Source: Candidatus Zixiibacteriota bacterium
Lineage (GTDB): Bacteria > Zixibacteria > MSB-5A5 > RBG-16-43-9
NCBI GenBank assembly: GCA_022865345.1
Contig: JALHSU010000194.1
Coordinates: 9,249-73,248 of the forward strand
Direction of reading: 5' to 3'
Length of the DNA: 64,000 bases
Made by a program: the position numbers and the translations under genes. The notes under the pieces are model-generated. The model was not told the origin of the DNA, did not search any database, and saw nothing but the letters and a program-made list of their open reading frames with translations. Shown piece by piece: positions 1-64,000 of the stretch; positions within the stretch are counted from its first letter, which is position 1, and the number at the start of each line of letters is the position of its first letter.

Positions 1-671
1 CCAACTATCACTGCTCTGGCTACTATCGAATGCCCGATGGAGAACTCGTCTATATGTTTTATCCTGGCTATCTCCACGATGTTTTTATAATTCAGCCCAT
101 GTCCGGCATTTATACCTAAACTCAGCCTATAAGCCAAGTCCACCATCCTCTCGATTTTTTCCAGTTCCTCAATCTTTTCGCCTAAGTTTTTCGCCTCAGA
201 ATATTTTGCCGTATTTATCTCCACAAAATCGGTTTTAAGTTTAGCCGCGGCTTTTATCGATTCTATCTCCGGATTAACAAAAAGGCTGAGCAGGATCTCG
301 TTTACCTGTAGTTTGGGAATAATCTGGGACAGCTTTTCGTAGTTATCCACTACGTTCAGTCCGCCTTCTGTGGTTATCTCTCCTTCCCTTTCAGGCACTA
401 AGGTCACCATATCCGGCTTTATCTCCAAAGCCTTTTCTAACATCTCCTGAGTTGCCGCCATCTCTAAGTTCAAACTCGTTTTTACTACCTCTCTGAGAAT
501 CTTCAAATCTCTGTCTTTGATATGCCGGCGATCCCCTCTCAGGTGAATCGTTATCCCATCTGCACCCGCGAATTCGGAAGCTATGGCTGCGGCAATCGGG
601 TCCGGCTCTGAAGATTTTCTTGCCTCCCTTAAAGTAGCCACGTGATCGATATTAATGCTTAATTTAGGCAT
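1..671 (-). CDS. pdxJ: pyridoxine 5'-phosphate synthase PdxJ (partial; C-terminus lies beyond the window start)
   Basis: Not in the ORF track because it runs off the window. Reverse complement of 642-671 reads ATG then MPKLSINIDHVATLREARKSSEPDP..., the PdxJ N-terminal signature (INIDHvATLRnaR). The frame stays open to position 1. Confidence 0.8.
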   Translation of the reverse strand, partial: MPKLSINIDHVATLREARKSSEPDPIAAAIASEFAGADGITIHLRGDRRHIKDRDLKILREVVKTSLNLEMAATQEMLEKALEIKPDMVTLVPEREGEITTEGGLNVVDNYEKLSQIIPKLQVNEILLSLFVNPEIESIKAAAKLKTDFVEINTAKYSEAKNLGEKIEELEKIERMVDLAYRLSLGINAGHGLNYKNIVEIARIKHIDEFSIGHSIVARAVIV

Positions 672-688
672 AACCTCTCCTTTTACTT

Positions 689-1246
689 TTATGGACCTTG
701 AATGGAATTATCCTGCCAGTAAACTATGCGCCAGAAACCATCCTCTGATCTTCTGAATTTGAATTTGGCAAACCCGGTTGCCTCTAAATGTTCATAATTA
801 TAATCCCCGTCGATATCTGTCAGGCTCAAATGGAAATTCGCCTGTCTTAATTTAAGCTCTTCGTGAGTCAGGGAATCATATTCCGAAGGAAGCGGAAAGA
901 CCTCCCAGGTCTCCAGGCGGATGTCGTCGAAAACCTTGAAAACACCCCTTGTTCTCTCCAGGTCATCACTTCGTTGAATCCGCTGCTCCTGCAGCTCTCC
1001 GGGGATGTCGCTCTGGTCAATGTAATAGAAAAGGAAATCCTGGTTCAGGCAGTTCTCGTAAGTGATTATATCCCGGTATTCATAAGCATATTTGAAATTT
1101 TTCATGACGCTGTCCGGATCGGTTTGCGAGGCAACCGGCGCCATAAATCCCGGACCTACTTCAGGAGGCGAAAACGGGTTATAACAGGATAAACCTGAAA
1201 CTAAGATTAAAATTATGTATAAGGCTTTTTTCATCATCCTTCTCAC
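689..1246 (-). CDS. hypothetical lipoprotein (signal peptide plus lipobox LSGLSC, then C-x-NPF)
   Basis: 185-aa ORF with an N-terminal hydrophobic segment ending in a cysteine lipobox. It is a paralog of the adjacent 200-aa ORF (shared block ...KNFKYAYEYRDIITYENCLNQDFLFY... versus ...QNLYNAYTEKIIDNYVMCFSDSFVF...). Confidence 0.6.
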   Translation of the reverse strand: MRRMMKKALYIILILVSGLSCYNPFSPPEVGPGFMAPVASQTDPDSVMKNFKYAYEYRDIITYENCLNQDFLFYYIDQSDIPGELQEQRIQRSDDLERTRGVFKVFDDIRLETWEVFPLPSEYDSLTHEELKLRQANFHLSLTDIDGDYNYEHLEATGFAKFKFRRSEDGFWRIVYWQDNSIQGP

Positions 1247-1845
1247 CTAAACTGGGATTTGAACTTTGCCCAGTCGGATTCTCCAGTCAGAAGCGGACGG
1301 TCAACCCAGGAGTAGATAATCCAGAAATCGTAGGCTGATTGCCGGAGATTGAAAGTCGAGCTCCCTTTAGCCACCCCGATAAGAGGTTCTGCCTTATCGT
1401 AATCATATAAGTAGATCAGGTAATCCCGGTAAAGGATTGCGCTGGTATCCCCTTTCACGTCCGGCTGGTCCGGATTTTTATCCAGGATAAGTACGTATCT
1501 TTTTGAGCTGGAGCTATACAGGTTAAATAGCCCGAAAGTGACGTTCCTTTCAACTGCCAGGTTCCAGTTCCAGAAACGCTCTGGCTGGTTTTGTCCAATC
1601 GCTTCTTGGGAATCCTCAGGCGCGGAGAAGACAAAGGAATCAGAAAAACACATAACGTAATTATCGATTATCTTTTCGGTATAAGCATTATAAAGGTTCT
1701 GGATAACCGTCTCCGGGGTAGTGGGAGGGTTCCAGGTTCCTCTGGGACCTGAAGGTGCGGCTGAGCTCCTGGTCTTAAAGGGATTCTTGCAGCCACAAAG
1801 GACCAGAGTCCCGATGAATATGACAAGGGCGATTTTCTTGACCAT
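1243..1845 (-). CDS. hypothetical lipoprotein, paralog of 689..1246 (lipobox LVLCGC, C-x-NPF)
   Basis: 200-aa ORF with a signal peptide and Cys lipobox. It overlaps the downstream paralog by 4 bp (ATGA), which suggests translational coupling within an operon. Confidence 0.6.
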   Translation of the reverse strand: MVKKIALVIFIGTLVLCGCKNPFKTRSSAAPSGPRGTWNPPTTPETVIQNLYNAYTEKIIDNYVMCFSDSFVFSAPEDSQEAIGQNQPERFWNWNLAVERNVTFGLFNLYSSSSKRYVLILDKNPDQPDVKGDTSAILYRDYLIYLYDYDKAEPLIGVAKGSSTFNLRQSAYDFWIIYSWVDRPLLTGESDWAKFKSQFR

Positions 1846-1848
1846 TTT

Positions 1849-3648
1849 TTACAGAGTCCTTCCCAGGGTTATAGTTATGAAATTGGACAAATCCTCTTTG
1901 CTTCTGCTTTCTTTCTGTGCCCGAACAGTCCAGACAAACCTGATGAAATTTGCCTGATCAGTTACATAATCTATGGAAAAGTTTAACAGATTTCTATAAA
2001 ATTTATAGGTGAAAACTTTTTTCTCCTTCCCAGTTGGCAGGTCCAGAAACAGGCTATAGTCCTTTCTGATCTCATAATTGTATCCAGAGGAGAAGATCAC
2101 GCTTTTGAAAAGTTTATGCCTGACCAAAAGTCCAAAACCCTGGGTTTTCCTTTCCCAGGAGGGTCTTCTCACCCATTCATCCTTCCACAAAAGCTGTCCA
2201 AAATCCTCAAACCGATAAAGGTAACTCAGCTCCCCTTCCAGATTTTCGCTGGCGGAGTAGTTCAAGCGGCTAAAAGTTGAAGCCCTTCTAAAAATCTTGT
2301 TCTGGTTACTCTCGGTCGCCTTCTGAAAATCATAGGAGATATAATTAGCCTGAATCTGGTATTCCTGATAAAACCTCACTTTCTGGCTTATCCTCCAGCT
2401 CAGGCCAGGCGAAAGATTATAGGTCTCGTTGTAATTGTTATTGGCTGATTTCTGGCTGGAAATATATATCTGGTGGAAGTTCTTGAAACCGGTTTTGACT
2501 TTCAAACTGAATGACCGGCTGAAGATGTGCAGGTATTCCACAGACAGTATTTTGGTAAGGACATCCCGGTCATTGAAAAAGGAACCTGGAGCGGTATAAA
2601 AGGAGGTCACGCCCATGGAAGCTGAAATAAAACCTGAGTCGGAATTGCTGAATCTTGCTGAAAACCTCCCTCCCAACTCCCCGCTTTTCATATCCTGATT
2701 TCTTTCGGATAATCCATAGTCTTCCTGCCCGGACATATATTTATAAAACCCTTCCAAGTTAGCCCTGCCGAAAAAAGTTCTGCTCAGGCTCAAAATGTAA
2801 TCTCTCGAGCTGAGGGAATTATCTCTGAGATAAAGAGGGTTGAACAGGGTATCCTCTTCAGAGACGTAGCGGTAAGTGTTCAGTTGAAAGTTATAACCGA
2901 ATTTGAGCAGGAAACCGGAGAATAAACCTCTGGATGTATCCAGTCTTAAGACTCTCTCGGTTTTTCTTTGAGTGCTCGTCTGAGAACCTTCACTGGAGAA
3001 AAAACTTTTTTTTGACCATCCTTCCTGGTACTCTAAGTTCATGGAATCTTTATCTGCTAAGTTTCTATTGAATCGAATTCTCAGGTTCCTCTCCTGACTG
3101 GGTATCCTTTCCAATTTTACCAGGCCTTGATTCAAATCCACAAAAAACTCGGCTTTTTCCCAGGAGAAGGGTCCCAGCCCCAGGGCAAGAGAATAGTTCA
3201 GTCCGGATTCTCCTCCTTTTGTCGCCTCTGATTTCCGGTTGATGGAGCTTATCCCCACATTCTGAGAAACTTTCAGCTTCTGCCAGAGATTGGTCTCGGC
3301 AGTTAAAAGATAATCCTGAGACGTGACCTTCCTTGATCCCACGGAACTTAATTTATGCTGAAGGAGGACGCCGGCTTTGAAGTCCCTTTTTAAAAGATAA
3401 TCGAATTTCACCCTCAAACCCCCATCCTCCTGCCAGCGGTCCTGGATTTCCTGTTTTATCAGAAGTGAATTCAAAGAAAACAAAAATTCCCAGTAGAAAT
3501 TCTTATCCTGATTGTAGATATATTCCAGCCGGTTGTTCCAGTTGTAAGTCTGGTTATTCCGGGAGAAATCCAGGTGCAGGTTCGAGGCATATGCGGGCTG
3601 AATCAGACAAATAATGAGGACGAGAAAACTTAAGTAAACCTTTTTCAT
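1849..3648 (-). CDS. hypothetical secreted protein, probably an outer-membrane beta-barrel
   Basis: 599 aa. N-terminal signal peptide MKKVYLSFLVLIICLIQPAYA. The sequence is rich in Y/S/N/R with alternating-hydrophobic beta-strand-like segments. It overlaps ksgA by 4 bp. Confidence 0.5.
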   Translation of the reverse strand: MKKVYLSFLVLIICLIQPAYASNLHLDFSRNNQTYNWNNRLEYIYNQDKNFYWEFLFSLNSLLIKQEIQDRWQEDGGLRVKFDYLLKRDFKAGVLLQHKLSSVGSRKVTSQDYLLTAETNLWQKLKVSQNVGISSINRKSEATKGGESGLNYSLALGLGPFSWEKAEFFVDLNQGLVKLERIPSQERNLRIRFNRNLADKDSMNLEYQEGWSKKSFFSSEGSQTSTQRKTERVLRLDTSRGLFSGFLLKFGYNFQLNTYRYVSEEDTLFNPLYLRDNSLSSRDYILSLSRTFFGRANLEGFYKYMSGQEDYGLSERNQDMKSGELGGRFSARFSNSDSGFISASMGVTSFYTAPGSFFNDRDVLTKILSVEYLHIFSRSFSLKVKTGFKNFHQIYISSQKSANNNYNETYNLSPGLSWRISQKVRFYQEYQIQANYISYDFQKATESNQNKIFRRASTFSRLNYSASENLEGELSYLYRFEDFGQLLWKDEWVRRPSWERKTQGFGLLVRHKLFKSVIFSSGYNYEIRKDYSLFLDLPTGKEKKVFTYKFYRNLLNFSIDYVTDQANFIRFVWTVRAQKESRSKEDLSNFITITLGRTL

Positions 3649-4478
3649 TTAATTGCTGAAATTATCTTAGCTAACTTCCCCAACTCTTTCAAGTTTAGAG
3701 TCTCACCCCTCTTTTGGGAATCTATTTCTGCATCCTTTAAGATAGTCTGAAGCTCGTCTTTATTCAAGTCCAAACTTTTACTCAAGCTATTCAAAAGGGT
3801 TTTCCTTCTCTGGGAGAAAACTGCTTTTACCAGATCGGTGAAGAAGGGAAACTCCACCTCCACTTTTGGTCTTAAAAGGAACCTGATTTTTATGACCGCC
3901 GAGTCAACTTTCGGAGGGGGAAAAAAGGAATTCGGTTTCAGGGTAAACAGAATTTCCGGATTGGAGAAAAGCTGAATCCCGATGGAAAGCGGGGACCAGT
4001 CAGGCGTGCCTGGTTTGGCACAGATACGTTTTGCCACCTCCTTCTGCACGGTCAAAATGGCTAAATCAATAAGTTCCCGGTTTCGAATAAGATACTCCAG
4101 AATCGGACTTGTTATCTGATAAGGGATATTCCCGATTACCTTTAATCTTCCTTCTTTTTGTGCAATCTTCTTAATGTCAAATTTTAAAATATCTTGATTT
4201 ATAATTTCAAAGTTTTCTTTGTCTTTGAATTTTTCTTTCAGATATAAGCAGAGGTTCCTATCCAGCTCCACTCCATAAACTCTCTTAGCCTTTTCTAAGA
4301 GAAAGTGGGTCAATGCGCCTTTACCGGGTCCAATCTCCAGGACTTTCTCATCTGGTTTTAACTCTAAGTAATCAACAATTCTTTTTGCGGCTTTGAGATT
4401 GACCAGAAAATTCTGGCTGAATCTTTTTCTGGGAAAGATTCTGGAGTCCTTTTGTCTGGGTAAAGAAGAGAATTTCAT
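3645..4478 (-). CDS. rsmA: 16S rRNA (adenine1518/1519-N6)-dimethyltransferase RsmA/KsgA
   Basis: FSQNFLVN...VLEIGPGKGALT...GNIPYQITSPIL motifs of the KsgA/Erm methyltransferase family. Ends with a TGA stop. Confidence 0.9.
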   Translation of the reverse strand: MKFSSLPRQKDSRIFPRKRFSQNFLVNLKAAKRIVDYLELKPDEKVLEIGPGKGALTHFLLEKAKRVYGVELDRNLCLYLKEKFKDKENFEIINQDILKFDIKKIAQKEGRLKVIGNIPYQITSPILEYLIRNRELIDLAILTVQKEVAKRICAKPGTPDWSPLSIGIQLFSNPEILFTLKPNSFFPPPKVDSAVIKIRFLLRPKVEVEFPFFTDLVKAVFSQRRKTLLNSLSKSLDLNKDELQTILKDAEIDSQKRGETLNLKELGKLAKIISAIK

Positions 4479-5236
4479 TCTAATCTGAAGAGTTTTTTTG
4501 TATTCTGAGTGAAAATCTCATCTATCTCTTTAAAAGTATGTGAGTCAGAAAGCTGGACGACTTTTTCTATGACCAGCCTGACCAATTTAGGCTCATTTCT
4601 TTTACCCCGCATTGGCTCAGGAGTTAAATAAGGGCAATCAGTCTCAGTTAAAATCGAGCTTAGGGGGATTTTCTTCACCAGCTCGGCTGACCTGGAATTT
4701 TTATAGGTCAAGGTGCCGTTAAAGGAAAGACAAAAACCAAGATTAAGAGCATCTTTAGCCTCATTCTCATCCCCTGAGAAACAATGAAGAACCCCTTTCA
4801 ACCCTGCGGCGTCAGCTCTGAGAATATCTAGAGCTTTTTTATAGGCATTTCTGATATGGACGACGATCGGGAGTTTTAATTTCCTGGCCAAATCTATCTG
4901 CTCCTTAAAAGCCTTTATCTGCACATTCTCAGGAGAAAGATTTCTGTAAAAATCCAGCCCGATTTCACCTATTGCCACAACTTTTGGATGAGAAGCTATT
5001 TTTTCCAACTCTTTGAAAGCCTCACCGGTCAATTTAGACGCATCATGCGGATGGAACCCCACAGTGGCATAAATATTTTTGTACTTTTCAGCTAACCTTA
5101 TCGACTTTTCAGACGATTCTAAATCCACCCCGATATTGACAATCGACTCTAATCCGGAGGAAAAAGCATCTTCAATAACCTTATCTCTATCCTTATCATA
5201 CTGCGAAAAATCCAAGTGAGCATGGGTATCGATCAT
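4475..5236 (-). CDS. tatD: TatD-family metal-dependent hydrolase/DNase
   Basis: MIDTHAHLDF...GEIGLDFYRN...HCFSG motifs typical of TatD. Confidence 0.85.
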   Translation of the reverse strand: MIDTHAHLDFSQYDKDRDKVIEDAFSSGLESIVNIGVDLESSEKSIRLAEKYKNIYATVGFHPHDASKLTGEAFKELEKIASHPKVVAIGEIGLDFYRNLSPENVQIKAFKEQIDLARKLKLPIVVHIRNAYKKALDILRADAAGLKGVLHCFSGDENEAKDALNLGFCLSFNGTLTYKNSRSAELVKKIPLSSILTETDCPYLTPEPMRGKRNEPKLVRLVIEKVVQLSDSHTFKEIDEIFTQNTKKLFRLE

Positions 5237-5319
5237 AATATTCCCTTACAATTAAAGAATCATCCTTCTCTTTAATAATAAGCCTCCTAAAATTGAATGT
5301 CAATTCCTTTTAGTTGACT

Positions 5320-5437
5320 TGTATCACCCTCAAACAAGTTTGAGGGTGATACCCTATACGGGGCTGGGAGCCCCGCCTACGAGAGAAGGGATCTCTTTTT
5401 CCTTTCGTAGGTCGGGCACCCTTGCCCGACTTTTTTG
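5320..5437. repeat. array of four GC-rich hairpins, ending in a hairpin plus T-run (gtcgggcacccttgcccgac tttttt)
   Basis: tcaccctcaaac/gtttgagggtga (12-bp stem), ggggct-ggg-agcccc, cctacga...tcgtagg and gtcgggca/tgcccgac, all within an AT-rich intergenic stretch. Confidence 0.6.
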
Positions 5438-5445
5438 GAAAAAAA

Positions 5446-5489
5446 TGGAAGGCTAAAAAGTCTCAAGACCTTGAGAACTTCCGCTACAT
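5446..5489. repeat. short repeat family G, copy 1 (atggaaggc...tccgctacat), carrying an inserted gtctcaagaccttgagac hairpin
   Basis: Shares aaaaatggaaggct...tccgctacat with 43480-43506 and 61323-61350. The tctcaagaccttgag hairpin recurs at 54853. Confidence 0.5.
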
Positions 5490-5526
5490 AATAACGATCT
5501 TAAACCTGCCTAACCCTGTCATCAAG

Positions 5527-5558
5527 ACAAAAAAAGAGATGTTCTGCAGAACATCTCT
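5527..5558 (-). terminator. rho-independent terminator of metG
   Basis: Perfect hairpin agagatgttctg/cagaacatctct followed on the minus strand by TTTTTTTG, about 25 nt after the metG stop. Confidence 0.7.
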
Positions 5559-5583
5559 TTTAAAATCTCGATTTACCTGGGTC

Positions 5584-7542
5584 TTAACTTATCTTCGCCC
5601 CGGGTTTAACCTCTTTATCCACTGTTAATATGGTCAGATTTTCCCCGTCCTGAGCGGCAAGGAGCATCCCTTTTGATTCTATCCCTTTTATGCGAGCAGG
5701 TTTTAAATTGGCAAGAAGGATAATCTTCTTTCCGACCAGCTCCTCTGGCTTATAATATTCCGCAATTCCGGCGACTATTTCTCGATTTTCGTCCTCGAAT
5801 TCAACTTCAAGCTTTAAAAGCTTTTTTGCCCCTTCGACTTTTTCTGCTCCTATGACTTGAGCCACCCTTATATCCATTTTAGCGAAATCCTCAATAGTTA
5901 TTTCCATCTTCTCTTCTTTTGCAATTGAAACTTCAGATTTTTCTTTTGAGACCTCAGCCGGTTTTGCCTCTTTAAACCGAGGAAACAAGGGAACGATCTC
6001 CCGGATTTTCGTTCCGGGTTTTAAATAACCCCAGTCTTTTTCTCTTTCTAAATTCGGGATTATCTCATTTTGTGCTAACCCTAAAATCTCTCTTAACTTC
6101 TGACATTTCTCCGGCAGAGCAGGATAGAAAAGAAGACTGATAATCCTCAAGGTTTCTGCTGAGGCATAAAGAACCGTTCCCAATCGGGTTTTATCCTTTT
6201 CCTTGGCTAAATTCCAGGGAGCGGTCTTGTCCACATAGCGGTTGGTGAAGCGGACTAACTTCAGGACCTCATCAAGAGCCTGGTTGAGATTCAGCTCCTC
6301 GATTGAGTCAAAAACCACCTCGACTGTCTTCAGGGCTGAATTTTGCAGCTCCTTTTCATCCACAGAGTAATCCGAAGGCTTTGGAATCTCTCCGCGAAAA
6401 TGCTCCTTGATCAGCTTCAAAACCCGGCTGGCTAAATTGCCAAAATCGTTTGCTAAATCAGAATTATATTTCTCCTCTAATCTTTTCTCCTGAATGTCTC
6501 CATCCTGTCCGAAGGGAAAATGAGTCAAAAGGAGATAGCGGGTAGCATCACTGCCATACCTTTCTATCAGATAATAAGGGTCGATCACGTTGCCTAGAGA
6601 CTTCCCCATTTTTTGACCATTCACCGTGAAAAAACCGTGGATGAAAAGTATGTCTGGTGTTTTTTCTCCGAGCGCAATCAGCATCGCAGGCCAGTAGATG
6701 TTGTGGAATTTCAAAATGTCTTTACCTAAAAGATGTATAACTTTCCCCTCGGTCCACCATTTCTTGAATTCATCAGGATTATCCCCGTAACCGATAGCTG
6801 AAATATAATTTGGCAGAGCATCCACCCAGACATAGGTCTTCTGAGTAGTGTCGAAGGGCAAAGTTATCCCCCAGGTAACCTTTTCTCTCGAAATCGAAAA
6901 ATCCTCTAACTCCTGCTTGAAAAGCCCCAGGGTCTCTTTTTTCTTCTCCTCTGGCAAAATCCTTATTTTATCTTCTGTGATTAGTTTTTCGACCTGTGAC
7001 AGGTATGAGGAGAGCCTGAAAAAGTAGTTTTTCTCAGTTACCTTTTGCGGAGGTTTCAGATGATTGGGGCAAAGTCCGTTTACTAAATCTTTTTCGGTGA
7101 TGAATTTCTCGCAGCCCACGCAGTATAATCCAGTATATTCTCCAGGGTAAACTATCTTTTGACCTTTTTCATCTTTTGCTTGGTAAAGTATGTCCAGAAG
7201 TTTTTCAACTGCCTGAACGTGCCTTTCATCAGTGGTCCGCACGAAATAATCGAAGGATATATTCAGCTTTTCCCAGACCTCCTTGAAGCGTTGGCTATTT
7301 CTATCGCAAAACTCCTGCGGAGAGATTCCCGCCTGCTCGGCTGCCTCTGCTACCTTGCTGCCGTGCTCATCTGTTCCGGTCAAAAAGAAGGTCTCGTCCC
7401 CTTTGATGCGATGAAATCTGGTAAGGATATCAACCGCAACAGTGGGATAGGCGTGTCCGATATGCGGTTTATCGTTCACATAATATATGGGAGTGGTAAT
7501 AAAATATCTTCCTTTTTTGATCTGAGGCTTTAAGCCAGCCAA
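5584..7542 (-). CDS. metG: methionine--tRNA ligase with C-terminal tRNA-binding (EMAP/Trbp111-like) domain
   Basis: HIGH-type motif (PHIGHAY), KMSKS-type motif (KMGKSLGN) and a Zn-knuckle CxxC...CPNH. The C-terminal domain is of the ...GAEKVEGAKKLLKLEVEF... type. Confidence 0.92.
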   Translation of the reverse strand: MAGLKPQIKKGRYFITTPIYYVNDKPHIGHAYPTVAVDILTRFHRIKGDETFFLTGTDEHGSKVAEAAEQAGISPQEFCDRNSQRFKEVWEKLNISFDYFVRTTDERHVQAVEKLLDILYQAKDEKGQKIVYPGEYTGLYCVGCEKFITEKDLVNGLCPNHLKPPQKVTEKNYFFRLSSYLSQVEKLITEDKIRILPEEKKKETLGLFKQELEDFSISREKVTWGITLPFDTTQKTYVWVDALPNYISAIGYGDNPDEFKKWWTEGKVIHLLGKDILKFHNIYWPAMLIALGEKTPDILFIHGFFTVNGQKMGKSLGNVIDPYYLIERYGSDATRYLLLTHFPFGQDGDIQEKRLEEKYNSDLANDFGNLASRVLKLIKEHFRGEIPKPSDYSVDEKELQNSALKTVEVVFDSIEELNLNQALDEVLKLVRFTNRYVDKTAPWNLAKEKDKTRLGTVLYASAETLRIISLLFYPALPEKCQKLREILGLAQNEIIPNLEREKDWGYLKPGTKIREIVPLFPRFKEAKPAEVSKEKSEVSIAKEEKMEITIEDFAKMDIRVAQVIGAEKVEGAKKLLKLEVEFEDENREIVAGIAEYYKPEELVGKKIILLANLKPARIKGIESKGMLLAAQDGENLTILTVDKEVKPGAKIS

Positions 7543-7581
7543 AATCTCCTCCTTTTTCTTATCTGCTATATTGTTATTTTT

Positions 7582-7737
7582 AACTTAGACCTGACTGAAA
7601 TCGGTTTTGTTCATAGCCACTTCAGTGGCGTACCTCTGGTAACTTAGACCCGACTAAAGTCGGTAAGAACAAGCTGGAACAAAATAGAAACCGTTCTGGT
7701 TCGGATATTCATAGCCACTTTAGTGGCGTAACTCTGT
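7582..7737. repeat. two imperfect tandem direct repeats (aacttagacc[c/t]gact..aa.tcggt ... catagccactt[c/t]agtggcgta), each with two hairpins
   Basis: Unit 1 at 7582-7640 and unit 2 at 7641-7737, the second carrying a 45-bp insertion. It lies between the metG start and the ricT stop. Confidence 0.6.
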
Positions 7738-8589
7738 CTACATATTGTCGGACCGGACCGGCACCCGTTTTGCTTTCCTTAATCTTTTCTTAATCTCCAC
7801 CAGCCCGACTTTTTCCTCCTCTCCTTCCTCATGTTTAACCACAATATATTCCTTAAAGAGGTTTATCTTCTCCACCACTCCTTCCCCTTTCTCGGTCTGG
7901 TATTTTGAGCCGATCTTAGGGTAAAGCTCCAGCCCTCTCTCGTAGGTCTCCTTTTCATAAAGCAGACAGCATAAAAGCCTTCCGCAATTCCCTGAGATCT
8001 TGGAAGGATTTAAAGACAGGTTCTGTTCCTTGGCTATCTGGGTGGTGATGGGTGAGAATTCCCGTATAAAGGTAGTACAGCAGAGCTGTAACCCGCAGCA
8101 CCCGTGCCCGCCTAATCTCCTGGCTTCATCCCTGACCCCGATCTGGCGCAGCTCTATCCTGGTCCGGTAGATCGAGGCTAATTCTTTTACCAACTCACGG
8201 AAATCGACCCTCTTCTCCGCGGTGAAGAAAAAAGTCAGCTTGCTCCCGTCAAACTGGTATTCCACGTCCACCAACTTCATCTCCAAATTCCGCTCGTGAA
8301 TCAATCTCTGGCACTCCTCCAGAGCTTTGACCCCTCTTTCCTCGTTCTCCTTCATCCTCTGCAAGTCTTCTGGAGTGGAAAATCTCAGGATATTTAGAGG
8401 TTTCTCTATCAGTTTAGAAGGATCCTCGACCTGGAGCTTTTTTGTCACTCTTCCTAAATCTTCTCCTCTTTCAGCCTGAACTATGACTTTATCCCCGGGT
8501 TTTATCTGAAGACCCTCAGGATTTAAAAAATATTGTTTTCTTGAACCCTTGAATTCCACCAGATATATCTCCATTTTAAGCTCCTCCAA
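7738..8589 (-). CDS. ricT: PSP1 C-terminal domain protein (RicT/YaaT-like)
   Basis: Conserved PSP1 block ...GGHGCCGLQLCCTTF... Sits in the classic position downstream of holB. Confidence 0.75.
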   Translation of the reverse strand: MEELKMEIYLVEFKGSRKQYFLNPEGLQIKPGDKVIVQAERGEDLGRVTKKLQVEDPSKLIEKPLNILRFSTPEDLQRMKENEERGVKALEECQRLIHERNLEMKLVDVEYQFDGSKLTFFFTAEKRVDFRELVKELASIYRTRIELRQIGVRDEARRLGGHGCCGLQLCCTTFIREFSPITTQIAKEQNLSLNPSKISGNCGRLLCCLLYEKETYERGLELYPKIGSKYQTEKGEGVVEKINLFKEYIVVKHEEGEEEKVGLVEIKKRLRKAKRVPVRSDNM

Positions 8590-8608
8590 TCACACCTCTT
8601 TTTTAATA

Positions 8609-9760
8609 TTACGTAACCAGCTTCTCTCTCCTTAACCCTGAGAGGGAGTTCCTCAGTTCAAATCCAAGGTTCAAAAGGGCTAATTTGAGATTGACGTATC
8701 TCAATAGATCACCCCTGATTTTCTCCACTGAGCCTATAGCCTCCTGCACCTGGTCTGAGCCTTTGAAATCATCTGCGAACTTCTCGATCTCAGCTTTCAG
8801 GTCCGGATTTAAAAGTCTTTCTTCTTTTTTAACCTCTATAGTCACATATACATCCCTCAGCAGGCTCAAAAGAGATGCTAAAAGCTCTAAGGCTGACTCT
8901 CTTCCATAATCCTGAAGAAGCTGATTAAGATAATCAACCAGTTCAAATCTATCCTTCTTATTTATGATTTTTAAAAACTCTACTCCTTTTAATCTGACTT
9001 CGTCTTTGTCCCCTTCGACTAAGGAAAAAGCCAGACCTAAGCTCCCTTCTGAAAGCCTGGCATAATGTAGCGCTTTTTTTTCTGGGACATTGAAATCCTT
9101 TTCAAGCCTTTTAGCAATGAGCTCTTCTGACATCCTCTTGAACCTTACCCTTTGACAGCGCGATACAATGGTAGGTAAAAGCTTCTCCGGCTCTGAGCTT
9201 AAGAAGATTAGAAGTGAATTTTTTGGCGGCTCTTCTAAGGTCTTGAGAAAGCAGTTTTCAGCTTCAATCGACATCTTCTCAGGATCCTGAACAATTAAGA
9301 CTTTGACTTTCCCTTCAACTGGCGTGTAAAACAGGTTCCTCTGGGCATTTCTCACCTCTTCTATGGAGATCGAGCCTGGCTTCTCGTATCTGACAATCTT
9401 GTACGGCTCAGCCAGTTTTTCCTCAATGAATTTACTCCGGTTTTTCTGCTCCTCTTCCTCTTTTTCTTTTTTGCTTTTCTTAGAGGAAGAAACAGGGGGA
9501 AGAGGAAAAATCAAGGTCAGATCAGGATGAGTCAAATGACTGATCTTTTTGCAGGATGAACACTCGCTGCAGGAGTCATCTCCTTCTTTCAGGCAATTGA
9601 CCGCCTTAGCCAGCTCAATTGCAAAAAGCCATTTTCCGACCCCAGGCGGACCAGTGAACAGATAAGCATGCGCAATCCTTTTTTCCCTGATTGCCCCCTG
9701 CAGGATTTTTTTAGCGATCTCCTGGTCTATTATCTCTTTAAATGACATTATTTCAACCAT
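8609..9760 (-). CDS. holB: DNA polymerase III subunit delta'
   Basis: AHAYLFTGPPGVGK Walker A-like motif, a CxxC Zn module, and the SRCQ sensor motif. Confidence 0.85.
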   Translation of the reverse strand: MVEIMSFKEIIDQEIAKKILQGAIREKRIAHAYLFTGPPGVGKWLFAIELAKAVNCLKEGDDSCSECSSCKKISHLTHPDLTLIFPLPPVSSSKKSKKEKEEEEQKNRSKFIEEKLAEPYKIVRYEKPGSISIEEVRNAQRNLFYTPVEGKVKVLIVQDPEKMSIEAENCFLKTLEEPPKNSLLIFLSSEPEKLLPTIVSRCQRVRFKRMSEELIAKRLEKDFNVPEKKALHYARLSEGSLGLAFSLVEGDKDEVRLKGVEFLKIINKKDRFELVDYLNQLLQDYGRESALELLASLLSLLRDVYVTIEVKKEERLLNPDLKAEIEKFADDFKGSDQVQEAIGSVEKIRGDLLRYVNLKLALLNLGFELRNSLSGLRREKLVT

Positions 9761-10929
9761 TCTAAAGGATCGAGCTGCTCTTTTCCTTTTCTTATCTCGA
9801 AATGAAGATTGTCTTCAGCCCCTGAGCCACTGATCCTGGCAATAGTCTGCGATTGGCTAATAGTTTCGCCTACATCCGCAAAAACTTCCTTTAGATTAGC
9901 ATAAACCGTATAGAAACCTCCGTCATGCTGGAGGATAATGAAGTTCCCGTAACCCCTGAGCCAGGAAGAATAGACTACCTTACCGTCTGCCACTGCTTTT
10001 ACCTCTTCCGATACAGGCGAGATATCGATTCCCGGGTTAAAGACTTTTGTGTTAAACCTCTTCTCCTCCTGCTGGCCAAAACCTAAGGCTAACTTGCCTT
10101 TGACCGGCCAGGGAATCCTTCCTTTCAAAGCTTTGAATATGCTGGCCTGGGTCTCGATTTCCCCTTCGGATCTTTTTTGCTCTAAGGAGGTCAATAGCCT
10201 CTCGATCTCTTTGGCGCTTTTTTCTAATTCTTTAACCGAACTAAGATAAATTTCTTTCTCAGTTCGGATGGTTTTGAGAAGTTTCTCTTTTTTCCCCTTT
10301 TCCGAGCTTCTCCTCTTTTCCTCTTTATCCTTCTCCTTGATTAACTGAGCTAATTCCCTCCTTTTCGTCTCCAGGGTCTTCTTGGTCTCTTTCACACTCG
10401 CGATCTCAGAGGAAACACCCTGAATCAAAGCCTGATCCTGCTGGGTTATGAGCTTAATATATCTTAACCTTCTCATCAGGTCAAGAGGGGAGGAGGCGCC
10501 GATCAGGATTTCGTATTCCCGGAACCTCATATATTTGTAGATATCCCTTAACCGGCATCCCAGTTCTTCCCTTTTGTCCTGTAACCTGAATTGGGAATTC
10601 TTCAGCAGTTCCTCTTCGGCTGAAATTCCTTTGCCGGTTCTTCTCGATTCCTGATTAAGCCTGGAAACCAGTTTATCTATAAGCTCCAGCTCCTCTTCCA
10701 GGTTTTTAATCTCTATGAAAACCGAGGACTCTTTTTTGGAGAGTTTCTTTATCTTGTCTCTTTTTTCCTCTAACTCTTGCCTGATCCGATGGAGCTCGTC
10801 TTTCTGTTCTGAGATCCTGCTTTCTATCTTCTGAGCCATTAAATCGCTTTGAGTGAAAGGGTATAATAAAAACCCACAGGTCAGGACCGAAAGAAAGAGG
10901 ATCAGACAAAAGTTCAAAAATGTTCTCAT
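9748..10929 (-). CDS. envC: M23 family peptidase with long N-terminal coiled coil (EnvC-like murein hydrolase activator)
   Basis: N-terminal signal/TM, extended coiled coil, and C-terminal M23/LytM domain (...GNFIILQHDGGFYTVYANL...NLHFEIR...). Immediately downstream of ftsEX. Confidence 0.75.
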   Translation of the reverse strand: MRTFLNFCLILFLSVLTCGFLLYPFTQSDLMAQKIESRISEQKDELHRIRQELEEKRDKIKKLSKKESSVFIEIKNLEEELELIDKLVSRLNQESRRTGKGISAEEELLKNSQFRLQDKREELGCRLRDIYKYMRFREYEILIGASSPLDLMRRLRYIKLITQQDQALIQGVSSEIASVKETKKTLETKRRELAQLIKEKDKEEKRRSSEKGKKEKLLKTIRTEKEIYLSSVKELEKSAKEIERLLTSLEQKRSEGEIETQASIFKALKGRIPWPVKGKLALGFGQQEEKRFNTKVFNPGIDISPVSEEVKAVADGKVVYSSWLRGYGNFIILQHDGGFYTVYANLKEVFADVGETISQSQTIARISGSGAEDNLHFEIRKGKEQLDPLEWLK

Positions 10930-10994
10930 TCTACATCTCGTCTATTTTTACAGGGGGTCGACTCCTGCATTAACCGGAATATTTTCATCCATTA

Positions 10995-11846
10995 TCAGTC
11001 AGTTTTTTCCGCTCCGGATAAAAGACCGGCAAATCCGCCAAGGAGAAAACCGAACAATATGAAGGCAACCGAAAGGATTAAAGGTAAAAAACTAAGCTCG
11101 AATCCAAAAGAGCTGAAGAGATTGAATAGCAGATACAGGACCAGAAGGCTCAAAAAAGCGCTCACCGTTCCATTTATGATTCCCTCAAACAGAAAAATCT
11201 TTCTGGAAAAACGGCTTCCAACGCCTAAAAGGCTGAAAAGTTTCAACTCCTCAGCCCTGGACCTGCGGATATTCCTGAGAGTTTGCATCATGGTAAACAG
11301 CGATCCTGAGACCATGAAAACTCCTAAGGCTAAATTTATCCATAATGAGATTTTAAAGACGTTCTCTATTTTTCCGACCCAGAATCTGCCGTAATCTACC
11401 TCTTCCACACCTGCCATCTTCTTTAATTGAATGGAGATTTTCTCCATTTTATCCAGATTCTGATAAGCTGGCTTCAATTTTACCACCCAGGAAGAGGGCA
11501 ATGGATTTGACTCCAGACCTTCCAAGATATTCTGCCCCAAGTAACCTTTCAACTCCTGCAGGGCTTTCTCTTTGGAGCGAAATACGGCCTGGTCTATTCC
11601 TTCCAGCTGGATGATTTTATCTCTAAGCTCGTCGATCTCTTTCTGGGCGAGTTCTTCTTGTAAATAGACATCTATTTCCATCCTGCTTTTTACTTTCTGG
11701 GTGAAGGTGTAAAGATTATAGGTTACTAAAAGAAAGATGCCGAAGATCAAAAAGAAAAAAGTCAGGTTGACCAAAGAGGTAAAGGTGGAACCTTTTTCCC
11801 TGAAAAATCCAGAGACCGATTCCTTTAAAAAGAAGAACAAACTCAT
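10995..11846 (-). CDS. ftsX: cell division ABC transporter permease FtsX
   Basis: 283 aa with the 1 TM, periplasmic domain, 3 TM topology typical of FtsX. Overlaps ftsE by 4 bp. Confidence 0.8.
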   Translation of the reverse strand: MSLFFFLKESVSGFFREKGSTFTSLVNLTFFFLIFGIFLLVTYNLYTFTQKVKSRMEIDVYLQEELAQKEIDELRDKIIQLEGIDQAVFRSKEKALQELKGYLGQNILEGLESNPLPSSWVVKLKPAYQNLDKMEKISIQLKKMAGVEEVDYGRFWVGKIENVFKISLWINLALGVFMVSGSLFTMMQTLRNIRRSRAEELKLFSLLGVGSRFSRKIFLFEGIINGTVSAFLSLLVLYLLFNLFSSFGFELSFLPLILSVAFILFGFLLGGFAGLLSGAEKTD

Positions 11847-12508
11847 TTTCTTATCTCTCCTTTTTCCAGCTGGATTACCCTCCCTTTAAAACTCCTGGCT
11901 ATATCGTCTCTATAAGTAGTCACAAGCACTGTCGAACCTTTTAGATTGATCTCCTTGAAAAAATCGATAATCTCAAAGGTGACCTTTTGGTCCAATCCAC
12001 CAAAAGGCTCATCTGCCAGGATAATCAGGGGCTCGTTTATAACTGCCCGGGCAATGGCAAGCTTTTTCCTTTCCCCGGCCGAGATCTCCTTCGGGAAAGA
12101 TTTTCTTTTGGGATAGAGGTTGAATGCTCCTAAAAGTTCTGCTGTTCTGGACTTGATATGTTTCTCTTTTTTACCTGAGAGCCTCAAAGGTAAGGAGAGG
12201 TTTTCTTCCAGAGTTCTTTCCTTGATCAGCTTTAAATCCTCAAACACCACGCCTATCTTTTGCCTCAGCTCCGGCAATCTCTTTTTATTCTTTTCCAGGC
12301 TGTTGTATTTATCTATGAAGATTACTCCGCTGCTTGGCTCTTCCTCCATCCACAAAAGCTTGAGTAAAGTAGTTTTCCCCGCCCCATTTGGCCCAACCAG
12401 AAAAAGGAATTCTCCCTTTTCTATTTCCAAATCTACATTTTTTAGAGCGCTTCTCCAGCCATCATAGATTTTGGAGACGCCTTGCAATTTTATGAGGATA
12501 TCTTTCAT
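11843..12508 (-). CDS. ftsE: cell division ABC transporter ATP-binding protein FtsE
   Basis: Walker [15 protein letters not shown], an ABC signature variant, and Walker B ILADEP. Confidence 0.85.
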   Translation of the reverse strand: MKDILIKLQGVSKIYDGWRSALKNVDLEIEKGEFLFLVGPNGAGKTTLLKLLWMEEEPSSGVIFIDKYNSLEKNKKRLPELRQKIGVVFEDLKLIKERTLEENLSLPLRLSGKKEKHIKSRTAELLGAFNLYPKRKSFPKEISAGERKKLAIARAVINEPLIILADEPFGGLDQKVTFEIIDFFKEINLKGSTVLVTTYRDDIARSFKGRVIQLEKGEIRK

Positions 12509-12517
12509 CTAATCCAC

Positions 12518-13543
12518 TTAGTTAAACCAGATCTTGTCCAAGTTGTCCGAAGATTCGGCTAACTTCGCTGCCAGCATTATCGCCTTGATCATCCCCCCTG
12601 GGTCTGCTTTTCCTTTTCCGGCAATATCCAAGGCTGTTCCGAAATCGGGAGAGGTGCGAATAACCGGAACCCCGGCTGTCAGATTCACTGAGCTTCCCAA
12701 TCCTTTTATCTTCATCGGAATAAGCCCCTGGTCGTGATACATCGCTACTATACAATCGAATCCAGATGAACGCTTCGGATTGAATAGAGAATCAGCAGCA
12801 AATGGACCGGATACATTTATCCTTTTTCTCTGAGCTTTTTTTATTGCCGGCAGGATTGCTTTTTTCTCCTCTTTTCCGAAAAGCCCTTCCTCTCCGGAAT
12901 GAGGATTCAGGGCACACACGCTGATCATTGGCTTTTTTATTTTAAATAAGAATCTCAAGACCTTGTCTGTCAGTTCTATCTTTTCAAAAACCTTTTGAGA
13001 ATTAATCTCTTTACTTACTCTAGATAAAGGCAGATGTGTCGTTACCAGAATTATCTTTAAATCATCCCTTATAAACATCATCCCGAATTTAGTTGAAGCA
13101 GTAAGAAAAGCAATCATCTCAGTCTGACCAGGGAAATCATACCCGGCTAATTTTAGACCTTTTTTGGATAACGGGGCAGTCACAATCCCGTCGATCTCTT
13201 GAGCTAAGGCAAACTGAACCGCATAAACCAGACAGGTAGCCGCCATACTGCCTGAGGTTTTGTTTACCTTTCCGGTTTTGACCTTTTTATAATCTAAATC
13301 GGTGCAATGCAAGATATTTATAACCTTTCCATCAGTATTCATTTCTTCTACTGAGAAGACCCGATTTAATCTGTACCCCCTTGGATATTTTTTAGTGGCT
13401 TGACGAAAAACATCGATGGAGCCAAAAACCAGAGGCACACAAATTCTTTTAACTTCAGGTTTGGTAATTGATTTAACCACCACCTCCGGACCTATCCCGG
13501 CCGGGTCACCCATCGTAATTCCCAGAATCGGCTTTCTTTTCAT
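12518..13543 (-). CDS. pdxA: 4-hydroxythreonine-4-phosphate dehydrogenase
   Basis: PdxA signature ...ILGITMGDPAGIGPEV... The track ORF starts at 13579, but M at 13543 (MKRKPILGIT) matches the usual PdxA N-terminus. Confidence 0.85.
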   Translation of the reverse strand: MKRKPILGITMGDPAGIGPEVVVKSITKPEVKRICVPLVFGSIDVFRQATKKYPRGYRLNRVFSVEEMNTDGKVINILHCTDLDYKKVKTGKVNKTSGSMAATCLVYAVQFALAQEIDGIVTAPLSKKGLKLAGYDFPGQTEMIAFLTASTKFGMMFIRDDLKIILVTTHLPLSRVSKEINSQKVFEKIELTDKVLRFLFKIKKPMISVCALNPHSGEEGLFGKEEKKAILPAIKKAQRKRINVSGPFAADSLFNPKRSSGFDCIVAMYHDQGLIPMKIKGLGSSVNLTAGVPVIRTSPDFGTALDIAGKGKADPGGMIKAIMLAAKLAESSDNLDKIWFN

Positions 13544-13634
13544 ATCAAAGTAACTTATGCAAAATTTCGAAAATGGCAAGGAAAATCAAAAGTTTCGAAA
13601 ACAAAAAGCAAGAAGCGAGGATCGAGTAGCGGGT

Positions 13635-13742
13635 ATCGGGGGGAAACGGCTTAGCTGAGCCTTCACGACTCTGGTTACTAAATGCAAAGCTCAATAGAGA
13701 GACGCATGCGATGTGTCTCTACTGACTCCATTTTTCCCCGAT
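13635..13742. repeat. MITE-like element bounded by a 12-bp inverted repeat atcggggggaaa / tttttccccgat, with an internal hairpin agagac...gtctct
   Basis: Read directly: the IR arms enclose about 85 bp containing gcatgc-centred hairpins. Confidence 0.55.
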
Positions 13743-13933
13743 GATTTTGAAAAGGTCTCACCCCGATTTAGTATAGCCCATCCCTTTGATGGGTCAACCT
13801 AAAGGTTGATACTCCAACTCAAAATATTGCTTGATAAATCAAGCGACTACAAAATACCCCTACCTGGAAAACCAAAGTCTTCCGCTACAATGTTGAAGAT
13901 TTAATTGAAATGAAGGAATGGATAGGAGAAAAC

Positions 13934-14037
13934 TCAACCCCCGAAAAAATTCTAATCCTTCATCGACTCTAAGAACTTCGGATTGTTCTTGGTCTTTCTT
14001 GTCCGATCCAGTAAGAACTCCATCGCTTCAAGTTGGT
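13934..14037 (-). pseudogene. displaced duplicate of the rho 3' end (last ~28 codons plus ~17 nt of 3' flank)
   Basis: 13951-14037 is about 80% identical to 15220-15306. Reverse-strand translation reads ...[28 protein letters not shown], compared with Rho C-terminus ...[28 protein letters not shown]. The flank aacccccgaaaaaattctaatcc matches aaaccccaaaaagctctaatcc. Confidence 0.8.
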
Positions 14038-14200
14038 TCTGGAATTGGTGTTCCCGAATCAATCCTGCTCAGCCAAGTACGGGAATTCCGATTCCCGCAC
14101 GAACAAGAAGAACTGAAAAACTATTTTGTGAGCAAGATAGATGTTGCGTTTTTTTGGTAAATTACATATAATTATCATAACCACTACTAAAGGAGTAACG

Positions 14201-15082
14201 ATGAAAGCATTTTTAAACCATAGCCTTAGACTATGGATAATAGTGCCTTTGGCAATTACACTACTTTTCTTCACGCTCGTCACCCCTTTCGCAAAGACCC
14301 TGTACCAAGATGGAACCTTTAGTACTACGTTATTAACGGCGTCTTCGATCAAAAATGCCTCAGGTGGATCTCTGAAAAACCTCCAAGTAAAGGGTACTAC
14401 AGGTATAAATCTTATCTCCTTTATACCGATCCAATATCAAAGTATGAACGGTACAAGTGAAGAGTATTATACTGAAGAATACTATTTAGGAAAGCTGGCA
14501 CGTTGGCAAAATTCTTTCAGAATTCGTCAAGGTATCTTATCGTTTCTAATTGGCACTACTTTGGCAGCATACGGAATTTATGGACTCACAAAAAAGAATA
14601 ACGACGGTGTATTATTGACAGCCAGTGGCATATCCATTGATGTTTTAGGATTATATTTAATCTATGGAAAAAGCCGGGCTCAGAAGTCTTATGAGAAGGC
14701 TTGGCAAATGGAAGATGAAGCAGAGAAACATAACTTAACTTTAGAGACCTTGCACTTTTATGCTCGGAATTATAGAGCATTTAGGATAGGCTCTGCAATT
14801 TTGTGTACAGCAGGCGGAATTTGGGTCCTCAAACAGCCAGACCCAGAGGAATGTGAGCCCTGGAATTACGCTCTTGGACCGAATCCCTGTGATCTATTGA
14901 ACCCTGAGGAACAGAAAACTGCAAAAACGATGAGCACAGTTGCTCTCTTCTCTTCAGCCATCTTTCTCTTGGTTTGGAAGAGTCCCCCTGAGAAACTTTA
15001 TAAGAAATATCGAGGTTTGCATCAGAATCTTGGTCTGGATAGAAAAGGGGATGTAATCTTATTCTTTTCCTATTATTTCTGA
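14201..15082 (+). CDS. hypothetical integral membrane protein (AT-rich islet gene)
   Basis: Strong SD aaaggag 7 nt before ATG 14201 (the track ORF starts earlier at 14141). There are several hydrophobic helices. It is one of the few plus-strand genes, has lower GC than its neighbours, and is bracketed by the duplicated rho 3' end. Confidence 0.55.
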   Translation: MKAFLNHSLRLWIIVPLAITLLFFTLVTPFAKTLYQDGTFSTTLLTASSIKNASGGSLKNLQVKGTTGINLISFIPIQYQSMNGTSEEYYTEEYYLGKLARWQNSFRIRQGILSFLIGTTLAAYGIYGLTKKNNDGVLLTASGISIDVLGLYLIYGKSRAQKSYEKAWQMEDEAEKHNLTLETLHFYARNYRAFRIGSAILCTAGGIWVLKQPDPEECEPWNYALGPNPCDLLNPEEQKTAKTMSTVALFSSAIFLLVWKSPPEKLYKKYRGLHQNLGLDRKGDVILFFSYYF

Positions 15083-15219
15083 GCTGATAACAGGTAACAT
15101 TGTTTTTACATTGAACGACCTAGGATTAAGTCAAAGACAGGCTGAAGTTTTAATCTTATTCTTCTTTTATGAATGTAAACTAAAGGGCAGATTAAAGAAC
15201 GATTAAACCCCAAAAAGCT

Positions 15220-16467
15220 CTAATCCTTCATCGACTCTAAGAACTTGGAGTTGTTTTTGGTTTTTCTTATCCTGTCAAGCAAGAACTCCATAGCCTCGAC
15301 TGAGTTCATCTCGTTTAGGAATCTCCTTAAAATCCAGATCTTGCTTAACTCCTCCTCAGACAGAAGCAGTTCTTCCTTACGGGTGCCAGAACGGTTGATA
15401 TCCATAGCCGGGAAGATCCTGCGGTCCTGCAGCCGGCGGTCTAAGACTATCTCCATATTTCCGGTTCCTTTGAACTCCTCGAAGATGACTTCATCCATCC
15501 GGCTGCCGGTCTCGATCAAGGCAGTAGCCATAATGGTGAGGCTCCCGCCCTCTTCGATATTCCGGGCTGCGCCAAAAAACCTTTTCGGTTTCTGCAGGGC
15601 GTTAGCATCCACTCCACCGGAGAGGATTTTTCCGCTGTGAGGAACAACTGCATTATGCGCCCGGGCTAAACGGGTGATACTGTCCAAAAGGATAACTACA
15701 TCCTGCTGGTGCTCCACCAGTCTTTTGGCTTTTTCTATCACCATATCTGCCACCTGCACGTGCCGATCTGCCGGCTCATCAAAGGTGGAACTGACCACCT
15801 CTCCTTTAACCGAACGCTTCATATCGGTGACCTCTTCTGGCCTTTCATCGATCAGAAGCACTATCAGCTTTATCTCCGGGTGGTTGGCGGTGACGCTGTT
15901 GGCGATCTTCTGCAGAAGGATAGTCTTTCCAGCCTTGGGAGGGGAGACAATCAAACCCCTCTGACCCTTTCCAACCGGACAGACCAGATCCATTATCCGC
16001 ATAGAGACTTCTTCGGTAGCGGTTTCCAGTTGAATCCTTTTTTCCGGATAAAGAGGTGTCAAGTTGTCAAATAAAACCTTATGTTTTGCCACCTCCGGGT
16101 TCTCGAAATTAACTGCCTCGATCTTCAAAAGGGCAAAATACCGCTCCGAATCCTTGGGAGGTCTCACCTGTCCGGAGATAGTATCCCCCTTCCTCAAATC
16201 GAACCTTTTTATCTGGGAAGGGGAAACGTAGATATCATCCGGGCCCGGAAGATAGTTATAATCCGGGGAACGCAGGAAACCATAACCCTCTGGCAAAATT
16301 TCCAGAACCCCTTCTGCGAAGATAAGTCCGTTTTTCTCAGTCTTTGCCTCTAAGATCTTGAATATTAGATCCTGTTTTCTCAAGCCCGCGCAGCCGGGGA
16401 TGTCTAACTCCTCCGCCAGTTTCAAAAGCTCCGACACGGTCTTGCTTTTAAGCTCAACTATATCCAT
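15220..16467 (-). CDS. rho: transcription termination factor Rho
   Basis: N-terminal Rho_N domain ([23 protein letters not shown]), cold-shock-like RNA-binding domain and a RecA-type ATPase with a Walker A variant (GKTILLQ). Confidence 0.92.
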
Positions 16468-16606
16468 AAATTCACCTCTTAAAATATGATTTGATTATAT
16501 ATTCCTTAGTTTTTGTCTAATTCTTTATCTAAACCTTCCAGGCAGATAAAAGAAGAGAGATCCTTTTCGATTCAAGCAGTCCGACTTAAAGCTGATCTTC
16601 TGACCT

Positions 16607-16993
16607 TTAGGCAACTGACCTGTTCTTTTTAAGTAGTCTGATTTTTTCTTTGATCTGTTTCACCTTTGCATCCCCCCATAATCTTTCTAACCCGTAGAAC
16701 TCCCTGGTTTCGTCTAAGAAGATATGCACCACCACGTCCACGTAATCTAAAAGTATCCACTTGGAATTCTGGTACCCCTCGGCATGCCAAGCTCTTATCC
16801 CCTTTTTCTTGAGGCTTTCAGTTATATGGTCCGCGATCGCCCTGGCCTGTAACTCCACCTCTGCAGAACAGACTAGGAAGTAATCGGTGATATCCGCCAC
16901 TTTCCTCAGGTCCAGAACCTTTATGTCTGCGGCTTTTTTCTCCAGGGCGTATCTGCCAATTAAATTTGCTAACCTCTGAGAAGAGATTTTCAA
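16607..16993 (-). CDS. rsfS: ribosomal silencing factor RsfS (Iojap family)
   Basis: ...DITDYFLVCSAEVELQARAIADHITESLKK...WILLDYVDVVVHIF... matches the RsfS family. Confidence 0.8.
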   Translation of the reverse strand: MKISSQRLANLIGRYALEKKAADIKVLDLRKVADITDYFLVCSAEVELQARAIADHITESLKKKGIRAWHAEGYQNSKWILLDYVDVVVHIFLDETREFYGLERLWGDAKVKQIKEKIRLLKKNRSVA

Positions 16994-17041
16994 CTTGAGC
17001 TTTTCTTCCTCCCTACGGGTCGTAAAGCTTTTATCGACCTT

Positions 17042-17539
17042 TTAATCTTTTAGTTTAAAAATCTTCTGATAATCCTGACCCAGGATCAGGGTATAGCCTA
17101 TGTTCAGATAATTGTTTTCCAGCTGCCGGGTGAGGATGTTTTTCTTCTTCAGACCGATTTTTTCACCGATCAGCAGGGCGGTTTTCTCCTCTCCCATCCT
17201 ATCCAGAAGAAGACTTTCCTTGACCAGGGAATCCGGCAAGTCTTTCTGTTCAACTATAACCAGATAATAGGGGCTGAAATTTTTTTTCTCCAGGAACTGG
17301 GCAAAACCAGGACTGATTCTTTTGCCTGAGGAGTTCAGCACTTGCACTCGCAAAGGATTCGTTCTCAGACTCCCCTCTGCTTGAGTCTGGGTTAACCTTT
17401 TGGCTGAAGAGAGAACAAATAATATTATCAATAAACCCAAAAAGGCTATACCCAGATCCACAAACCTTCCCCCCCGTTTTGCTTTGGACCTCTTGCGGTA
17501 AAAACGATACCTTTTATCCGCGCCTTTTCGCTTGAACAT
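17042..17539 (-). CDS. membrane-anchored protein with LytR/CpsA/Psr C-terminal (LytR_C)-like domain
   Basis: Basic N-terminus, one TM, then ...PLRVQVLNSSGKRISPGFAQFLEK...DLPDSLV..., which resembles LytR_C domains. Confidence 0.4.
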   Translation of the reverse strand: MFKRKGADKRYRFYRKRSKAKRGGRFVDLGIAFLGLLIILFVLSSAKRLTQTQAEGSLRTNPLRVQVLNSSGKRISPGFAQFLEKKNFSPYYLVIVEQKDLPDSLVKESLLLDRMGEEKTALLIGEKIGLKKKNILTRQLENNYLNIGYTLILGQDYQKIFKLKD

Positions 17540-17651
17540 AATTTTCGGGAATAAAGAAACTCAGCACTGCAGAAAATCTATCTGGAAATAAATTTTAGAT
17601 ATTTTAGTTTTAAAAAAGAAAAAACGTAAAATAGCTTCGATAACCTACCTC

Positions 17652-18074
17652 TTACCTGTACCAATATTCATACCACCCAGGCATACTAGAGACGTCTATC
17701 CTGAGCTGAAAGCTTTTGCTCGGCTGATAAAAGAGCTGAAAATTCGGCAGCAAAACACCGTTAAGGCTCTGGCTGCCTCGGTTGAAGACAGAAAGTGGCT
17801 GGTGCAGATAGGCCAGCCCTACCCTGACCAGCAAAGGCTGGGAGATTCTGTATTCTAAGGTATTAGTGTACAATCCGAAAGTCCCGCTCTGTTTGCCTGA
17901 GGAAAAAAACGAAAAAGTATAACTCTGGCTCATTTTCAACCGGCTCGGATCAAGCAGGCTGAACCCTTTTAATTTGACGGATGGCTCATTGACACTTTTA
18001 TCTTGCGCAAAGCCACTTTGAATTGACAATAATAGGATAGTAAGGATCAAGCTAAGATATATTATTTTTTTCAT
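17652..18074 (-). CDS. small secreted hypothetical protein
   Basis: 140 aa with a signal peptide (...SIQSGFAQ). Beta-rich and ends with the aromatic tail YEYWYR. Confidence 0.4.
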   Translation of the reverse strand: MKKIIYLSLILTILLLSIQSGFAQDKSVNEPSVKLKGFSLLDPSRLKMSQSYTFSFFSSGKQSGTFGLYTNTLEYRISQPLLVRVGLAYLHQPLSVFNRGSQSLNGVLLPNFQLFYQPSKSFQLRIDVSSMPGWYEYWYR

Positions 18075-18124
18075 CTTCCCCTCCTGCGCGAACAGGATTC
18101 AATATAACCTTATTCAACTTTTTG

Positions 18125-18901
18125 TCAAGCCTTATGTTCTACGCCAGATTTTAGTTTTGTGTTTGCCAGGTATTCTTCCATCTGCAAAAGCTCAGAAGTC
18201 GAGTTAACCCCTTTAGTCTCCCAGGGATTTTGAACTCTCAGGGCTTCAACCTTTTCTCCCCCTCTTTTTAATATCCCCAGCACATCGGTAATATAATATT
18301 CTTTTTGAAGATTATCCCTTTTTACTTTCTTTAGAGCGGAGAAGAGCGCTGGAGCAGAAAAGCACATCTCTCCAGTATTGATCTCCCTGATCTTTTTCTC
18401 CTCCGGGGTAGCATCTTTATCCTCTACTATCCTCTCGAAATCCCCATTTTTATTTCTGACAATCCGCCCATACCCTTTAGGGTCCTCTAAGACTGCTGTG
18501 AGGACTGTGGCTTTTGCTTTTTTCTGCTGATGGGTTTTCAGAAGTTCAATTACGGTTTCAGTTTGAAGCAGGGAGACATCTCCGCAGAGAACTAAGAGCT
18601 CTCCGTCGAAATCATGAAAAATAGGTTCCGCCTGCATAACCGCATGCCCGGTGCCCAGCTGCTCTTTCTGCCAGACAACCTCCACATCTTTCCCTTTCAC
18701 AAAATCGATTACTTTTTCCCCTTGATAACCAACCACCACTGCTACCCTTTTTAAATTTAGACTGAGAACTGTGTCCAGAACATACCCTATAAGAGGTTTT
18801 CCGCTTAAAGTGTGCAGAACCTTGGGGAGATCAGATTTCATCCTGACCCCCTTGCCAGCAGCTAAAATTATACAGGAGACCTTGTTTAAGTCAAGATTCA
18901 T
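18125..18901 (-). CDS. sugar-1-phosphate nucleotidyltransferase resembling the GlmU N-terminal uridyltransferase domain, without the LbH acetyltransferase half
   Basis: LAAGKGxRMKSDLPKVLH motif of GlmU/MobA-like nucleotidyltransferases. At 258 aa it has no hexapeptide-repeat domain. Confidence 0.65.
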   Translation of the reverse strand: MNLDLNKVSCIILAAGKGVRMKSDLPKVLHTLSGKPLIGYVLDTVLSLNLKRVAVVVGYQGEKVIDFVKGKDVEVVWQKEQLGTGHAVMQAEPIFHDFDGELLVLCGDVSLLQTETVIELLKTHQQKKAKATVLTAVLEDPKGYGRIVRNKNGDFERIVEDKDATPEEKKIREINTGEMCFSAPALFSALKKVKRDNLQKEYYITDVLGILKRGGEKVEALRVQNPWETKGVNSTSELLQMEEYLANTKLKSGVEHKA

Positions 18902-19252
18902 TTATTTTTGGGATTTATTATTCTTATCGACGTAAACTACCCTGGGCTTGAATTTTTCTGCCTCTTTCTTTTCCATCCAGGAATAGGAGATTACGATTAA
19001 AATATCTCCGATTTCGCCCAATCTCGCCGCAGGTCCATTCAGGCAGATTATCCCGGAATTCGATTTGCCTGGAATGACGTAAGTTTCAAACCTGGCTCCA
19101 TTATTGATGTTGACCACCTGAACTAACTCATAGGGTATCATATCCGCTTTCTTTAAAAGGGTCTGATCTACAGTTAGACTTCCCTCGTAGTTCAGATTTG
19201 CATCGGTAACTTTAACCCTATGGATTTTCGATTTACAAACCGCTATTAACAT
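18902..19252 (-). CDS. panD: aspartate 1-decarboxylase
   Basis: [29 protein letters not shown]... is the PanD family N-terminus, including the pyruvoyl-forming G-S site. Confidence 0.9.
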
Positions 19253-19269
19253 AAGATTCCTTTAAAAAT

Positions 19270-20118
19270 TTAGACACAGATCTTGAGATTATCGATTAAT
19301 CTGGTTTTACCAAATTTTACAGCTAAAGAGAGTAAAAGTTCCCCTTTAATTTTTCTAACCGGCTCAAGAGTCTGAGTATCAGTAAGTGCGATATAATCTA
19401 TTTTTGCCAGAGGCATTTGCTGTATCATCTCTGTCATCTTTTTTATTACCTTCAGGGGATTTTTTTCACCAGCCTTTATCATCTTTTCCCCCAACTTTAA
19501 AGACTGGTACAGGATTTTAGCCTGGTCTCTCTCCTCGGCATTAAGATAACTATTTCTGGAGGAACAGGCAAGCCCATCTTTTTCTCTTACAGTCGGACAT
19601 ACGATTATTTTCACAGGAAAGTTCAGGTCTTCTGTCATTTTTTTGATGATAAGTGCCTGCTGAGCATCCTTTTGACCGAATATGGCATAATCCGGTTGAA
19701 CAATATTAAATAACTTTGCTACAATAGTGCAGACCCCCTTGAAATGCCCGGGTCTGGATGCTCCTTCTAATTTCTTGGACAACTCTTCAACATTGACATA
19801 GGTGAGATACCCCTCTGGATAAATATCTTCCACTCTTGGAACGAAAATAAGGTCACATCCCGCTTGCTGGAGTAATTCCTTGTCTTTTCTTAAATCCCTC
19901 GGGTATTTTTTGTAATCCTCCTTAGGCTTAAACTGAGCAGGATTAACAAAAATACTGGCCACCACAAAATCCCCTAACTTTCTGGCTTTTTGAACCAGAC
20001 TCAAATGACCTTGATGCAAAGCCCCCATAGTCGGCACAAAGGAGATTTTCTTGCCCTTCTTTTTTAAGGAAAGTGCACATTCCTGCATTTTTTTAGGGGA
20101 GGAGATCAAGTGTATCAT
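19270..20118 (-). CDS. panC: pantoate--beta-alanine ligase
   Basis: PTMGALHQGHLSLV HIGH-type motif. The track ORF begins at 20181, but the extension overlaps the HepT remnant and looks unlikely, so M at 20118 is preferred. Confidence 0.85.
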   Translation of the reverse strand: MIHLISSPKKMQECALSLKKKGKKISFVPTMGALHQGHLSLVQKARKLGDFVVASIFVNPAQFKPKEDYKKYPRDLRKDKELLQQAGCDLIFVPRVEDIYPEGYLTYVNVEELSKKLEGASRPGHFKGVCTIVAKLFNIVQPDYAIFGQKDAQQALIIKKMTEDLNFPVKIIVCPTVREKDGLACSSRNSYLNAEERDQAKILYQSLKLGEKMIKAGEKNPLKVIKKMTEMIQQMPLAKIDYIALTDTQTLEPVRKIKGELLLSLAVKFGKTRLIDNLKICV

Positions 20119-20174
20119 TTTAAATTGGTTCCATAACTTCAATGAGTAGCGAGGAGATAGGTATGAGGGATAAA

Positions 20175-20384
20175 TCACCACTCGATTTGTGGATATCTCT
20201 GTTTTATTTCAGACGGAATGTTCTTGGTTGCTTCACCGATTATCTCCAGGTTCCTTATAACTGCGTCGATCAGCATCTGATTGCTGGTAAATTCCTCAAA
20301 CGACTTGCCCTTCACATACTCCAGAATTCTCTTGGCGCAATCCCGTATGTCGGTGATAAAGAGCACATAATCCCTTTTAGGCAT
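20175..20384 (-). pseudogene. hepT: HepT (DUF86) toxin remnant, C-terminally truncated before the Rx4HxY catalytic motif
   Basis: 69 aa matching the DUF86 N-terminal two-thirds (...SFEEFTSNQMLIDAVIRNLEIIGEATKNIPSEIKQRYPQIEW*). The stop falls directly after the conserved P-x-I-(P/E)-W. None of the three downstream frames continues the family sequence. Confidence 0.7.
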
Positions 20385-20688
20385 AAACCGCCTCCGATAA
20401 AATTCTACTTTTTATTTCATCTCTGATCGCAGTTTTAATAACCAGATCTACCTTTGACCCGATGATCTCCTCCAGGAAGAACTTCAGCTCCATATAACGG
20501 TCGAAAGTTTTATAGCCTGGCTCAAATTCAACCAGTATATCTACATCGCTTGACCTCTTCTGCTCTTCCCGAACGTAAGAACCAAAAACACCTATCTCTT
20601 TCATCTTGAATTTATTCCTTAGATCGGCATTATGCTTTTTCAAAATGCTAACCAATTCCTTTATGGATTTTGTTTTCTTGTTTCTCAT
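20377..20688 (-). CDS. mnt: MNT-type nucleotidyltransferase (cognate antitoxin of HepT)
   Basis: GVFGSYVREEQKRSSDVDILVEF is the minimal nucleotidyltransferase GS...D-x-D motif. It overlaps hepT by 8 bp. Confidence 0.75.
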   Translation of the reverse strand: MRNKKTKSIKELVSILKKHNADLRNKFKMKEIGVFGSYVREEQKRSSDVDILVEFEPGYKTFDRYMELKFFLEEIIGSKVDLVIKTAIRDEIKSRILSEAVYA

Positions 20689-20718
20689 CTTTCATCCTCC
20701 ATCAGATCTTATCAATTC

Positions 20719-21522
20719 TTAATAGCTCTCTTCTTCCGAAGGATATTTCTTAGTTTTGACATCATCTATAAAATTCTTGCACGCTTTTCTCATCTCTTTC
20801 GCCAGCTCTGTATATCTTCTCACAAATTTGGGTTTGAATTCCTCGTATAATCCTAAAATATCGTTGACCACCAGAACTTGTCCATCACAATCTATACCTG
20901 CGCCAATTCCGATGGTGGGAATTTTGAGGGTGGAGCTAATCTTTTTGGCAAGCTCTCTGGGGATACACTCTAAGACTATGGAAAAACAGCCTGCATCTTC
21001 TAATGCTTTGGCGCTTTCCAAAAGATATTCAGCTTTCTTCTCATCTTTTCCCTGCACTGAATAACCCCCGAATTTCTCAATCGACTGCGGGGTCATGCCA
21101 ATATGCCCCATCACCGGAATCCCAACCTCTATCAGCCTTTTTACAGTATCCTTCATCTCCAGACCACCCTCTATTTTGACTCCGTGCGCACCGCCCTCTT
21201 TCAAAAATCTTCCCGCATTCAAAATCGCATCCGAGACTGAAGTCTGATAGGATAAAAAAGGCATATCGCCTATTACCAGAGCTCTTTTTGCTGCTTTTGA
21301 TACCGCTTGTGTGTGATAAATCATCTGATCCATACTGATTGAAAGCGTATCCTTAGCCCCATAAAAGACCATATTGGCTGAATCACCCACCAGGATGGAA
21401 TCTATGCCGATATCATCTAAGATTTTAGCAGTGAAAAAATCGTAAGCAGTCAGAACCGCGATTTTCTCTCCTCTCTGCTTCATTTTGAGAAAAGTCTTGA
21501 CAGTCACTTTATCTTCTGGCAT
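20719..21522 (-). CDS. panB: 3-methyl-2-oxobutanoate hydroxymethyltransferase
   Basis: ...TAYDFFTAKILDDIGIDSILVGDSANMVFYG... is the PanB signature. Confidence 0.9.
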   Translation of the reverse strand: MPEDKVTVKTFLKMKQRGEKIAVLTAYDFFTAKILDDIGIDSILVGDSANMVFYGAKDTLSISMDQMIYHTQAVSKAAKRALVIGDMPFLSYQTSVSDAILNAGRFLKEGGAHGVKIEGGLEMKDTVKRLIEVGIPVMGHIGMTPQSIEKFGGYSVQGKDEKKAEYLLESAKALEDAGCFSIVLECIPRELAKKISSTLKIPTIGIGAGIDCDGQVLVVNDILGLYEEFKPKFVRRYTELAKEMRKACKNFIDDVKTKKYPSEEESY

Positions 21523-21534
21523 AAGAGTTAATCA

Positions 21535-22170
21535 CTAAGCTGCAGGCACATAATACCTGGTGCCTGGTTTTTCTTCTTTGACAATATTCACGAGGTCTTC
21601 AAATTGGCTGGGATTCTTTTGAAAATCCAGATTGTCATTTTTTACCACTAATAAATTACCTAAGTTATAATGGAAAAAGAAATGGTTATACGATTCCACT
21701 AAGAGTGAAATATATTCCAAATCTAAGCCTTTTTCAAAATCTCTTCCCTTTTCCTTTATCCTCTTTTGTAAAACCTCCGGACTGGTTTGCAAATATATCA
21801 CCAGATCAGGCCTGGGAATATCCTTTTCCAGAATAGGCAGGATCTTCTCATACAGATAAAGCTCCTTCTGGCTCAAGTTGATCGAGGCGAAGATCCGGTC
21901 CTTCCAGAAAAGGTAATCGCTTATCACCTTAGCATGGAAAAGGTCTAATTCCAGCAAACTTTGCTGCTGTTTGAACCTGGAAAGAAGGAAATAGACCTGG
22001 GTTTGAAAAGCAAACCTCTTCCGGTTTTTGTAAAAATCCAATAAGAAGGGGTTCTCCTCTATCTCCTCTAAAACCAGAGAAGCTCCAAACCTCTCAGCTA
22101 AAAGTTGTGCTAAGCCGGTCTTCCCAGCACCTATTGCTCCCTCCACTACTATGTAGTTTAAACCTGCCAT
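21535..22170 (-). CDS. deoxynucleoside kinase (dAK/dGK/dCK family)
   Basis: P-loop EGAIGAGKT and overall dNK-family layout. 211 aa. Confidence 0.7.
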   Translation of the reverse strand: MAGLNYIVVEGAIGAGKTGLAQLLAERFGASLVLEEIEENPFLLDFYKNRKRFAFQTQVYFLLSRFKQQQSLLELDLFHAKVISDYLFWKDRIFASINLSQKELYLYEKILPILEKDIPRPDLVIYLQTSPEVLQKRIKEKGRDFEKGLDLEYISLLVESYNHFFFHYNLGNLLVVKNDNLDFQKNPSQFEDLVNIVKEEKPGTRYYVPAA

Positions 22171-22658
22171 TTGACCTCAGATAATTTTACCTCCTGACCT
22201 GTCTTTATTTTTTGCAGAAACATCTTAGGAGTTAAATGCAGAGCCGGATGTTTCCATCTTGAACCCAGCTCGATCAACGGTATTAGGACAAATCTTCTTT
22301 TGTGCATCTGTGGATGAGGAAGCGTTAGCTTATCATCATTAATAACCATCTTGTCATAAAGGAGTATATCCAGATCTACTTTTCTCGGACCCCATCTTTT
22401 TCCTCTAACCCTGCCTAACTTCCTTTCTATCCCTTGAAGAAGATAAAGCAGAGATAAAGGCGGGAGTTTAGTCTTGATTTTAATTACCGCATTCAAAAAC
22501 CAGCTCTGATCCTTGAAACCAACCGGCTCAGTCTCATAGATAGAAGAGGTTTTAAGGACTTTAACCATTTTCAGATTCTTAATCTCTTTCAAAGCCTGGT
22601 TCAAGTTCCTTTTCTTATCTCCTAAATTTGAGCCCAGGCACAGATAAGCAATTGCCAA
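22158..22658 (-). CDS. folK: 2-amino-4-hydroxy-6-hydroxymethyldihydropteridine diphosphokinase
   Basis: MAIAYLCLGSNLGD...DLDILLYD is the HPPK signature. Confidence 0.85.
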   Translation of the reverse strand: MAIAYLCLGSNLGDKKRNLNQALKEIKNLKMVKVLKTSSIYETEPVGFKDQSWFLNAVIKIKTKLPPLSLLYLLQGIERKLGRVRGKRWGPRKVDLDILLYDKMVINDDKLTLPHPQMHKRRFVLIPLIELGSRWKHPALHLTPKMFLQKIKTGQEVKLSEVKWQV

Positions 22659-22732
22659 TTATCTTGCTCCTTTAATTTGATCTAACCTGATGTTCGGGTG
22701 GAGATAAACTCCACCTCTACGTGTCTTCTGTT

Positions 22733-23095
22733 TCAGACTTCCTTTCTTCTTTCTATCTCTACCTCGATATCATCTAAGTTTCCAGGAACCGGAGGTATCT
22801 TTTTCCTCACCCTGACCTTTACCAGGTCAGGTTTGAATTTAGTCAGGACCTCATCAGCTATCCGGCTGGCAACTGCTTCTATAAGGGAAAAACGCTCTCC
22901 GGTCATAATATCATGAACTGTCTGGTAAACTTCCTTATAATTGACAGTGTCTTTGAGTCTGTCGCTTTGCTCTGCTCTGGAAAGATCAAGGAAAAGCTCC
23001 AAATCCACCTCAAATCTCCTGCCAGTCTCCTTTTCCGCAGGTGAGACCCCGTGAAACCCGTAGAAGATCATATTGTGCAGTCTGATTATGCCCAT
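22733..23095 (-). CDS. folB: dihydroneopterin aldolase
   Basis: ...MIFYGFHGVSPAEKETGRRFEVDLEL... is of the FolB family. Confidence 0.85.
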   Translation of the reverse strand: MGIIRLHNMIFYGFHGVSPAEKETGRRFEVDLELFLDLSRAEQSDRLKDTVNYKEVYQTVHDIMTGERFSLIEAVASRIADEVLTKFKPDLVKVRVRKKIPPVPGNLDDIEVEIERRKEV

Positions 23096-23099
23096 ATCT

Positions 23100-24317
23100 T
23101 TAACTGCGGTATCTTTTTTGCCAGAAGTGGGAATGCTCTCTTATCCTTTCCCCTGCCTCTTTGAGTTTCTCCTCCGGCTGGTTCAAGCAGAGCCGGATAA
23201 ATCCCTCTCCCGGTCCTCCATATTCGATACCCGGAGAAGCTATCACCCCGGTCTTTCTCAAAAGCATCCGGCAAAACCCCAGGGAAGAATATCTTCCAGG
23301 TATTTGTGCCCAAAAAAAGGGAGTGGCTTTTGGTTTTCTTGCTCTCCAGCCCAGACTCAAGAGGAGCTCGGTCATCACATCTCTTCTAACTTTGTATTCC
23401 TGTTTGTTTCGGCTTATTATCGGGTCGTATTCTTCCAAAAGGACCTCAGCCAGTTTGAGCAGAAGCCGGTTGGGCTGGTGATTGAAAAGCCTGCTCTGGG
23501 ATTCCAGACCTGAGATCATCTCCTTATCACCCACTATAAAACCGCAATCTATGCCAGAGAGTCCCGTGCCTTTGGAAAGCGAATGCAGTTCCACTCCAAC
23601 CCTTCTTCCGCCTTCTGCCTGCATCAGGCTGGGGGGTCCGAAGTTGGATCCATAGGATTGAAACTCCTCAAAATAGATCTCATTGTAAGATGCATCCTGC
23701 ACTACTCTGATGTTATTTTTCAAAGCTACTTCTGCCAGCTCTTTATAGAAAAAAAGGTCGGCTAAGGAGCCTGTGGGGTTATGTGGATAATTTAAGAAGA
23801 AAAACTTCCTCTCGTCTTTGTTCTTATTCTTCAGAAGTCCCAGATTCGGCAGGTAATCATTCCTTTCTAACAGTGGAAGGACCTCTATCTCCCCTTCAGC
23901 TAAAAGTGCACAGCCTTTATAAAGCTGAGCCGCGGGCTCGCATACAAAAATCTTATCCTCTGGATTTATGAAAGAAAGCGCAAGCTGGGTCAGGGTTTCC
24001 CTTTTACCGGAGTAAAAGAAGATCTCGGTTTTAGGATTCAGCGAAACTCCATATCTTTTTTTAAACCAGAAAGAAAAAAGCTCTTTTACTTTGAAGATTT
24101 CCTCTTTCTCCGCATAGCCGAAGTTCTTCTTGTCCTGGAGAAAAGGCAAAATCTTCTGAACAGAGCCTGGTAATGGCAGGGCCGGATCGAATCGGCCTAA
24201 ATCGATTATCTCTACTCCCTTTTTATCCAGCCTTTTTAAAACCCGGTTGAAATCAAATAAAGGATAGGGCGGAACCTTCTCCAGTCTAACTGCTTTTTCG
24301 ATTAAGACTTTTCTCAT
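23100..24317 (-). CDS. PLP-dependent aminotransferase, class I/II
   Basis: 405 aa of fold-type I. The ...HSLSKGTGLSG... segment carries the putative PLP lysine. Confidence 0.6.
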   Translation of the reverse strand: MRKVLIEKAVRLEKVPPYPLFDFNRVLKRLDKKGVEIIDLGRFDPALPLPGSVQKILPFLQDKKNFGYAEKEEIFKVKELFSFWFKKRYGVSLNPKTEIFFYSGKRETLTQLALSFINPEDKIFVCEPAAQLYKGCALLAEGEIEVLPLLERNDYLPNLGLLKNKNKDERKFFFLNYPHNPTGSLADLFFYKELAEVALKNNIRVVQDASYNEIYFEEFQSYGSNFGPPSLMQAEGGRRVGVELHSLSKGTGLSGIDCGFIVGDKEMISGLESQSRLFNHQPNRLLLKLAEVLLEEYDPIISRNKQEYKVRRDVMTELLLSLGWRARKPKATPFFWAQIPGRYSSLGFCRMLLRKTGVIASPGIEYGGPGEGFIRLCLNQPEEKLKEAGERIREHSHFWQKRYRS

Positions 24318-24946
24318 ATCATTTTCAGCTTTTTTAACTTTTCTAAGGACTCATCAGAAAGTTCCTCAGACTTTCCCAAAATTTTACATAATAGATTGAT
24401 TTTAGCCAAATGCTCGACCATCTCCAGACGGTTGTAAGCTTCATATATATCTTTTCCTAAAGTCAAGACCCCATGATTCTCCAATAAAAAGGCATTATGC
24501 TTTTCTATAAACGGAGAAAGAGAGTTTGGCACTTCCTCAGTTGTCGGAGTGGCATAAGGTGTCAATGGGATCTTCCCCAAGAACATTATCACCTCAGGCA
24601 GCAGATTTTGGGATAAAGGTAAATGAGCGCAGGCAAAAGCCAAAGAATAAGGAGCATGGGCATGCACAGCCGCATTGATATCTTTTCTTTTTTGATAGAC
24701 GAATAACTGCATTCTAAGCTCAGAAGAAGGCTCTAAATTTCCGGAGACTTTCTTTCCTTTCAAGTCCACTACCACTAAGTCGTTATCTTTAAGAAACCCT
24801 TTGTTCTTGCCAGCAGGAGTGACCAGGATTCTATTCTCACCCAGCCGGATACTCATATTCCCTTCAGACGCCACCACATATCCTTTTTGATTCATCCTTT
24901 TCCCGATTTCGACTATTTCTTTCTTGGCTTTGAGAATAGAGTTCAT
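24314..24946 (-). CDS. class II aldolase/adducin-family protein
   Basis: ...GYVVASEGNMSIRL...AAVHAHAPYSLAFA is a class II aldolase signature with Zn-ligand histidines. Confidence 0.75.
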   Translation of the reverse strand: MNSILKAKKEIVEIGKRMNQKGYVVASEGNMSIRLGENRILVTPAGKNKGFLKDNDLVVVDLKGKKVSGNLEPSSELRMQLFVYQKRKDINAAVHAHAPYSLAFACAHLPLSQNLLPEVIMFLGKIPLTPYATPTTEEVPNSLSPFIEKHNAFLLENHGVLTLGKDIYEAYNRLEMVEHLAKINLLCKILGKSEELSDESLEKLKKLKMI

Positions 24947-25145
24947 AATTTTCCGGAGAGAATATTAAAGATTCGACTGCCCGAATTTTAGTCCACAGGA
25001 CAGAAAGATGATAATAGCTCCCTTTTTCTTAGTCAAGATAAATCTGATGAAGAAGTAGGGGCACGTTGCAACGTGCCCCCACGATCCCACTCAGAAAGCA
25101 GATTGCTTCGTAGTCTAAATGGACTCCTCGCAATATCAGATGATC

Positions 25146-25568
25146 TCATTTTTGTAACGAACTCAAAATCTCTTTTTCTAAAGTATATAATTTAAACCTC
25201 AAATTCTTAAATTGCTCTGCTGAGCCTTTTTTTATGATTTTCCCGAACTCTTCTAAAACCCTCAAAGCCTCTTCAGCTCTTCTCAAATTCGCCTGGACAA
25301 TCGCTTTTACATCCTTCCTTTTCCCTTCGTGTAGACCCATGCCCTTAGCTCCCAAATCACCCTGACTGTCACGGCATTGAAGAAGGAGTTTCTGATCGAA
25401 ATTCTCCTGCGAGATTTTAGTTAGTTTATGGCGCAGGTTTTTCAGCCCCTTGGAGAGTTTTTCATCCTCCCACATGAACCTGGCAACCTCTTCCACTACT
25501 CGTAGACCTTCCCGCGCCCGGTTCAGGTTAGCATCAATGATTCTGTAGATATTTTCTTGGTCTTTCAT
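25146..25568 (-). CDS. hypothetical protein with internal duplicated helix motif (A-N-L-x-R-A-x-E-x-L-R-V-x-E-E)
   Basis: IDANLNRAREGLRVVEEVARF and IVQANLRRAEEALRVLEEFGKI are repeated within its 140 aa. Confidence 0.45.
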   Translation of the reverse strand: MKDQENIYRIIDANLNRAREGLRVVEEVARFMWEDEKLSKGLKNLRHKLTKISQENFDQKLLLQCRDSQGDLGAKGMGLHEGKRKDVKAIVQANLRRAEEALRVLEEFGKIIKKGSAEQFKNLRFKLYTLEKEILSSLQK

Positions 25569-25699
25569 CTTGTTTCGTGCCGTAGATAGGTAGCGTCCTC
25601 ACTCCCGTGAAGACGATCTTCGTTGCCTGAGCAAACCCCCGTAGGGCAGGAGAGGCAACACTACGGTCTTCTCAATCGATAAGCCCGAGAACCGAGCAA

Positions 25700-26419
25700 C
25701 TACGAGCCTCTAACCAGCCGGCCGTCACTTAAAACTGGAAGAATTTGCAGAGAATTAACCTCAGAGCACAGTTGCAAATCCTTTTCAAAACCTAATTCGA
25801 TAAGATACCTTCCGTGTGAGGATTTTTTCAGCATTTCCAGAAGGTTACCTTTATATATTTCGTACAATTTAAGCGCAGCATAAGCCGCATCATTCAACTG
25901 GCGAACATCCTTATTAACAAAAGCGTCAATATATAGCCCTCCGCAGACTGCATCCTCGATTGAGAACTGATCCAGCTTACCTGAGCAGATGATCGAAAGG
26001 TCATTTAAGTTAGAATTAAGATGTTCTGCAACAGTCTGGAAATTCACAAAGGAGCCTACTGCAAGAGAAAGACCGACTGCTCCCTTAACAATAGCTTTTG
26101 AACCATTGGTGGTGGCGAAAATCAGGGTCTTATCTTTTATCTTTTCAGCCTCATACTCAAAAGGAGAGTTTCCCAGGTCAAAACCCTCGATCTTTTTACC
26201 CTCCCGCTCCCCGCAAAGAAGAGCCGCATCCCTGCCTATTTTCCTGGAAAGCTCAATCGCCGTATCCATTGAGCTGGTGGGGATGATATCTTTGCACCCG
26301 TTGTGAAAAGCATAGGCGATGGTGGTAGAAGCCCTTAGCACGTCTATCACTAAAACAGCTTGATTATTTAATTCCTCCTCTTTAACTTCATTTGGAGTAA
26401 AAAACAGGTCAATTTTCAT
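25700..26419 (-). CDS. comB: 2-phosphosulfolactate phosphatase family protein (ComB-like)
   Basis: ...AVLVIDVLRASTTIAYAF... is the ComB-family hallmark. 239 aa. Confidence 0.75.
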   Translation of the reverse strand: MKIDLFFTPNEVKEEELNNQAVLVIDVLRASTTIAYAFHNGCKDIIPTSSMDTAIELSRKIGRDAALLCGEREGKKIEGFDLGNSPFEYEAEKIKDKTLIFATTNGSKAIVKGAVGLSLAVGSFVNFQTVAEHLNSNLNDLSIICSGKLDQFSIEDAVCGGLYIDAFVNKDVRQLNDAAYAALKLYEIYKGNLLEMLKKSSHGRYLIELGFEKDLQLCSEVNSLQILPVLSDGRLVRGS

Positions 26420-26437
26420 ACCTAGGCAGTCCTCAGC

Positions 26438-27535
26438 TTATTTATGAGTGAAGTTTTTATAAAAGGGCGGCTTGGTGACTTTTGCCAGATAGTCTTTACC
26501 ACGGATGTTTATATTCAGGTCTGCCCCTACCTCAGAGGATTGAATGTCGACATACCCTAAACCAATCCCCTTTTCCAGAGAGGGTGAAAAGGTGCCGGAT
26601 GTCACTTCACCTATCTTTTTTCTGTTTTTTTCTATCTGGTAATGCTGTCTGGGAAAGGCTCTATCAGAAAGCTCAAAGGCAACCAGTTTTCTTTTTAACC
26701 CTTCCTTCTGTAACTTTATGGTCGGCTCTTTTCCAACAAAATCCCCCTTGTCCAGTTTAACTATCCAGCCCAGACCTGCCTCCAGAGGATTTGTGGTTTG
26801 GTCAATATCGTTCCCATACAGCATATATTTCATCTCCAGTCTCAAGGAATCCCTGGCACCCAAACCAATCGGCTCAATTCCAAATTCCTCTCCAGCTTGC
26901 ATAATCGAATCCCAGAAATGTTCGCCGTATTCATTCGGCATATAAAGCTCAAAACCATCCTCACCTGTATAACCTGTTCGGGAGAAAAGTATTTCTTTGC
27001 CTGCAACCTTTCCTCTGGCTGCCCAGTAATATTTGATCTTTTTCAGATCAACATCAGTTAACTTTGACATCACTTTCTCTGCGACTGGTCCCTGAATAGC
27101 TAAAAGCGCAGTCTGGTCACTTATATTTTCCAATTTCACGTCCCCGAACAAATGCTCTTTTAGCCAGTTGAAATCCTTTTCAATATTGGATGCATTCACG
27201 ACCAGGAAGAAACGGTCAGGCAATCTGTAGACTAAAAGGTCATCCACGATCCCGCCATCCTCATAGCACATACAGGAATATTGGACCTGATAATCAGATA
27301 ATTTGGACACATCGTTTGTGGTTGTCTTTTGCAGAAAAGCGAGTGCATCCTTACCCTTAACTTCGAACTCCCCCATATGGGTGATGTCAAAAAGCCCCAC
27401 AGTTGACCTGACCCTGCGGTGCTCCTCCATTATCCCTTTAAACTGGATCGGCATCCAGTAACCGGCAAACTCCACTATTTTGGCATTGTTTTTAAGATGG
27501 ATCTGGTAAAACGGGGTCTTTTTTGGCTCAGACAT
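26438..27535 (-). CDS. gcvT: glycine cleavage system aminomethyltransferase T
   Basis: ...YWMPIQFKGIMEEHRRVRSTVGLFDITHMGEFEV... Start taken at MSEPKK; the track ORF begins 22 codons earlier. Confidence 0.88.
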   Translation of the reverse strand: MSEPKKTPFYQIHLKNNAKIVEFAGYWMPIQFKGIMEEHRRVRSTVGLFDITHMGEFEVKGKDALAFLQKTTTNDVSKLSDYQVQYSCMCYEDGGIVDDLLVYRLPDRFFLVVNASNIEKDFNWLKEHLFGDVKLENISDQTALLAIQGPVAEKVMSKLTDVDLKKIKYYWAARGKVAGKEILFSRTGYTGEDGFELYMPNEYGEHFWDSIMQAGEEFGIEPIGLGARDSLRLEMKYMLYGNDIDQTTNPLEAGLGWIVKLDKGDFVGKEPTIKLQKEGLKRKLVAFELSDRAFPRQHYQIEKNRKKIGEVTSGTFSPSLEKGIGLGYVDIQSSEVGADLNINIRGKDYLAKVTKPPFYKNFTHK

Positions 27536-27703
27536 ATAGAATCCTTTGAAAGATTTTAAAATATACTTGTGTTCTGTCAGGAGTAGCTCCTGACAGAACA
27601 CAAAAACTCAAGCGGATAATATAAATAAAAAAAATTTAAAGTGGAATTTTTTTTGAGAATTTTTTACAGCGTTGTCACTCCAGTGACAACGTAATGACAT
27701 TTT

Positions 27704-27752
27704 GAGTTGTTCGATTCATCGAGCAAAACTCCCAATAAACTGGGCAACTACA
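27704..27752. repeat. TIR-family T element, copy 1 (degenerate left arm gagttgt...; tcgattcatcgag and cccaataaactggg hairpins; gcaactaca right arm)
   Basis: Aligns with 40595-40745 and 47623-47692. Confidence 0.55.
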
Positions 27753-27754
27753 GG

Positions 27755-37494: not shown

Positions 37495-38628
37495 TCAAGG
37501 GACCAGCTTCTGAATTATCGAATCTGATACTAAAATCCCTTTCCGGCTAAGTCTTAGCCTTTCTTTTTCCTTTTTAAGAAATTTTTTCTTTATTAACTCT
37601 CCGACCTCCTCTTTTTTGAACTTTTCCAGATCAAAATTCAAATCCTCCTTCAGTTTTTTTAAGTCTATCCCCTCAGTCATTCTCATGCCCAAAAGGATAA
37701 ACTCGTTTATTTTTTGACTCTCGGTGAGCCTTTCTCTAAAATCAATAAGCAAAGAATTTTTCTCAGACAGCTCTACGTACTCTTTAATGCCTCTTATATT
37801 CCCCCATCTTACCCCCTGGAAATAAGAATGAGCGCCTGCTCCAAATCCTATATATTCCTTCCCCTGCCAGTACCTTAAGTTATGCTGACATTCAAACCCT
37901 TTGCGGGCAAAATTGGAAAGCTCATATTGTCTGTACCCCTGAGCTTTAAGCAGGTTTATACCCTCAAGGTACATTTTCCTTACCTCTTCCTCATCAGGTG
38001 GATCCAATTTCCTTTGCTTCCATAGATGATAGAAGGGCGTGCTCTCCTCGATGGTAAGACTATAGATCGATAGATGCTCTGGCTTGAGCTTTAAAGCCAT
38101 ATTTAGATTTCCTCTCCAGGTCTTTAGACTTTGTCCCGGAATCCCAAAGATCAAATCCAGGCTTAGATTATTAAAATACTTTCTGAGTATCTTATATGAT
38201 TTGATTGCCTGTTCGCTATTGTGAGCTCTTCCTAAGATTTTTAACTCTTTCTCTCTGAAAGACTGGACCCCTAAGCTCGCCCGATTGAAACCTGAATCCT
38301 TAAGCTTTTTTACTTTCTCCTTTATTAGAGTTCCCGGATTTGCCTCTAAGCTTATCTCCGCATCCGGTTTGACCTTAAAGGAGCTGAAAACCTTTTCTAA
38401 GATTTCGCCAAGTTGAGAAGTTTTTAAAATCGATGGAGTCCCACCTCCAAAATAGATAGTCTCAACAAACATCCTTTCTGGTTGACTGTTAGAAAAGGCC
38501 TGAATCTCTTTTAAAAGGGATTTGACATATTCTTCAGCTAAATCGGAGTCTATAACTTTAGAATTGAAATCGCAATATGGGCATTTGGAAAGACAAAAAG
38601 GTATGTGGATATATATGCCAAGAGACAT
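37495..38628 (-). CDS. hemW: radical SAM family heme chaperone HemW / oxygen-independent coproporphyrinogen-III oxidase-like
   Basis: CxxxCxxC radical-SAM motif in IHIPFCLSKCPYCDFNS, plus the HemN C-terminal domain. Confidence 0.85.
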   Translation of the reverse strand: MSLGIYIHIPFCLSKCPYCDFNSKVIDSDLAEEYVKSLLKEIQAFSNSQPERMFVETIYFGGGTPSILKTSQLGEILEKVFSSFKVKPDAEISLEANPGTLIKEKVKKLKDSGFNRASLGVQSFREKELKILGRAHNSEQAIKSYKILRKYFNNLSLDLIFGIPGQSLKTWRGNLNMALKLKPEHLSIYSLTIEESTPFYHLWKQRKLDPPDEEEVRKMYLEGINLLKAQGYRQYELSNFARKGFECQHNLRYWQGKEYIGFGAGAHSYFQGVRWGNIRGIKEYVELSEKNSLLIDFRERLTESQKINEFILLGMRMTEGIDLKKLKEDLNFDLEKFKKEEVGELIKKKFLKKEKERLRLSRKGILVSDSIIQKLVP

Positions 38629-38694
38629 ATATTTATATTACTAATAAACTTGAAAGAAATAAAGGGGTTTATTTTGCTATTGTGGGGAGAGAGC

Positions 38695-38744
38695 GTAGGG
38701 GCGTTCAATCCTGCGGATCCGTTTCCCGGATTGAACGCCCCTAC
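38695..38744. repeat. perfect 17-bp inverted repeat gtaggggcgttcaatcc ... ggattgaacgcccctac (cruciform/hairpin)
   Basis: Read directly. The loop is 16 nt. Confidence 0.6.
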
Positions 38745-38790
38745 AAAAATTCAGACACTATATAGTTAGTAGCCGCCCTACGGGCGTTTT

Positions 38791-38878
38791 AAACTCATCC
38801 CCTTACCCCTTCTCTTAACAAGAGAAGGGGAACATTAGTCCCTCTCTTTTTTTAAGAGAGGGATTCAGGGTGAGCTCG
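38791..38878. repeat. Correia-like element P, copy 2 (aaactcatcccc ... agggtgagctcg)
   Basis: Hairpin A is ccccttctctt-aac-aagagaagggg (11-bp stem) and hairpin B is ccctctctt-ttttt-aagagaggg (9-bp stem). The TIRs carry 1-2 mismatches. It lies upstream of hemW. Confidence 0.7.
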
Positions 38879-38928
38879 GACTGTTAAATGGTTTACAGTC
38901 AATCGCCTTAAGGTATTCGACGCAATAA

Positions 38929-39471
38929 CTACTTCTTTGTCCCTTTCGCTTTTTCTTCTTTCATCTTGGCTAACAAATCCTCAGATGATTGACCAACCGT
39001 GGCGATCGACCCCATTAGCTGGACGATATGCCATTGGTTATCTTCTTTTATCATCGTCATAGAAAGCCGTAGAAGGGCGCGCATCATTTGTTCTGCGATC
39101 ACCAGGTCATACGGGACTTCGAAAAGTGCCGAAGCTAACTTACCATCCGGACTGATTTGCATCGAAAGATATCTCAGCTCGTCGAATTTCTCCAGTTTCA
39201 GCAATTCCCAATCAACTTCAAAATGCGATTTCAATCCATCTAAATTTTTAAACACCTCGGCTGAATCTGTGCCTAACACCAAAAGCTCTGAAGATTTAGA
39301 AAACAAATTGAGAATACCCTCTGTATCCTTGGCTTGTATTGATTTGCTATAGCTAATCGCCACCTCCTCAACCGCCTTTTTCTCTTTAGCGATTTCCTCC
39401 GGTGTCATCTTTTGGGGACCGCAGCCAGCAACTAAAGCCACTATCAAGAGCAATGGAATAATACGGGACAC
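38929..39471 (-). CDS. hypothetical lipoprotein
   Basis: Signal peptide plus lipobox LVAGCG. 180 aa. Its family is not recognised. Confidence 0.5.
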   Translation of the reverse strand: MSRIIPLLLIVALVAGCGPQKMTPEEIAKEKKAVEEVAISYSKSIQAKDTEGILNLFSKSSELLVLGTDSAEVFKNLDGLKSHFEVDWELLKLEKFDELRYLSMQISPDGKLASALFEVPYDLVIAEQMMRALLRLSMTMIKEDNQWHIVQLMGSIATVGQSSEDLLAKMKEEKAKGTKK

Positions 39472-39540
39472 AAAACCTCCTTTTAAAAAGTTATGATTAG
39501 ATATTATTTTTTATCATCCGTTTCTTTTTACCGTCGTTCT

Positions 39541-39651
39541 CGAACTCATCCCCTGGCCCCTTCTCCCCGCCTTTGGCGGGATCTTCGACTTACAAAGAGA
39601 AGGGGGACACAAGTCCCTCTCTTTACAAGAGAGGGATTTAGGGTGAGTTCA
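39541..39651. repeat. Correia-like element P, copy 3
   Basis: TIRs cgaactcatcccc ... agggtgagttc. Hairpin B is ccctctctt-tac-aagagaggg. The cccgcc-tttg-gcggg hairpin sits at a different position from copy 1. It lies in the 5' leader of the lipoprotein gene. Confidence 0.7.
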
Positions 39652-39711
39652 GACTGTGATATGGTTTTCCCCAGCCTACCTTTTTGACTGATAGAGCCTT
39701 GACTTTGCCTT

Positions 39712-39741
39712 TAATAAATTGAGAAATTCTTTGTTTGTCAA
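39712..39741 (-). promoter_or_regulatory. sigma70-like promoter inside repeat module Q3 (TTGACA-N18-TTATTA), reading toward the lipoprotein gene 38929..39471
   Basis: Minus strand: -35 at 39741..39736 and -10 at 39717..39712, positionally equivalent to the promoter in Q1. Confidence 0.5.
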
Positions 39742-39751
39742 CAGGGAAAAT

Positions 39752-39784
39752 AACAAAAAAAAGGGCGAGGAAACCTCGCCCCTA
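39752..39784 (-). terminator. rho-independent terminator of lepB
   Basis: Minus strand: gtaggggcgaggtttcctcgccc followed by TTTTTTTT, about 25 nt after the lepB stop. Confidence 0.7.
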
Positions 39785-39806
39785 CCTGTATGCTGTCTAC
39801 TGTTTG

Positions 39807-40469
39807 CTATTTCACTATTGTCCCTATCCTATCTAGACGCAGTCTATCACCAAGATGTCCTAAATTGTAAAAGATTATCTCCAGAAGAGGGGTGATGTAT
39901 GGGCTTCTGAATTTGGGAGCGTGCGGGTCTTCTGTCCAGGACCAGTACACGATCATCGCTTTGCCTTTGATGAAACTCCGGTCCAAAAAACCCCATTCCC
40001 TGGAATCCTGGCTATTGTCCCGGTTATCCCCTAAGACGAAAAGGTGACCTGCTGGAACTTGAACCGGCCCAAAGTTATCCCTGGTAGAATAATCCTCAGG
40101 CAGGATCCGAGAATCTGAATGTTTTGCCAAAAATGGGTCTGGAATCATTTTCCCGTCCACATAGACAATCTTACTCCTGATCTCCACAGTCTGCCCTTCC
40201 AGGGCAACTACCCTTTTCACCATATCCTTGCTGGGATTCAGGGGGTATTTAAACACAATGACCTCGCCCGGCTTGGGCTCTTTGTAGCGATAATGAAGCT
40301 TATTGACCAGAACAAAATCCCCGGAAAGTAAGGAATCTTCCATTGAGGAAGAAGGAAGCTTGTATGCCTGGACTACAAAAGTTCTCAAAAGGAAAGCAAT
40401 CAAAAGGGATAGGAACAATACTTCTACAAAACCTATAATTGAAGGTTTCTGCTCTTTTCTTTTCATCAT
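39807..40469 (-). CDS. lepB: signal peptidase I
   Basis: N-terminal TM. The catalytic Ser motif is in the SSSMEDSLLSGDFVLVNK block; the catalytic Lys lies in MVKRVVALEGQTV, with the adjacent GDNRDNSQDSR box. Confidence 0.88.
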   Translation of the reverse strand: MMKRKEQKPSIIGFVEVLFLSLLIAFLLRTFVVQAYKLPSSSMEDSLLSGDFVLVNKLHYRYKEPKPGEVIVFKYPLNPSKDMVKRVVALEGQTVEIRSKIVYVDGKMIPDPFLAKHSDSRILPEDYSTRDNFGPVQVPAGHLFVLGDNRDNSQDSREWGFLDRSFIKGKAMIVYWSWTEDPHAPKFRSPYITPLLEIIFYNLGHLGDRLRLDRIGTIVK

Positions 40470-40594
40470 GGTATCTTATCCTCGCGGAAAATACTTGTAT
40501 TTCACCAAGTAGTTTATCGGTAAAGAAACACAAAAGTTTAAGGGTAAGAGCCCGCGTAGGAACGAAGTTTAAAATGGATAAGGGGGTAAAAGAA

Positions 40595-40745
40595 TGTAGT
40601 CGCTCGATTTATCGAGCCAAGAACCCGTAGGGCATCCTGCTAAAAGCGGGACAACTTTGAGGATGACATGTACAAACCTGAAGGTCCAAGATGGATCTTG
40701 AGATTTGCCCTACGAAAAAACCAGCCCAATAAATTGGGCAACTAC
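40595..40745. repeat. TIR-family T element, copy 2 (tgtagtcgc ... gcaactaca, enclosing ~130 bp)
   Basis: The 9-bp terminal IR has one mismatch. Inner hairpins are gctcgat-tt-atcgagc and cccaat-aa-attggg. Confidence 0.6.
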
Positions 40746-40761
40746 AATTCATCTGGAGGGT

Positions 40762-42561
40762 TTATCTTTCCACCTGCAGAATAGCCAAGAAAGCCTCCTG
40801 GGGGATTTCAACAGAGCCTATCTGTTTCATCCGCTTTTTACCCTCTTTTTGTCTTTCAAGGAGCTTCCTTTTTCTGGTTATGTCTCCGCCATAGCATTTG
40901 GCAGTCACATTTTTTCTTAACGGGCTGACTGTTTCTCTGGAGATTACTTTGGAACCTATTGCTGCCTGGATTGCCACTTCGAAAAGCTGTCTAGGTATCA
41001 GCTCTCTTAATTTCTGGCACAGGTTTCTCCCCCAGAAATAGGCTTTCTCTCTATGCACGATAGCAGATAGAGCATCTACTGGATCCCCGTTGATCAGTAT
41101 GCTTAACTTCACCAGATCCGATTCCCTGAAATCTTCCAGCTCGTAATCCAGGGAGGCATACCCGCGGGTAATAGACTTCAGCTTATCGTAGAAATCGAAA
41201 ATTATCTCTGAAAGGGGCAAATCGAAATGCAGGGATACTCTGGTCTTGTCCACGTATTCTGTGGTTTTATAAACGCCCCTTCTTTCCATAACCAGCTTCA
41301 TAATATTCCCTATATATTCAGAAGGAGAGATTATCTGGACCAAGACGAACGGCTCCTCGATTTTCTCGACTTTATCCGTTGGTGGCAAAAGGGCAGGATT
41401 TTCGACATAGACGATCTTACCATCTTTCAAAGTCACCCGATATTCCACGTTGGGAACTGTGGCAATTATTGGCTGCCCATATTCTCTTCTCAACCTTTCC
41501 TGAACAATCTCCAGATGAAGAAGCCCTAAAAAACCGCACCTGAACCCGAATCCTAAGGCATTAGAGCTTTCCGGCTCAAAGGTTAAGGAAGCATCGTTCA
41601 TCTTCAGCTTATCCATCGCATCTCTTAACTCCGCATAATTCTCAGAATCTGCCGGATAGAACCCGGAGAAGACCATAGATTTTATATCCTTAAAACCGGG
41701 AAGCGGCTCAGTTGCCGGATTATTAACCGAAGTTATGGTATCCCCTACTTTGGTGTCGGTGACATTTTTGACATTAGCTATTACATAACCGACCTCTCCG
41801 ACCGAAAGGCTTTTCGTGGGGACTAATTTCAGTCTGAGATACCCCACCTCATCCACATCATACTCTTTCTGGTTCGAAAAGAATTTTATCCGGTCTCCTT
41901 TTTTTAAGGAGCCGTCTTTTATCCTGATATAGGGAATAGCGCCCCTATACTGGTCAAAAACCGAGTCGAAGATCAGTCCTTTTAATGGATTTTTATCCGC
42001 TCCTGAAGGGGGCGGAATCTTGATGATTATCGTCTCCAAAATCTTTTCTATCCCAATCCCCTGCTTGGCTGAGGCCAAGATTATCTCCTGTTCCTCTACT
42101 CCTAAAAGCTCTTTAAGCTGGTTTTTGACTAAATCGATCTGCGCACCTGGCAGGTCAATTTTGTTAATTATCGGGATGATGGCAAGGTTGTTCCCCTGGG
42201 CTAAAAACAGGTTAGAGATGGTCTGGGCTTCAACCCCCTGGGAGGCATCCACCACCAAAAGGGCACCTTCACATGCGGCTAAAGACCTGGACACTTCGTA
42301 GGTAAAATCAACATGTCCGGGCGTATCGATCAGGTTCAGGATATACTCGTTTCCTTCCTCGTTCTTATAGTCCATCCTGATGGCATGAGCTTTAATGGTT
42401 ATCCCTCTCTCCCTTTCCAGGTCCATATTGTCCAGAACCTGCTCTCTCATTTCTCTTGGAGGTAAAGTATGGGTAAACTCCAATAGCCTGTCAGCCAGAG
42501 TGGATTTGCCGTGGTCGATATGGGCAATGATGGAGAAATTTCTTATATATCTCTGATCCAT
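40762..42561 (-). CDS. lepA: elongation factor 4 (LepA)
   Basis: [24 protein letters not shown]1 motif, DTPGHVDF, the NKID G4 motif, and the LepA-specific C-terminal domain. Confidence 0.95.
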
Positions 42562-42563
42562 AT

Positions 42564-43409
42564 TTAAACTTTCTTTCCCATCTTCAAAACAGTTATCATC
42601 TGGGTATGGATCTTACCATTTGTGGCTAAGATATTTTTCTGGTAGATGCTGAATCTTTTACCTGAGAAGTCAGTAACTTTTCCACCTGCCTCTTTGACCA
42701 TTAAACTTCCAGCCGCTGTGTCCCAGGGAGAAAGCTTCAGCTCCCAGAACCCGTCAAAGATTCCTTTTGCCAGATAACATAGGTCCAGAGCCGCAGCCCC
42801 AGCCCTTCTTATTGCTTGAGCACGCAGTGCAAAATTTTTGAAATGGTCCAGATTATTAATCTGGCTTTCTCTTATATCGTAAGGAAACCCGGTTGCTAAA
42901 AGACTCTTAGAAAGGTCCCTTTGGGCTGAGATTTGGATTCTCTTTCCATTCAAAAAGACACCTTTATTCTTCTCAGCCACAAACAGCTCATCCAGAACCG
43001 GATTATAAACCACTCCCAAAATTATTTCTCCCTCTTTTTCTAAGGCAATCGAGATACAATATACGGGAAACCCATGAGCGTAATTGGTCGTGCCATCCAG
43101 AGGGTCGATTATCCACTTATAATCTGATTCTTTTTCGTATCCTTTGCTCTCTTCAGTCAGGATATTATGTTCAGGAAAATTTTTTCGGATGATTTCAATA
43201 ATAGTGTCCTCAGAGAGCCGGTCCGCCCCTGTAACCAGATTCACCACCCCTTTATACCCAACCCTTTTAACCCTGCCTCTGCACTTCTGAACGATCTCCC
43301 CACCTTTAAGAGCCGCCTGGATTGCTACTTTTCTGAATTGGCTTACGTGTTTCACCTTTACTCCTTCTCCTGTGGGAGCTAATATAATTTTTGGGCAAGC
43401 TTTATGCAA
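42564..43409 (-). CDS. suhB: inositol monophosphatase family protein (SuhB-like)
   Basis: ...[17 protein letters not shown]... and ...WDTAAG... are IMPase-family motifs. Confidence 0.8.
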
Positions 43410-43437
43410 GGAAATGTAGGGGCGAACTTTGATGGTA

Positions 43438-43459
43438 GAACAGGCATTCCTGCCTGTTC
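43438..43459. repeat. hairpin family H, copy 1 (gaacagGCattccTGCctgttc)
   Basis: Homologous to 47728-47750 (aacagACattccTGTctgtt) with a compensatory double change in the stem. A third relative is at 63375-63395. Confidence 0.6.
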
Positions 43460-43479
43460 AATATAATATAAAAAGAAAA

Positions 43480-43506
43480 ATGGAAGGCTGAAGCCTTTCT
43501 CTACAA
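43480..43506. repeat. repeat family G, copy 2 (atggaaggctgaagcctttctctaca)
   Basis: Hairpin ggaaggc-tgaa-gcctt(t)c, followed by ctctaca. Confidence 0.5.
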
Positions 43507-43589
43507 TAGATTGTAGGAGCAATTCATGAATTGCCCCTACAGGATACTAAGAATTTTGGCTAATACTTATGTAAAGCTGAAACCTTTTC

Positions 43590-46500
43590 TCAGCAAGGTG
43601 GTGGTCCGCCTTTAAAAAGATAGTTAACTAAATACACTACATCGGAAACAGTTACTTTCCCATCGCAATTAGCGTCTCCGGACTGAATTGGAATAGGGGT
43701 TTGACCCCCTTTGAACAGATAATTTACCAGATAAACCGCATCCGATACAGTTACTTTGTGATCACCGTTAGCATCACCGCACGTGTACTCATATTGATAA
43801 TCATATTCATACACACCCATATCCACTCTGCAACCTCTTATTCTGGGTTTAAAGTCAAAATCAAAATCGGGTAAACCTGAAATATATTTGTCTCCTGCAT
43901 TAACGCAAGGGGAGTTTTCCTGCAAGTGGTAATCAGTGTCCGGATTGACAAACATAGGATTCCTGATAATGTTGTGATAACTGTCGCAAGGGATTCCATT
44001 GACATTAGTTCCCCAGGTGGTATCTCCAATTTCGGGAGGAGGATATCCCTCAGCATCAAAATTACCATCAGCATTGTTCCAAACATCATTATGTGAAATA
44101 CCATAGTAAGAAGAACAGTTCATGAAACTCATCCCGTGACCATCGTTGTTAACGATAATGTTGTTGCTAACATTATGAGTACAAACATTCCATATAAGCA
44201 TTCCATCAGATCCATTGTTTGAGATGGTGTTATTAACAATTCTAGGGCTACCGCCGCTTTCTATGCATATTCCACCACCACCGTCATCGCAACTATTTAG
44301 AATAATCAAGTTATTCACAATTAAGGGGCTTGATGTTCCCCTGCAAGACATACCACCTCCCAGTTCCCACATCCCTCCCGGCTCGCTAGGGATGTGATTG
44401 TTAATAATCAAATTGTTCATTATTGTAGGTGATGAAGAAAAGCAATAAATGCCTCCACCATGGCGTTGCCACCTTCCCAGATAAAAGTTAGTTCCTGTGC
44501 CGCCAGTGATGGTGAATCCTATTAAAATAGATATAGAATCCTCGCCTGAAACAAAAGTTACCACACTGCCTGAATCGGGATTAATAGGTTCACTTCCATC
44601 AATTATAGTTGCTTCAATAGTGGCAGAGTTATGGTCATAGATAAAATGGCTTGCTACAGTTATAGCTTTGCCCCGGAAATTTATATTCTCATAATAAGTT
44701 CCAGGCGCAACCAAAACCGTATCTCCATTCGAAGCAGAATCAATACCTTCTTGAATTGTTTGAAAATCAACCGGAATCCGGATAACATGCGGGCTAGGGG
44801 TAAATGGCTCCAACCGGAAAAGCTTCCCTTCACCAGGACCCAGATAGACTGTAAACATGTCACCTATTCCATTTACCATACCAACTTTCGTGTTGAGGTA
44901 CATATCTCTGATATAGAATGGACCACCTGCTTTGCTTAAAAAGACATCGTAATTTGCTCCTTCGGTTGCCAAGCATTCACGGTTAACCAGCATAAAGTAG
45001 CTGGTATCGCCGGTTTGATTCTCAAAGAATCCGACCTGCACCCAATGGGGTTCATGCCCAGGTGACCTGATGCTGTCGAGGTAACTGCCACCGCAGCCAT
45101 GGAGGTCATTGTTGTTGTAGGAACTGTCTAAGCAGGCATCAATCCAGTCGAGGCTCCGCAGCGTTGTGCCGAGGGAATCAAGCCAGAAATTAATCTGGAC
45201 AACCTCAGTTAGCAAAGTCTCTGGTTGGCTCGAATAAGGATTTGGACCGGGGTAGGTCTCAATAGGCACCCAATCCTGCACATCTTCGTTCCACCATAGC
45301 AATCCACTTTGCCAAGCCGGATTTTGGGGGGTCCATTGTGGGTGACTTGAGTACCGAAAGTACTCCATTCCTTTGGCACCATAAGCCAAGGATAAGTAAA
45401 CGGTGGTCCTTAGCTCGCTGTTGTGCGAATATCTCCACCAATAGGGGTCCCTGAGAGTTTGGGCCACATACCACCATTCGATATTATGTTCGCGTGCGGC
45501 TTCAGCCGCTTGTCGGATGCGCCAGGTAAACAGATTTAGCAGGTACTGAAGAGATTCTGGAACAACCCAGGTAGCTATAGGGTAATCATCATAACATATT
45601 TCATGTGGTTGTACCTCATCCGCAAACTTTTTAGGATGATGCCAGGCTGCATCTCCTGTTGCTTGAATTCCCGGAACATAGTTGAGTGAATCAAGTAGAT
45701 GGCTTATCTCTCTGTTGGTTTTGTAATGCACATAGGCGGGTTCGTCACGCAAGTACCATCGAAATAAAGATGTTCCATGATATTGATTTTCCAACGTTGA
45801 TACTTGTGCAATAATCCTATCTTGATAGGTTGGACTGTGATTCATTAAGGTATCGTAAATGCAATCATAAACTTCGACATAATCTATGAAGAGATCAGTA
45901 TTCTTAAACCAGTGAACTCTGTAATCGACCGAATCATTTCCATAAGGGATTTGGTTGTGGAATGACAGTTCAAATATCCGGTATTGCCCCAGAGTGAAAT
46001 CCCCGTAGAGAAGTAGGGAATCCGCCACTACGCTATCTCTTACCGCGTTCATATAATGAACCTCAATACGTGCAACTGAGTCCAAAGGTTGAGCACCAGG
46101 TGTTACAGGAACCTTAAGGTTAAAGCGGGCATAGTATATTAGTTCATAATAACATCCCCACCAGCTATTTGAGCAGAGCATCTCTCTGCTATAATCAACG
46201 ATGCAACATGTGTCACGGATTCTGTCACAGTCGGGTTGTTCATGCCAGAGTCCCCACAATACCAACCCACCATTATGGGTTACGCTGTCCTTAGATTCGA
46301 ACCATGCGTATCCGTTGCCAGCGTCTGGGTCTTGCACCTGATTGCCATATCCGTTGTGATCCAAACGAGTACTGAGAAAGCGGATTTGATCTCCTGGATA
46401 AGGTTGATAGTAATCTCTGAGATTATGTCTGTCGGCTTCATACTTACTGTACAGTCCATTTCCCGGCTGCAAGTAGATGTAGTCTATCAAGTTAAGAGTA

Positions 46501-46697
46501 TCGACCGAAGCTGAATCATAATCTGCATAAGTAAATCCCCAGGGAAGGGAATGAGCGCAATTAAAACCGTGACTTTTTGTTTTATCGAAATAGGGATAAG
46601 ACCTAAAATCTGGTGTGTGGAGAGGACCGTAGACACCACGATGAAAATTCGGTTCAAAGGCCACTACTGAGGTAAAGAAGAAACCGAGAAAGAGCAA
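43590..46697 (-). CDS. large secreted protein: N-terminal glycoside-hydrolase-like region, parallel beta-helix (PbH1) repeats, C-terminal type-I dockerin pair
   Basis: C-terminus GDANGDHKVTVSDAVYLVNYLF ... GDANCDGKVTVSDVVYLVNYLF has the two Ca-binding dockerin repeats. There are N-N-x-I-x-N-N beta-helix turns. The track start is a TTG. A probable true start, ATG 46739 with SD AGGAG, is separated from this frame by an in-frame TGA at codon 8. Confidence 0.7.
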   Translation of the reverse strand: MLFLGFFFTSVVAFEPNFHRGVYGPLHTPDFRSYPYFDKTKSHGFNCAHSLPWGFTYADYDSASVDTLNLIDYIYLQPGNGLYSKYEADRHNLRDYYQPYPGDQIRFLSTRLDHNGYGNQVQDPDAGNGYAWFESKDSVTHNGGLVLWGLWHEQPDCDRIRDTCCIVDYSREMLCSNSWWGCYYELIYYARFNLKVPVTPGAQPLDSVARIEVHYMNAVRDSVVADSLLLYGDFTLGQYRIFELSFHNQIPYGNDSVDYRVHWFKNTDLFIDYVEVYDCIYDTLMNHSPTYQDRIIAQVSTLENQYHGTSLFRWYLRDEPAYVHYKTNREISHLLDSLNYVPGIQATGDAAWHHPKKFADEVQPHEICYDDYPIATWVVPESLQYLLNLFTWRIRQAAEAAREHNIEWWYVAQTLRDPYWWRYSHNSELRTTVYLSLAYGAKGMEYFRYSSHPQWTPQNPAWQSGLLWWNEDVQDWVPIETYPGPNPYSSQPETLLTEVVQINFWLDSLGTTLRSLDWIDACLDSSYNNNDLHGCGGSYLDSIRSPGHEPHWVQVGFFENQTGDTSYFMLVNRECLATEGANYDVFLSKAGGPFYIRDMYLNTKVGMVNGIGDMFTVYLGPGEGKLFRLEPFTPSPHVIRIPVDFQTIQEGIDSASNGDTVLVAPGTYYENINFRGKAITVASHFIYDHNSATIEATIIDGSEPINPDSGSVVTFVSGEDSISILIGFTITGGTGTNFYLGRWQRHGGGIYCFSSSPTIMNNLIINNHIPSEPGGMWELGGGMSCRGTSSPLIVNNLIILNSCDDGGGGICIESGGSPRIVNNTISNNGSDGMLIWNVCTHNVSNNIIVNNDGHGMSFMNCSSYYGISHNDVWNNADGNFDAEGYPPPEIGDTTWGTNVNGIPCDSYHNIIRNPMFVNPDTDYHLQENSPCVNAGDKYISGLPDFDFDFKPRIRGCRVDMGVYEYDYQYEYTCGDANGDHKVTVSDAVYLVNYLFKGGQTPIPIQSGDANCDGKVTVSDVVYLVNYLFKGGPPPC

Positions 46698-46983
46698 AAG
46701 AAACCAAAAGACAGCTCACGAAACCTTGAATGTGCTCATTTTAGCATCTCCTATTTTGACTTATATTTTCAGTAAAATAAATATTATACAAAAAGTCTTA
46801 TGACCTTTACAAGAGGTTAAACAATTCCTTGGCTATTTTTGCCTCCTTTAAAAGTTTAGGAGATAATAGCTAATCATCACTTTTTCAGCCTAAAGCTATT
46901 TCAATTTAGAATTTCAGAATGGTAAAAGTCAAGGAAAAATATTTGAAAAAAGCTAATGGCGGATGACGAAAAAAAAATAGTTT

Positions 46984-47098
46984 TGTCATTGCGAGGTAGG
47001 CACCAAAGTGGTACATACCGAGGAGTCCATCTGACCGACGAAGCAATTCTTAAAGGGTTAACAGATTGCTTCGCCTCCATATGGGACTCGCAATGACA
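46984..47098. repeat. MITE-like element bounded by a 12-bp perfect IR tgtcattgcgag / ctcgcaatgaca, with a nested IR gaagcaat...attgcttc
   Basis: Read directly. 115 bp. Confidence 0.6.
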
Positions 47099-47123
47099 TC
47101 ATTAATTTTTTTATTTAAAATCC

Positions 47124-47153
47124 TTGACAAACCCTGTTTGGATTTTTTAAAAT
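47124..47153 (+). promoter_or_regulatory. sigma70-like promoter TTGACA-N18-TAAAAT for the Mut7-C gene (near-leaderless)
   Basis: -35 at 47124-47129 and -10 at 47148-47153. The ATG is at 47165 with no obvious SD. Confidence 0.5.
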
Positions 47154-47164
47154 AGACTCATATT

Positions 47165-47626
47165 ATGAAATTCATCTGCGATGACAATCTAGGGAAGTTA
47201 GCCAAATGGTTGAGAACCCTGGGGTATGACACCCTTTTCAGCCAGGAGATAGAGGACACCGAGTTAGTTTCAACGGCTTTAAAGGAAGAAAGGATAATCC
47301 TGAGCCGGGACCAGCAGCTTAAACGGTTCAAATCCGCAGAGAAGAATCTTTTCCTCCTCTCTTTGAACCAGCCCCTGGAGCAGTTGAAAGAAGTTCTGAA
47401 AAAGTTCAACCTTAAACCTGAGGAAAAAAATCATTTTACCCGCTGCATTATGTGCAATACCGTATTGGTTCCGGTTCCTAAAAAAGAAGTAGAGAATAAA
47501 GTCCCGCCCTTTGTCTTCAAGACCCAGGAGAAATTCTTTTATTGTTCTAAATGCAATAAGCTCTTTTGGGCAGGAACGCATGTAAAGAATTTGAAGAAGG
47601 AAATAAGCGAACAGGGTATGCTGTAG
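47165..47626 (+). CDS. Mut7-C (DUF82) PIN-like RNase domain protein with C-terminal zinc ribbon
   Basis: N-terminal MKFICDDNLGKLAKWLR...ILSRD matches Mut7-C. C-terminal CIMCN...CSKCNKLFW is a CxxC...CxxC ribbon. Confidence 0.7.
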   Translation: MKFICDDNLGKLAKWLRTLGYDTLFSQEIEDTELVSTALKEERIILSRDQQLKRFKSAEKNLFLLSLNQPLEQLKEVLKKFNLKPEEKNHFTRCIMCNTVLVPVPKKEVENKVPPFVFKTQEKFFYCSKCNKLFWAGTHVKNLKKEISEQGML

Positions 47627-47692
47627 TTGCTCGATTCATCGAGCTTTTTTTATGTTGCGCCTGGCACTTGCCTGATAAATCAGGCAACTACA
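47623..47692. repeat. TIR-family T element, copy 3 (tgtagttgc ... gcaactaca); the Mut7-C stop codon TAG lies inside the left TIR
   Basis: Perfect 9-bp IR. Inner hairpins are gctcgat-tc-atcgagc and gcctgat-aa-atcaggc (a different sequence, same structure as cccaat-aa-attggg in copies 1 and 2). Confidence 0.65.
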
Positions 47693-47727
47693 GTCTCTTG
47701 TCTTGACCTACACTTTTGAGAATGGTA

Positions 47728-47750
47728 AAACAGACATTCCTGTCTGTTCC
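47728..47750. repeat. hairpin family H, copy 2 (aacagACattccTGTctgtt)
   Basis: See 43438-43459. Confidence 0.6.
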
Positions 47751-47778
47751 TGTAGATAAGTGAGACGATTTCAGGTTG

Positions 47779-47864
47779 CGAACTCACCCTGAATCCCTCT
47801 CTTAGAAAGAGAGGGACTAAAGCTCCCCTTCTCTTCCTAAGAGAAGGGTCAGAGGATGAGTTCG
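47779..47864. repeat. Correia-like element P, copy 4 (inverted orientation)
   Basis: cgaactcaccctgaatccc ... ggatgagttcg. Hairpins are ccctctctt-aga-aagagaggg and ccccttctctt-cct-aagagaaggg. It lies between the convergent Mut7-C and GH57 genes. Confidence 0.7.
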
Positions 47865-47983
47865 AGCAAGAACTACTTTCCCCCCCATTCTCCTGTTGGG
47901 TCAGACAAAAATGTCTGACCCACCAATCACCCTCGCCTTACCCCTCCAGTCGAGGAAGGCAATTTGTCCGATGAATCGGGCGA

Positions 47984-50155
47984 CTATCCGAATGGATCCA
48001 TCCTAGACAGAATATCGATTTTTTTGATTATCCTTGCCTGCCAAACCTCTGCGGGATTTAACCTGATTTTCCAGTTCGGAAACAAGACCGTGCTCTGATA
48101 AGTTTTTTCAAAGCCGGATTCAGATAAGGAGACAGTATATAGGGGGAATTGCCAGATACTTGCGGGTTTATCCAGCTTCAGGTCTATCTGGAGACCCAAA
48201 GCTTCATCCCTTATGCCAAAATCCGTGATATTCTCATCTTCTGTCTTTAGATTGAGTTTTCTGTCTTTTTGCTCCAGGCCTTTGACGTAAAAAGTCTTCC
48301 TCCCGTCGTCCGATGATAGCATCCCGAAGTTAAACTCCATCCCAAACCATAACTCCACAACTTCTGAATGATTATTCCTCAATTCATAATTAATCTCAAG
48401 CTCTTTGCTATTACCTTTGAGGGTGATTCTTTTTGTCACACCGATACTTGCCCTCTCATCGTCCACCCACACAAAACCGTTCCGGGAAAGGATTAATTCA
48501 AGAGAACCTTCTTTTTTATTAATCTCATATTCATAAGGCTGATTGATAAAGTCCCCTTGTTCTGGATACTGACACCTGGCGAAATCATCTAAACTCGCAT
48601 TTTTTCCCAGGAAATGGTCGATAAAAGAACCTTTTCTGTACCAGTCATAGGTCAGAAGCTTTTCTAAGCCTTCCTCCTTGACTCCCAGCAGATCGTGAAT
48701 GCTGGCGAATTTTTCAGTCGGGTTGATCTCAGTATTTTTTATCTCGGAGATCTTTCGGTGATACCCTTCCTCGTGTCTGGACAGAATGTTCAAGAGATTA
48801 AAATCCTTAGGTTTGAAATCCAGCTCATACAAGGTTCCGCCAATAAAGGGTGAAAAGTACAAATTGAAAATTGGAGACTCAATTATGACTTCCTCTTTGC
48901 CATCCTTGTCGAAGTCGGTAACCTCATATTCTATCCAGTTCTCGTCTTGATGACACAGTTGATCAGCAAGCTTATCTGCTTTGATCAGATGCTCATAGAT
49001 CGGCTTCCTGAGATTAGAAAGGTATAATCCACCAAAAACCCCGTGCCAGTAAGGGTCATTGCACTGGCTTTTCCAGCACTCATCTCTGATCATGTTAATT
49101 TTATCTCTATCAACATCAGACAAATCCTCCAGCTCTTTGATCTTCTGACTTAAATAGAGCATCCGTTTGTGCATATGATTGGATTCTGGATATTTTGCCA
49201 GGAAATTCCTCCAGAACCCTCCCCGCACGAAAATACCGTATTTATCAAAAAGGTCTTGCTCTTTAAGGACCTTCTCGAAATCCTCAAACTCCTGAAAGGC
49301 TTTGGGCAGAAGCGCCCAGTGCATCATCTCGTAATATGACGCGGTGGGGAGATAGATTCTGCCTAAAGGGGATAGTTCCTTTAAAACCTGGCTGAAATGG
49401 ACCATCTCGATCCAGTCTGAATTCTCTTTTATCTTTTCGAAAAATCTCTCCAGCCACCTGTCCTCGTAACAGTGCTCATAAGTCATGGGCCAGATCCCGA
49501 ATTTCTCACCATCATCTGCATAGACTACCAGTTTATCCCCATCCTCTGTAGCCAGACTTTTGAGATAGTCGATGATCTCTTCTGGCTCTTTGAAAGGAAT
49601 ATAATATCTCAGCTTCTTGCTTATGGGAAATAGAGCCAGGGTAAAGCCTCCCTCCTCAGTTAAATAGTAACCCAAGAGTTTCTCATCCTCTAAACCAGAA
49701 TACTTGAAGTGTGAATCATCCAGGAGCGCAAAATCGACCCCGGCTTTGGCAAAAAATTTCGGCAGGTGAGGCTCCCAAACCCTTTCTGCCACCCACATCC
49801 CTGAGGGTTCGAAGTAGAAATTTTGCCGGATGAAAGAGCTCAGCTTTTCGATCTGACCGGTCTTATCCTCATCCGGGATAGAAGGAAAGATCGGCTCGTA
49901 ATATCCTCCGGTCAAAAGCTCTACCTGTCTGCTTTTCACCAGGATCTTTAGTTTTTCGATTAGTTCCGGATGATTTTTTAGAAACCAGTCGTAAAGTATT
50001 CCGCAGTTGTGTAAGGAGAGCTTGAAGAAGGGGTACTTCTCTAAAAGCCCCAAGAAGGGAGCATAACATCTCTGAAAGGCTTTCTCGAATATATGCTCAA
50101 AATTCCCGATCGGCTGGTGATTGTGAATCCCGAAGGCAAATTTTATTTTCTTCAA
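47984..50155 (-). CDS. glycoside hydrolase family 57 protein (4-alpha-glucanotransferase/alpha-amylase type)
   Basis: GH57 N-terminal signature ...FAFGIHNHQPIGNFEHIFEKA...HNCGILYDW... 723 aa. Confidence 0.75.
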   Translation of the reverse strand: MKKIKFAFGIHNHQPIGNFEHIFEKAFQRCYAPFLGLLEKYPFFKLSLHNCGILYDWFLKNHPELIEKLKILVKSRQVELLTGGYYEPIFPSIPDEDKTGQIEKLSSFIRQNFYFEPSGMWVAERVWEPHLPKFFAKAGVDFALLDDSHFKYSGLEDEKLLGYYLTEEGGFTLALFPISKKLRYYIPFKEPEEIIDYLKSLATEDGDKLVVYADDGEKFGIWPMTYEHCYEDRWLERFFEKIKENSDWIEMVHFSQVLKELSPLGRIYLPTASYYEMMHWALLPKAFQEFEDFEKVLKEQDLFDKYGIFVRGGFWRNFLAKYPESNHMHKRMLYLSQKIKELEDLSDVDRDKINMIRDECWKSQCNDPYWHGVFGGLYLSNLRKPIYEHLIKADKLADQLCHQDENWIEYEVTDFDKDGKEEVIIESPIFNLYFSPFIGGTLYELDFKPKDFNLLNILSRHEEGYHRKISEIKNTEINPTEKFASIHDLLGVKEEGLEKLLTYDWYRKGSFIDHFLGKNASLDDFARCQYPEQGDFINQPYEYEINKKEGSLELILSRNGFVWVDDERASIGVTKRITLKGNSKELEINYELRNNHSEVVELWFGMEFNFGMLSSDDGRKTFYVKGLEQKDRKLNLKTEDENITDFGIRDEALGLQIDLKLDKPASIWQFPLYTVSLSESGFEKTYQSTVLFPNWKIRLNPAEVWQARIIKKIDILSRMDPFG

Positions 50156-51048
50156 AACAGGCTGACTTTTAAATATTTTTTTGGATTCTTTTTGATATCG
50201 GTTACAAGCTCATCCAGATTATTTGTGGTCTTCCTAAGATCGTTATACAGGGTGCTATCATTGACCAGTTTACCGAAAGTCCCTTGGCCGGATTCTATTT
50301 TCTGAGTTAGGTTCTTTAAGGATATTGAAAGAGAGCTTAAAGTAGTGGTGATGGTATCTAACTTAGCCGAAGAAGTGGTGAAATTGTCCACAGAGGACTG
50401 GAGCTTTTCTTTATTTCTCTCCACCAGGACTTTAAGCTCGGATGAGGTATAGGATAGATCAGTTGCCGTCTTTTCGAGTTTGTCCTTATTCCGGTCCAAA
50501 AGGGTTACCAGGTCTGCGGACAATTTTCTCAAATCCTTTATGGTTTCTTTGAACGACTCCTGGGACCATTCGGTTCCAAAAATCCCTTCCAGATGAGCTA
50601 CCAAACGCCTGATCTCATCCAGCATCTGACCTGCCATGCCCATAACCTCCGGTATTCCGGTATCATAGAAACCCTCGACCGGCCTGGAGAGGTCTAAAAG
50701 CTCTGAAGAGTGACCAGGTGATACGTCGATAAACCTTTCACCCATCAACCCGATATTCATCACGGTGAATTTGGCGTCTTTTTTCAATTTCACATCTGTG
50801 GTTAAGTTGAAAGTCACCAGCACATCCCCTCCCGAAAGGATGATGTTTTCCACTGTGCCCTTCTTTACCCCTAAAACTGTTACCGGATCACCTACCCCCA
50901 ATGCTCCCACATTAGGGAAAAGGACTCCATATTTATATCTTTCAACGTTAAACCGGTATTCCTTTATCCAGATAATACCCAGGAAAAGAATAATCGCAGC
51001 AATAGCTACCACAATTCCAACCCTTAACTCTATGGTGCGATTATCCAT
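50152..51048 (-). CDS. mlaD: MlaD/MCE-domain protein with C-terminal coiled coil
   Basis: N-terminal TM, then MCE domain (...LFPNVGALGVGDPVTVLGVKKGTVENI...), then a helical tail. Confidence 0.7.
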   Translation of the reverse strand: MDNRTIELRVGIVVAIAAIILFLGIIWIKEYRFNVERYKYGVLFPNVGALGVGDPVTVLGVKKGTVENIILSGGDVLVTFNLTTDVKLKKDAKFTVMNIGLMGERFIDVSPGHSSELLDLSRPVEGFYDTGIPEVMGMAGQMLDEIRRLVAHLEGIFGTEWSQESFKETIKDLRKLSADLVTLLDRNKDKLEKTATDLSYTSSELKVLVERNKEKLQSSVDNFTTSSAKLDTITTTLSSLSISLKNLTQKIESGQGTFGKLVNDSTLYNDLRKTTNNLDELVTDIKKNPKKYLKVSLF

Positions 51049-51118
51049 AACCCTCTTTATTATAAAGATAAGACCCTAAAACCGTTGGGTAGTCTTTTTA
51101 GATTGTCGCCAATTTCTT

Positions 51119-52087
51119 CTATTCGATATCGCTCTCTAAATATTCATCCACCATTTTTTTTCGAGAGATCTCTGCTGAAAGTCTTTTGGAGAACTCCCTT
51201 GCCGCATCCTGTCCATACACTTTAAGCATATGATTCATCGCTATCACCTCAGAGATCACCGTGATATTTTTCCCGGGAGAAATAGGTATGGTCACCACTG
51301 GTATCTCCACCCCTAAGATGCGGGTGAATCTATCCTCTATCCCCAGTCTTTCGTAATCCAAGTTATCATCCCACAAGACCAGCCTGACTTCCACCTCGAT
51401 CCTTTTCTGAATCCTGATCGCCCTTATCCCGAAAAGTGTTTCCAGGTCTATTATCCCGATCCCCCTGATCTCCATATGATGACCTAAAAGCTCGCTCCCG
51501 GTCCCCACGATTACCTCCGGAGTCTTACGGATAACCTTGACTATATCGTCTGCTACTAAACGATGACCTCTCTCCACCAGGTCCAGCGCGCATTCGCTCT
51601 TCCCTACGCCGCTTTTACCGGTATAGAGTAACCCGACCCCGTACACATCTACCAGGGTCCCGTGAACTGTGGTATTAGGGGCAAAGATGTTATCTAAGTA
51701 AAGGCTTAGCCGGTCGGTCAGTTCAGTGGTGGTAAGCCGGGACTGAAAAACCGGGGTCTTGGTCTGGTTAGCCATCTCCAGAAGCTCTGCAGGTGGATAG
51801 ATATTTTTGGAGATTATAATGCAGGGTATATCAAAATGGAATACCTTTTCCAGAAGTTCTTTTCTTCTATTAGAGTCCAGATTTTGAAGGAAAGACATCT
51901 CGGTCTCACCGATGACCTGGGTCCTCTCGTAGGCAAATCTTTCTGTGTACCCGGAAAGGGCTAAACCCGGTCGGTGGACCTCATTATTTGGAATCTTCTT
52001 CTTAAGCCCGTCCTCGCTGGTCAAAAGGGTAAGCTCTAAGAAGTCCTTTCTCTCCTTGTAAAGTCTTTCTACTGTGATATTTTCCAT
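51119..52087 (-). CDS. hprK: HPr kinase/phosphorylase
   Basis: P-loop GKSGVGKSE in ...GVGLLYTGKSGVGKSECALDL..., and the HprK C-terminal signature. Confidence 0.88.
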   Translation of the reverse strand: MENITVERLYKERKDFLELTLLTSEDGLKKKIPNNEVHRPGLALSGYTERFAYERTQVIGETEMSFLQNLDSNRRKELLEKVFHFDIPCIIISKNIYPPAELLEMANQTKTPVFQSRLTTTELTDRLSLYLDNIFAPNTTVHGTLVDVYGVGLLYTGKSGVGKSECALDLVERGHRLVADDIVKVIRKTPEVIVGTGSELLGHHMEIRGIGIIDLETLFGIRAIRIQKRIEVEVRLVLWDDNLDYERLGIEDRFTRILGVEIPVVTIPISPGKNITVISEVIAMNHMLKVYGQDAAREFSKRLSAEISRKKMVDEYLESDIE

Positions 52088-52097
52088 CTACGTTTTT

Positions 52098-52454
52098 TTA
52101 TAATTCCTCTTCTTCAGTGCCTGAGGATAATTCTGTAGATTCTTTCCCCCTTTTTCTATCCCGAAATTTTCTTTCTTTCAACTTGGATTTATATTTTTTC
52201 AACTGACTTTCCATTTTCTCTAAGGCTCCCTCTATGGAGGTTCGGAAATCGTTCGAGCTGTGCTGGCTGGTAAGGATCGTTCCGTAGACTTTGAGATTCA
52301 ACTCCGCGTTTTTTCTGTACCCCTCCTCCTCCAGGATCAGGTGCGAGTTTATTATGTGATCATAATATCTCTCCAGTCTGTTTATCTCTTTGCTGACAAA
52401 ATCTTTAAGCTCCTGGGTCAACTCGAAATGACGGGCAGTTGTCCTTATCTCCAT
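52098..52454 (-). CDS. hpf: ribosome hibernation-promoting factor (RaiA/HPF family)
   Basis: MEIRTTARHFELTQELKDFV... is the sigma54-modulation-protein family. Confidence 0.85.
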   Translation of the reverse strand: MEIRTTARHFELTQELKDFVSKEINRLERYYDHIINSHLILEEEGYRKNAELNLKVYGTILTSQHSSNDFRTSIEGALEKMESQLKKYKSKLKERKFRDRKRGKESTELSSGTEEEEL

Positions 52455-52534
52455 ATAAGCACTCCTTTCTTTTTCTAACCGGTTAGCCTGATTTTGATTT
52501 TCTTGCAGCCAACAGAAAAGTCGATAAAATTCTT

Positions 52535-53989
52535 TTAGCCTGTATTTTCTGGGGAGGCGGTATCCTCTTCCCTGGTTTTATCTTCGGGTTTAGTTTTATT
52601 GCTGGTCATTCTTTTACGGAAACGAGCCGGAAGAATTTTAAGCTCCTCCCGATATTTGGTTACGGTTCTCCGGGCCAGGTTAATTCCCTTTTCTTTCAGC
52701 CGGCTGTAAATCTCCCGGTCAGATAAAGGTGAGCCCGGATCCTCTTCTTTGATTATCTCCTCCAGTATGCTCTTGATCTGTCGTTTGGAGATCTCCTGGC
52801 CATCCTCCCTGGTCATCCCGGAGTTGAAGAAATACCTTATCTCGTATAGCCCCTGCGGAGTCTGCACGTACTTATCATTGGAGACCCGGGATACAGTAGC
52901 CACGTTCATATTCAGCTTGCTGGCTATGGCCTCCATGATCAGGGGTCTCAAAAACTCAGGACCTGATTCGAAGAAATCCTTCTGTTCCTCGATGATCGCT
53001 CCCATCACATTCACCATGGTGGTGCGGCGCTGGTTTATGGCATTTAGAAGCCAGCGTGCCTGTTCTAATTTACCTTTGACGTAGTCCCTGGCCTCGGGCC
53101 CGGTCGGGCTATTTTTCTTAAGGAGCTGCTTATAGGCTGGATTTACCCTTAGCCTTGGTATGTTTTTATCGTTATGAAAAATCAGGTATTCGTTTCCTAC
53201 TTTTTCCACGATCAGGTCCGGGATTATCGGCAAAGCCCCGCTTACAAACCTCCCCGCGGCTGGCTTGGGGGAAAGTGTTCGAATTAGGTCCATCGCCTTC
53301 TGAACCTCCTCGAACTCCGTGTCTAAAGACTTGGCTAATTGGGAAAGGCTTTTCTTATCCAGCTCATTTAGATGCTGATTCACTATCCGGTAGGCTAAGC
53401 TCTGCTCCAGACCGCGCTCTTTCAACTGAATCAGAAGTGACTCCCTTAAATCCCTTGCACCAACCCCTGGCGGATCGAAACTTTGAATCAATTTAAGTAT
53501 CTTTCTGGTTGTCTCTAAATCGCTCTTCAAGGCTTCGACTATCTCCTCTAGAGAACAGGTAAGGTAGCCGTTTTCATCGATGCAGCCTATTATGTACTCC
53601 CCGATGTTACATTCCTGCTCAGTCAGTTTGTTGAAATGAAGTTGTTCCGTAAGATGTTCATATAAACTTTTCTCTACTACAGTGGGCCTTTCTTTCTTCT
53701 CCTCCTGTTCCTCTTTCTCTTCCCTTCCCCTGAACCTGAATTCGCTTTCCTCTCCCAGGTATTCATTCCAGTCGATCTTCCCTAACTGAGGATCGATTTC
53801 CGACTGTTCTTCAGTTGACGAGGTATCCGGCTCCTCTAATGCCTCCACCTCTTCCAATAGGGGATTAGTGGAAAGCTCCTGTCGTAAGAGCTGCTCTAAC
53901 TTAAGGATAGGCATCTGAAGAAGTCTTAAAGACTGAATCAGCTGAGGGGCTATGGTCTGTCTGAGTTTTACCTGTAATCCTAATTTCAT
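52535..53989 (-). CDS. rpoN: RNA polymerase sigma-54 factor
   Basis: C-terminal RpoN box ARRTVTKYRE, a helix-turn-helix, and an N-terminal Q/L-rich activator-interacting region. Confidence 0.9.
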   Translation of the reverse strand: MKLGLQVKLRQTIAPQLIQSLRLLQMPILKLEQLLRQELSTNPLLEEVEALEEPDTSSTEEQSEIDPQLGKIDWNEYLGEESEFRFRGREEKEEQEEKKERPTVVEKSLYEHLTEQLHFNKLTEQECNIGEYIIGCIDENGYLTCSLEEIVEALKSDLETTRKILKLIQSFDPPGVGARDLRESLLIQLKERGLEQSLAYRIVNQHLNELDKKSLSQLAKSLDTEFEEVQKAMDLIRTLSPKPAAGRFVSGALPIIPDLIVEKVGNEYLIFHNDKNIPRLRVNPAYKQLLKKNSPTGPEARDYVKGKLEQARWLLNAINQRRTTMVNVMGAIIEEQKDFFESGPEFLRPLIMEAIASKLNMNVATVSRVSNDKYVQTPQGLYEIRYFFNSGMTREDGQEISKRQIKSILEEIIKEEDPGSPLSDREIYSRLKEKGINLARRTVTKYREELKILPARFRKRMTSNKTKPEDKTREEDTASPENTG

Positions 53990-54038
53990 ATCTTTTGTCC
54001 GGTTCTCTCCATTATCTTTTATCGGACTAAAACCTATA

Positions 54039-54764
54039 TCAATTTAACCTGAACTTCTCGCCCAGGTAGATCTTCCTGGCTTCCGGGTCTGAAGCTAAGA
54101 ACTCAGAGGTGCCGGATTTTAATATCTCGCCTTCGCTCATTATATAGGCTCTATCAGTTATTGCCAGAGTTTCTCTGACGTTATGGTCAGTGATCAAAAT
54201 TCCCAGTTCCTTCTGTTTCAATCTGAAGATTATTTTCTGGATATCCTCAACTGCAATCGGGTCGATTCCCAAAAACGGTTCATCTAAGAGCATAAACTTC
54301 GGCTCAGTGACTAGGGCACGCGTAATCTCAACTCTTCTCCTTTCCCCGCCTGAAAGGGTATAAGCCTTATTTTTAGCTAAAGAAGCTATATCCAGTTCAT
54401 TTAACAGGCTTTCCAATCTAATCTTACGTTCTTTTTTATCTATTTTTTGCATCTCTAAAATAGCTAAGATATTCTCTTCCACGGTCAGTTTCCTGAAGAT
54501 GGAAGGCTCTTGCGAAAGATACCCTATCCCTTTTTGAGCCCTTTTATACATTGGTAGACCAGTTATATTCTCTGAATCAATTAAGACCTTGCCGGAATTC
54601 GGCTTGATAAAGCCGATGAACATATAGAAGGTAGTAGTCTTGCCAGCCCCATTAGGTCCCAAAAGCCCAACCACTTCACCCTGTTTAACATCAATTGAGA
54701 CCTCATTCACCACCTTCCTTTTCTTGTAGATCTTAACCAGATTCTCCGACCTTAATATCAGCAT
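54039..54764 (-). CDS. lptB: LPS export ABC transporter ATP-binding protein LptB
   Basis: Walker [22 protein letters not shown], and Walker B MLLDEP. Located immediately upstream of rpoN, the conserved lptB position. Start taken at MLILRSENL. Confidence 0.85.
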
Positions 54765-54882
54765 ATTCTTCCTTTGTGTCAAGAACAACTGTGGAAACAA
54801 TTCTGAAGTATAAACCTTCAGGTTTATAAAAACTAATCGGGGTAAAGCTCAAGTCTCAAGACCTTGAGGCTTTACACTCCAG

Positions 54883-55440
54883 TTATCCGTTCCCCTCTTC
54901 TTTAGGCACCTCTTTGATCTTTCCCTTAACCTCTTTTTTGATCCTGAACTGTTTCAGCTCCTGGTCTGCCTCCAAGCCGTAGCCGGTTATCACATCTTTC
55001 CCTTTGGTTATCTTTACAAAATCCTCTGTAGTAACCTTATTTGTCTTAGGGTTCCAGCTTAAACTCTGGGTTTCCAGAATCATCCCCTGGTCGGTTTTAA
55101 CCACCACATTCCCCATCACCATCAGCTCCTGCCTTTTCTCTTTTATCCAGCCAGAATCAGACTGAAGGGTGGAGACGTGTTTTCCGTCCCGGTCGTAAAT
55201 GTGAGCATAAATTCCCTTGCCTCTGGAAAGGTCCTCCTTTTCGTATTTTTCCAGATGCCTGACCTTGATCTCAGCAGACCTTACCCCGTTAACCGTAAAA
55301 AACATTGTGGTATTTTCCACCACCTGGTCCGGAAAAGTGGTGGGTGTCTGGATTTTCCTCTGACTTTCCACTTTACAAGAAAAGATCAAGCTTAACCCTA
55401 TGAGAAATATAAGCGGTATTATTCTTTTGTCCATACACAT
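54883..55440 (-). CDS. lptC: LptC-like LPS export protein (membrane-anchored OstA-like beta-jellyroll)
   Basis: N-terminal TM, about 185 aa, beta-rich with ...GNVVVKTDQGMILETQSLSWNPKTNKVTTED..., and positioned upstream of lptB. Confidence 0.6.
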   Translation of the reverse strand: MCMDKRIIPLIFLIGLSLIFSCKVESQRKIQTPTTFPDQVVENTTMFFTVNGVRSAEIKVRHLEKYEKEDLSRGKGIYAHIYDRDGKHVSTLQSDSGWIKEKRQELMVMGNVVVKTDQGMILETQSLSWNPKTNKVTTEDFVKITKGKDVITGYGLEADQELKQFRIKKEVKGKIKEVPKEEGNG

Positions 55441-55476
55441 CTCTGCACCTATAAGTTACGTTTTATTTTCATTTTT

Positions 55477-56421
55477 TCAAGGGTTATCTGGAGTTCTGAG
55501 CCAGCGTTTGTGCATCCAGACCCATTGATCCGGGTATTCCCTGATTACCTGCTCTAAAAATTCAGTGCATTTCTGGGTAAGATAATAGATATTTTCCTCT
55601 TTTGTCTTCCCGACCAGAGGTTTGATTTCCTTGTGAATCATTATTTTATAATTCCCCTTCTTGGTCTGGATTATCGCCATAGGGACAATTGGCACACCCA
55701 ATTTTAGAGCTAAGATCGCAGGACCGACCGGGGTTCTGGCTTTCCTGCCGAAAAAATCAACGTATATTCCCTTGACCCTGGAGGTGTCTTGATCTATCAA
55801 AACCCCGATCATCCTGCCTGAATTCAACACCTTGATCACCTCTTTGACACTCGCAGTTGAGTAGATATTTTGCACTCCCATCATCTGTCTATTCTTGATC
55901 AAAAGCTCATTCAGCCTGGGATCATAAAGCTCCCTGCCTATGGCTGAGAGTTTATATCCTTGTAAAGAGACGTATGCGGCTAAAAGCTCAAAATTACCTA
56001 TATGGCCTGTAACTCCCATCACTCCTCTCCCCTGAGAGTAGGCTTTCTCAAGATGTTCTATACCTTCGACTTTAGTTATCTTTTGAATCTCCTCCCAGCT
56101 CATCTTCGGTAGCCTGATTGCATCCACAGCATTCCTGCCGAGGCATTCGAACACTTTTAAGGAGATTTTTTTTATAGAGCCCGTGCCAAGATTAGGAAAG
56201 GCTATTTTTAGATTTTGGAGGGTTGTGCTGCGAGATTCAGGGAGAATTAGATAGGCTAATTTGCCCAAACTTCTCCCTATAGAAAGAGAAAGCCTACGGG
56301 GAAGTAAGTTTAAAAAACTAATTAAGATTAATATGAATCTGTAAATTAGCCAATTCTTTAATCTTTTTTTTGATTTTGACCAAGGAATTTTTCCCATTGA
56401 AATCGATTGACTATACCACAC
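55477..56421 (-). CDS. lpxL: lipid A biosynthesis late acyltransferase (LpxL/HtrB family)
   Basis: N-terminal TM. An HX4E/D-type acyltransferase motif lies in ...TGHIGNFELLAAY... Embedded in the Kdo/LPS cluster. Confidence 0.7.
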   Translation of the reverse strand: MWYSQSISMGKIPWSKSKKRLKNWLIYRFILILISFLNLLPRRLSLSIGRSLGKLAYLILPESRSTTLQNLKIAFPNLGTGSIKKISLKVFECLGRNAVDAIRLPKMSWEEIQKITKVEGIEHLEKAYSQGRGVMGVTGHIGNFELLAAYVSLQGYKLSAIGRELYDPRLNELLIKNRQMMGVQNIYSTASVKEVIKVLNSGRMIGVLIDQDTSRVKGIYVDFFGRKARTPVGPAILALKLGVPIVPMAIIQTKKGNYKIMIHKEIKPLVGKTKEENIYYLTQKCTEFLEQVIREYPDQWVWMHKRWLRTPDNP

Positions 56422-57403
56422 CTGCCTTTAAAAGATCGTGCAGGTGTAAAATCCCTACTGGCTCCTTATTCCCGTTGGGCACAATCAGGCAGGTTATGTT
56501 GAAAAATTCCATCCGGTTCAGGGCTTTAGCAGCCAATGCTTCTTCCTCTATGGTTTTGGGATTTCGGATCATTACTTCCCCGGCTTTCAATTTGAAGATC
56601 TCCTCAGTTCTCTCCACTAGCCTCCTTAGATCACCGTCAGTGAAGATACCCACTAACTCCTTTTTGTCATTGACCACAGTGGTCGCGCCAAACCTTTTGG
56701 AGGTCATTTCTAATATAACATCCTTCATACCCACATTTTCAAACACCATCGGGATACTGTTCCCAGTGTGCATGACATCCTTCACTTTCAAAAGCAGCCT
56801 TTTCCCCAAATAACCGCCTGGATGAAGCAGGGCAAAATCCTCTGCTGAAAAATGTCTCTCCTCTAAAAGGGCAATGGCTAAAGCATCCCCCATAACTAAA
56901 GCGGCTGTGGTGCTGGAAGTGGGGACTAAATTATTTGGGCAAGCCTCCTCGTCCACTGAGACGTCTATGACCACGTCGCTTTTCTCGGCGGTCTGAGAGC
57001 CGGGGCTGCCGGTTAAGCTGATTATGGGGACTCCTAATCTTTTGAATAAAGGGAAGAGCTGCTGCAGCTCTTCGGTCTCACCGCTTTTGGTGATGGCGAT
57101 AACCACGTCATCCCTTCGCACCAGGCCTAAATCTCCATGCAGACCTTCTACCGGATGTAAAAAGAAAGCCGCAGTTCCAGTTGAGGTCAGGGTGGCAGCG
57201 ATTTTCTTGCCGATTATCCCTGATTTCCCAATGCCGGTTACGATCACCCTGCCACGGCATTTGAGGATTATCTCCACTGCTTTCTGAAACTCGGAGTTTA
57301 TTTTCTTCTCTAAGTTCAAAATGGCTTCCGCCTCTTTGCGGATCACCTCTTTGGCTTTTTCGATTATCATTTTAGATACCTCAACGGATTTATTTTCTTG
57401 CAC
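56411..57403 (-). CDS. kdsD: arabinose-5-phosphate isomerase (SIS plus tandem CBS domains)
   Basis: SIS motif ...VTGIGKSGIIGKKIAATLTSTG..., followed by two CBS domains. Confidence 0.85.
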   Translation of the reverse strand: MQENKSVEVSKMIIEKAKEVIRKEAEAILNLEKKINSEFQKAVEIILKCRGRVIVTGIGKSGIIGKKIAATLTSTGTAAFFLHPVEGLHGDLGLVRRDDVVIAITKSGETEELQQLFPLFKRLGVPIISLTGSPGSQTAEKSDVVIDVSVDEEACPNNLVPTSSTTAALVMGDALAIALLEERHFSAEDFALLHPGGYLGKRLLLKVKDVMHTGNSIPMVFENVGMKDVILEMTSKRFGATTVVNDKKELVGIFTDGDLRRLVERTEEIFKLKAGEVMIRNPKTIEEEALAAKALNRMEFFNITCLIVPNGNKEPVGILHLHDLLKAGVV

Positions 57404-57861
57404 TCTAAGATCAAATCGACCACCTCTCTGACTGCCCCCTCCCCACCTCTTTTATTAGTTACGTAAAGAGCTAATCGATTGATCCTTTTATCTCCATTTT
57501 TAACTCCTACCGGGACCCCCACCTTTTCAAATACTCTATGGTCCCAAAGGTCATCCCCCATAAAAAGTATCTCCTCATCTTTCAATTTAAGCCTTTTTTT
57601 CAGCTCTTCGTATCTTTTCAATTTATCATCTATCCCGAAATGGAGCTCTTTCACTTTTAATTCTTTTCCTCTTATCACAGCAGACTTAGAGACTCTGCCT
57701 GAAAGAAAACCCACTTTTATCCCAACCCTCCTGGCAAAATATATTCCCAAGCCATCTGAGACATTGAACCTCTTGAATTCCTTACCGTCATTTCCCAGGT
57801 AGATCGAATTATCAGTCAAAACCCCATCCACATCCAGAAGTAAAAGCTTTATTTTCCTCAA
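57367..57861 (-). CDS. kdsC: 3-deoxy-D-manno-octulosonate 8-phosphate phosphatase
   Basis: HAD motif LLLDVDGVLTD and ...GDDLWD... 164 aa. Confidence 0.85.
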   Translation of the reverse strand: MRKIKLLLLDVDGVLTDNSIYLGNDGKEFKRFNVSDGLGIYFARRVGIKVGFLSGRVSKSAVIRGKELKVKELHFGIDDKLKRYEELKKRLKLKDEEILFMGDDLWDHRVFEKVGVPVGVKNGDKRINRLALYVTNKRGGEGAVREVVDLILECKKINPLRYLK

Positions 57862-57888
57862 TTTTTTATTCAGAGCCGAATTTATGAT

Positions 57889-58725
57889 TCAAGCCTCCTT
57901 GAGCCACGTTCTTCTATGTTCGTCTATCAGTTTCACCTGAAACAAAAGCTGCTCTAATCTATCCAAAGGAAGCATGCTCCCCTTATCGCAGAGCGCTTCC
58001 TCAACCCGCGGATGAGTCTCAATAAACAAAGCATCACAACCGCAGGCAACTGCAGCCCGGGCTAAAGGGAAGATAAACTGAGGCTCACCTGAGGAAAAAG
58101 TTTTTCCTCCACCTGGTAATTGCAGAGAATGAGTAGCATCAAAAACCACCGGATAACCAAGATTGCTCATAATCACCAGTGAACGAAAATCTACCACTAA
58201 GTCATGGTAGCCAAAGAAACTTCCCCTTTCTGTCAATAGAATCTGGTCATTTCCCACTGACTCAGCTTTTTTGGCAATCTGGTCCATATCCTCAGGCGCC
58301 ATAAACTGTCCCTTTTTGATGTTCAGGGCTTTTCCGGTTTTAGCCGCAGATAAGATCAGGTCTGTCTGCCTGCATAAAAACGCCGGTATCTGCAATACGT
58401 CTGCAACCTCAGAGACTGGGGAAGCCTCATCCGGGGAATGAATATCTGTCAAAATCGGGACATCCAGTTCTTTTTTTACCTTTTCCAAAATCCTTAAACC
58501 TTCTTTCATACCCGGTCCAGAATATGATTCTATGCTCAGGCGATTAGCTTTTTTGTAGGAGGATTTGAAGATGAATGGGAACTTCAGTTTATCGGTGACC
58601 TTTTTTATCTTCTGAGCTGTTTCCAGAACTAGAGTTTCAGACTCTATTACACAGGGACCGGCAATTAAGACTAAATGAGAGCCCTGACCTATAGGGATAT
58701 CTTTGATCTTTACGGTTTTTTTCAT
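57889..58725 (-). CDS. kdsA: 2-dehydro-3-deoxyphosphooctonate aldolase (KDO8P synthase)
   Basis: ...LVLIAGPCVIESE... and ...DATHSLQLPGG... are KdsA signatures. Confidence 0.9.
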   Translation of the reverse strand: MKKTVKIKDIPIGQGSHLVLIAGPCVIESETLVLETAQKIKKVTDKLKFPFIFKSSYKKANRLSIESYSGPGMKEGLRILEKVKKELDVPILTDIHSPDEASPVSEVADVLQIPAFLCRQTDLILSAAKTGKALNIKKGQFMAPEDMDQIAKKAESVGNDQILLTERGSFFGYHDLVVDFRSLVIMSNLGYPVVFDATHSLQLPGGGKTFSSGEPQFIFPLARAAVACGCDALFIETHPRVEEALCDKGSMLPLDRLEQLLFQVKLIDEHRRTWLKEA

Positions 58726-58740
58726 AATGCAAAGGTTTCC

Positions 58741-60408
58741 TCACATTTTGGTCAGAGGTTCTTTTTCCCCTACCATTTTCAAATCTCTGGAGTTTTTATA
58801 TCTTAAGGAAGCCTTCACGAAATCGCGGAAGAGCGGGTGTGCTTTCAAGGGTCTGGATTTCAGCTCCGGGTGGAACTGCACTCCAACAAACCAGGGATGG
58901 TCTTCGATCTCGATTATCTCCACCAGGCTTTTATCTGGCGAGGTCCCGGCTATTCTCATTCCGGCCTTGCATAAGACCTCTTTGAAACGGTTGTTGAACT
59001 CATACCGGTGCCGGTGTCTTTCGCTGATCTTCTCCTCTTCATACGCTTTGAAGGAAAAACTGCTTTTATCCAGATTACAGGGATAAGCCCCCAGTCGCAT
59101 AGTTGCCCCTTTGTCCACTACCTTCTCCTGCTCGGCAAGTAAGCTGATGACCGGATATTCAGTATGTCGGTCGAACTCGGTGCTGTTTGCACCTTTCATA
59201 TTGCAGACATTTCTGGCAAACTCGATCACCGCACACTGCATCCCCAGGCAGATTCCAAAAAACGGGATTTTATTTTCTCTGATAAACCTCACTGCCTCTA
59301 TTTTACCTTCTATTCCCCTTTCACCAAAACCGCCTGGAATCAAAACCCCATCTATATCCTTAAGATATTTTCCCGCACCATCTTTTTCCATATCCTCAGA
59401 GGAAATCCAGGAAAGTTCTACCCTAGCTTCATTTTCCTCCCCTGCATGAATGAAAGCTTCGATTATGCTTTTGTAGGAGTCCTTTAAATTGGTATATTTG
59501 CCGCAGATTCCTATCTTGACCTGATGTTTTGGATATTTGATCCTCTGCACCATCTTTTCCCACTTGGTCAGATCCGGCTTCTCGCAGGCTAAATCCAGAT
59601 GCCTGCACACTAAATCATCCAGACCCTGCTGGTGGAAAATCAAGGGTATCTCGTAGATCGATTCCACGTCAATGGCCTCGATCACCGCATGGCTGGGCAC
59701 GTTGCAGAAAAGCCCTATCTTGTCTTTTATCTGTTTAGACAAGGGCCTGGAGGTCCGGCATAAGAGGATATCCGGCTGGATCCCGATCTCCCTTAATTCC
59801 TTGACGCTGTGCTGGGTAGGCTTGGTCTTGACCTCTCCTGCGGACTCGACATAAGGGACCAGGGTCAGATGGATGTAAAGCGTGTTGCTGTGACCGTTTT
59901 CAAGACCCATCTGCCTGATCGACTCCAAAAAAGGAAGTCCTTCGATATCTCCGACTGTCCCTCCGATCTCGGTGATAACCACGTCCACGTCCCCGTTTTT
60001 CTCTGCTACTTTTCTTGCCCTTCTTTTAATCTCGTCTGTTATGTGCGGAACCACCTGAACTGTCGCCCCTAAGTAATCTCCTCTCCTTTCTCTGGAGATA
60101 ACCTCGCCATAAACCTGGCCTGTGGTGACGTTGCTGTCCTTGGTCAGGCTTTCATCCAAAAATCTTTCGTAATGGCCCAAATCTAAATCAGTCTCTGATC
60201 CGTCATCCAAGACGAAGACCTCTCCATGCTGAAAAGGATTCATCGTGCCCGGGTCGACATTCAGATACGGATCGAATTTCTGCAGGGTGACTTTAAGCCC
60301 TCTTTTTTTCAGAAGAAGACTCAAGGAGGAACAGGCAACCCCTTTACCCAGGGAGGAGACCACACCGCCAGTTATGAAGATATATTTTGGCATTTTCTTT
60401 TGAGTCAA
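58741..60408 (-). CDS. pyrG: CTP synthase
   Basis: N-terminal synthetase domain ([16 protein letters not shown]) and a C-terminal glutamine amidotransferase with GICLGMQ. Confidence 0.95.
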
Positions 60409-61190
60409 TTTAATTCCTCTTTATTAAATTTTCTTAAATCTGAAAGGGAATTTATGGATTTCGAATCATAATCTGTTAAAAGCACTTTAATCTTGTAGCC
60501 GTTCTCTAAAACCCTTAACTGCTCTAAGCTTTCAGTTTTCTCCAGGGGGGTCTGTTTCAGTTTAGCATATTTCGACAGAAACCCTTTTCTAAAAGCATAG
60601 ACCCCGATATGCTCATAATAGTTTATTCCTTTTTTCCCGTTTCCCCTTTGAAAAGGAATAGGGAACCTGGAAAAATAAATTGCATTCCCATCCTTGTCCA
60701 GAACCACTTTAACCCGGTCAGGATTTTTGAAAAAATCCGGGTCATTTACCTTTTTAGCCAAAGTCCCCATCTGAACGTCTTTATTCTTTTGCATAAAATT
60801 GATTAACTGATCCAGCATCTTGGGATTCATAAAAGCTTCATCGCACTGGATGTTCAAAACCAGATCGCAATTCAAACCTTTAACTGCCTCAGCCACCCTG
60901 TCGCTTCCAGTCTTAGGTTTACTCGACGTTAAAACCACTTTCCCACCGAAATCGTCCACGCTTTTTCTTATCCTCTGATCATCTGTTGCCACAATTACTT
61001 GATTTAAAAGTCTTGACCGAGAGGCGCTTTCATATACTCTCTGAATCAGAGGTTTTCCTTGAATGGGCAAAAGCGGTTTACCCGGCAAACGTGAGGAGTT
61101 ATACCTGGCTGGAATAACGCCCAATACTCTATCCTTCTTCATATCAAAACTTCTCTTTAAATTATCCTGATTAACGTCTCTAATACGCAA
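60405..61190 (-). CDS. kdsB: 3-deoxy-manno-octulosonate cytidylyltransferase
   Basis: ...[25 protein letters not shown]... is the CMP-KDO synthetase signature. Overlaps pyrG by 4 bp. Confidence 0.88.
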
Positions 61191-61322
61191 CCCATTTTAC
61201 TAAAGTAAACACCCCTTGTCAACAAAAAAATACGGTTAGTTTTTTTCCGTATTTTTCTCCAAACGAACAAACGCCAAACTCCAAACTTTTTATCACCTTC
61301 AGGTTTCCACATGTTTTAAATA

Positions 61323-61350
61323 AATGGAAGGCTGAAGCCTTCCGCTACAT
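61323..61350. repeat. repeat family G, copy 3 (aaatggaaggctgaagccttccgctacat)
   Basis: Perfect hairpin ggaaggc-tgaa-gccttcc followed by gctacat. Confidence 0.5.
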
Positions 61351-61411
61351 AACATCAGCTGTCGGAAGGAAGTTCCTTACTCCATAACAAATATGTGGTA
61401 ATAAGTAAATA

Positions 61412-62464
61412 TTAATGGGTTTTTTCTCTGTTTTTTAAAAACTTAATTCTTGCTTTCTCTAAGATCTCTTCAATGGTCTGTTTTGGTTTCCTTCTTTCTT
61501 CATCAAAATATTTCAGGAGCTTTGGGTTCTGCTCAACCTTCTTTGCCTCATCAGTAGGTAAATAAGCAAGTGCCAATTTCATTACTTTTGAATAAAAGGG
61601 ACCCTTTCCAATAAAATAAGGGACCTTTTCCCATTTTCCATTTTTAAATTCCCAAGTATAACGAATTGAGCCCTCTACATCATCTGCTGGCTGAATTTCA
61701 TACTCACCAACGCTAAATAATAAAGATTTATTAAATTGTTTAAGGCTAACCTTTGACCAAGGATATAATATTGTAAGTGAATAATCTGGATTAATCAAAT
61801 ATGTATTAGGGGCATTTATCTCAAAGTCTCCAGTTAGATTAAAAATATTTACAGTTTGGTTACTTCCAAATGATTCATAATCTTTTATTTTATTCAAAAT
61901 AGACAAGCCACCTACATAATTTTCTGGCTCTTTGAAAAGTCTATCATCGTAATCAAAAATAAAATATTTTTCAATTTGGTATCTCTTTGATGTACTTGTA
62001 TGAGAGTATGCGACATTCCACTTTGAAATTATTCTTGGCTCATATTTCACCCTTAATTTTTCAAAAGCCAAAAGTTGATGCTTTACTTGTTCTAATTCAA
62101 TCTCATCATTTTTCTTTAGATCCCACATACGAGTGCGTGACCCGTTATATACAACGTAATTATAATGTGGAACATCTTCGCCTTCAAATACTTCATCATC
62201 ATGAATCATAAATATTTTCTCTTGGGCCCATATGTCTTTACAGTTTACTAAACCAATATTCTTTATAACAAATTTGTATTTATTCTCCCCTGCAAAATAT
62301 CTATAGAAACATTCGATCTCTGGCTTTAACTGTTCTTTATAATGATTTAACTGTGATTTATAATTACAATATTGAAAGATATTACCGATAACCGATACCA
62401 CTAGCGTGACTAGAGGGACATAGAGTAATAACTTTACCTTGTTCTTCTTATTTTCATCTTCCAT
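61412..62464 (-). CDS. hypothetical membrane-anchored protein (AT-rich ORFan)
   Basis: 350 aa with one N-terminal TM (LLLYVPLVTLVVSVIGNIF). GC is visibly lower than flanking kdsB and ridA. No family recognised. Confidence 0.5.
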   Translation of the reverse strand: MEDENKKNKVKLLLYVPLVTLVVSVIGNIFQYCNYKSQLNHYKEQLKPEIECFYRYFAGENKYKFVIKNIGLVNCKDIWAQEKIFMIHDDEVFEGEDVPHYNYVVYNGSRTRMWDLKKNDEIELEQVKHQLLAFEKLRVKYEPRIISKWNVAYSHTSTSKRYQIEKYFIFDYDDRLFKEPENYVGGLSILNKIKDYESFGSNQTVNIFNLTGDFEINAPNTYLINPDYSLTILYPWSKVSLKQFNKSLLFSVGEYEIQPADDVEGSIRYTWEFKNGKWEKVPYFIGKGPFYSKVMKLALAYLPTDEAKKVEQNPKLLKYFDEERRKPKQTIEEILEKARIKFLKNREKTH

Positions 62465-62622
62465 AAGACATTAAAAAAAGAGATTGTACTGAATTAACAA
62501 AATGATTATTTTTTACCTGCATCAAATTAAAGATATTGTCAAGAATTAAACAAGGAAAAAATTAAAGCATCTACACATTGAGTTTTCCGCAAAACTAAAA
62601 GCCTTGCCCTACGAATTTTATT

Positions 62623-63015
62623 TTAAATCACCGCCACTGCATCTATCTCTATTTTCGCGCCTTTGGGTAAATCTGCGGCGGCGATGGTGGTTCTGGTTGG
62701 TGGGTTTTGTTTGAAATAACCAGCATAGACCTCATTCATCAAAGAAAAATCCTTCATATCCTTCAGATAAACCGTGGTCTTAATAACTTTAGTCAAATCT
62801 GAGCCAGCACCTTCTAAAACCGCTTTGAGATTTTCTAAAACCTGTTTGGTCTCCTGTTTTATATCCCCTGAGACCATCTCTCCGGTTTTGGGGTCTAAAG
62901 GTATCTGCCCGGAGGTGAAGACAAGACCTAAATTTTCAAGCTTTATCCCCTGGCTATAAGGACCGATAGCTTTGGGTGCTTTTTCAGACTGGATTATTTT
63001 TACTGGACTAGACAT
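62623..63015 (-). CDS. ridA: RidA/YjgF-family reactive-intermediate deaminase
   Basis: ...[30 protein letters not shown]... and ...[11 protein letters not shown]... Start taken at ATG 63015, preceded by SD AAGGAG (the track ORF starts 20 codons earlier). Confidence 0.85.
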
Positions 63016-63075
63016 TTTTTCTCCTTTTGTTTGGTTGTGTTTCGTCAATAAAATAAATTCGGACTTAGCTGTCAA

Positions 63076-63491
63076 TCTTTATTCCCTCCTTTGGGGCAAG
63101 GCGAAAATCCCAATCTTTTGTAGGGACAGGGCTTGTCCCTGTCCGACTTCAATACCGATAAACTCCACCCACTCCTCACAGGGCGGAGTTAAACTCCGCC
63201 CCTACGCGGACTTGATTTCATAACCTCTGACAGAAACGTCGGACGCTACGGAATCTTTCCCCTCCCTTGATGGGAGGGGACAGGGGAGGGTGACCCCCTC
63301 TCCCTAACCCTCTCCCACCAGGGGAGAGGGGATTTTTATGCATCGTCACGGACGATGCACTCCATATCAATTATGAACAGACAGGATGCCTGTTCACCTA
63401 CATCTGATAAAAAAACTTCGGGGCTGGGAGAGAAAATTCCCAGCCCCGGGAGGGGAGCTGATGGGCAAAAGAGTTTCAGTCTTTATATCTA
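63076..63491. repeat. ~415-bp non-coding array of at least seven distinct GC-rich perfect hairpins
   Basis: ggacaggg/ccctgtcc; gggcggagtt/aactccgccc; cccctccc/gggagggg; ccctctcc.../ggggagaggg; tgcatcgtc/gacgatgca; gaacag/ctgttc (family H relative); ggggctggga/tcccagcccc. No ORF of 60 aa or more. Confidence 0.65.
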
Positions 63492-64000
63492 TTAGGGCGA
63501 ACCGTAACTTTTCACCATAAACAGAATGCTCTGCAAGGCACCGCTGATATTGGATAGAATCTTGGAATATCTTTTCAAAAGCTCGCTGTACTGCCAGCGA
63601 ATGGAGAAAGCTTTTTCCGGGAACTCGAAAAGGTCTAAAAGGGTTTTCTTGTAGATCTCATCCGCATATTTCAGAACAAAATAAGGATACTCGGAGATAT
63701 TCGGATCCTGGATCTCATTTCTAGATAATCTCTCTTTGTATATCTCAATTTTCTCCAGAATAACCGTGCCGAAACACCAGGGAGACATTATCACTCTTAA
63801 ATCCGAAGAATCCCCATAATAGGAGTAGAGATATCTCAACACCTGGTCAACCAGTAATTTCTTTGCCCGGTAGTAGGACAGACACTCGGTTTTTTTCGAA
63901 TCACACTGGATAATCTTTTTCTCTAAATCTTTTTTCTCCTCCAGGCACCTGGCTTCTGCCCTTTCTAAAAAAAGGTAATAATCCTCAAAATAGACCTTGA
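63492..64000 (-). CDS. hypothetical protein (partial; N-terminus beyond the window end)
   Basis: The track ORF 63492..63842 starts at a TTG. The same frame stays open upstream to position 64000 (...KVYFEDYYLFLERAEARCLEEKKDLEKK...), so the gene continues off the window. Confidence 0.5.
   Translation of the reverse strand, partial: KVYFEDYYLFLERAEARCLEEKKDLEKKIIQCDSKKTECLSYYRAKKLLVDQVLRYLYSYYGDSSDLRVIMSPWCFGTVILEKIEIYKERLSRNEIQDPNISEYPYFVLKYADEIYKKTLLDLFEFPEKAFSIRWQYSELLKRYSKILSNISGALQSILFMVKSYGSP

Follow-up and report, generated by a model that had tools for sequence, protein, structure and literature searches.

An in-frame TGA at codon 8 of a dockerin-bearing Zixibacteria gene is probably a recent nonsense mutation in its signal peptide

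A gene for a secreted, dockerin-bearing protein on the minus strand of the window (the whole 64-kb stretch of DNA that was analysed) carries a premature in-frame TGA at the eighth codon of its ancestral reading frame, where four orthologues have a sense codon. With a probability of about 0.6, we attribute this TGA to a genuine recent nonsense substitution, by which Leu-8 (TTA or TTG) became TGA and a young loss-of-function or strongly hypomorphic allele arose. The gene is probably newly broken or weakly expressed, and as far as the DNA tells this is ordinary gene decay and not a new coding rule. The initial annotation had left four options for the TGA: a nonsense mutation or pseudogenisation, reinitiation at a downstream TTG, a sequencing or assembly error, and programmed read-through. 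A real nonsense mutation, with or without restart at the TTG, remains; an artefact is very unlikely, and programmed recoding finds no support.

The reading frame of ~1035 aa was recovered as described, with exactly 1035 codons from a TTG that both NCBI and JGI use as the start, and the features claimed for its 5′ end were all found by direct reading. An in-frame ATG (46739-46737) lies 42 nt 5′ of the TTG and is preceded by a good Shine-Dalgarno (SD) sequence, AGGAG (46752-46748), with a spacer of 8 nt. The frame opened by this ATG, ATG AGC ACA TTC AAG GTT TCG TGA, stops at codon 8 (46718-46716) and translates as MSTFKVS*AVFWFLLLFLGFFFTSVVAFE, the remnant MSTFKVS reading today as a 7-codon mini-ORF. 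Upstream of the TTG, no SD-like motif was found. Many gene starts in the window are without such a motif, so that SD-less initiation appears normal here. A sigma-70-like site ~45 nt 5′ of the ATG is treated as a candidate promoter and no more, since shuffled versions of the region are expected to contain no fewer such sites. No riboswitch or leader RNA turned up in Rfam, where the sole match, to ALIL, scored 14 bits and missed the threshold of 50.

The four orthologues (the proteins P0002, P0004 and P0005 and the L010 ORF) all start at the homologous ATG/SD and continue without interruption, and over the ATG, the SD sequence and all codons of the signal peptide their DNA can be aligned with the window base by base. 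Their N-termini read MSKFKFWL, MSRFKFWL, MTKFKFRL and MTKFKTWL, against MSTFKVS* here. Codon 8 is Leu in each of them (CTG, TTA, TTG and TTG), and from the TTA of L010 a single transversion yields TGA. Protein P0003, considered as a second orthologue with a damaged N-terminus, was rejected as a mis-called start, the L010 ORF being intact from ATG 2596. The orthologue comparison, which the initial annotation had proposed as the test that could refute it, gave four of four starts at the ATG equivalent and none at the TTG equivalent, which is an internal Leu or Met codon. The match exceeds chance, and on the alignment the upstream ATG/SD is the ancestral start. The earlier interpretation thus stands as to an ancestral start and a TGA that interrupts a textbook signal peptide; its list of options has been narrowed, and the GH-like character of the protein holds only at the level of the fold.

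Within the remaining 3105 nt no second stop or other lesion was found, and the gene body shows no extra stops or frameshifts of the kind expected from further decay. Because of the missing second stop, the nonsense mutation is regarded as recent: under the assumption of neutrality, these 3105 nt limit the neutral divergence since inactivation to less than ~2% (95%), compared with a dS of 0.74 to the nearest orthologue. The long-term dN/dS is 0.08-0.17.

According to the reading that we prefer, ribosomes would still load at the conserved AGGAG-ATG and stop after seven codons, and the 1035-codon body would be made only at low level. It could be reached by termination-reinitiation at the SD-less TTG, 18 nt 3′ of the TGA, which would yield a product that keeps the 13-residue hydrophobic core and the VVA/FE site and loses the basic n-region, or by rare near-cognate read-through of the UGA. 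The rest of the ORF would be intact because there was too little time for further decay. From this arrangement we infer that expression is low, that translation restarts at the TTG and that the truncated signal is still competent for export. An intact body with all conserved family residues would be equally expected of a gene still under selection, and a fully functional restart allele is compatible with the same data.

Table 1. Features of the dockerin gene, its surroundings and the TGA-terminated reference genes (positions in the window)
Feature	Position	Strand	Remarks
Dockerin gene ORF	43590..46697	minus	1035 aa, TTG start
Ancestral 5′ remnant, ATG + six sense codons (MSTFKVS), then TGA	46716..46739	minus	read directly
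In-frame TGA nonsense codon at conserved-Leu position	46716..46718	minus	same in window, ENA contig L001 and JGI contig L007
Shine-Dalgarno AGGAG, 8 nt 5′ of ancestral ATG	46748..46752	minus	direct reading; GGAG invariant vs orthologues
Sigma-70-like promoter candidate TTGTAA-18-TATAAT	46783..46812	minus	consensus scan, 10/12 matches
TTG, annotated start and sole plausible restart codon	46695..46697	minus	18 nt 3′ of TGA
Residual signal peptide MLFLGFFFTSVVA, predicted cleavage VVA/FE	46659..46697	minus	13 residues
N-terminal module, GH42/GH164-like (beta/alpha)8 barrel, unclassified family	44778..46652	minus	~625 aa
Right-handed parallel beta-helix, residues 746-877	44067..44462	minus	Pfam Beta_helix, PF13229, E 6.5e-14, 52.3 bits vs cutoff 25.9
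Choice-of-anchor Q domain, residues 923-966	43800..43931	minus	NCBIfam NF041518, 26.6 bits vs cutoff 25
Type I dockerin pair, residues 974-1027	43617..43778	minus	Pfam Dockerin_1, PF00404, E 1.3e-9, 38.5 bits vs cutoff 22.9
Normal TGA stop of the gene	43590..43592	minus	
13-bp hairpin 3′ of gene, terminator-like, without clear T-run	43512..43541	minus	
4.8-kb tract 100% identical to ENA contig L001	43508..48316	.	L001 flanks ~9% divergent
ksgA/RrnaAD	3645-4478		ends in TGA, expected length
uvrA	31219-34050		ends in TGA, expected length
KdsA (kdsA)	57889-58725		ends in TGA, expected length
CTP synthase (pyrG)	58741-60408		ends in TGA, expected length

It is possible, though on balance doubtful, that the gene still works from a new start. 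In that case the nonsense mutation would be real, initiation at TTG 46697, by termination-reinitiation or in an S1-type SD-independent manner, would give enough protein, and the gene would be under purifying selection. The shortened signal (MLFLGFFFTSVVA/FE) would still be exported and cleaved, and the 7-codon remnant would act as a ribosome-loading mini-ORF. The gap of 18 nt between TGA and TTG falls within a reinitiation range of roughly 20 nt, and in one E. coli gene pair reinitiation was still efficient over 15 nt (PMC10666635). In E. coli and Haloferax, however, reinitiation was down by 40-80% at +14 nt and nearly abolished at ~20 nt, the latter in most tested pairs (PMC10666635). Given these losses and the missing SD before the TTG, itself a weak start codon, restart is expected to be inefficient, although SD-less initiation is common in the window.

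The signal peptide bears on both sides of this question. The TTG-initiated product, LFLGFFFTSVVA, has the hydrophobic h-region and the small residues at -3 and -1 (V-V-A/FE) of a Sec-type signal, the cleavage site being assigned by the -3/-1 rule. The residual signal has a mean Kyte-Doolittle hydropathy of 2.23, and no Lys or Arg precedes its h-region, whereas the signal peptides of the orthologues have 27 residues with 2-3 Lys/Arg. A basic n-region raises export efficiency, the essential part of a signal peptide being the hydrophobic core (PMC9360617). With ~20 residues the ancestral h-region was exceptionally long, so that even after truncation a core of normal length would be left. A functional gene is further favoured by its 1035 intact codons with every family-conserved residue kept, by an allele common to two lineages and, as a weak signal, by codons 1-7, which seem more changed than in the orthologues (K3T, F6V and W7S), as would fit relaxed constraint on a stretch now outside the protein. 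On the other side, the TTG equivalent is an ordinary internal Leu/Met codon in the orthologues, and the three available copies have no within-gene variation from which selection could be measured.

The 4.8-kb tract that is identical in the ENA contig covers the 3′ end of a GH57 gene, a Mut7-C gene, the intergenic region and the whole dockerin gene with its TGA, and provides evidence for a recent recombination between related lineages. As this tract is common to two lineages ~9% apart in the flanks, the TGA allele does not seem to have been strongly counter-selected, which weighs against our preferred reading. We consider it unlikely that the allele is maintained rather than dead, with the 7-codon loading mini-ORF and the TTG restart deliberately lowering or re-routing the output of a surface enzyme and the tract having swept two lineages. 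If true, this would be a gene-specific sweep in which recombination spread a down-tuned or null allele for a glycan-active protein of the cell surface, on a 4.8-kb tract that moved through two Zixibacteria lineages ~9% divergent elsewhere.

The TGA is identical in the window (an NCBI MAG), the ENA contig (MEGAHIT k141) and the JGI contig. Two SNPs in 4562 positions separate the JGI contig from the window, and the ENA contig differs by its flanks plus a 7-nt indel; the three differently produced assemblies amount to at least three distinct consensus sequences. On this agreement the TGA is taken to be a genuine codon of the genome, and the error option of the initial annotation, with a true Leu at codon 8, has become very unlikely. 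Errors do occur now and then in MAG consensus sequences, and the assemblies, which probably come from one sampling project, may even share reads. However, the same TGA stands in a contig with ~9% divergent flanks, the site is not in a homopolymer, and the 64-kb window showed no other gene that looked broken. As a check of assembly quality, in-frame adjacent ORF pairs in the window were found to resemble tightly packed separate genes, not split ones. The probable single sampling project also implies a small population breadth, a point against our own reading as well. A collection of 5.8 billion proteins yielded no close relative whose codon 8 is intact, the cluster there consisting of TTG-called copies only; a degenerate DNA pattern run on metagenome contigs matched nothing beyond the JGI contig already known and the P0005 locus, and the search of the genome collection for an intact allele gave no match.

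It is hardly credible that the TGA is decoded, by selenocysteine insertion, efficient programmed read-through or a reassigned code, with a 1049-aa precursor as the normal product. Among bacterial stop codons UGA is the leakiest, and this one is in frame with a perfectly conserved start. The earlier statement that TGA is a genuine stop elsewhere in this DNA (ksgA, uvrA) was nevertheless confirmed: TGA terminates 17 of the 41 long ORFs, among them the housekeeping genes listed in Table 1 at their normal lengths, which excludes code tables 4 and 25 and leaves a genetic code that reads as standard. Folding of the region 3′ of the TGA was no better than that of shuffled sequences (z = 0.67), so no SECIS-like hairpin was detected there, nor was any above-threshold Rfam match, and the 64-kb window has no tRNA or tRNA-Sec. 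Selenocysteine is also at odds with codon 8 of the orthologues, which is Leu and not Cys, Sec or Trp, and none of the four has a stop there, as a conserved recoding site would. Frameshifting offers no rescue, since direct reading shows stops within ~20 codons in both the +1 and the -1 frame. Finally, the idea that the ATG/SD is a coincidence and that the gene always began at the TTG, as in the NCBI and JGI annotation, is refuted by the alignment: the four orthologues have N-termini homologous to the ATG, the SD and the 14 codons upstream of the TTG, and in them the TTG equivalent is internal.

The gene product would be a secreted modular Zixibacteria protein with a GH42-like barrel, a beta-helix, a choice-of-anchor Q domain and a dockerin pair. 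Its PbH1 beta-helix and type I dockerin pair, both recognised in the initial annotation, score above the Pfam cutoffs (Table 1), and the two DxNxDxxxxxxD loops of the dockerin, DANGDHKVTVSD and DANCDGKVTVSD, are visible in the translation. The GH-like N-terminus is borne out at the fold level, with a GH42-type domain arrangement around a (beta/alpha)8 barrel, one beta-sandwich inserted in the barrel and another at its C-terminal side; catalysis is unproven, the GH42 nucleophile being absent from the family. D303-E304-P305 is nearly invariant at the putative place of the GH42 acid/base residue after beta4. At the end of beta7, where the GH42 nucleophile Glu lies in M-E-Q, the family motif 'fwliAQ' aligns with 'FWVMEQ' of 6lvw, and position 397 is A, I, P or V in 14, 14, 14 and 12 of 61 sequences and never Glu. 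The conserved D303, E304, P305, Q398, R407 and E413 are all kept in the TGA-bearing gene. Neither the query nor 10 distant relatives had a Pfam or NCBIfam match over residues 1-640. The related family comprises ~240 clusters in Zixibacteria and Ignavibacteria (FCB group), and of the six loci that a genome search with 8 family sequences gave, two were from Zixibacteria and four from Ignavibacteria MAGs. Compared with GH42 beta-galactosidases and the GH164 beta-mannosidase (clan GH-A TIM barrels), the family lacks the nucleophile Glu, and it differs from GH42 further by Asp instead of Asn before the acid/base residue (DE, not NE), by the inserted beta-sandwich and by having no match to the Pfam GH42 model. 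This unclassified GH42/GH164-like family is a candidate new CAZy family.

The initial annotation had deduced from the dockerin that cohesin partners should exist. This step is not compelling, since dockerin-like modules are also known from organisms without a cellulosome (Peer et al. 2009, as cited in PMC6487960) and, across the homologues, a T9SS sorting domain can take the place of the dockerin pair. Like type I dockerin enzymes of Clostridia cellulosomes, the protein has a C-terminal duplicated Ca-binding motif above the Pfam threshold. Unlike these, it belongs to a diderm Zixibacteria host with LPS genes in the window, its dockerin directly follows a choice-of-anchor Q domain, the dockerin of its homologues is interchangeable with a T9SS C-terminal sorting domain, and a search of the 49 ORFs of at least 150 aa in the 64-kb window gave no cohesin. 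Such features speak for a general anchoring module and against a cellulosome. A literature search combining Zixibacteria and dockerin gave no match.

For annotation, the case shows how such a lesion stays hidden in pipelines: in both NCBI and JGI the gene is called from an RBS-less TTG as a 1035-aa protein that looks intact, and the damage to the export signal was exposed by comparison with orthologues. Biologically, it would be nothing unusual: in an environmental population, one accessory secreted protein would recently have been lost or attenuated. Worth more than the lesion itself are two by-products, the 4.8-kb recombination tract and the GH42/GH164-like family, with its kept D-E pair, lost canonical nucleophile and interchangeable anchors (dockerin or T9SS).

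Rescue of early nonsense mutants by restart is familiar from lacI and from the T4 rIIB restart mutants. An early nonsense codon rescued in this way is also described for an E. coli phoA mutant series (Karamyshev et al. 2004, as cited in PMC10666635). As in these mutants, a stop a few codons into the gene is followed a few codons later by a near-cognate TTG, and the upstream SD/ATG is retained and would still load ribosomes. The present allele differs in being a natural one of an uncultured bacterium, with a restart predicted from sequence, in a restart product that must function with a truncated signal peptide, and in an SD-less gap of 18 nt, which is close to the limit for E. coli (PMC10666635). 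With young single-nonsense pseudogenes it shares the one lesion relative to intact orthologues, the otherwise whole ORF and the housekeeping neighbours; unlike these, its lesion lies so far 5′ that a near-complete protein could still form, and the allele sits on an identical 4.8-kb tract in two lineages.

Read directly on the minus strand, the 5' end of the dockerin gene runs AGGAG-atgctaaa-ATG AGC ACA TTC AAG GTT TCG TGA GCT GTC TTT TGG TTT CTT TTG CTC..., and translation through the TGA from the upstream ATG gives MSTFKVS, the stop and then AVFWFLLLFLGFFFTSVVAFEPNFHRGVY. Reading and translation bear out the ATG, SD, codon-8 TGA and TTG described in the initial annotation, the TTG lying 42 nt past the ATG and 18 nt past the TGA. 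The protein is identical to GenBank MCJ7459279.1 from a candidate division Zixibacteria MAG, and four orthologues show 62-78% identity to it. These begin with MSKFKFWLSFFWLVLLFFCFFFTTAVAFE (P0002), MTKFKFRLLVVWLLMQLLCLFFTSAVAFE (P0004, past a mis-extended start), MTKFKTWLFCVWLLLVFICFFFAPAVAFE (P0005) and MSRFKFWLLRLWLLLVFFSFFFTSAVAFE (the intact ORF of contig L010, GCA_036396115.1, whose database protein P0003 has a start mis-called 135 codons too far downstream). In the DNA alignment the GGAG, the spacer, the ATG and the codons after it are homologous, and codons 7-8 read TGG CTG, CGG TTG, TGG TTG and TGG TTA in the orthologues versus TCG TGA in the window; TTA to TGA is one transversion. The equivalent of the TTG is a start in none of the orthologues, all of which have a Leu or Met codon inside the gene there, and the earlier reading of the upstream ATG stands. 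P0005 is a positional orthologue with the same neighbours (HPr kinase, MlaD, GH57 and the divergent Mut7-C gene). It follows from this homology and positional orthology that the upstream ATG is the ancestral start and that the TGA stands in place of a conserved leucine.

Coordinates of features in the window and of domains in the dockerin protein
Feature	Position	Strand	Remark
KsgA/RrnaAD	3645-4478		TGA-ended; Pfam domain fills ORF, normal length
Unannotated ORF	14141-15082	+	one of four plus-strand ORFs
Protein of 975 aa with Ser/Thr protein kinase domain and long TPR array	27807-30734	-	adjoins uvrA
UvrA	31219-34050		TGA-ended; Pfam domain fills ORF, normal length
FadL/TodX-type outer-membrane transporter and esterase	34614-37433	+	two of four plus-strand ORFs
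TTG start of 1035-aa ORF	46697-46695	-	ORF calling, NCBI and JGI all begin here
In-frame TGA, codon 8 from upstream ATG	46718-46716	-	read directly
Upstream in-frame ATG of dockerin gene	46739-46737	-	read directly
Mut7-C gene	47165-47626	+	one of four plus-strand ORFs
KdsA	57889-58725		TGA-ended; Pfam domain fills ORF, normal length
CTP synthase	58741-60408		TGA-ended; Pfam domain fills ORF, normal length
Beta_helix	residues 746-877		Pfam
Choice-of-anchor Q domain	residues 923-966		NCBIfam; just before dockerin
Dockerin_1	residues 974-1027		Pfam

Ribosomes starting at the strong AGGAG-ATG would terminate after seven codons. Apart from a GTG inside the cleavage motif, no start codon but the TTG lies between the TGA and the cleavage region of the signal peptide, and no SD-like motif was found for the TTG. 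UGA can be read through by tRNA-Trp, which would open a second, low-level route to the gene body. In native gene pairs of E. coli and Haloferax, termination-reinitiation is down by 40-80% at +14 nt and nearly abolished at about 20 nt, with one native pair still reinitiating efficiently at 15 nt (PMC10666635); idling post-termination ribosomes reinitiate in a phoA mutant series (Karamyshev et al. 2004, as cited in PMC10666635). Given these distance data, the 18-nt gap and the lack of an SD-like motif, restart at the TTG is possible and would be expected to be inefficient. The predicted restart product begins MLFLGFFFTSVVA/FE, and its signal keeps a very hydrophobic segment of 13 residues (mean Kyte-Doolittle 2.23) and a valid -3/-1 site, with no Lys or Arg versus two to three in the 27-residue orthologue signals. 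Since the hydrophobic core of signal peptides is essential and a basic N-terminus raises translocation efficiency (PMC9360617), reduced rather than abolished export of this product is plausible.

The gene body carries no second lesion, and the absence of another stop in its 3105 nt, where 4.8% of possible single substitutions would create one, limits neutral divergence since inactivation to less than about 2% at 95%. The closest orthologue lies at a synonymous distance of 0.74, and dN/dS over the long term is 0.08-0.17. Within the gene no differences separate the three copies with the TGA, which therefore give no measure of recent selection. A young null or strongly hypomorphic allele is our preferred reading (probability about 0.6), ahead of a fully functional restart allele, which we consider unlikely. 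The TGA is best explained as a nonsense substitution that arose recently in the signal-peptide region and is possibly leaky through restart. As such it is a useful annotation caveat with an ordinary mechanism and no new biological principle. Of more interest are two by-products, the GH42-like family that lacks a nucleophile and a tract of 4.8 kb that is identical between lineages.

The same TGA is found in the ENA contig ERZ27247989:k141_1281857 (L001) and in the JGI contig Ga0315294_10047817, the latter with 2 differences from the window in 4562 positions. Since three distinct consensus sequences from different assemblers concur, a sequencing or assembly artefact is very improbable and we take the TGA to be genuine. 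Independence between sampling sites is limited, as the samples are probably from one project: the P0005 locus is found under sibling JGI identifiers, and ENA and JGI contigs agree in length. The protein collection yielded no close relative whose codon 8 is intact, the 90% cluster consisting of two TTG-called copies only. Compared over its positions 1-6386, L001 is 100% identical to window 43508-48316 except for one intergenic 7-nt indel about 220 nt upstream of the ATG (window ~46958, L001 2013-2020; CGTCATCCGCCATCCGACATTAGC in L001, CGTCATCCGCCATTAGC in the window). This 4.8-kb tract runs from the dockerin gene, contained whole with its TGA, through the intergenic region and the Mut7-C gene into the 3' end of GH57. 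Its flanks, in GH57 and inositol monophosphatase, are about 9% divergent (58/655 and 79/915 positions), with most differences in the third base of codons. Related Zixibacteria lineages appear to have recombined here recently; a doubly chimeric contig would be a less likely origin of the tract.

Long ORFs in the window end in TGA more often than in either other stop codon (17/41), and TGA closes housekeeping genes of normal length, among them ksgA and uvrA, for which it had rightly been called a genuine stop; the organism therefore uses the standard genetic code. Programmed recoding of the TGA, selenocysteine included, is very unlikely and is rejected, as is frameshifting, because the surrounding 121 nt of RNA fold no better than shuffled sequence does (z = 0.67), an Rfam search at the site gave nothing above noise, codon 8 is Leu, not Cys, in the orthologues and a stop in 0/4 of them, and the +1 and -1 frames both reach stops in about 20 codons. 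No tRNA genes lie within the 64-kb window.

The window is densely coding, almost all on the minus strand: the bias is extreme, with 45 of the 49 ORFs of at least 150 aa on that strand, and the GC skew of the plus strand is negative across the whole window (1-64000 for both). LPS genes (LptC, lipid A acyltransferase, KdsA and a KdsD-like protein) indicate that the organism is a diderm. Pfam gives no match at or below E 1e-6 for five sizeable ORFs, of which one has 599 aa (1849-3648, 689-1845, 14141-15082, 17042-17539 and 61412-62464).

At the C-terminus, Pfam recovers the beta-helix and type-I dockerin pair of the initial annotation, the latter canonical in sequence. Family members end in beta-helix plus dockerin, FG-GAP plus dockerin, dockerin alone, beta-helix plus T9SS Por_Secre_tail or FN3 plus T9SS tail. 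P0004, P0005, P0007, P0008, P0013, P0036 and P0046 all carry this protein's N-terminal module, then no further module, a beta-helix, FG-GAP or FN3, and finally a dockerin pair or Por_Secre_tail. In these FCB-group bacteria the dockerin appears to take the place of a C-terminal sorting/anchoring domain. Upstream of the orthologue in the Zixibacteria MAG of L010, positions 1-2518 encode another large protein, with a faint dockerin match, and an SBBP-repeat secreted protein; dockerin-type proteins may be clustered there. No cohesin is encoded among the 49 ORFs of at least 150 aa in the window. Dockerin-like modules occur in organisms without a cellulosome (Peer et al. 2009, as cited in PMC6487960). 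The dockerin pair does not imply a cellulosome and could plausibly serve in surface anchoring.

The N-terminal 625 aa are matched by no Pfam or NCBIfam model, distant relatives included, and define a family of 243 representative clusters (E 1e-3 or better), with six loci in species-representative genomes (two Zixibacteria and four Ignavibacteria MAGs). The AlphaFold model, from 61 sequences, is confident (pLDDT 88.8, pTM 0.89), and its Foldseek matches are chiefly TIM-barrel glycosidases, with a few weaker ones to CBM and Cry-toxin beta-sandwich domains. The 'GH-like' label thus holds for the fold and not for membership of GH42, to which the family profile has a weak match (5xb7, E 1.1e-5). 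Following beta4, at the place of the N-E acid/base of GH42, stands a nearly invariant D303-E304-P305. HMMER aligns the family's 'fwliAQ' with 'FWVMEQ' of 6lvw and with 'FLMAQS' of 4uoq, which we take to be a nucleophile E-to-A mutant. None of the 61 sequences has Glu at position 397, where Ala, Ile, Pro or Val occurs, and 55 conserve Q398; the GH42 nucleophile, a defining feature, is absent. Substrate-assisted families of the hexosaminidase type, such as GH20 and GH123, are marked by a D-E pair and the lack of an enzyme nucleophile, and by analogy we hypothesize that this family may be of that type.

Follow-up and report, generated by a model that had tools for sequence, protein, structure and literature searches.

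The window analysed here, a whole stretch of 64 kb of DNA from a Candidatus Zixiibacteriota bacterium, holds three dispersed copies of an element with shared inverted ends, one of which runs into the stop codon of a gene for a Mut7-C RNase-domain protein. What kind of element is this, and does it serve the gene that it overlaps? The initial annotation regarded the copies as a MITE-like family of 49 to 151 bp defined by 9-bp terminal inverted repeats (TIRs), and raised the possibility that the copy at Mut7-C had been selected as the terminator of that gene. We addressed both points in silico and arrived at a different kind of repeat.

The three copies with their shared ends are real, with the repeat end of copy 3 starting at 47622 and not at 47623 as first given, and in each of them one 23-nt module makes up the right half and, as its reverse complement, the left half. 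Read head-first, this basic repeat consists of TGTAG, the dinucleotide TT and a 16-nt palindrome; in tail orientation the palindrome, GC-NNN-AT-RA-AT-NNN-GC, is followed by AACTACA, and the opposite strand reads TGTAG-TT-palindrome. Its parts are a head with GTAG (TGTAG), a palindrome of 7 bp with an invariant AT(A/G)AAT centre, and the AACTACA tail on the other strand. A search for GCNNGATNNATCNNGCAACTACA with up to 3 mismatches returned 7 units in the window, where chance alone would give 0.12, and none of 100 shuffled sequences reached 7 matches. Six of the units form three inverted head-out pairs and the seventh stands alone between divergent gene starts (Table 1). Since the module matches include this solo unit, the repeat is the 23-nt unit and not an element of 49 to 151 bp, and the supposed 9-bp TIR consists of the heads of two units in inverted orientation, a by-product of their pairing. 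Both the solo unit and the reverse-complement relation of the copy halves had escaped the first reading of the window.

Table 1. Positions of the repeat units, their linkers and the overlapped gene in the 64-kb window
Feature	Coordinates	Strand	Sequence or length	Remarks
Solo unit	13829..13851	+	GCTTGATAAATCAAGC-GACTACA	Further compensated stem, GCTTGAT/ATCAAGC
Decayed X-type unit (copy 1)	27702..27724	-	Head TTGAG	3 mismatches to module
Y-type unit (copy 1)	27730..27752	+	TCCCAATAAACTGGGC-AACTACA	One stem mismatch; family D14
REP unit, X type (copy 2)	40595..40617	-	TGTAGTCGCTCGATTTATCGAGC on plus strand	Kept in the lepB-lepA spacer of contig L042
Linker (copy 2)	40618..40723		106 nt	Not conserved in L042
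REP unit, Y type (copy 2)	40724..40746	+	GCCCAATAAATTGGGC-AACTACA	Kept in L042
Mut7-C RNase-domain gene	47165..47626	+	153 aa	Pfam PF01927, E=1.7e-48
REP unit, X type (copy 3)	47622..47644	-	Minus strand GCTCGATGAATCGAGC-AACTACA; plus strand, head-first, TGTAG-TT-GCTCGATTCATCGAGC	
Linker (copy 3)	47645..47669		25 nt	Opens with TTTTTTT (47645-47651)
REP unit, Y type (copy 3)	47670..47692	+	GCCTGATAAATCAGGC-AACTACA	Partner in head-out pair

The size range first reported for the element is a matter of the linker between the two units. Copy 3 (47622-47692) reads TGTAGTTGC-TCGATTCATCGA-GC, followed after 25 nt by the Y-type unit. Copy 2 (40595-40746) has the left head TGTAGTCGC, with one mismatch, and in its linker of 106 nt there are further hairpin modules flanked by GTAG/CTAC (CCGTAGGGCA...TGCCCTACG and AAACCTGAAGGT). 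Copy 1 (27702-27752) is decayed, with the left head TTGAGTTGT, one mismatch in each hairpin and a linker of only 5 nt. The second hairpin changes its sequence between copies, CCCAAT/ATTGGG as against CCTGAT/ATCAGG, while its geometry is unchanged, just as the initial annotation had noticed. Because the pairs differ in linker length and one of them is decayed, nothing in the window points to recent mobility. We found neither a target-site duplication nor direct repeats at the borders of the three window copies.

We then looked for the family in other genomes. An exact scan for GCTCGATNAATCGAGCNACTACA, with one genome per species, gave at least 120 loci from about 50 MAGs, among them two closed chromosomes; the copy statistics that follow therefore describe loci chosen by one unit subtype. 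Among the matches listed, the MAGs carry the labels Zixibacteria, Omnitrophota, Ignavibacteria, Brocadiales/Planctomycetes, Nitrospinota, Nitrospirae, Stahlbacteria, Atribacterota, Firestonebacteria, Desantisbacteria, CPR and others, and the GC content of the hosts ranges from 0.30 to 0.55. Most of the listed loci hold the anchored unit together with an inverted partner of different stem 7 to 11 nt away. Of the pairs, 87 are head-out, 38 tail-in and 19 tandem, and units also occur singly; the linker of the head-out pairs has its mode at 7-11 nt within a range of about 1 to >100 nt. The units are mostly extragenic (∼90%): only 21 of 222 lie inside ORFs of at least 120 aa, though such ORFs make up 78% of the DNA. 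An exact unit match was not found in viral contigs, which gives no evidence for a phage vector.

These arrangements bear directly on the MITE reading, according to which the copies would be deletion derivatives of an IS with a DDE transposase, carrying 9-bp TIRs and moved as units of 49-151 bp. Inverted ends with variable interiors in the three window copies are what such a reading would lead one to expect, and pair-containing blocks do recur with conserved flanks in two other genomes (the JAZDOX01 and CAYWFU01 loci). Against this, no window copy shows a target-site duplication, the 23-nt unit also occurs solo, tail-in (tail-to-tail) and in tandem, the supposed TIRs are REP heads, and the sole transposase that is consistently linked to the units, described below, is a Y1 HUH enzyme, a type that uses no TIRs. 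We consider a classical MITE extremely unlikely.

The pairing itself follows a rule. Both inverted neighbours had the same stem in only 2 of 65 cases, where 16.8 would be expected and none of 2000 shuffles came as low; the remaining 63 are heterotypic, and among head-out pairs the stems differ in 93 of 95. When folded as single-stranded DNA, each pair gives two separate hairpins with the heads unpaired. Since the units of a pair differ in stem subtype, each folds alone and no long palindrome is formed, and because the two units differ the pairs are not strict REPINs, a class that we rejected on these grounds.

How long the units persist could be read from a MAG contig (L042) that is syntenic with 34.2-42.6 kb of the window at about 80-85% nucleotide identity, and whose label, Terriglobales, is probably a mislabel. 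In the lepB-lepA spacer shared by the two sequences, both outer units are 22/23 identical while the interior has diverged, and the L042 spacer carries one extra unit; in the window, the Y-type unit of this pair lies 15 nt downstream of the stop codon of lepA, which is on the other strand. With the units kept and the interior diverged, the units evidently outlast the surrounding intergenic DNA at orthologous sites.

Other known repeats did not account for the family. No Rfam covariance model matched the window at its gathering score, and the best scores at the element were sub-threshold, RsmY reaching 18.5 bits where 57 are required. The integron attC site, CRISPR repeats, dif-like sites and hammerhead-type three-way junctions were discarded because their core motifs are wrongly arranged here, the copies are dispersed and there is no Rfam match. 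Cyanobacterial small dispersed repeats were likewise dismissed, with HIP1 occurring once in 64 kb and the closest named homologue of the Mut7-C protein being that of Zixibacteria RBG_16_43_9 (92% identity). In the literature search, the 14-nt hairpin strings occurred in no searched paper and the 9-mers matched unrelated primers only.

The initial annotation had argued that compensatory changes preserve the hairpins, and this held up in a larger sample. We anchored the sample on the tail GCNACTACA alone and excluded sites that matched the query pattern, which left 124 sites. All seven stem pairs were Watson-Crick in 83 of these and six of seven in another 14 (together 97/124), whereas with a control anchor none of 22 sites reached 5 stem pairs. 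The stems include GCCCAAT, GCCTGAT, GCCCCAT, GCCTCAT, GCTCAAT, GCCCGAT, GCTTGAT and GCAGAGC, among others. Across 55 distinct sequences there were 62 double-sided stem changes, against 22 ± 4.6 in shuffled data (0/500 shuffles reached 62), and the covariation score of 0.386 compares with 0.176 for shuffled data and no more than 0.151 when the partners were slid. Changes compatible with G-U pairing are also present. While the stems vary in this way, the AT(A/G)AAT centre is kept in 224 of 229 units that flank the transposase gene described next.

A hairpin-recognising TnpA of the IS200/IS605 type had been suggested as the cognate enzyme, and such an enzyme exists, as a REP-associated Y1 transposase (RAYT) flanked by units in relatives. 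The gene is absent from the 64-kb window by both regex search and tblastn, and it is through homology with those relatives that a transposase is linked to the units. In a Zixibacteria contig (L045), an ORF of 137 aa lies between unit clusters at 427-537 and 1016-1126. Its product matches Pfam Y1_Tnp with 29.7 bits (cut-off, 23) and the NCBIfam model REP_Tyr_transpos with 71.5 bits (E=6.7e-20), under the 80-bit cut-off of the latter, whereas the NCBIfam IS200 model is a far poorer fit (24.5 bits, E=2.5e-5). The best match in the PDB was E. coli TnpA-REP (4ER8; E=9.8e-9, 38.6 bits), and that search listed no further Y1 transposase chain at E<=1. At E<=1e-5 the search for homologues of the protein gave 4340, several of them named RayT by JGI, and an alignment of 24 sequences shows the HUH and REYIxNNP motifs without variation, including H64, H66, Y119, N123 and P124.

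Units flank every one of the homologues that we inspected at 54-63% identity on long contigs (L126-L135) of Brocadiales, Planctomycetes and WOR-3/Stahlbacteria, and clusters of 4-5 units in mixed orientation adjoin the gene. A scan of metagenomes for RAYT genes by protein pattern alone gave 80 loci, 71 of them with flanks on both sides. Units lay no more than 350 nt from the gene on both sides in 55 of the 71, on one side in 13 and on neither in 3, and thus flank it in 68 of 71 loci; farther than 400 nt from the gene their density was 12 in 110 kb. This is the defining arrangement of a REPtron, seen here in relatives.

Could the units instead be the ends, or PATE-like derivatives, of an autonomous IS200/IS605 element and not part of a domesticated REP/RAYT system? 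The enzyme does belong to the Y1_Tnp family, its score with the RAYT model is under the cut-off, and the occurrence of units under many phylum labels would fit horizontal spread. Elements of this type share with the present system a Y1 HUH transposase that works on single-stranded hairpins and involves neither TIRs nor target duplication. Each of them, however, has a single left and a single right hairpin, both on one strand, often together with tnpB, and they are multi-copy, whereas here several units in mixed orientation bracket the gene, the four gene tables around RAYT homologues show no neighbour called as tnpB-like, and about 0.93 Mb of unit-rich loci among the matches listed contained one RAYT, that of L045. 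The RAYT model outscores the IS200 model by the values given above, the best solved structure is TnpA-REP and not the TnpA of IS608 or ISDra2, and the search of viral contigs gave no match. An autonomous IS200/IS605 origin is therefore very unlikely. With high confidence, we identify the copies as REPs of the GTAG superfamily in head-out pairs, similar to BIMEs and REPINs, and as the probable substrates of a RAYT. They constitute a new REP/RAYT family, or REPtron, which is neither a TIR-type MITE nor a dedicated terminator.

The initial annotation correctly placed the Mut7-C stop codon, TAG (47624-47626), inside the left repeat end, and the same REP head also takes in the two last bases of the final Leu codon. 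An identical Mut7-C protein was found only on metagenome contigs, and those contigs carry the same element. Two orthologues with 92% amino acid identity (L136 and L137) have the same unit pair and end in ctg-TAG, and a third (L140; 79%), with one X unit alone at this junction, ends in ttg-TAG and is without the T-run. Orthologues L138 (86%) and L142 (80%) are without the family and end in atc-TAA and atc-TGA, respectively. Since these repeat-free genes have TAA or TGA as the stop at this very codon, the head overwrote two bases of the last codon together with the native stop, and the present stop is supplied by the element, which was one of the two options that the initial annotation had offered. 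Judging from the orthologous sequences, the insertion of the head left the length of the protein unchanged; 153 aa and a hydrophobic C-terminal residue are kept in homologues down to about 50% identity.

The other option, that the element was selected as the terminator of Mut7-C, did not survive as a general property of the family. Copy 3 does present the pattern of an intrinsic terminator on the plus strand, with the X hairpin (47629-47644) followed by T7, yet a T-run follows only 19 of 222 units, and we rejected a general terminator role for this reason. Overlap with stop codons is not enriched either, because the head TAG serves as the in-frame stop in 7 of 222 units while the other two frames are read through in 3 and 6. 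In the Mut7-C mRNA, the hairpin and U-run 3 nt past the stop may incidentally terminate transcription, stabilize the transcript or dampen translation. Any such effect, which the sequence of copy 3 makes possible, would be incidental to this copy, because T-runs are so rare after units and L140 has none.

A broader version of this idea is that the units are an RNA element selected by the host (a 3'-UTR hairpin, a terminator, an mRNA stabilizer or an ncRNA with a three-way junction) and that RNA function drives their conservation. The terminator-like hairpin of copy 3, so close to the Mut7-C stop, could be cited for this, as could the RNA fold of the copy, which closes an outer stem with a z score of -4.2, and the G-U-compatible stem changes. 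REPs no more than 15 nt from a stop codon are reported, in work cited in PMC12306157, to stall ribosomes in E. coli. Against an RNA function, the units occur in all orientations and gene contexts, such as between divergent starts (13829), the linker is unconstrained, and the vicinity of the RAYT gene is where units are strongly concentrated; the scarcity of T-runs, the unit at the stop of L140 without one and the lack of an Rfam match also count against it. We regard it as quite unlikely that RNA function drives the conservation of these REPs.

How a RAYT would act on its REPs can be proposed by analogy with studied enzymes. TnpA-REP binds and cleaves the single-stranded REP and not its complement, cleavage requires GTAG, and short perfect-palindrome REPs (23 nt in S. 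maltophilia) need specific loop bases and an intact stem (PMC8266576). On single-stranded DNA, each 23-nt unit described here would form a hairpin of 6-7 bp with an unpaired GTAG head, to which the RAYT, a TnpA-REP of the Y1 HUH type, would bind as its counterparts do in E. coli, S. maltophilia and Marinomonas (PMC8266576). We infer that recognition by the enzyme depends on the GTAG head together with the invariant AT(A/G)AAT loop region, while of the stem it requires no more than pairing; the covariation of the stems can be explained by this proposed requirement for pairing and not for stem sequence. The RAYT would then cut at a site close by, with a 5'-phosphotyrosine as the intermediate, and rejoin the strand elsewhere, and such rejoining would spread units or pairs through intergenic DNA. 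Heterotypic pairing would avoid a long perfect palindrome and provide two distinct ends.

Every anatomical feature of the family is already documented for GTAG REPs and BIMEs; what is new is the unit sequences, which are in no searched paper, and the uncultivated host lineages. The closest parallel is with the superfamily of GTAG-tagged REPs, including those of S. maltophilia (SMAG/REPtron Sm) and Pseudomonas group 3, in which HH (head-out) dimers are common, stem subfamilies are complementary and the termini often supply TAG stops (Di Nocera et al. 2013, PMC3733652). The units share with these a short length (23 nt, as in S. maltophilia), the GTAG head, a perfect stem of 6-9 bp with a tiny loop, subfamilies that arise through complementary stem changes, a predominance of HH dimers, a head TAG that is sometimes the stop of a flanking ORF and the position of the repeats around a Y1 transposase gene. 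A fixed loop with a free stem also matches the experimental loop and GTAG requirement of the group-3 TnpA-REP (PMC8266576). They differ in the sequences of stem and loop (the AT(A/G)AAT centre and a TTGC spacer), in the short RAYT of 137 aa and in the hosts, which are uncultivated (Zixibacteria, Brocadiales, WOR-3/Stahlbacteria, Omnitrophota, Nitrospinota and others).

With the BIMEs of E. coli the family shares two REP subtypes in inverted order, like the y and z1/z2 REPs, with a variable linker, and here such heterotypic units also cluster in groups of 4-5 near the RAYT gene. As with E. coli REPs, the units are extragenic and often lie just past stop codons. The E. coli REPs are longer, however (about 35 nt), and need a bulged, imperfect stem for activity, whereas the stems here are short and perfect. 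The E. coli TnpA-REP (RAYT group 2; 4ER8) is the closest solved relative of the enzyme, though the protein match is distant (38.6 bits). The REPINs of Pseudomonas fluorescens are similar in joining two inverted REPs over a short spacer, and they are proposed as the unit of replication, linked to one RAYT only (Bertels and Rainey 2011, PMC3116915). By the published description, however, a REPIN is the same REP twice, inverted, while here the stems differ and the units fold separately. REPIN-RAYT systems are further described as vertically inherited within lineages, whereas the present family occurs under many phylum labels.

Exact 23-mers are common to many of these labels, and the corresponding RAYTs are 50-74% identical. 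We tentatively suggest, at somewhat less than even confidence, that a single REP/RAYT lineage with a nearly frozen recognition code (GTAG head and AT(A/G)AAT loop) is present in more than 10 labelled phyla. Among these labels are Zixibacteria, Planctomycetota/Brocadiales, WOR-3/Stahlbacteria, Omnitrophota, Nitrospinota, Nitrospirota, Ignavibacteria, Atribacterota, Firestonebacteria, Desantisbacteria and CPR. To this reading belong two more regularities, the strictly heterotypic pairing of the units and the frequent location of the RAYT gene's own stop codon within a REP. Because at least one label is doubtful, this breadth calls for proper taxonomy and phylogeny first.

For annotation, the apparent MITEs of a Zixibacteria-like genome are resolved as REP/BIME-type repeats, and the signature of TGTAGTTGC with an ATRAAT-centred palindrome flags hundreds of intergenic sites as well as the metagenome assembly breaks that they cause. 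The Mut7-C overlap is a clean example of a REP head that replaces a native stop codon with the protein length unaltered. For the study of REPs and RAYTs, the family offers a compact system outside the Proteobacteria, composed of a 137-aa enzyme and a 23-nt perfect palindrome as its putative substrate, in which natural covariation marks the positions that are free (stem) and those that are fixed (head and loop). The current picture of REP/RAYT systems as lineage specific and vertically inherited is drawn from Pseudomonas and enterobacteria. If the breadth of phylum labels holds, the present family bears on strict vertical inheritance of such systems, and a single lineage in so many phyla would mean either repeated transfer of the REPtron across phyla or a persistence of REP sequences far beyond that picture.

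Several classes of GTAG-REP seem to be present in the host genome. Perfect hairpins tagged with CTAC/GTAG, whose stems are unrelated to those of the 23-nt REP family, were found at 20 sites in the window, compared to 4.25 in shuffled sequences, and include GGGCGAGGAAACCTCGCCCCTAC, which occurs twice, and GCAATTCATGAATTGC, which carries heads on both sides. We also observed a palindrome, CGTTGTCACTCCAGTGACAACG, adjoining the decayed REP pair (copy 1), and an intergenic stretch of L042, a MAG contig syntenic with part of the window, harbors TGTAG-CGTTGCCACTCCAGTGGCAACG, a member of the same class. Since the two differ by a compensatory change from T-A to C-G, this class points to a further REP-like family.

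Distinct from the REP family is a longer repeat family, with copies of ∼100 to 200 nt that contain CCCCTTCTCTTAAnAAGAGAAGGGG hairpins and a GGGATTCAGGGTGAGTTCG segment, which is probably what the initial annotation counted as its first MITE-like family. One of these copies is located only ∼70 nt 3' of copy 3, the head-out REP pair at the Mut7-C stop. A terminator-like hairpin lies near each of the three heptamer arrays in the window. As the second copy of the 100-nt direct repeat overlaps the rho 3' end, the first copy looks like a duplicated fragment of that end; this putative fragment is close to the solo REP unit at 13829-13851.

Repeats and related features in the window and loci elsewhere that carry REP units
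Feature	Position or loci	Remarks
Longer repeat family	30750-30960, 38785-38912, 39536-39750, 47765-47871	Four places; repeat groups D1, D2, D5, D7, D10, I1-I6
Perfect CTAC/GTAG-tagged hairpins	5359-5430, 25055-25078, 31101-31123, 39763-39785, 43435-43541, 61326-61348, 63120-63205	Stems unrelated to REP family
Palindrome CGTTGTCACTCCAGTGACAACG	27670-27691	Preceded by TACAG
Short tandem heptamer arrays (CTGTCTA)	27790-27811, 31147-31176, 39782-39808	Intergenic; repeat group D9
Direct repeat, 100 nt	13940-14039, 15208-15307	81% identity; repeat group D3
rho gene	15220-16467	Pfam Rho domains
Recurring REP pairs, Omnitrophota JAZDOX01	L009, L018, L033, L080, L083, L091	
Recurring REP pairs, CAYWFU01	L041, L050, L052, L085, L093, L103, L116, L118	
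RAYT stop/REP overlap or contact	L126, L128, L129, L135, L156, others	

In both JAZDOX01 and CAYWFU01, REP pairs are repeated inside one genome with near-identical linkers and tens of conserved flanking bases, which suggests that composite blocks were amplified recently; in the former MAG, the pair forms the center of a larger palindromic element of ∼150 nt. Two metagenome contigs with the Mut7-C gene end at or shortly past the element (2 nt beyond the stop codon in L005 and 183 nt in L001), consistent with assembly breaks due to repeats. Some MAGs that carry REP units have doubtful taxonomic labels in the database, given that L042 (DATKKH010000197.1) belongs to a MAG deposited as Terriglobales whereas it is syntenic with the window at ∼80 to 85% nucleotide identity, and the closest named homologue of the window Mut7-C protein, at 92% identity, is from Zixibacteria RBG_16_43_9.

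At 23 of 83 loci, the gene for RAYT, the transposase flanked by REP units, has the TAG of the adjoining REP head as its stop codon. Such an overlap is far rarer in ordinary genes, where 7 of 222 units show it. At several further RAYT loci, the stop is a TAA inside a neighboring unit or directly touching it, and in L163 and L164 this TAA sits within the ATAAAT loop of the unit. These arrangements hint that RAYT expression is coupled to its own REP.

Follow-up and report, generated by a model that had tools for sequence, protein, structure and literature searches.

The closest described relatives of the hairpins considered here are the repeats of the GTAG REP superfamily (Di Nocera, De Gregorio & Rocco 2013, BMC Genomics 14:522; PMC3733652), which measure 20-40 bp. 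The hairpin has a stem of 6-13 bp and a short loop, GTAG lies unpaired at one of its ends, and subfamilies are distinguished by complementary changes in the stem. They are found between unidirectional genes, downstream of ORFs, as head-head (HH) or tail-tail (TT) dimers 20-100 bp apart, which are often heterodimers; clusters also occur, and there are several families per genome (PMC3733652). The REP types known as 'canonical long' and 'double-foot' are tied to subclass 2.4 of the TnpA_REP proteins (Quentin et al. 2018, BMC Genomics 19:475; PMC6006769), a hallmark of which is the in-frame insertion of REPs into the transposase gene. Enterobacterial REPs are documented as stabilisers of the mRNA upstream of them, as transcription terminators and as binding sites for IHF or gyrase (PMC3733652, PMC2817692).

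The locus studied here is the spacer at 63076-63491 of the window, the whole 64-kb stretch of DNA that was analysed. It separates two co-directional genes on the minus strand: ridA, the product of which matches Pfam Ribonuc_L-PSP at 1e-41 in an ORF profile search, and upstream of it a conserved hypothetical gene with its stop codon at 63492. The gene calls of the original prediction are correct, and metG and tatD lie on either side of a second cluster at 5320-5437. The prediction had seen no ORF in the spacer; the only ORFs overlapping it encode 35-83 aa, run across the palindromes and have no conserved sequence in relatives. They should not be annotated as genes. The spacer is very probably non-coding DNA colonised by REPs, in which only the ends serve the genes on either side, one as the terminator of the upstream gene and the other as the promoter and ribosome binding site (RBS) of ridA. 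Within the approximately 330 nt between the terminator and the promoter block are three canonical REPs with a GTAG tag, two of them paired head to head as a heterodimer and the third on its own; the remainder comprises two or more decayed REPs, and palindromes without a tag from other small dispersed families (Table 1).

Table 1. Coordinates and structures of the stems, repeats and flanking signals in the ridA spacer, the metG/tatD cluster and elsewhere in the window
Feature	Position	Strand	Structure or basis
Intrinsic terminator of upstream gene	63409..63448	-	Terminator scan and conservation
ridA promoter-like block and RBS	63016..63075	-	Conservation and position
Stem GGGCGGAGTT/AACTCCGCCC	63181-63201		Perfect
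Stem CCCCTCCC/GGGAGGGG	63259-63279		Perfect
Stem (C)GGGGCTGGGA/TCCCAGCCCC(G)	63419-63448		Perfect
Stem TGCATCGTC/GACGATGCA	63339-63359		Perfect
Further stem GGACAGGG/CCCTGTCC	63124-63144		
Further stem CCCTCTCCC/GGGAGAGGG	63308-63330		Alternative pairing CCCCTCTCCC/GGGAGAGGGG at 63295-63331
Further stem TGAACAGACA/TGCCTGTTCA	63374-63396		Imperfect
REP 'a'	63374..63401	-	GTAGG-TGAACAGGCA-TCC-TGTCTGTTCA; 10-bp stem including one G.T pair
REP 'b'	63181..63205	-	GTAG-GGGCGGAGTT-T-AACTCCGCCC; 10-bp perfect stem, three foot G-C pairs
REP 'c'	63120..63144	+	GTAG-GGACAGGG-CTTGT-CCCTGTCC
Probable REP remnant	63237..63249	-	GTAGCGTCCGACG; GTAG tag, 4-bp CGTC/GACG stem only
Decayed REP	63083..63117	-	Homologous to relatives' gtagTCCCACCTTGccctCAAGGTGGGA
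Untagged palindrome	63339..63359	.	TGCATCGTC-ACG-GACGATGCA; member of a small dispersed family
G/C-rich CCCTCYCCC palindrome complex	63255..63335	.	Hairpins TCCCCTCCC/GGGAGGGGA (63258-63280) and CCCTCTCCC/GGGAGAGGG; linker GGGGAGGGTGA
Perfect 15-bp palindrome (metG/tatD)	5321..5352	.	GTATCACCCTCAAAC-AA-GTTTGAGGGTGATAC
Tail-tail REP dimer, tags inward (metG/tatD)	5359..5430	.	26-bp spacer; unit 1 CGGGGCT-GGG-AGCCCCG-CCTAC (5359-5380, minus orientation); unit 2 GTAG-GTCGGGCA-CCCT-TGCCCGAC (5407-5430, plus orientation), then T6
Variant of the GTAGCGGAAGGCTTCAGCCTTCC REP subfamily	5445..5491	-	Nested hairpin TCTCAAG/CTTGAGA in loop
metG terminator-like palindrome	5532..5561	-	14 bp, A/T runs on either side
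Two tandem REPs just 3' of uvrA	31067..31123	-	GTAGGGGCGAGGTTTCCTCGCCC, then GTATGGACAGAACATCGTTCTGTCC followed by T-rich sequence
Double-foot REP	38695..38744	.	GTAGGGGCGTTCAATCC...GGATTGAACGCCCCTAC; another at 43513-43540

An inverted-repeat search recovered all four of the stems originally quoted, at the positions given for them, and the estimate of at least seven is a fair one, there being six independent perfect stems of at least 8 bp and one of 10 bp with a single mismatch. The region is clearly raised in GC, at 51.9% against 42.8% for the window, and lies in the top 0.8% of 416-nt windows; at this difference, 'far above' the background and 'AT-rich genome' were somewhat overstated. Across the units in 63120-63448 and 5321-5430, stems are 7-11 bp and loops 1-9 nt long, as fits short-palindrome REPs. 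A GTAG foot is present at 63120-63144, 63181-63205, 63374-63401, 5359-5380 and 5407-5430, and is lacking at 63258-63280, 63308-63330, 63339-63359 and 63419-63448; since the tag is missing from about half of the region's hairpins, those without it are REP-like only loosely. Both orientations of inverted dimer are represented, HH with a 36-bp spacer (63120-63205) and TT with a 26-bp spacer (5359-5430). The likeness to the GTAG superfamily extends over unit size, stem, GTAG foot, dimers, clusters, location and the coexistence of several families, whereas the host lineage was not in the 2013 survey, about half of the cluster's hairpins are untagged and the stems appear more heterogeneous than those of most listed families.

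Perfect hairpins number 48 in the 8.55 kb of intergenic sequence in the window and 44 in the 55.4 kb of coding sequence, and GTAG tags are found on 18 of the former but on none of the latter (Fisher p = 1.4e-6; binomial against background GTAG density, approximately 4e-18). In all, about 20 tagged hairpins fall within the intergenic 13% of the window. When recurrence was checked in the window and in relatives, most hairpin types were found at other loci: several REP subfamilies occur repeatedly, both within the window and across 14 relatives, where the sites include orthologous and non-orthologous ones; some copies differ by compensatory changes in the stem. The suggestion of a REP-like cluster is therefore supported by the GTAG feet of five hairpins, three here and two in the sibling cluster, the enrichment of tags, this recurrence, and a mosaic of presence and absence among relatives.

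These relatives were gathered by a metagenome scan with RidA as the query; an equivalent scan with the 350-aa neighbour of ridA found nothing, because that gene is absent from all of them. In seven syntenic relatives, a fragment of the upstream ORF is 82-100% identical and the spacer is 410-703 nt long. An eight-way alignment of the spacers finds only the terminator and the promoter/RBS conserved. The sequence at 63409-63448 is a predicted Rho-independent terminator, on the evidence of its stem, its T-run, its proximity to the stop codon and its conservation: it lies 44 nt past that gene's stop codon, and its stem (CGGGGCTGGGA/TCCCAGCCCCG, 63419-63448) of 11 bp, nine of them G-C pairs, encloses an 8-nt loop and is followed on the minus strand by AAG and then a T7 run (63409-63415). 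All eight aligned sequences keep the stem core GGGCTGGGA/TCCCAGCCC together with the T-run, the loop being variable. The GGGGCTGGGA hairpin, originally counted as a member of the array, is instead this conserved intrinsic terminator. At the other end, TTGACA (63070-63075) is followed after 17 nt by TTTATT (63047-63052), and an AAGGAG RBS (63020-63026) precedes the ridA ATG at 63015. TTGACA-N17-...AATTTATTTTATT and AAGGAG are invariant in 8/8 aligned sequences, and are also present in L126, L130, L132 and L133; an E. coli-style promoter scan did not call this block, and its putative promoter function is proposed because of its conservation and position.

Between these fixed ends, individual hairpins are present in some relatives and absent or exchanged for other GTAG hairpins in others, such that each spacer retains some cluster but differs in which members it has, how many, and in what order and orientation. 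REP 'a' is present in L125, L127 and L131 and absent from L128 and L129; related copies lie at 43435-43459 and 47729-47748 of the window. REP 'b' was not found at this position in the seven aligned relatives, its nearest other copy being at 22697-22720 (86%), and a spare copy of its arm, TAAACTCCACCC, lies at 63159-63170. It forms, with REP 'c', a head-head heterodimer with outward tags. L125 and L127 contain a REP identical to REP 'c' alongside a 19-nt spacer (GTTTATYRGTATTGRAGTC) that is likewise similar; in L131 the same combination lies beyond the promoter block, on its other side; a 23/25 match was also found in L042, an Anaerolineales MAG. The untagged TGCATCGTC palindrome has orthologous copies with non-compensated substitutions in L129 and L131 and is absent from L125, L127 and L128, whilst copies of this type with compensatory changes are found downstream of ridA in L128, L129, L136 and L137. 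The decayed REP at 63083-63117 has lost its tag and most of its stem in the window, with intact tagged copies in L125, L129 and L131. The element at 63237-63249 is probably a REP remnant, read off the sequence on slight evidence and not conserved in relatives. The locus hence provides a clean natural case of REP turnover, with a fixed terminator on one side and a fixed promoter on the other.

Folding is far more stable than expected from composition. The MFE of the minus strand is -200.1 kcal/mol against -140 +/- 6 for shuffled sequences (z = -9.9), that of the plus strand -182.6 kcal/mol against -132 +/- 5 (z = -9.4), and none of 100 shuffles matched the native fold on either strand. The original prediction had offered a structured non-coding RNA as one explanation. 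A single RNA with the hairpins as functional domains could be an sRNA, a ridA leader or a riboswitch-like element; the very low folding energy would suit it, as would the 17 kcal/mol by which the minus-strand fold is the more stable and the fact that in L128 and L131 some REPs sit between the promoter block and the RBS, where they would be transcribed. However, the z-score is alike on both strands, as is expected of DNA palindromes, and with the conserved upstream terminator at the start of the array and the ridA promoter block downstream of it, most of the array is expected to be untranscribed. Nor is anything inside it conserved among relatives with an 82-100% identical flanking protein: the check on conservation of the stems gave a presence/absence mosaic with no compensation at the locus, and where hairpins are shared (TGCATCGTC in L129 and L131, REP 'a' in L003) the substitutions disrupt pairing. 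Rfam gave no match at the gathering threshold in the whole 64-kb window, and at E<=10 only sub-threshold eukaryotic miRNA look-alikes on G/C palindromes in the two clusters (33.7 bits against 60). A structured RNA is on these grounds very improbable, and we rule against an RNA gene: the hairpin-rich spacer is an already described, ordinary form of bacterial 'junk' DNA. The appropriate annotation is a REP cluster with a terminator and a promoter, rather than a candidate ncRNA; the finding of a REP cluster raises no new question, its value being mostly one of annotation hygiene.

The G/C-rich core of the array, the CCCTCYCCC complex, contains G-quadruplex-type motifs at 63272-63290 (plus strand) and 63294-63316 (minus strand), two of the five canonical G4 motifs in the window, on opposite strands. 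That these would act as a G-quadruplex/i-motif switch (63255-63335) in place of hairpins is scarcely credible, as L129 lacks two G-tracts of the minus-strand motif, L131, L125, L127 and L128 do not have the plus-strand motif, and the same runs pair perfectly as hairpins. The complex itself is variable: its 13-nt GGGAGAGGG unit is missing in L129 and only half retained in L131, and L125 and L127 have in its place a GTAG-tagged REP of the same stem type (GTAGGGGAGGGGCTTGTCCCCTCCC). Membership of the window's MITE-like family (four copies of 90-110 nt) was considered and rejected, there being no significant similarity; the complex is therefore treated as a separate family.

The sibling cluster at 5320-5437 is real, as the inverted-repeat search confirmed, and it is the same kind of REP cluster, lying between metG and tatD. 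The 12-mer CGGGGCTGGGAG is common to the sibling and 63419-63430. The layout matches that at ridA, running from gene stop to terminator, REP cluster and next gene. The palindrome at 5321-5352 has the appearance of a double-foot REP, but with GTAT/ATAC ends; a related copy with a GTGG end is found at a non-orthologous site (L132, 2609). The tail-tail dimer has a related REP with compensatory stem changes in L131 (2448), and canonical copies of the GTAGCGGAAGGCTTCAGCCTTCC subfamily are found at 61326-61348, 43482-43504 and 13866-13888 of the window and in L126, L128, L129, L130 and L133.

Some REPs of this genome nevertheless appear to be maintained. The two following uvrA are almost invariant in comparison with relative L016, in which the surrounding flanks are scrambled, and are therefore considered to be under constraint; the first is repeated exactly at 39763-39785. 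The 'Acidobacteriota' label of L016 was discarded, its contig being chimeric, with GC changing from 44% to 65% at about 3 kb. The uvrA REPs probably serve as terminators, and some units of the ridA spacer may do likewise. More generally, the hairpins could be kept for a job in the host, as an insulator or back-up terminator, a barrier to 3' exonucleases, or sites for nucleoid proteins or gyrase. The uvrA pair, the second member of which is followed by a T-run, the retention of some hairpin cluster in every relative's ridA spacer, and the terminator-like sites called there (one on the plus strand, several on the minus) are in keeping with such a role. Against it, a good conserved terminator already stands ahead of the array, neither the members nor their number, order or orientation are conserved, and neither a repeated linker nor an IHF-like motif was found in the region. 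We consider it unlikely, although it is compatible with the REP interpretation, to which it merely adds selection.

The longest direct repeat in the region is 13 nt and no regular period is evident, on which basis a tandem or CRISPR-like array was rejected. The cluster resembles E. coli BIMEs in that several REPs of alternating orientation occupy one intergenic stretch bounded by a terminator and the following gene, but differs in lacking a two-type alternation and a conserved linker motif and in its irregular spacing; since both units and spacers are heterogeneous, the earlier suggestion of BIME arrays does not stand in the sense of a regular E. coli-type BIME. Pseudomonas REPINs (Bertels & Rainey 2011) likewise comprise an inverted REP pair with a short spacer, but here the 15-nt arms (63120-63134 and 63191-63205) have different stems and are only 73% complementary, making the long REPIN hairpin impossible. 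The right unit and the 19-nt spacer of the 63120-63205 pair are shared with pairs in L125, L127 and L131, in the last case at a different position, which hints, from sequence comparison, that a REP dimer may move as a unit.

By analogy with described systems, the REPs of the ridA spacer may be associated with a transposase. They would be non-autonomous elements, nicked and rejoined by a REP-associated tyrosine (HUH/Y1) transposase, TnpA_REP/RAYT, which would recognise the GTAG foot together with the hairpin where the DNA is single-stranded at the replication fork. Copies would accumulate in the ridA spacer because the gap between terminator and promoter tolerates insertions harmlessly, and could subsequently be gained, lost, duplicated by slippage and decayed by mutation, resulting in a lineage-variable mosaic; any cellular consequences, for instance additional stops to transcription, protection of mRNA 3' ends or DNA bending, would be by-products. 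The anatomy of foot and stem (GTAG, often followed by GGG, and double-foot elements elsewhere) fits the REP types linked to subclass 2.4 (RAYT group 4): the canonical long form (GTAG-GGGC...) is shared, as is the double-foot form (GTAG...CTAC) at 38695-38744, which fits the published type (PMC6006769), and 43513-43540, and the distribution across phyla is similarly patchy. The uncultured host lineage, which is probably related to Zixibacteria, joins the hosts of REPs of this type.

No RAYT gene was present among the ten window ORFs scanned, nor did tblastn with E. coli RayT give a match in the window. A Zixibacteria chromosome (L114) carries a 23-nt REP identical to window positions 31101-31123 and encodes a 198-aa HUH/Y protein (MPNHIHG, WQRNY, YIQTNP), the best NCBIfam match of which is REP_Tyr_transpos (E = 1.7e-13; 50.7 against a curated 80 bits; Pfam 18.5 against 23), below the curated cut-offs partly because an insert splits the domain. 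A REP dimer is inserted in frame in this transposase-like gene; we do not regard in-frame REPs within RAYT-like genes as new, since they have already been described for subclass 2.4. Two Poribacteria (L064 and L089) with the same REP also encode RAYT-like proteins. Such genes were recovered only through the E. coli RayT probe, and unbiased clustering of ORFs from 120 REP-bearing loci returned only large generic families (ABC/UvrA-type ATPases), with no co-occurring protein.

The REPs of this lineage are unusually diverse: dozens of different stems agree in nothing but the GTAG(GGG) foot and their palindromic form, and compensatory changes are seen from copy to copy. Identical 23-nt units are found in MAGs whose labels span over ten phyla or candidate divisions, Poribacteria, Chloroflexi, cyanobacteria, Zixibacteria and Nitrospirae among them. 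Provided that this is more than chance within a very large superfamily, it is conceivable, if rather doubtful, that one subclass-2.4 TnpA_REP/REP system, spreading horizontally, reads structure and foot rather than sequence, with spacers of the ridA type as 'nurseries' of variants; new REP variants would then arise and be exchanged in spacers such as the ridA flanks. Identity of 23-mers across phyla was downgraded as proof of one element: given GTAGGGGC and the palindrome, about four stem bases are free, and with 173 distinct GTAG hairpins in REP-bearing loci many matches are expected.

The recombination hot-spot that had also been proposed is compatible with the data as a consequence of the array, because both flanks of ridA vary among relatives, and is unsupported as a function. 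Exact-protein look-ups with ridA and its neighbour returned only short, near-identical metagenome contigs, with three SNPs. The repeats account for the breaks beside ridA in assemblies of this lineage from metagenomes: five contigs end within them, and two start at REP 'c', L002 with its first base and L001 two bases earlier.

The hairpin-rich DNA at 63076-63491 is a cluster of repetitive extragenic palindromes (REPs) of the GTAG superfamily. It forms the spacer between two minus-strand genes: ridA, which starts at 63015 (Pfam Ribonuc_L-PSP match, 1e-41), and an upstream conserved hypothetical ORF with its stop codon at 63492. The array is made of palindromes; all of the stems quoted in the original prediction were found, along with several others. 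Folding energies were -200.1 kcal/mol for the minus strand (z = -9.9 relative to dinucleotide shuffles) and -182.6 kcal/mol for the plus strand (z = -9.4), values matched by none of 100 shuffles on either strand. The GC content, described beforehand as far above background, is raised (51.9%, versus 42.8% for the window) but not extreme, ranking in the top 0.8% of 416 nt windows. It had also been proposed that the array is a highly structured non-coding RNA, against which both the symmetry of folding between the strands and the position of the promoter argue. The suggested Rfam scan, run on the whole window, found no family at threshold; the only sub-threshold matches were of miRNA-type models to G/C palindromes.

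Read from the stop codon of the upstream gene, the spacer runs from a terminator to the promoter-like block and ribosome binding site of ridA (see table). Three of the intervening hairpins have GTAG at the foot, a tetranucleotide that is a hallmark of REPs when so placed. Two of these, at 63120-63205, have their tags outside and constitute a head-head dimer with a 36 bp spacer. Two of the window's five canonical G-quadruplex motifs adjoin one another on opposite strands of the G/C-rich complex, one of them having TTA loops (GGGAGAGGGTTAGGGAGAGGGGG); the proposal that this core is a G-quadruplex rests on these two motifs, neither of which is conserved among the aligned relatives.

Repeat elements and associated signals, in window coordinates unless a locus is named
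Feature	Position	Strand or orientation	Sequence or form
ridA spacer: intrinsic terminator	63419-63448, T7 63409-63415	minus	11-bp G/C stem + T-run; textbook form
ridA spacer: tagged REP 'a'	63374-63401	minus	GTAGG-TGAACAGGCA...TGTCTGTTCA
ridA spacer: untagged palindrome	63339-63359		TGCATCGTC/GACGATGCA
ridA spacer: G/C-rich complex	63255-63335		hairpins CCCCTCCC/GGGAGGGG and CCCTCTCCC/GGGAGAGGG
G-quadruplex motif	63294-63316	minus	
G-quadruplex motif	63272-63290	plus	
ridA spacer: weak remnant	63237-63249	minus	GTAGCGTCCGACG
ridA spacer: tagged REP	63181-63205	minus	GTAG-GGGCGGAGTT-T-AACTCCGCCC
ridA spacer: tagged REP	63120-63144	opposite orientation	GTAG-GGACAGGG-CTTGT-CCCTGTCC
ridA spacer: decayed hairpin	63083-63117		
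ridA spacer: promoter-like block	63047-63075	minus	TTGACA-N17-TTTATT, ahead of ridA ATG
ridA RBS	63020-63026	minus	AAGGAG, ahead of ridA ATG
Sibling: metG terminator-like palindrome	5532-5561		
Sibling: tail-tail GTAG dimer	5359-5380 + 5407-5430		
Sibling: 15-bp palindrome	5321-5352		GTAT/ATAC ends
'Double-foot' forms	38695-38744, 43513-43540		GTAG...CTAC
MITE-like copies	30752-30860, 38793-38880, 39541-39652		
MITE-like copy	47779-47865	reverse	
MITE-like copy, L120	984-1062		

Perfect hairpins (stem of at least 7 bp, loop of at most 10 nt) were counted across the whole window, and classed as tagged where GTAG lay within 3 nt of the foot. Intergenic DNA (8.55 kb) contains 48, of which 18 are tagged, and coding DNA (55.4 kb) contains 44, none of which is tagged (Fisher p = 1.4e-6); relative to the background density of GTAG, the binomial probability is ~4e-18. 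With one mismatch allowed there are around 20 tagged intergenic hairpins in recurring subfamilies, including GTAGGGGCGAGGTTTCCTCGCCC (two copies), GTAGTYGC..GATTTATC..GC (five, with compensatory stem changes), GTAGCGGAAGGCTTCAGCCTTCC (three or four), GTAG(G)AACAGRCA (three) and 'double-foot' forms. Several of the array's palindromes are tagged members of such dispersed families. The predicted sibling at 5320-5437, between metG and tatD, is real, sharing the 12-mer CGGGGCTGGGAG with 63419-63430, and is of the same design: a metG terminator-like palindrome is followed by a tail-tail dimer, a 15 bp palindrome and then tatD. A mismatch-tolerant search found relatives elsewhere of nearly every hairpin type in the two clusters, some with compensatory changes. 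GTAG REPs also lie at (47623-47644) and just past (47668-47691) the 3' end of one of the window's few plus-strand genes, which encodes a Mut7-C/PIN-like RNase (47165-47626; Pfam 1.7e-48) and is preceded by a spacer of 33% GC.

Look-ups with the exact proteins returned only short metagenome contigs. Two of these start at the 63120-63144 REP, L002 on its first base and L001 two bases earlier, whilst a third spans the ridA spacer with three SNPs; the starts of further contigs also fall inside these repeats. The practical value of identifying the REPs lies in correct annotation and in the explanation of assembly breaks.

A RidA-based scan of metagenome contigs yielded 14 close relatives (L125-L138; RidA 83-95% identical), seven of which retain the upstream ORF, ridA and kdsB, with the window's 168 aa fragment of the upstream ORF 82-100% identical. 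The key result is an eight-way alignment of the spacer, the orthologous comparison called for in the original prediction, which revealed invariant ends and a mosaic of inner stems. The terminator stem core (GGGCTGGGA/TCCCAGCCC) and T-run are invariant around a variable loop, as are the promoter-like block and ribosome binding site of ridA; the content between terminator and promoter block is mosaic, with spacers of 410, ~435, 476, 484, 642, 672 or 703 nt. Four sequences carry REP 'a' and two lack it, and the TGCATCGTC hairpin occurs in three, its substitutions being uncompensated. The G/C complex, full in the window, lacks a 13 nt unit in L129, is halved in L131, and has its place taken by GTAGGGGAGGGGCTTGTCCCCTCCC in L125 and L127. 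Gaps are filled by other GTAG hairpins, such as GTAGGGACAGAACATCGTTCTGTCC, which is the window's unit downstream of uvrA. In L128 and L131, REPs are found between the ridA promoter block and ribosome binding site; L131 (~3700-4000) has the promoter-like block (TTGACA-N17-TTTATT) duplicated, with a REP cluster between the copies. The L128 REP has a nested hairpin, and would be in the ridA 5' untranslated region.

The same subfamilies occur at both orthologous and non-orthologous positions in the window and the relatives scanned, and the density of tagged hairpins around ridA reaches 4.6 per kb. A terminator and a promoter block, both conserved, bound the array, and its content undergoes turnover between close relatives. 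Given this recurrence and mosaicism, the spacer behaves as dispersed, turning-over repeats rather than a conserved RNA, and the non-coding RNA reading, which also lacks conservation in the relatives, is contradicted. The tagged hairpins, dispersed families and turnover instead bear out the earlier suggestion of a REP-like cluster. The alternative of a BIME-type array fails, as the cluster differs from E. coli BIMEs in having neither regular alternation nor conserved linkers; its likeness to REPINs is at best ambiguous.

The slot between ridA and kdsB (61191-62622 in the window) is likewise a variable island of 0.9-2.8 kb in the window and L125-L138, dense in GTAG REPs. In the window it holds a 350 aa ORF (61412-62464) with no Pfam match, in DNA of 29-34% GC, which is absent from all of these relatives; the slot encodes a NucS-like endonuclease in L128 and, in L131, an outer-membrane beta-barrel protein. 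Just 3' of the ridA stop, within 62590-62622, is a decayed REP, GTAGGGCAAGGCTTTTAGTTTTGC, the intact form of which (GTAGGGCAAGGCTTTTAGCCTTGC) is found at the corresponding site in L126, L132 and L133.

Selection on the array as an insulator or mRNA stabiliser would be a plausible, if less probable, layer added to the REP interpretation rather than an alternative to it: two tandem REPs directly 3' of uvrA (31067-31123) are strongly conserved, with four differences over 62 nt from L016 (2421-2477), a relative with a matching uvrA. These REPs, which probably double as the uvrA terminator, have a GTAT foot where L016 has GTAG; the intergenic DNA around them is scrambled relative to L016, and uvrA itself is 88% identical.

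A GTAGGGGCGAGGNNNCCTCGCCC pattern scan of GTDB genomes matched at least 120 stretches, those listed including Poribacteria, Chloroflexi, cyanobacteria, Zixibacteria, Nitrospirae and other phyla. These matches are not taken as a single element common to all the phyla, since the GTAGGGGC foot plus palindrome leaves few free bases. The listed loci contain 173 distinct GTAG hairpins; in them GTAG is 5-25 times commoner than four of the six other same-base tetranucleotides, and the remaining two overlap the GTAGG foot (TAGG, 284; GGTA, 59; versus 320). Probing with E. coli RayT detected ORFs resembling REP-associated tyrosine transposases (RAYT, or TnpA_REP) in three listed loci: L114, a Zixibacteria chromosome, and L064 and L089 from Poribacteria. 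The L114 gene (6560-7156, minus strand), between nuoD and nuoE, encodes 198 aa with MPNHIHG, WQRNY and YIQTNP motifs; its top NCBIfam match is REP_Tyr_transpos (1.7e-13, below the curated cut-off). L064 has a bona fide RAYT as well (117.8 bits). In all three RAYT-like genes, in-frame GTAG REPs separate the HUH motif from the Tyr motif: a head-head dimer in L114, the second half of which is identical to 31101-31123 of the window, two units in L064 (606-1163) and three tandem units in L089 (~840-1544). Such in-frame insertion is already known from TnpA_REP subclass 2.4 (Bertels group 4; ~194 aa, with NH[IFV]H/WQ/YIxNNP motifs), whose REPs are of two types, 'double-foot' and a 'canonical long' type whose foot has G-C pairs (PMC6006769); these REP types are the closest to the ridA cluster. 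The GTAG superfamily has likewise been described, with its head-head and tail-tail dimers, its heterodimers and clusters, and its extragenic location (PMC3733652). The window's lineage, apparently uncultured and probably Zixibacteria-related, is thus added to the hosts of an already known type of element. No RAYT gene was found within the 64 kb window. By analogy with known REP/RAYT systems, the units would be non-autonomous elements processed on single-stranded DNA by a Y1/HUH TnpA_REP, and may accumulate in the ridA spacer because it tolerates insertions. In L028, a Poribacteria MAG, a GTAGGGGCGAGG REP belongs to a 142 bp unit that also holds further palindromes (GGGTTGGGGAACCCAACC); 2.3 copies of this unit lie in tandem at 3946-4276, with 94% identity.

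A second, MITE-like repeat family of ~90-110 nt is common to the window and the Zixibacteria sequence L120. Its members end in inverted repeats (GAACTCAYCCC...GGGRTGAGTTC) and contain two inner hairpins, CCCCTTCTCTT/AAGAGAAGGGG and TCCCTCTCTT/AAGAGAGGGA. Together with the match to L016, the sharing of this family is the thin evidence for a host related to Zixibacteria. The Acidobacteriota label of L016 was rejected for the window's lineage: this contig is chimeric, shifting from ~44% to ~65% GC near position 3000, and its similarity to the window (88% identity) is confined to the low-GC part. The MITE-like copy at 30752-30860, absent from L016, follows a decayed duplicate of the first nine codons of the downstream kinase-like gene. 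Two copies have nested extra hairpins, and a homologous promoter-like segment of ~100 nt precedes that at 39541-39652, which suggests a larger unit of ~210 nt.
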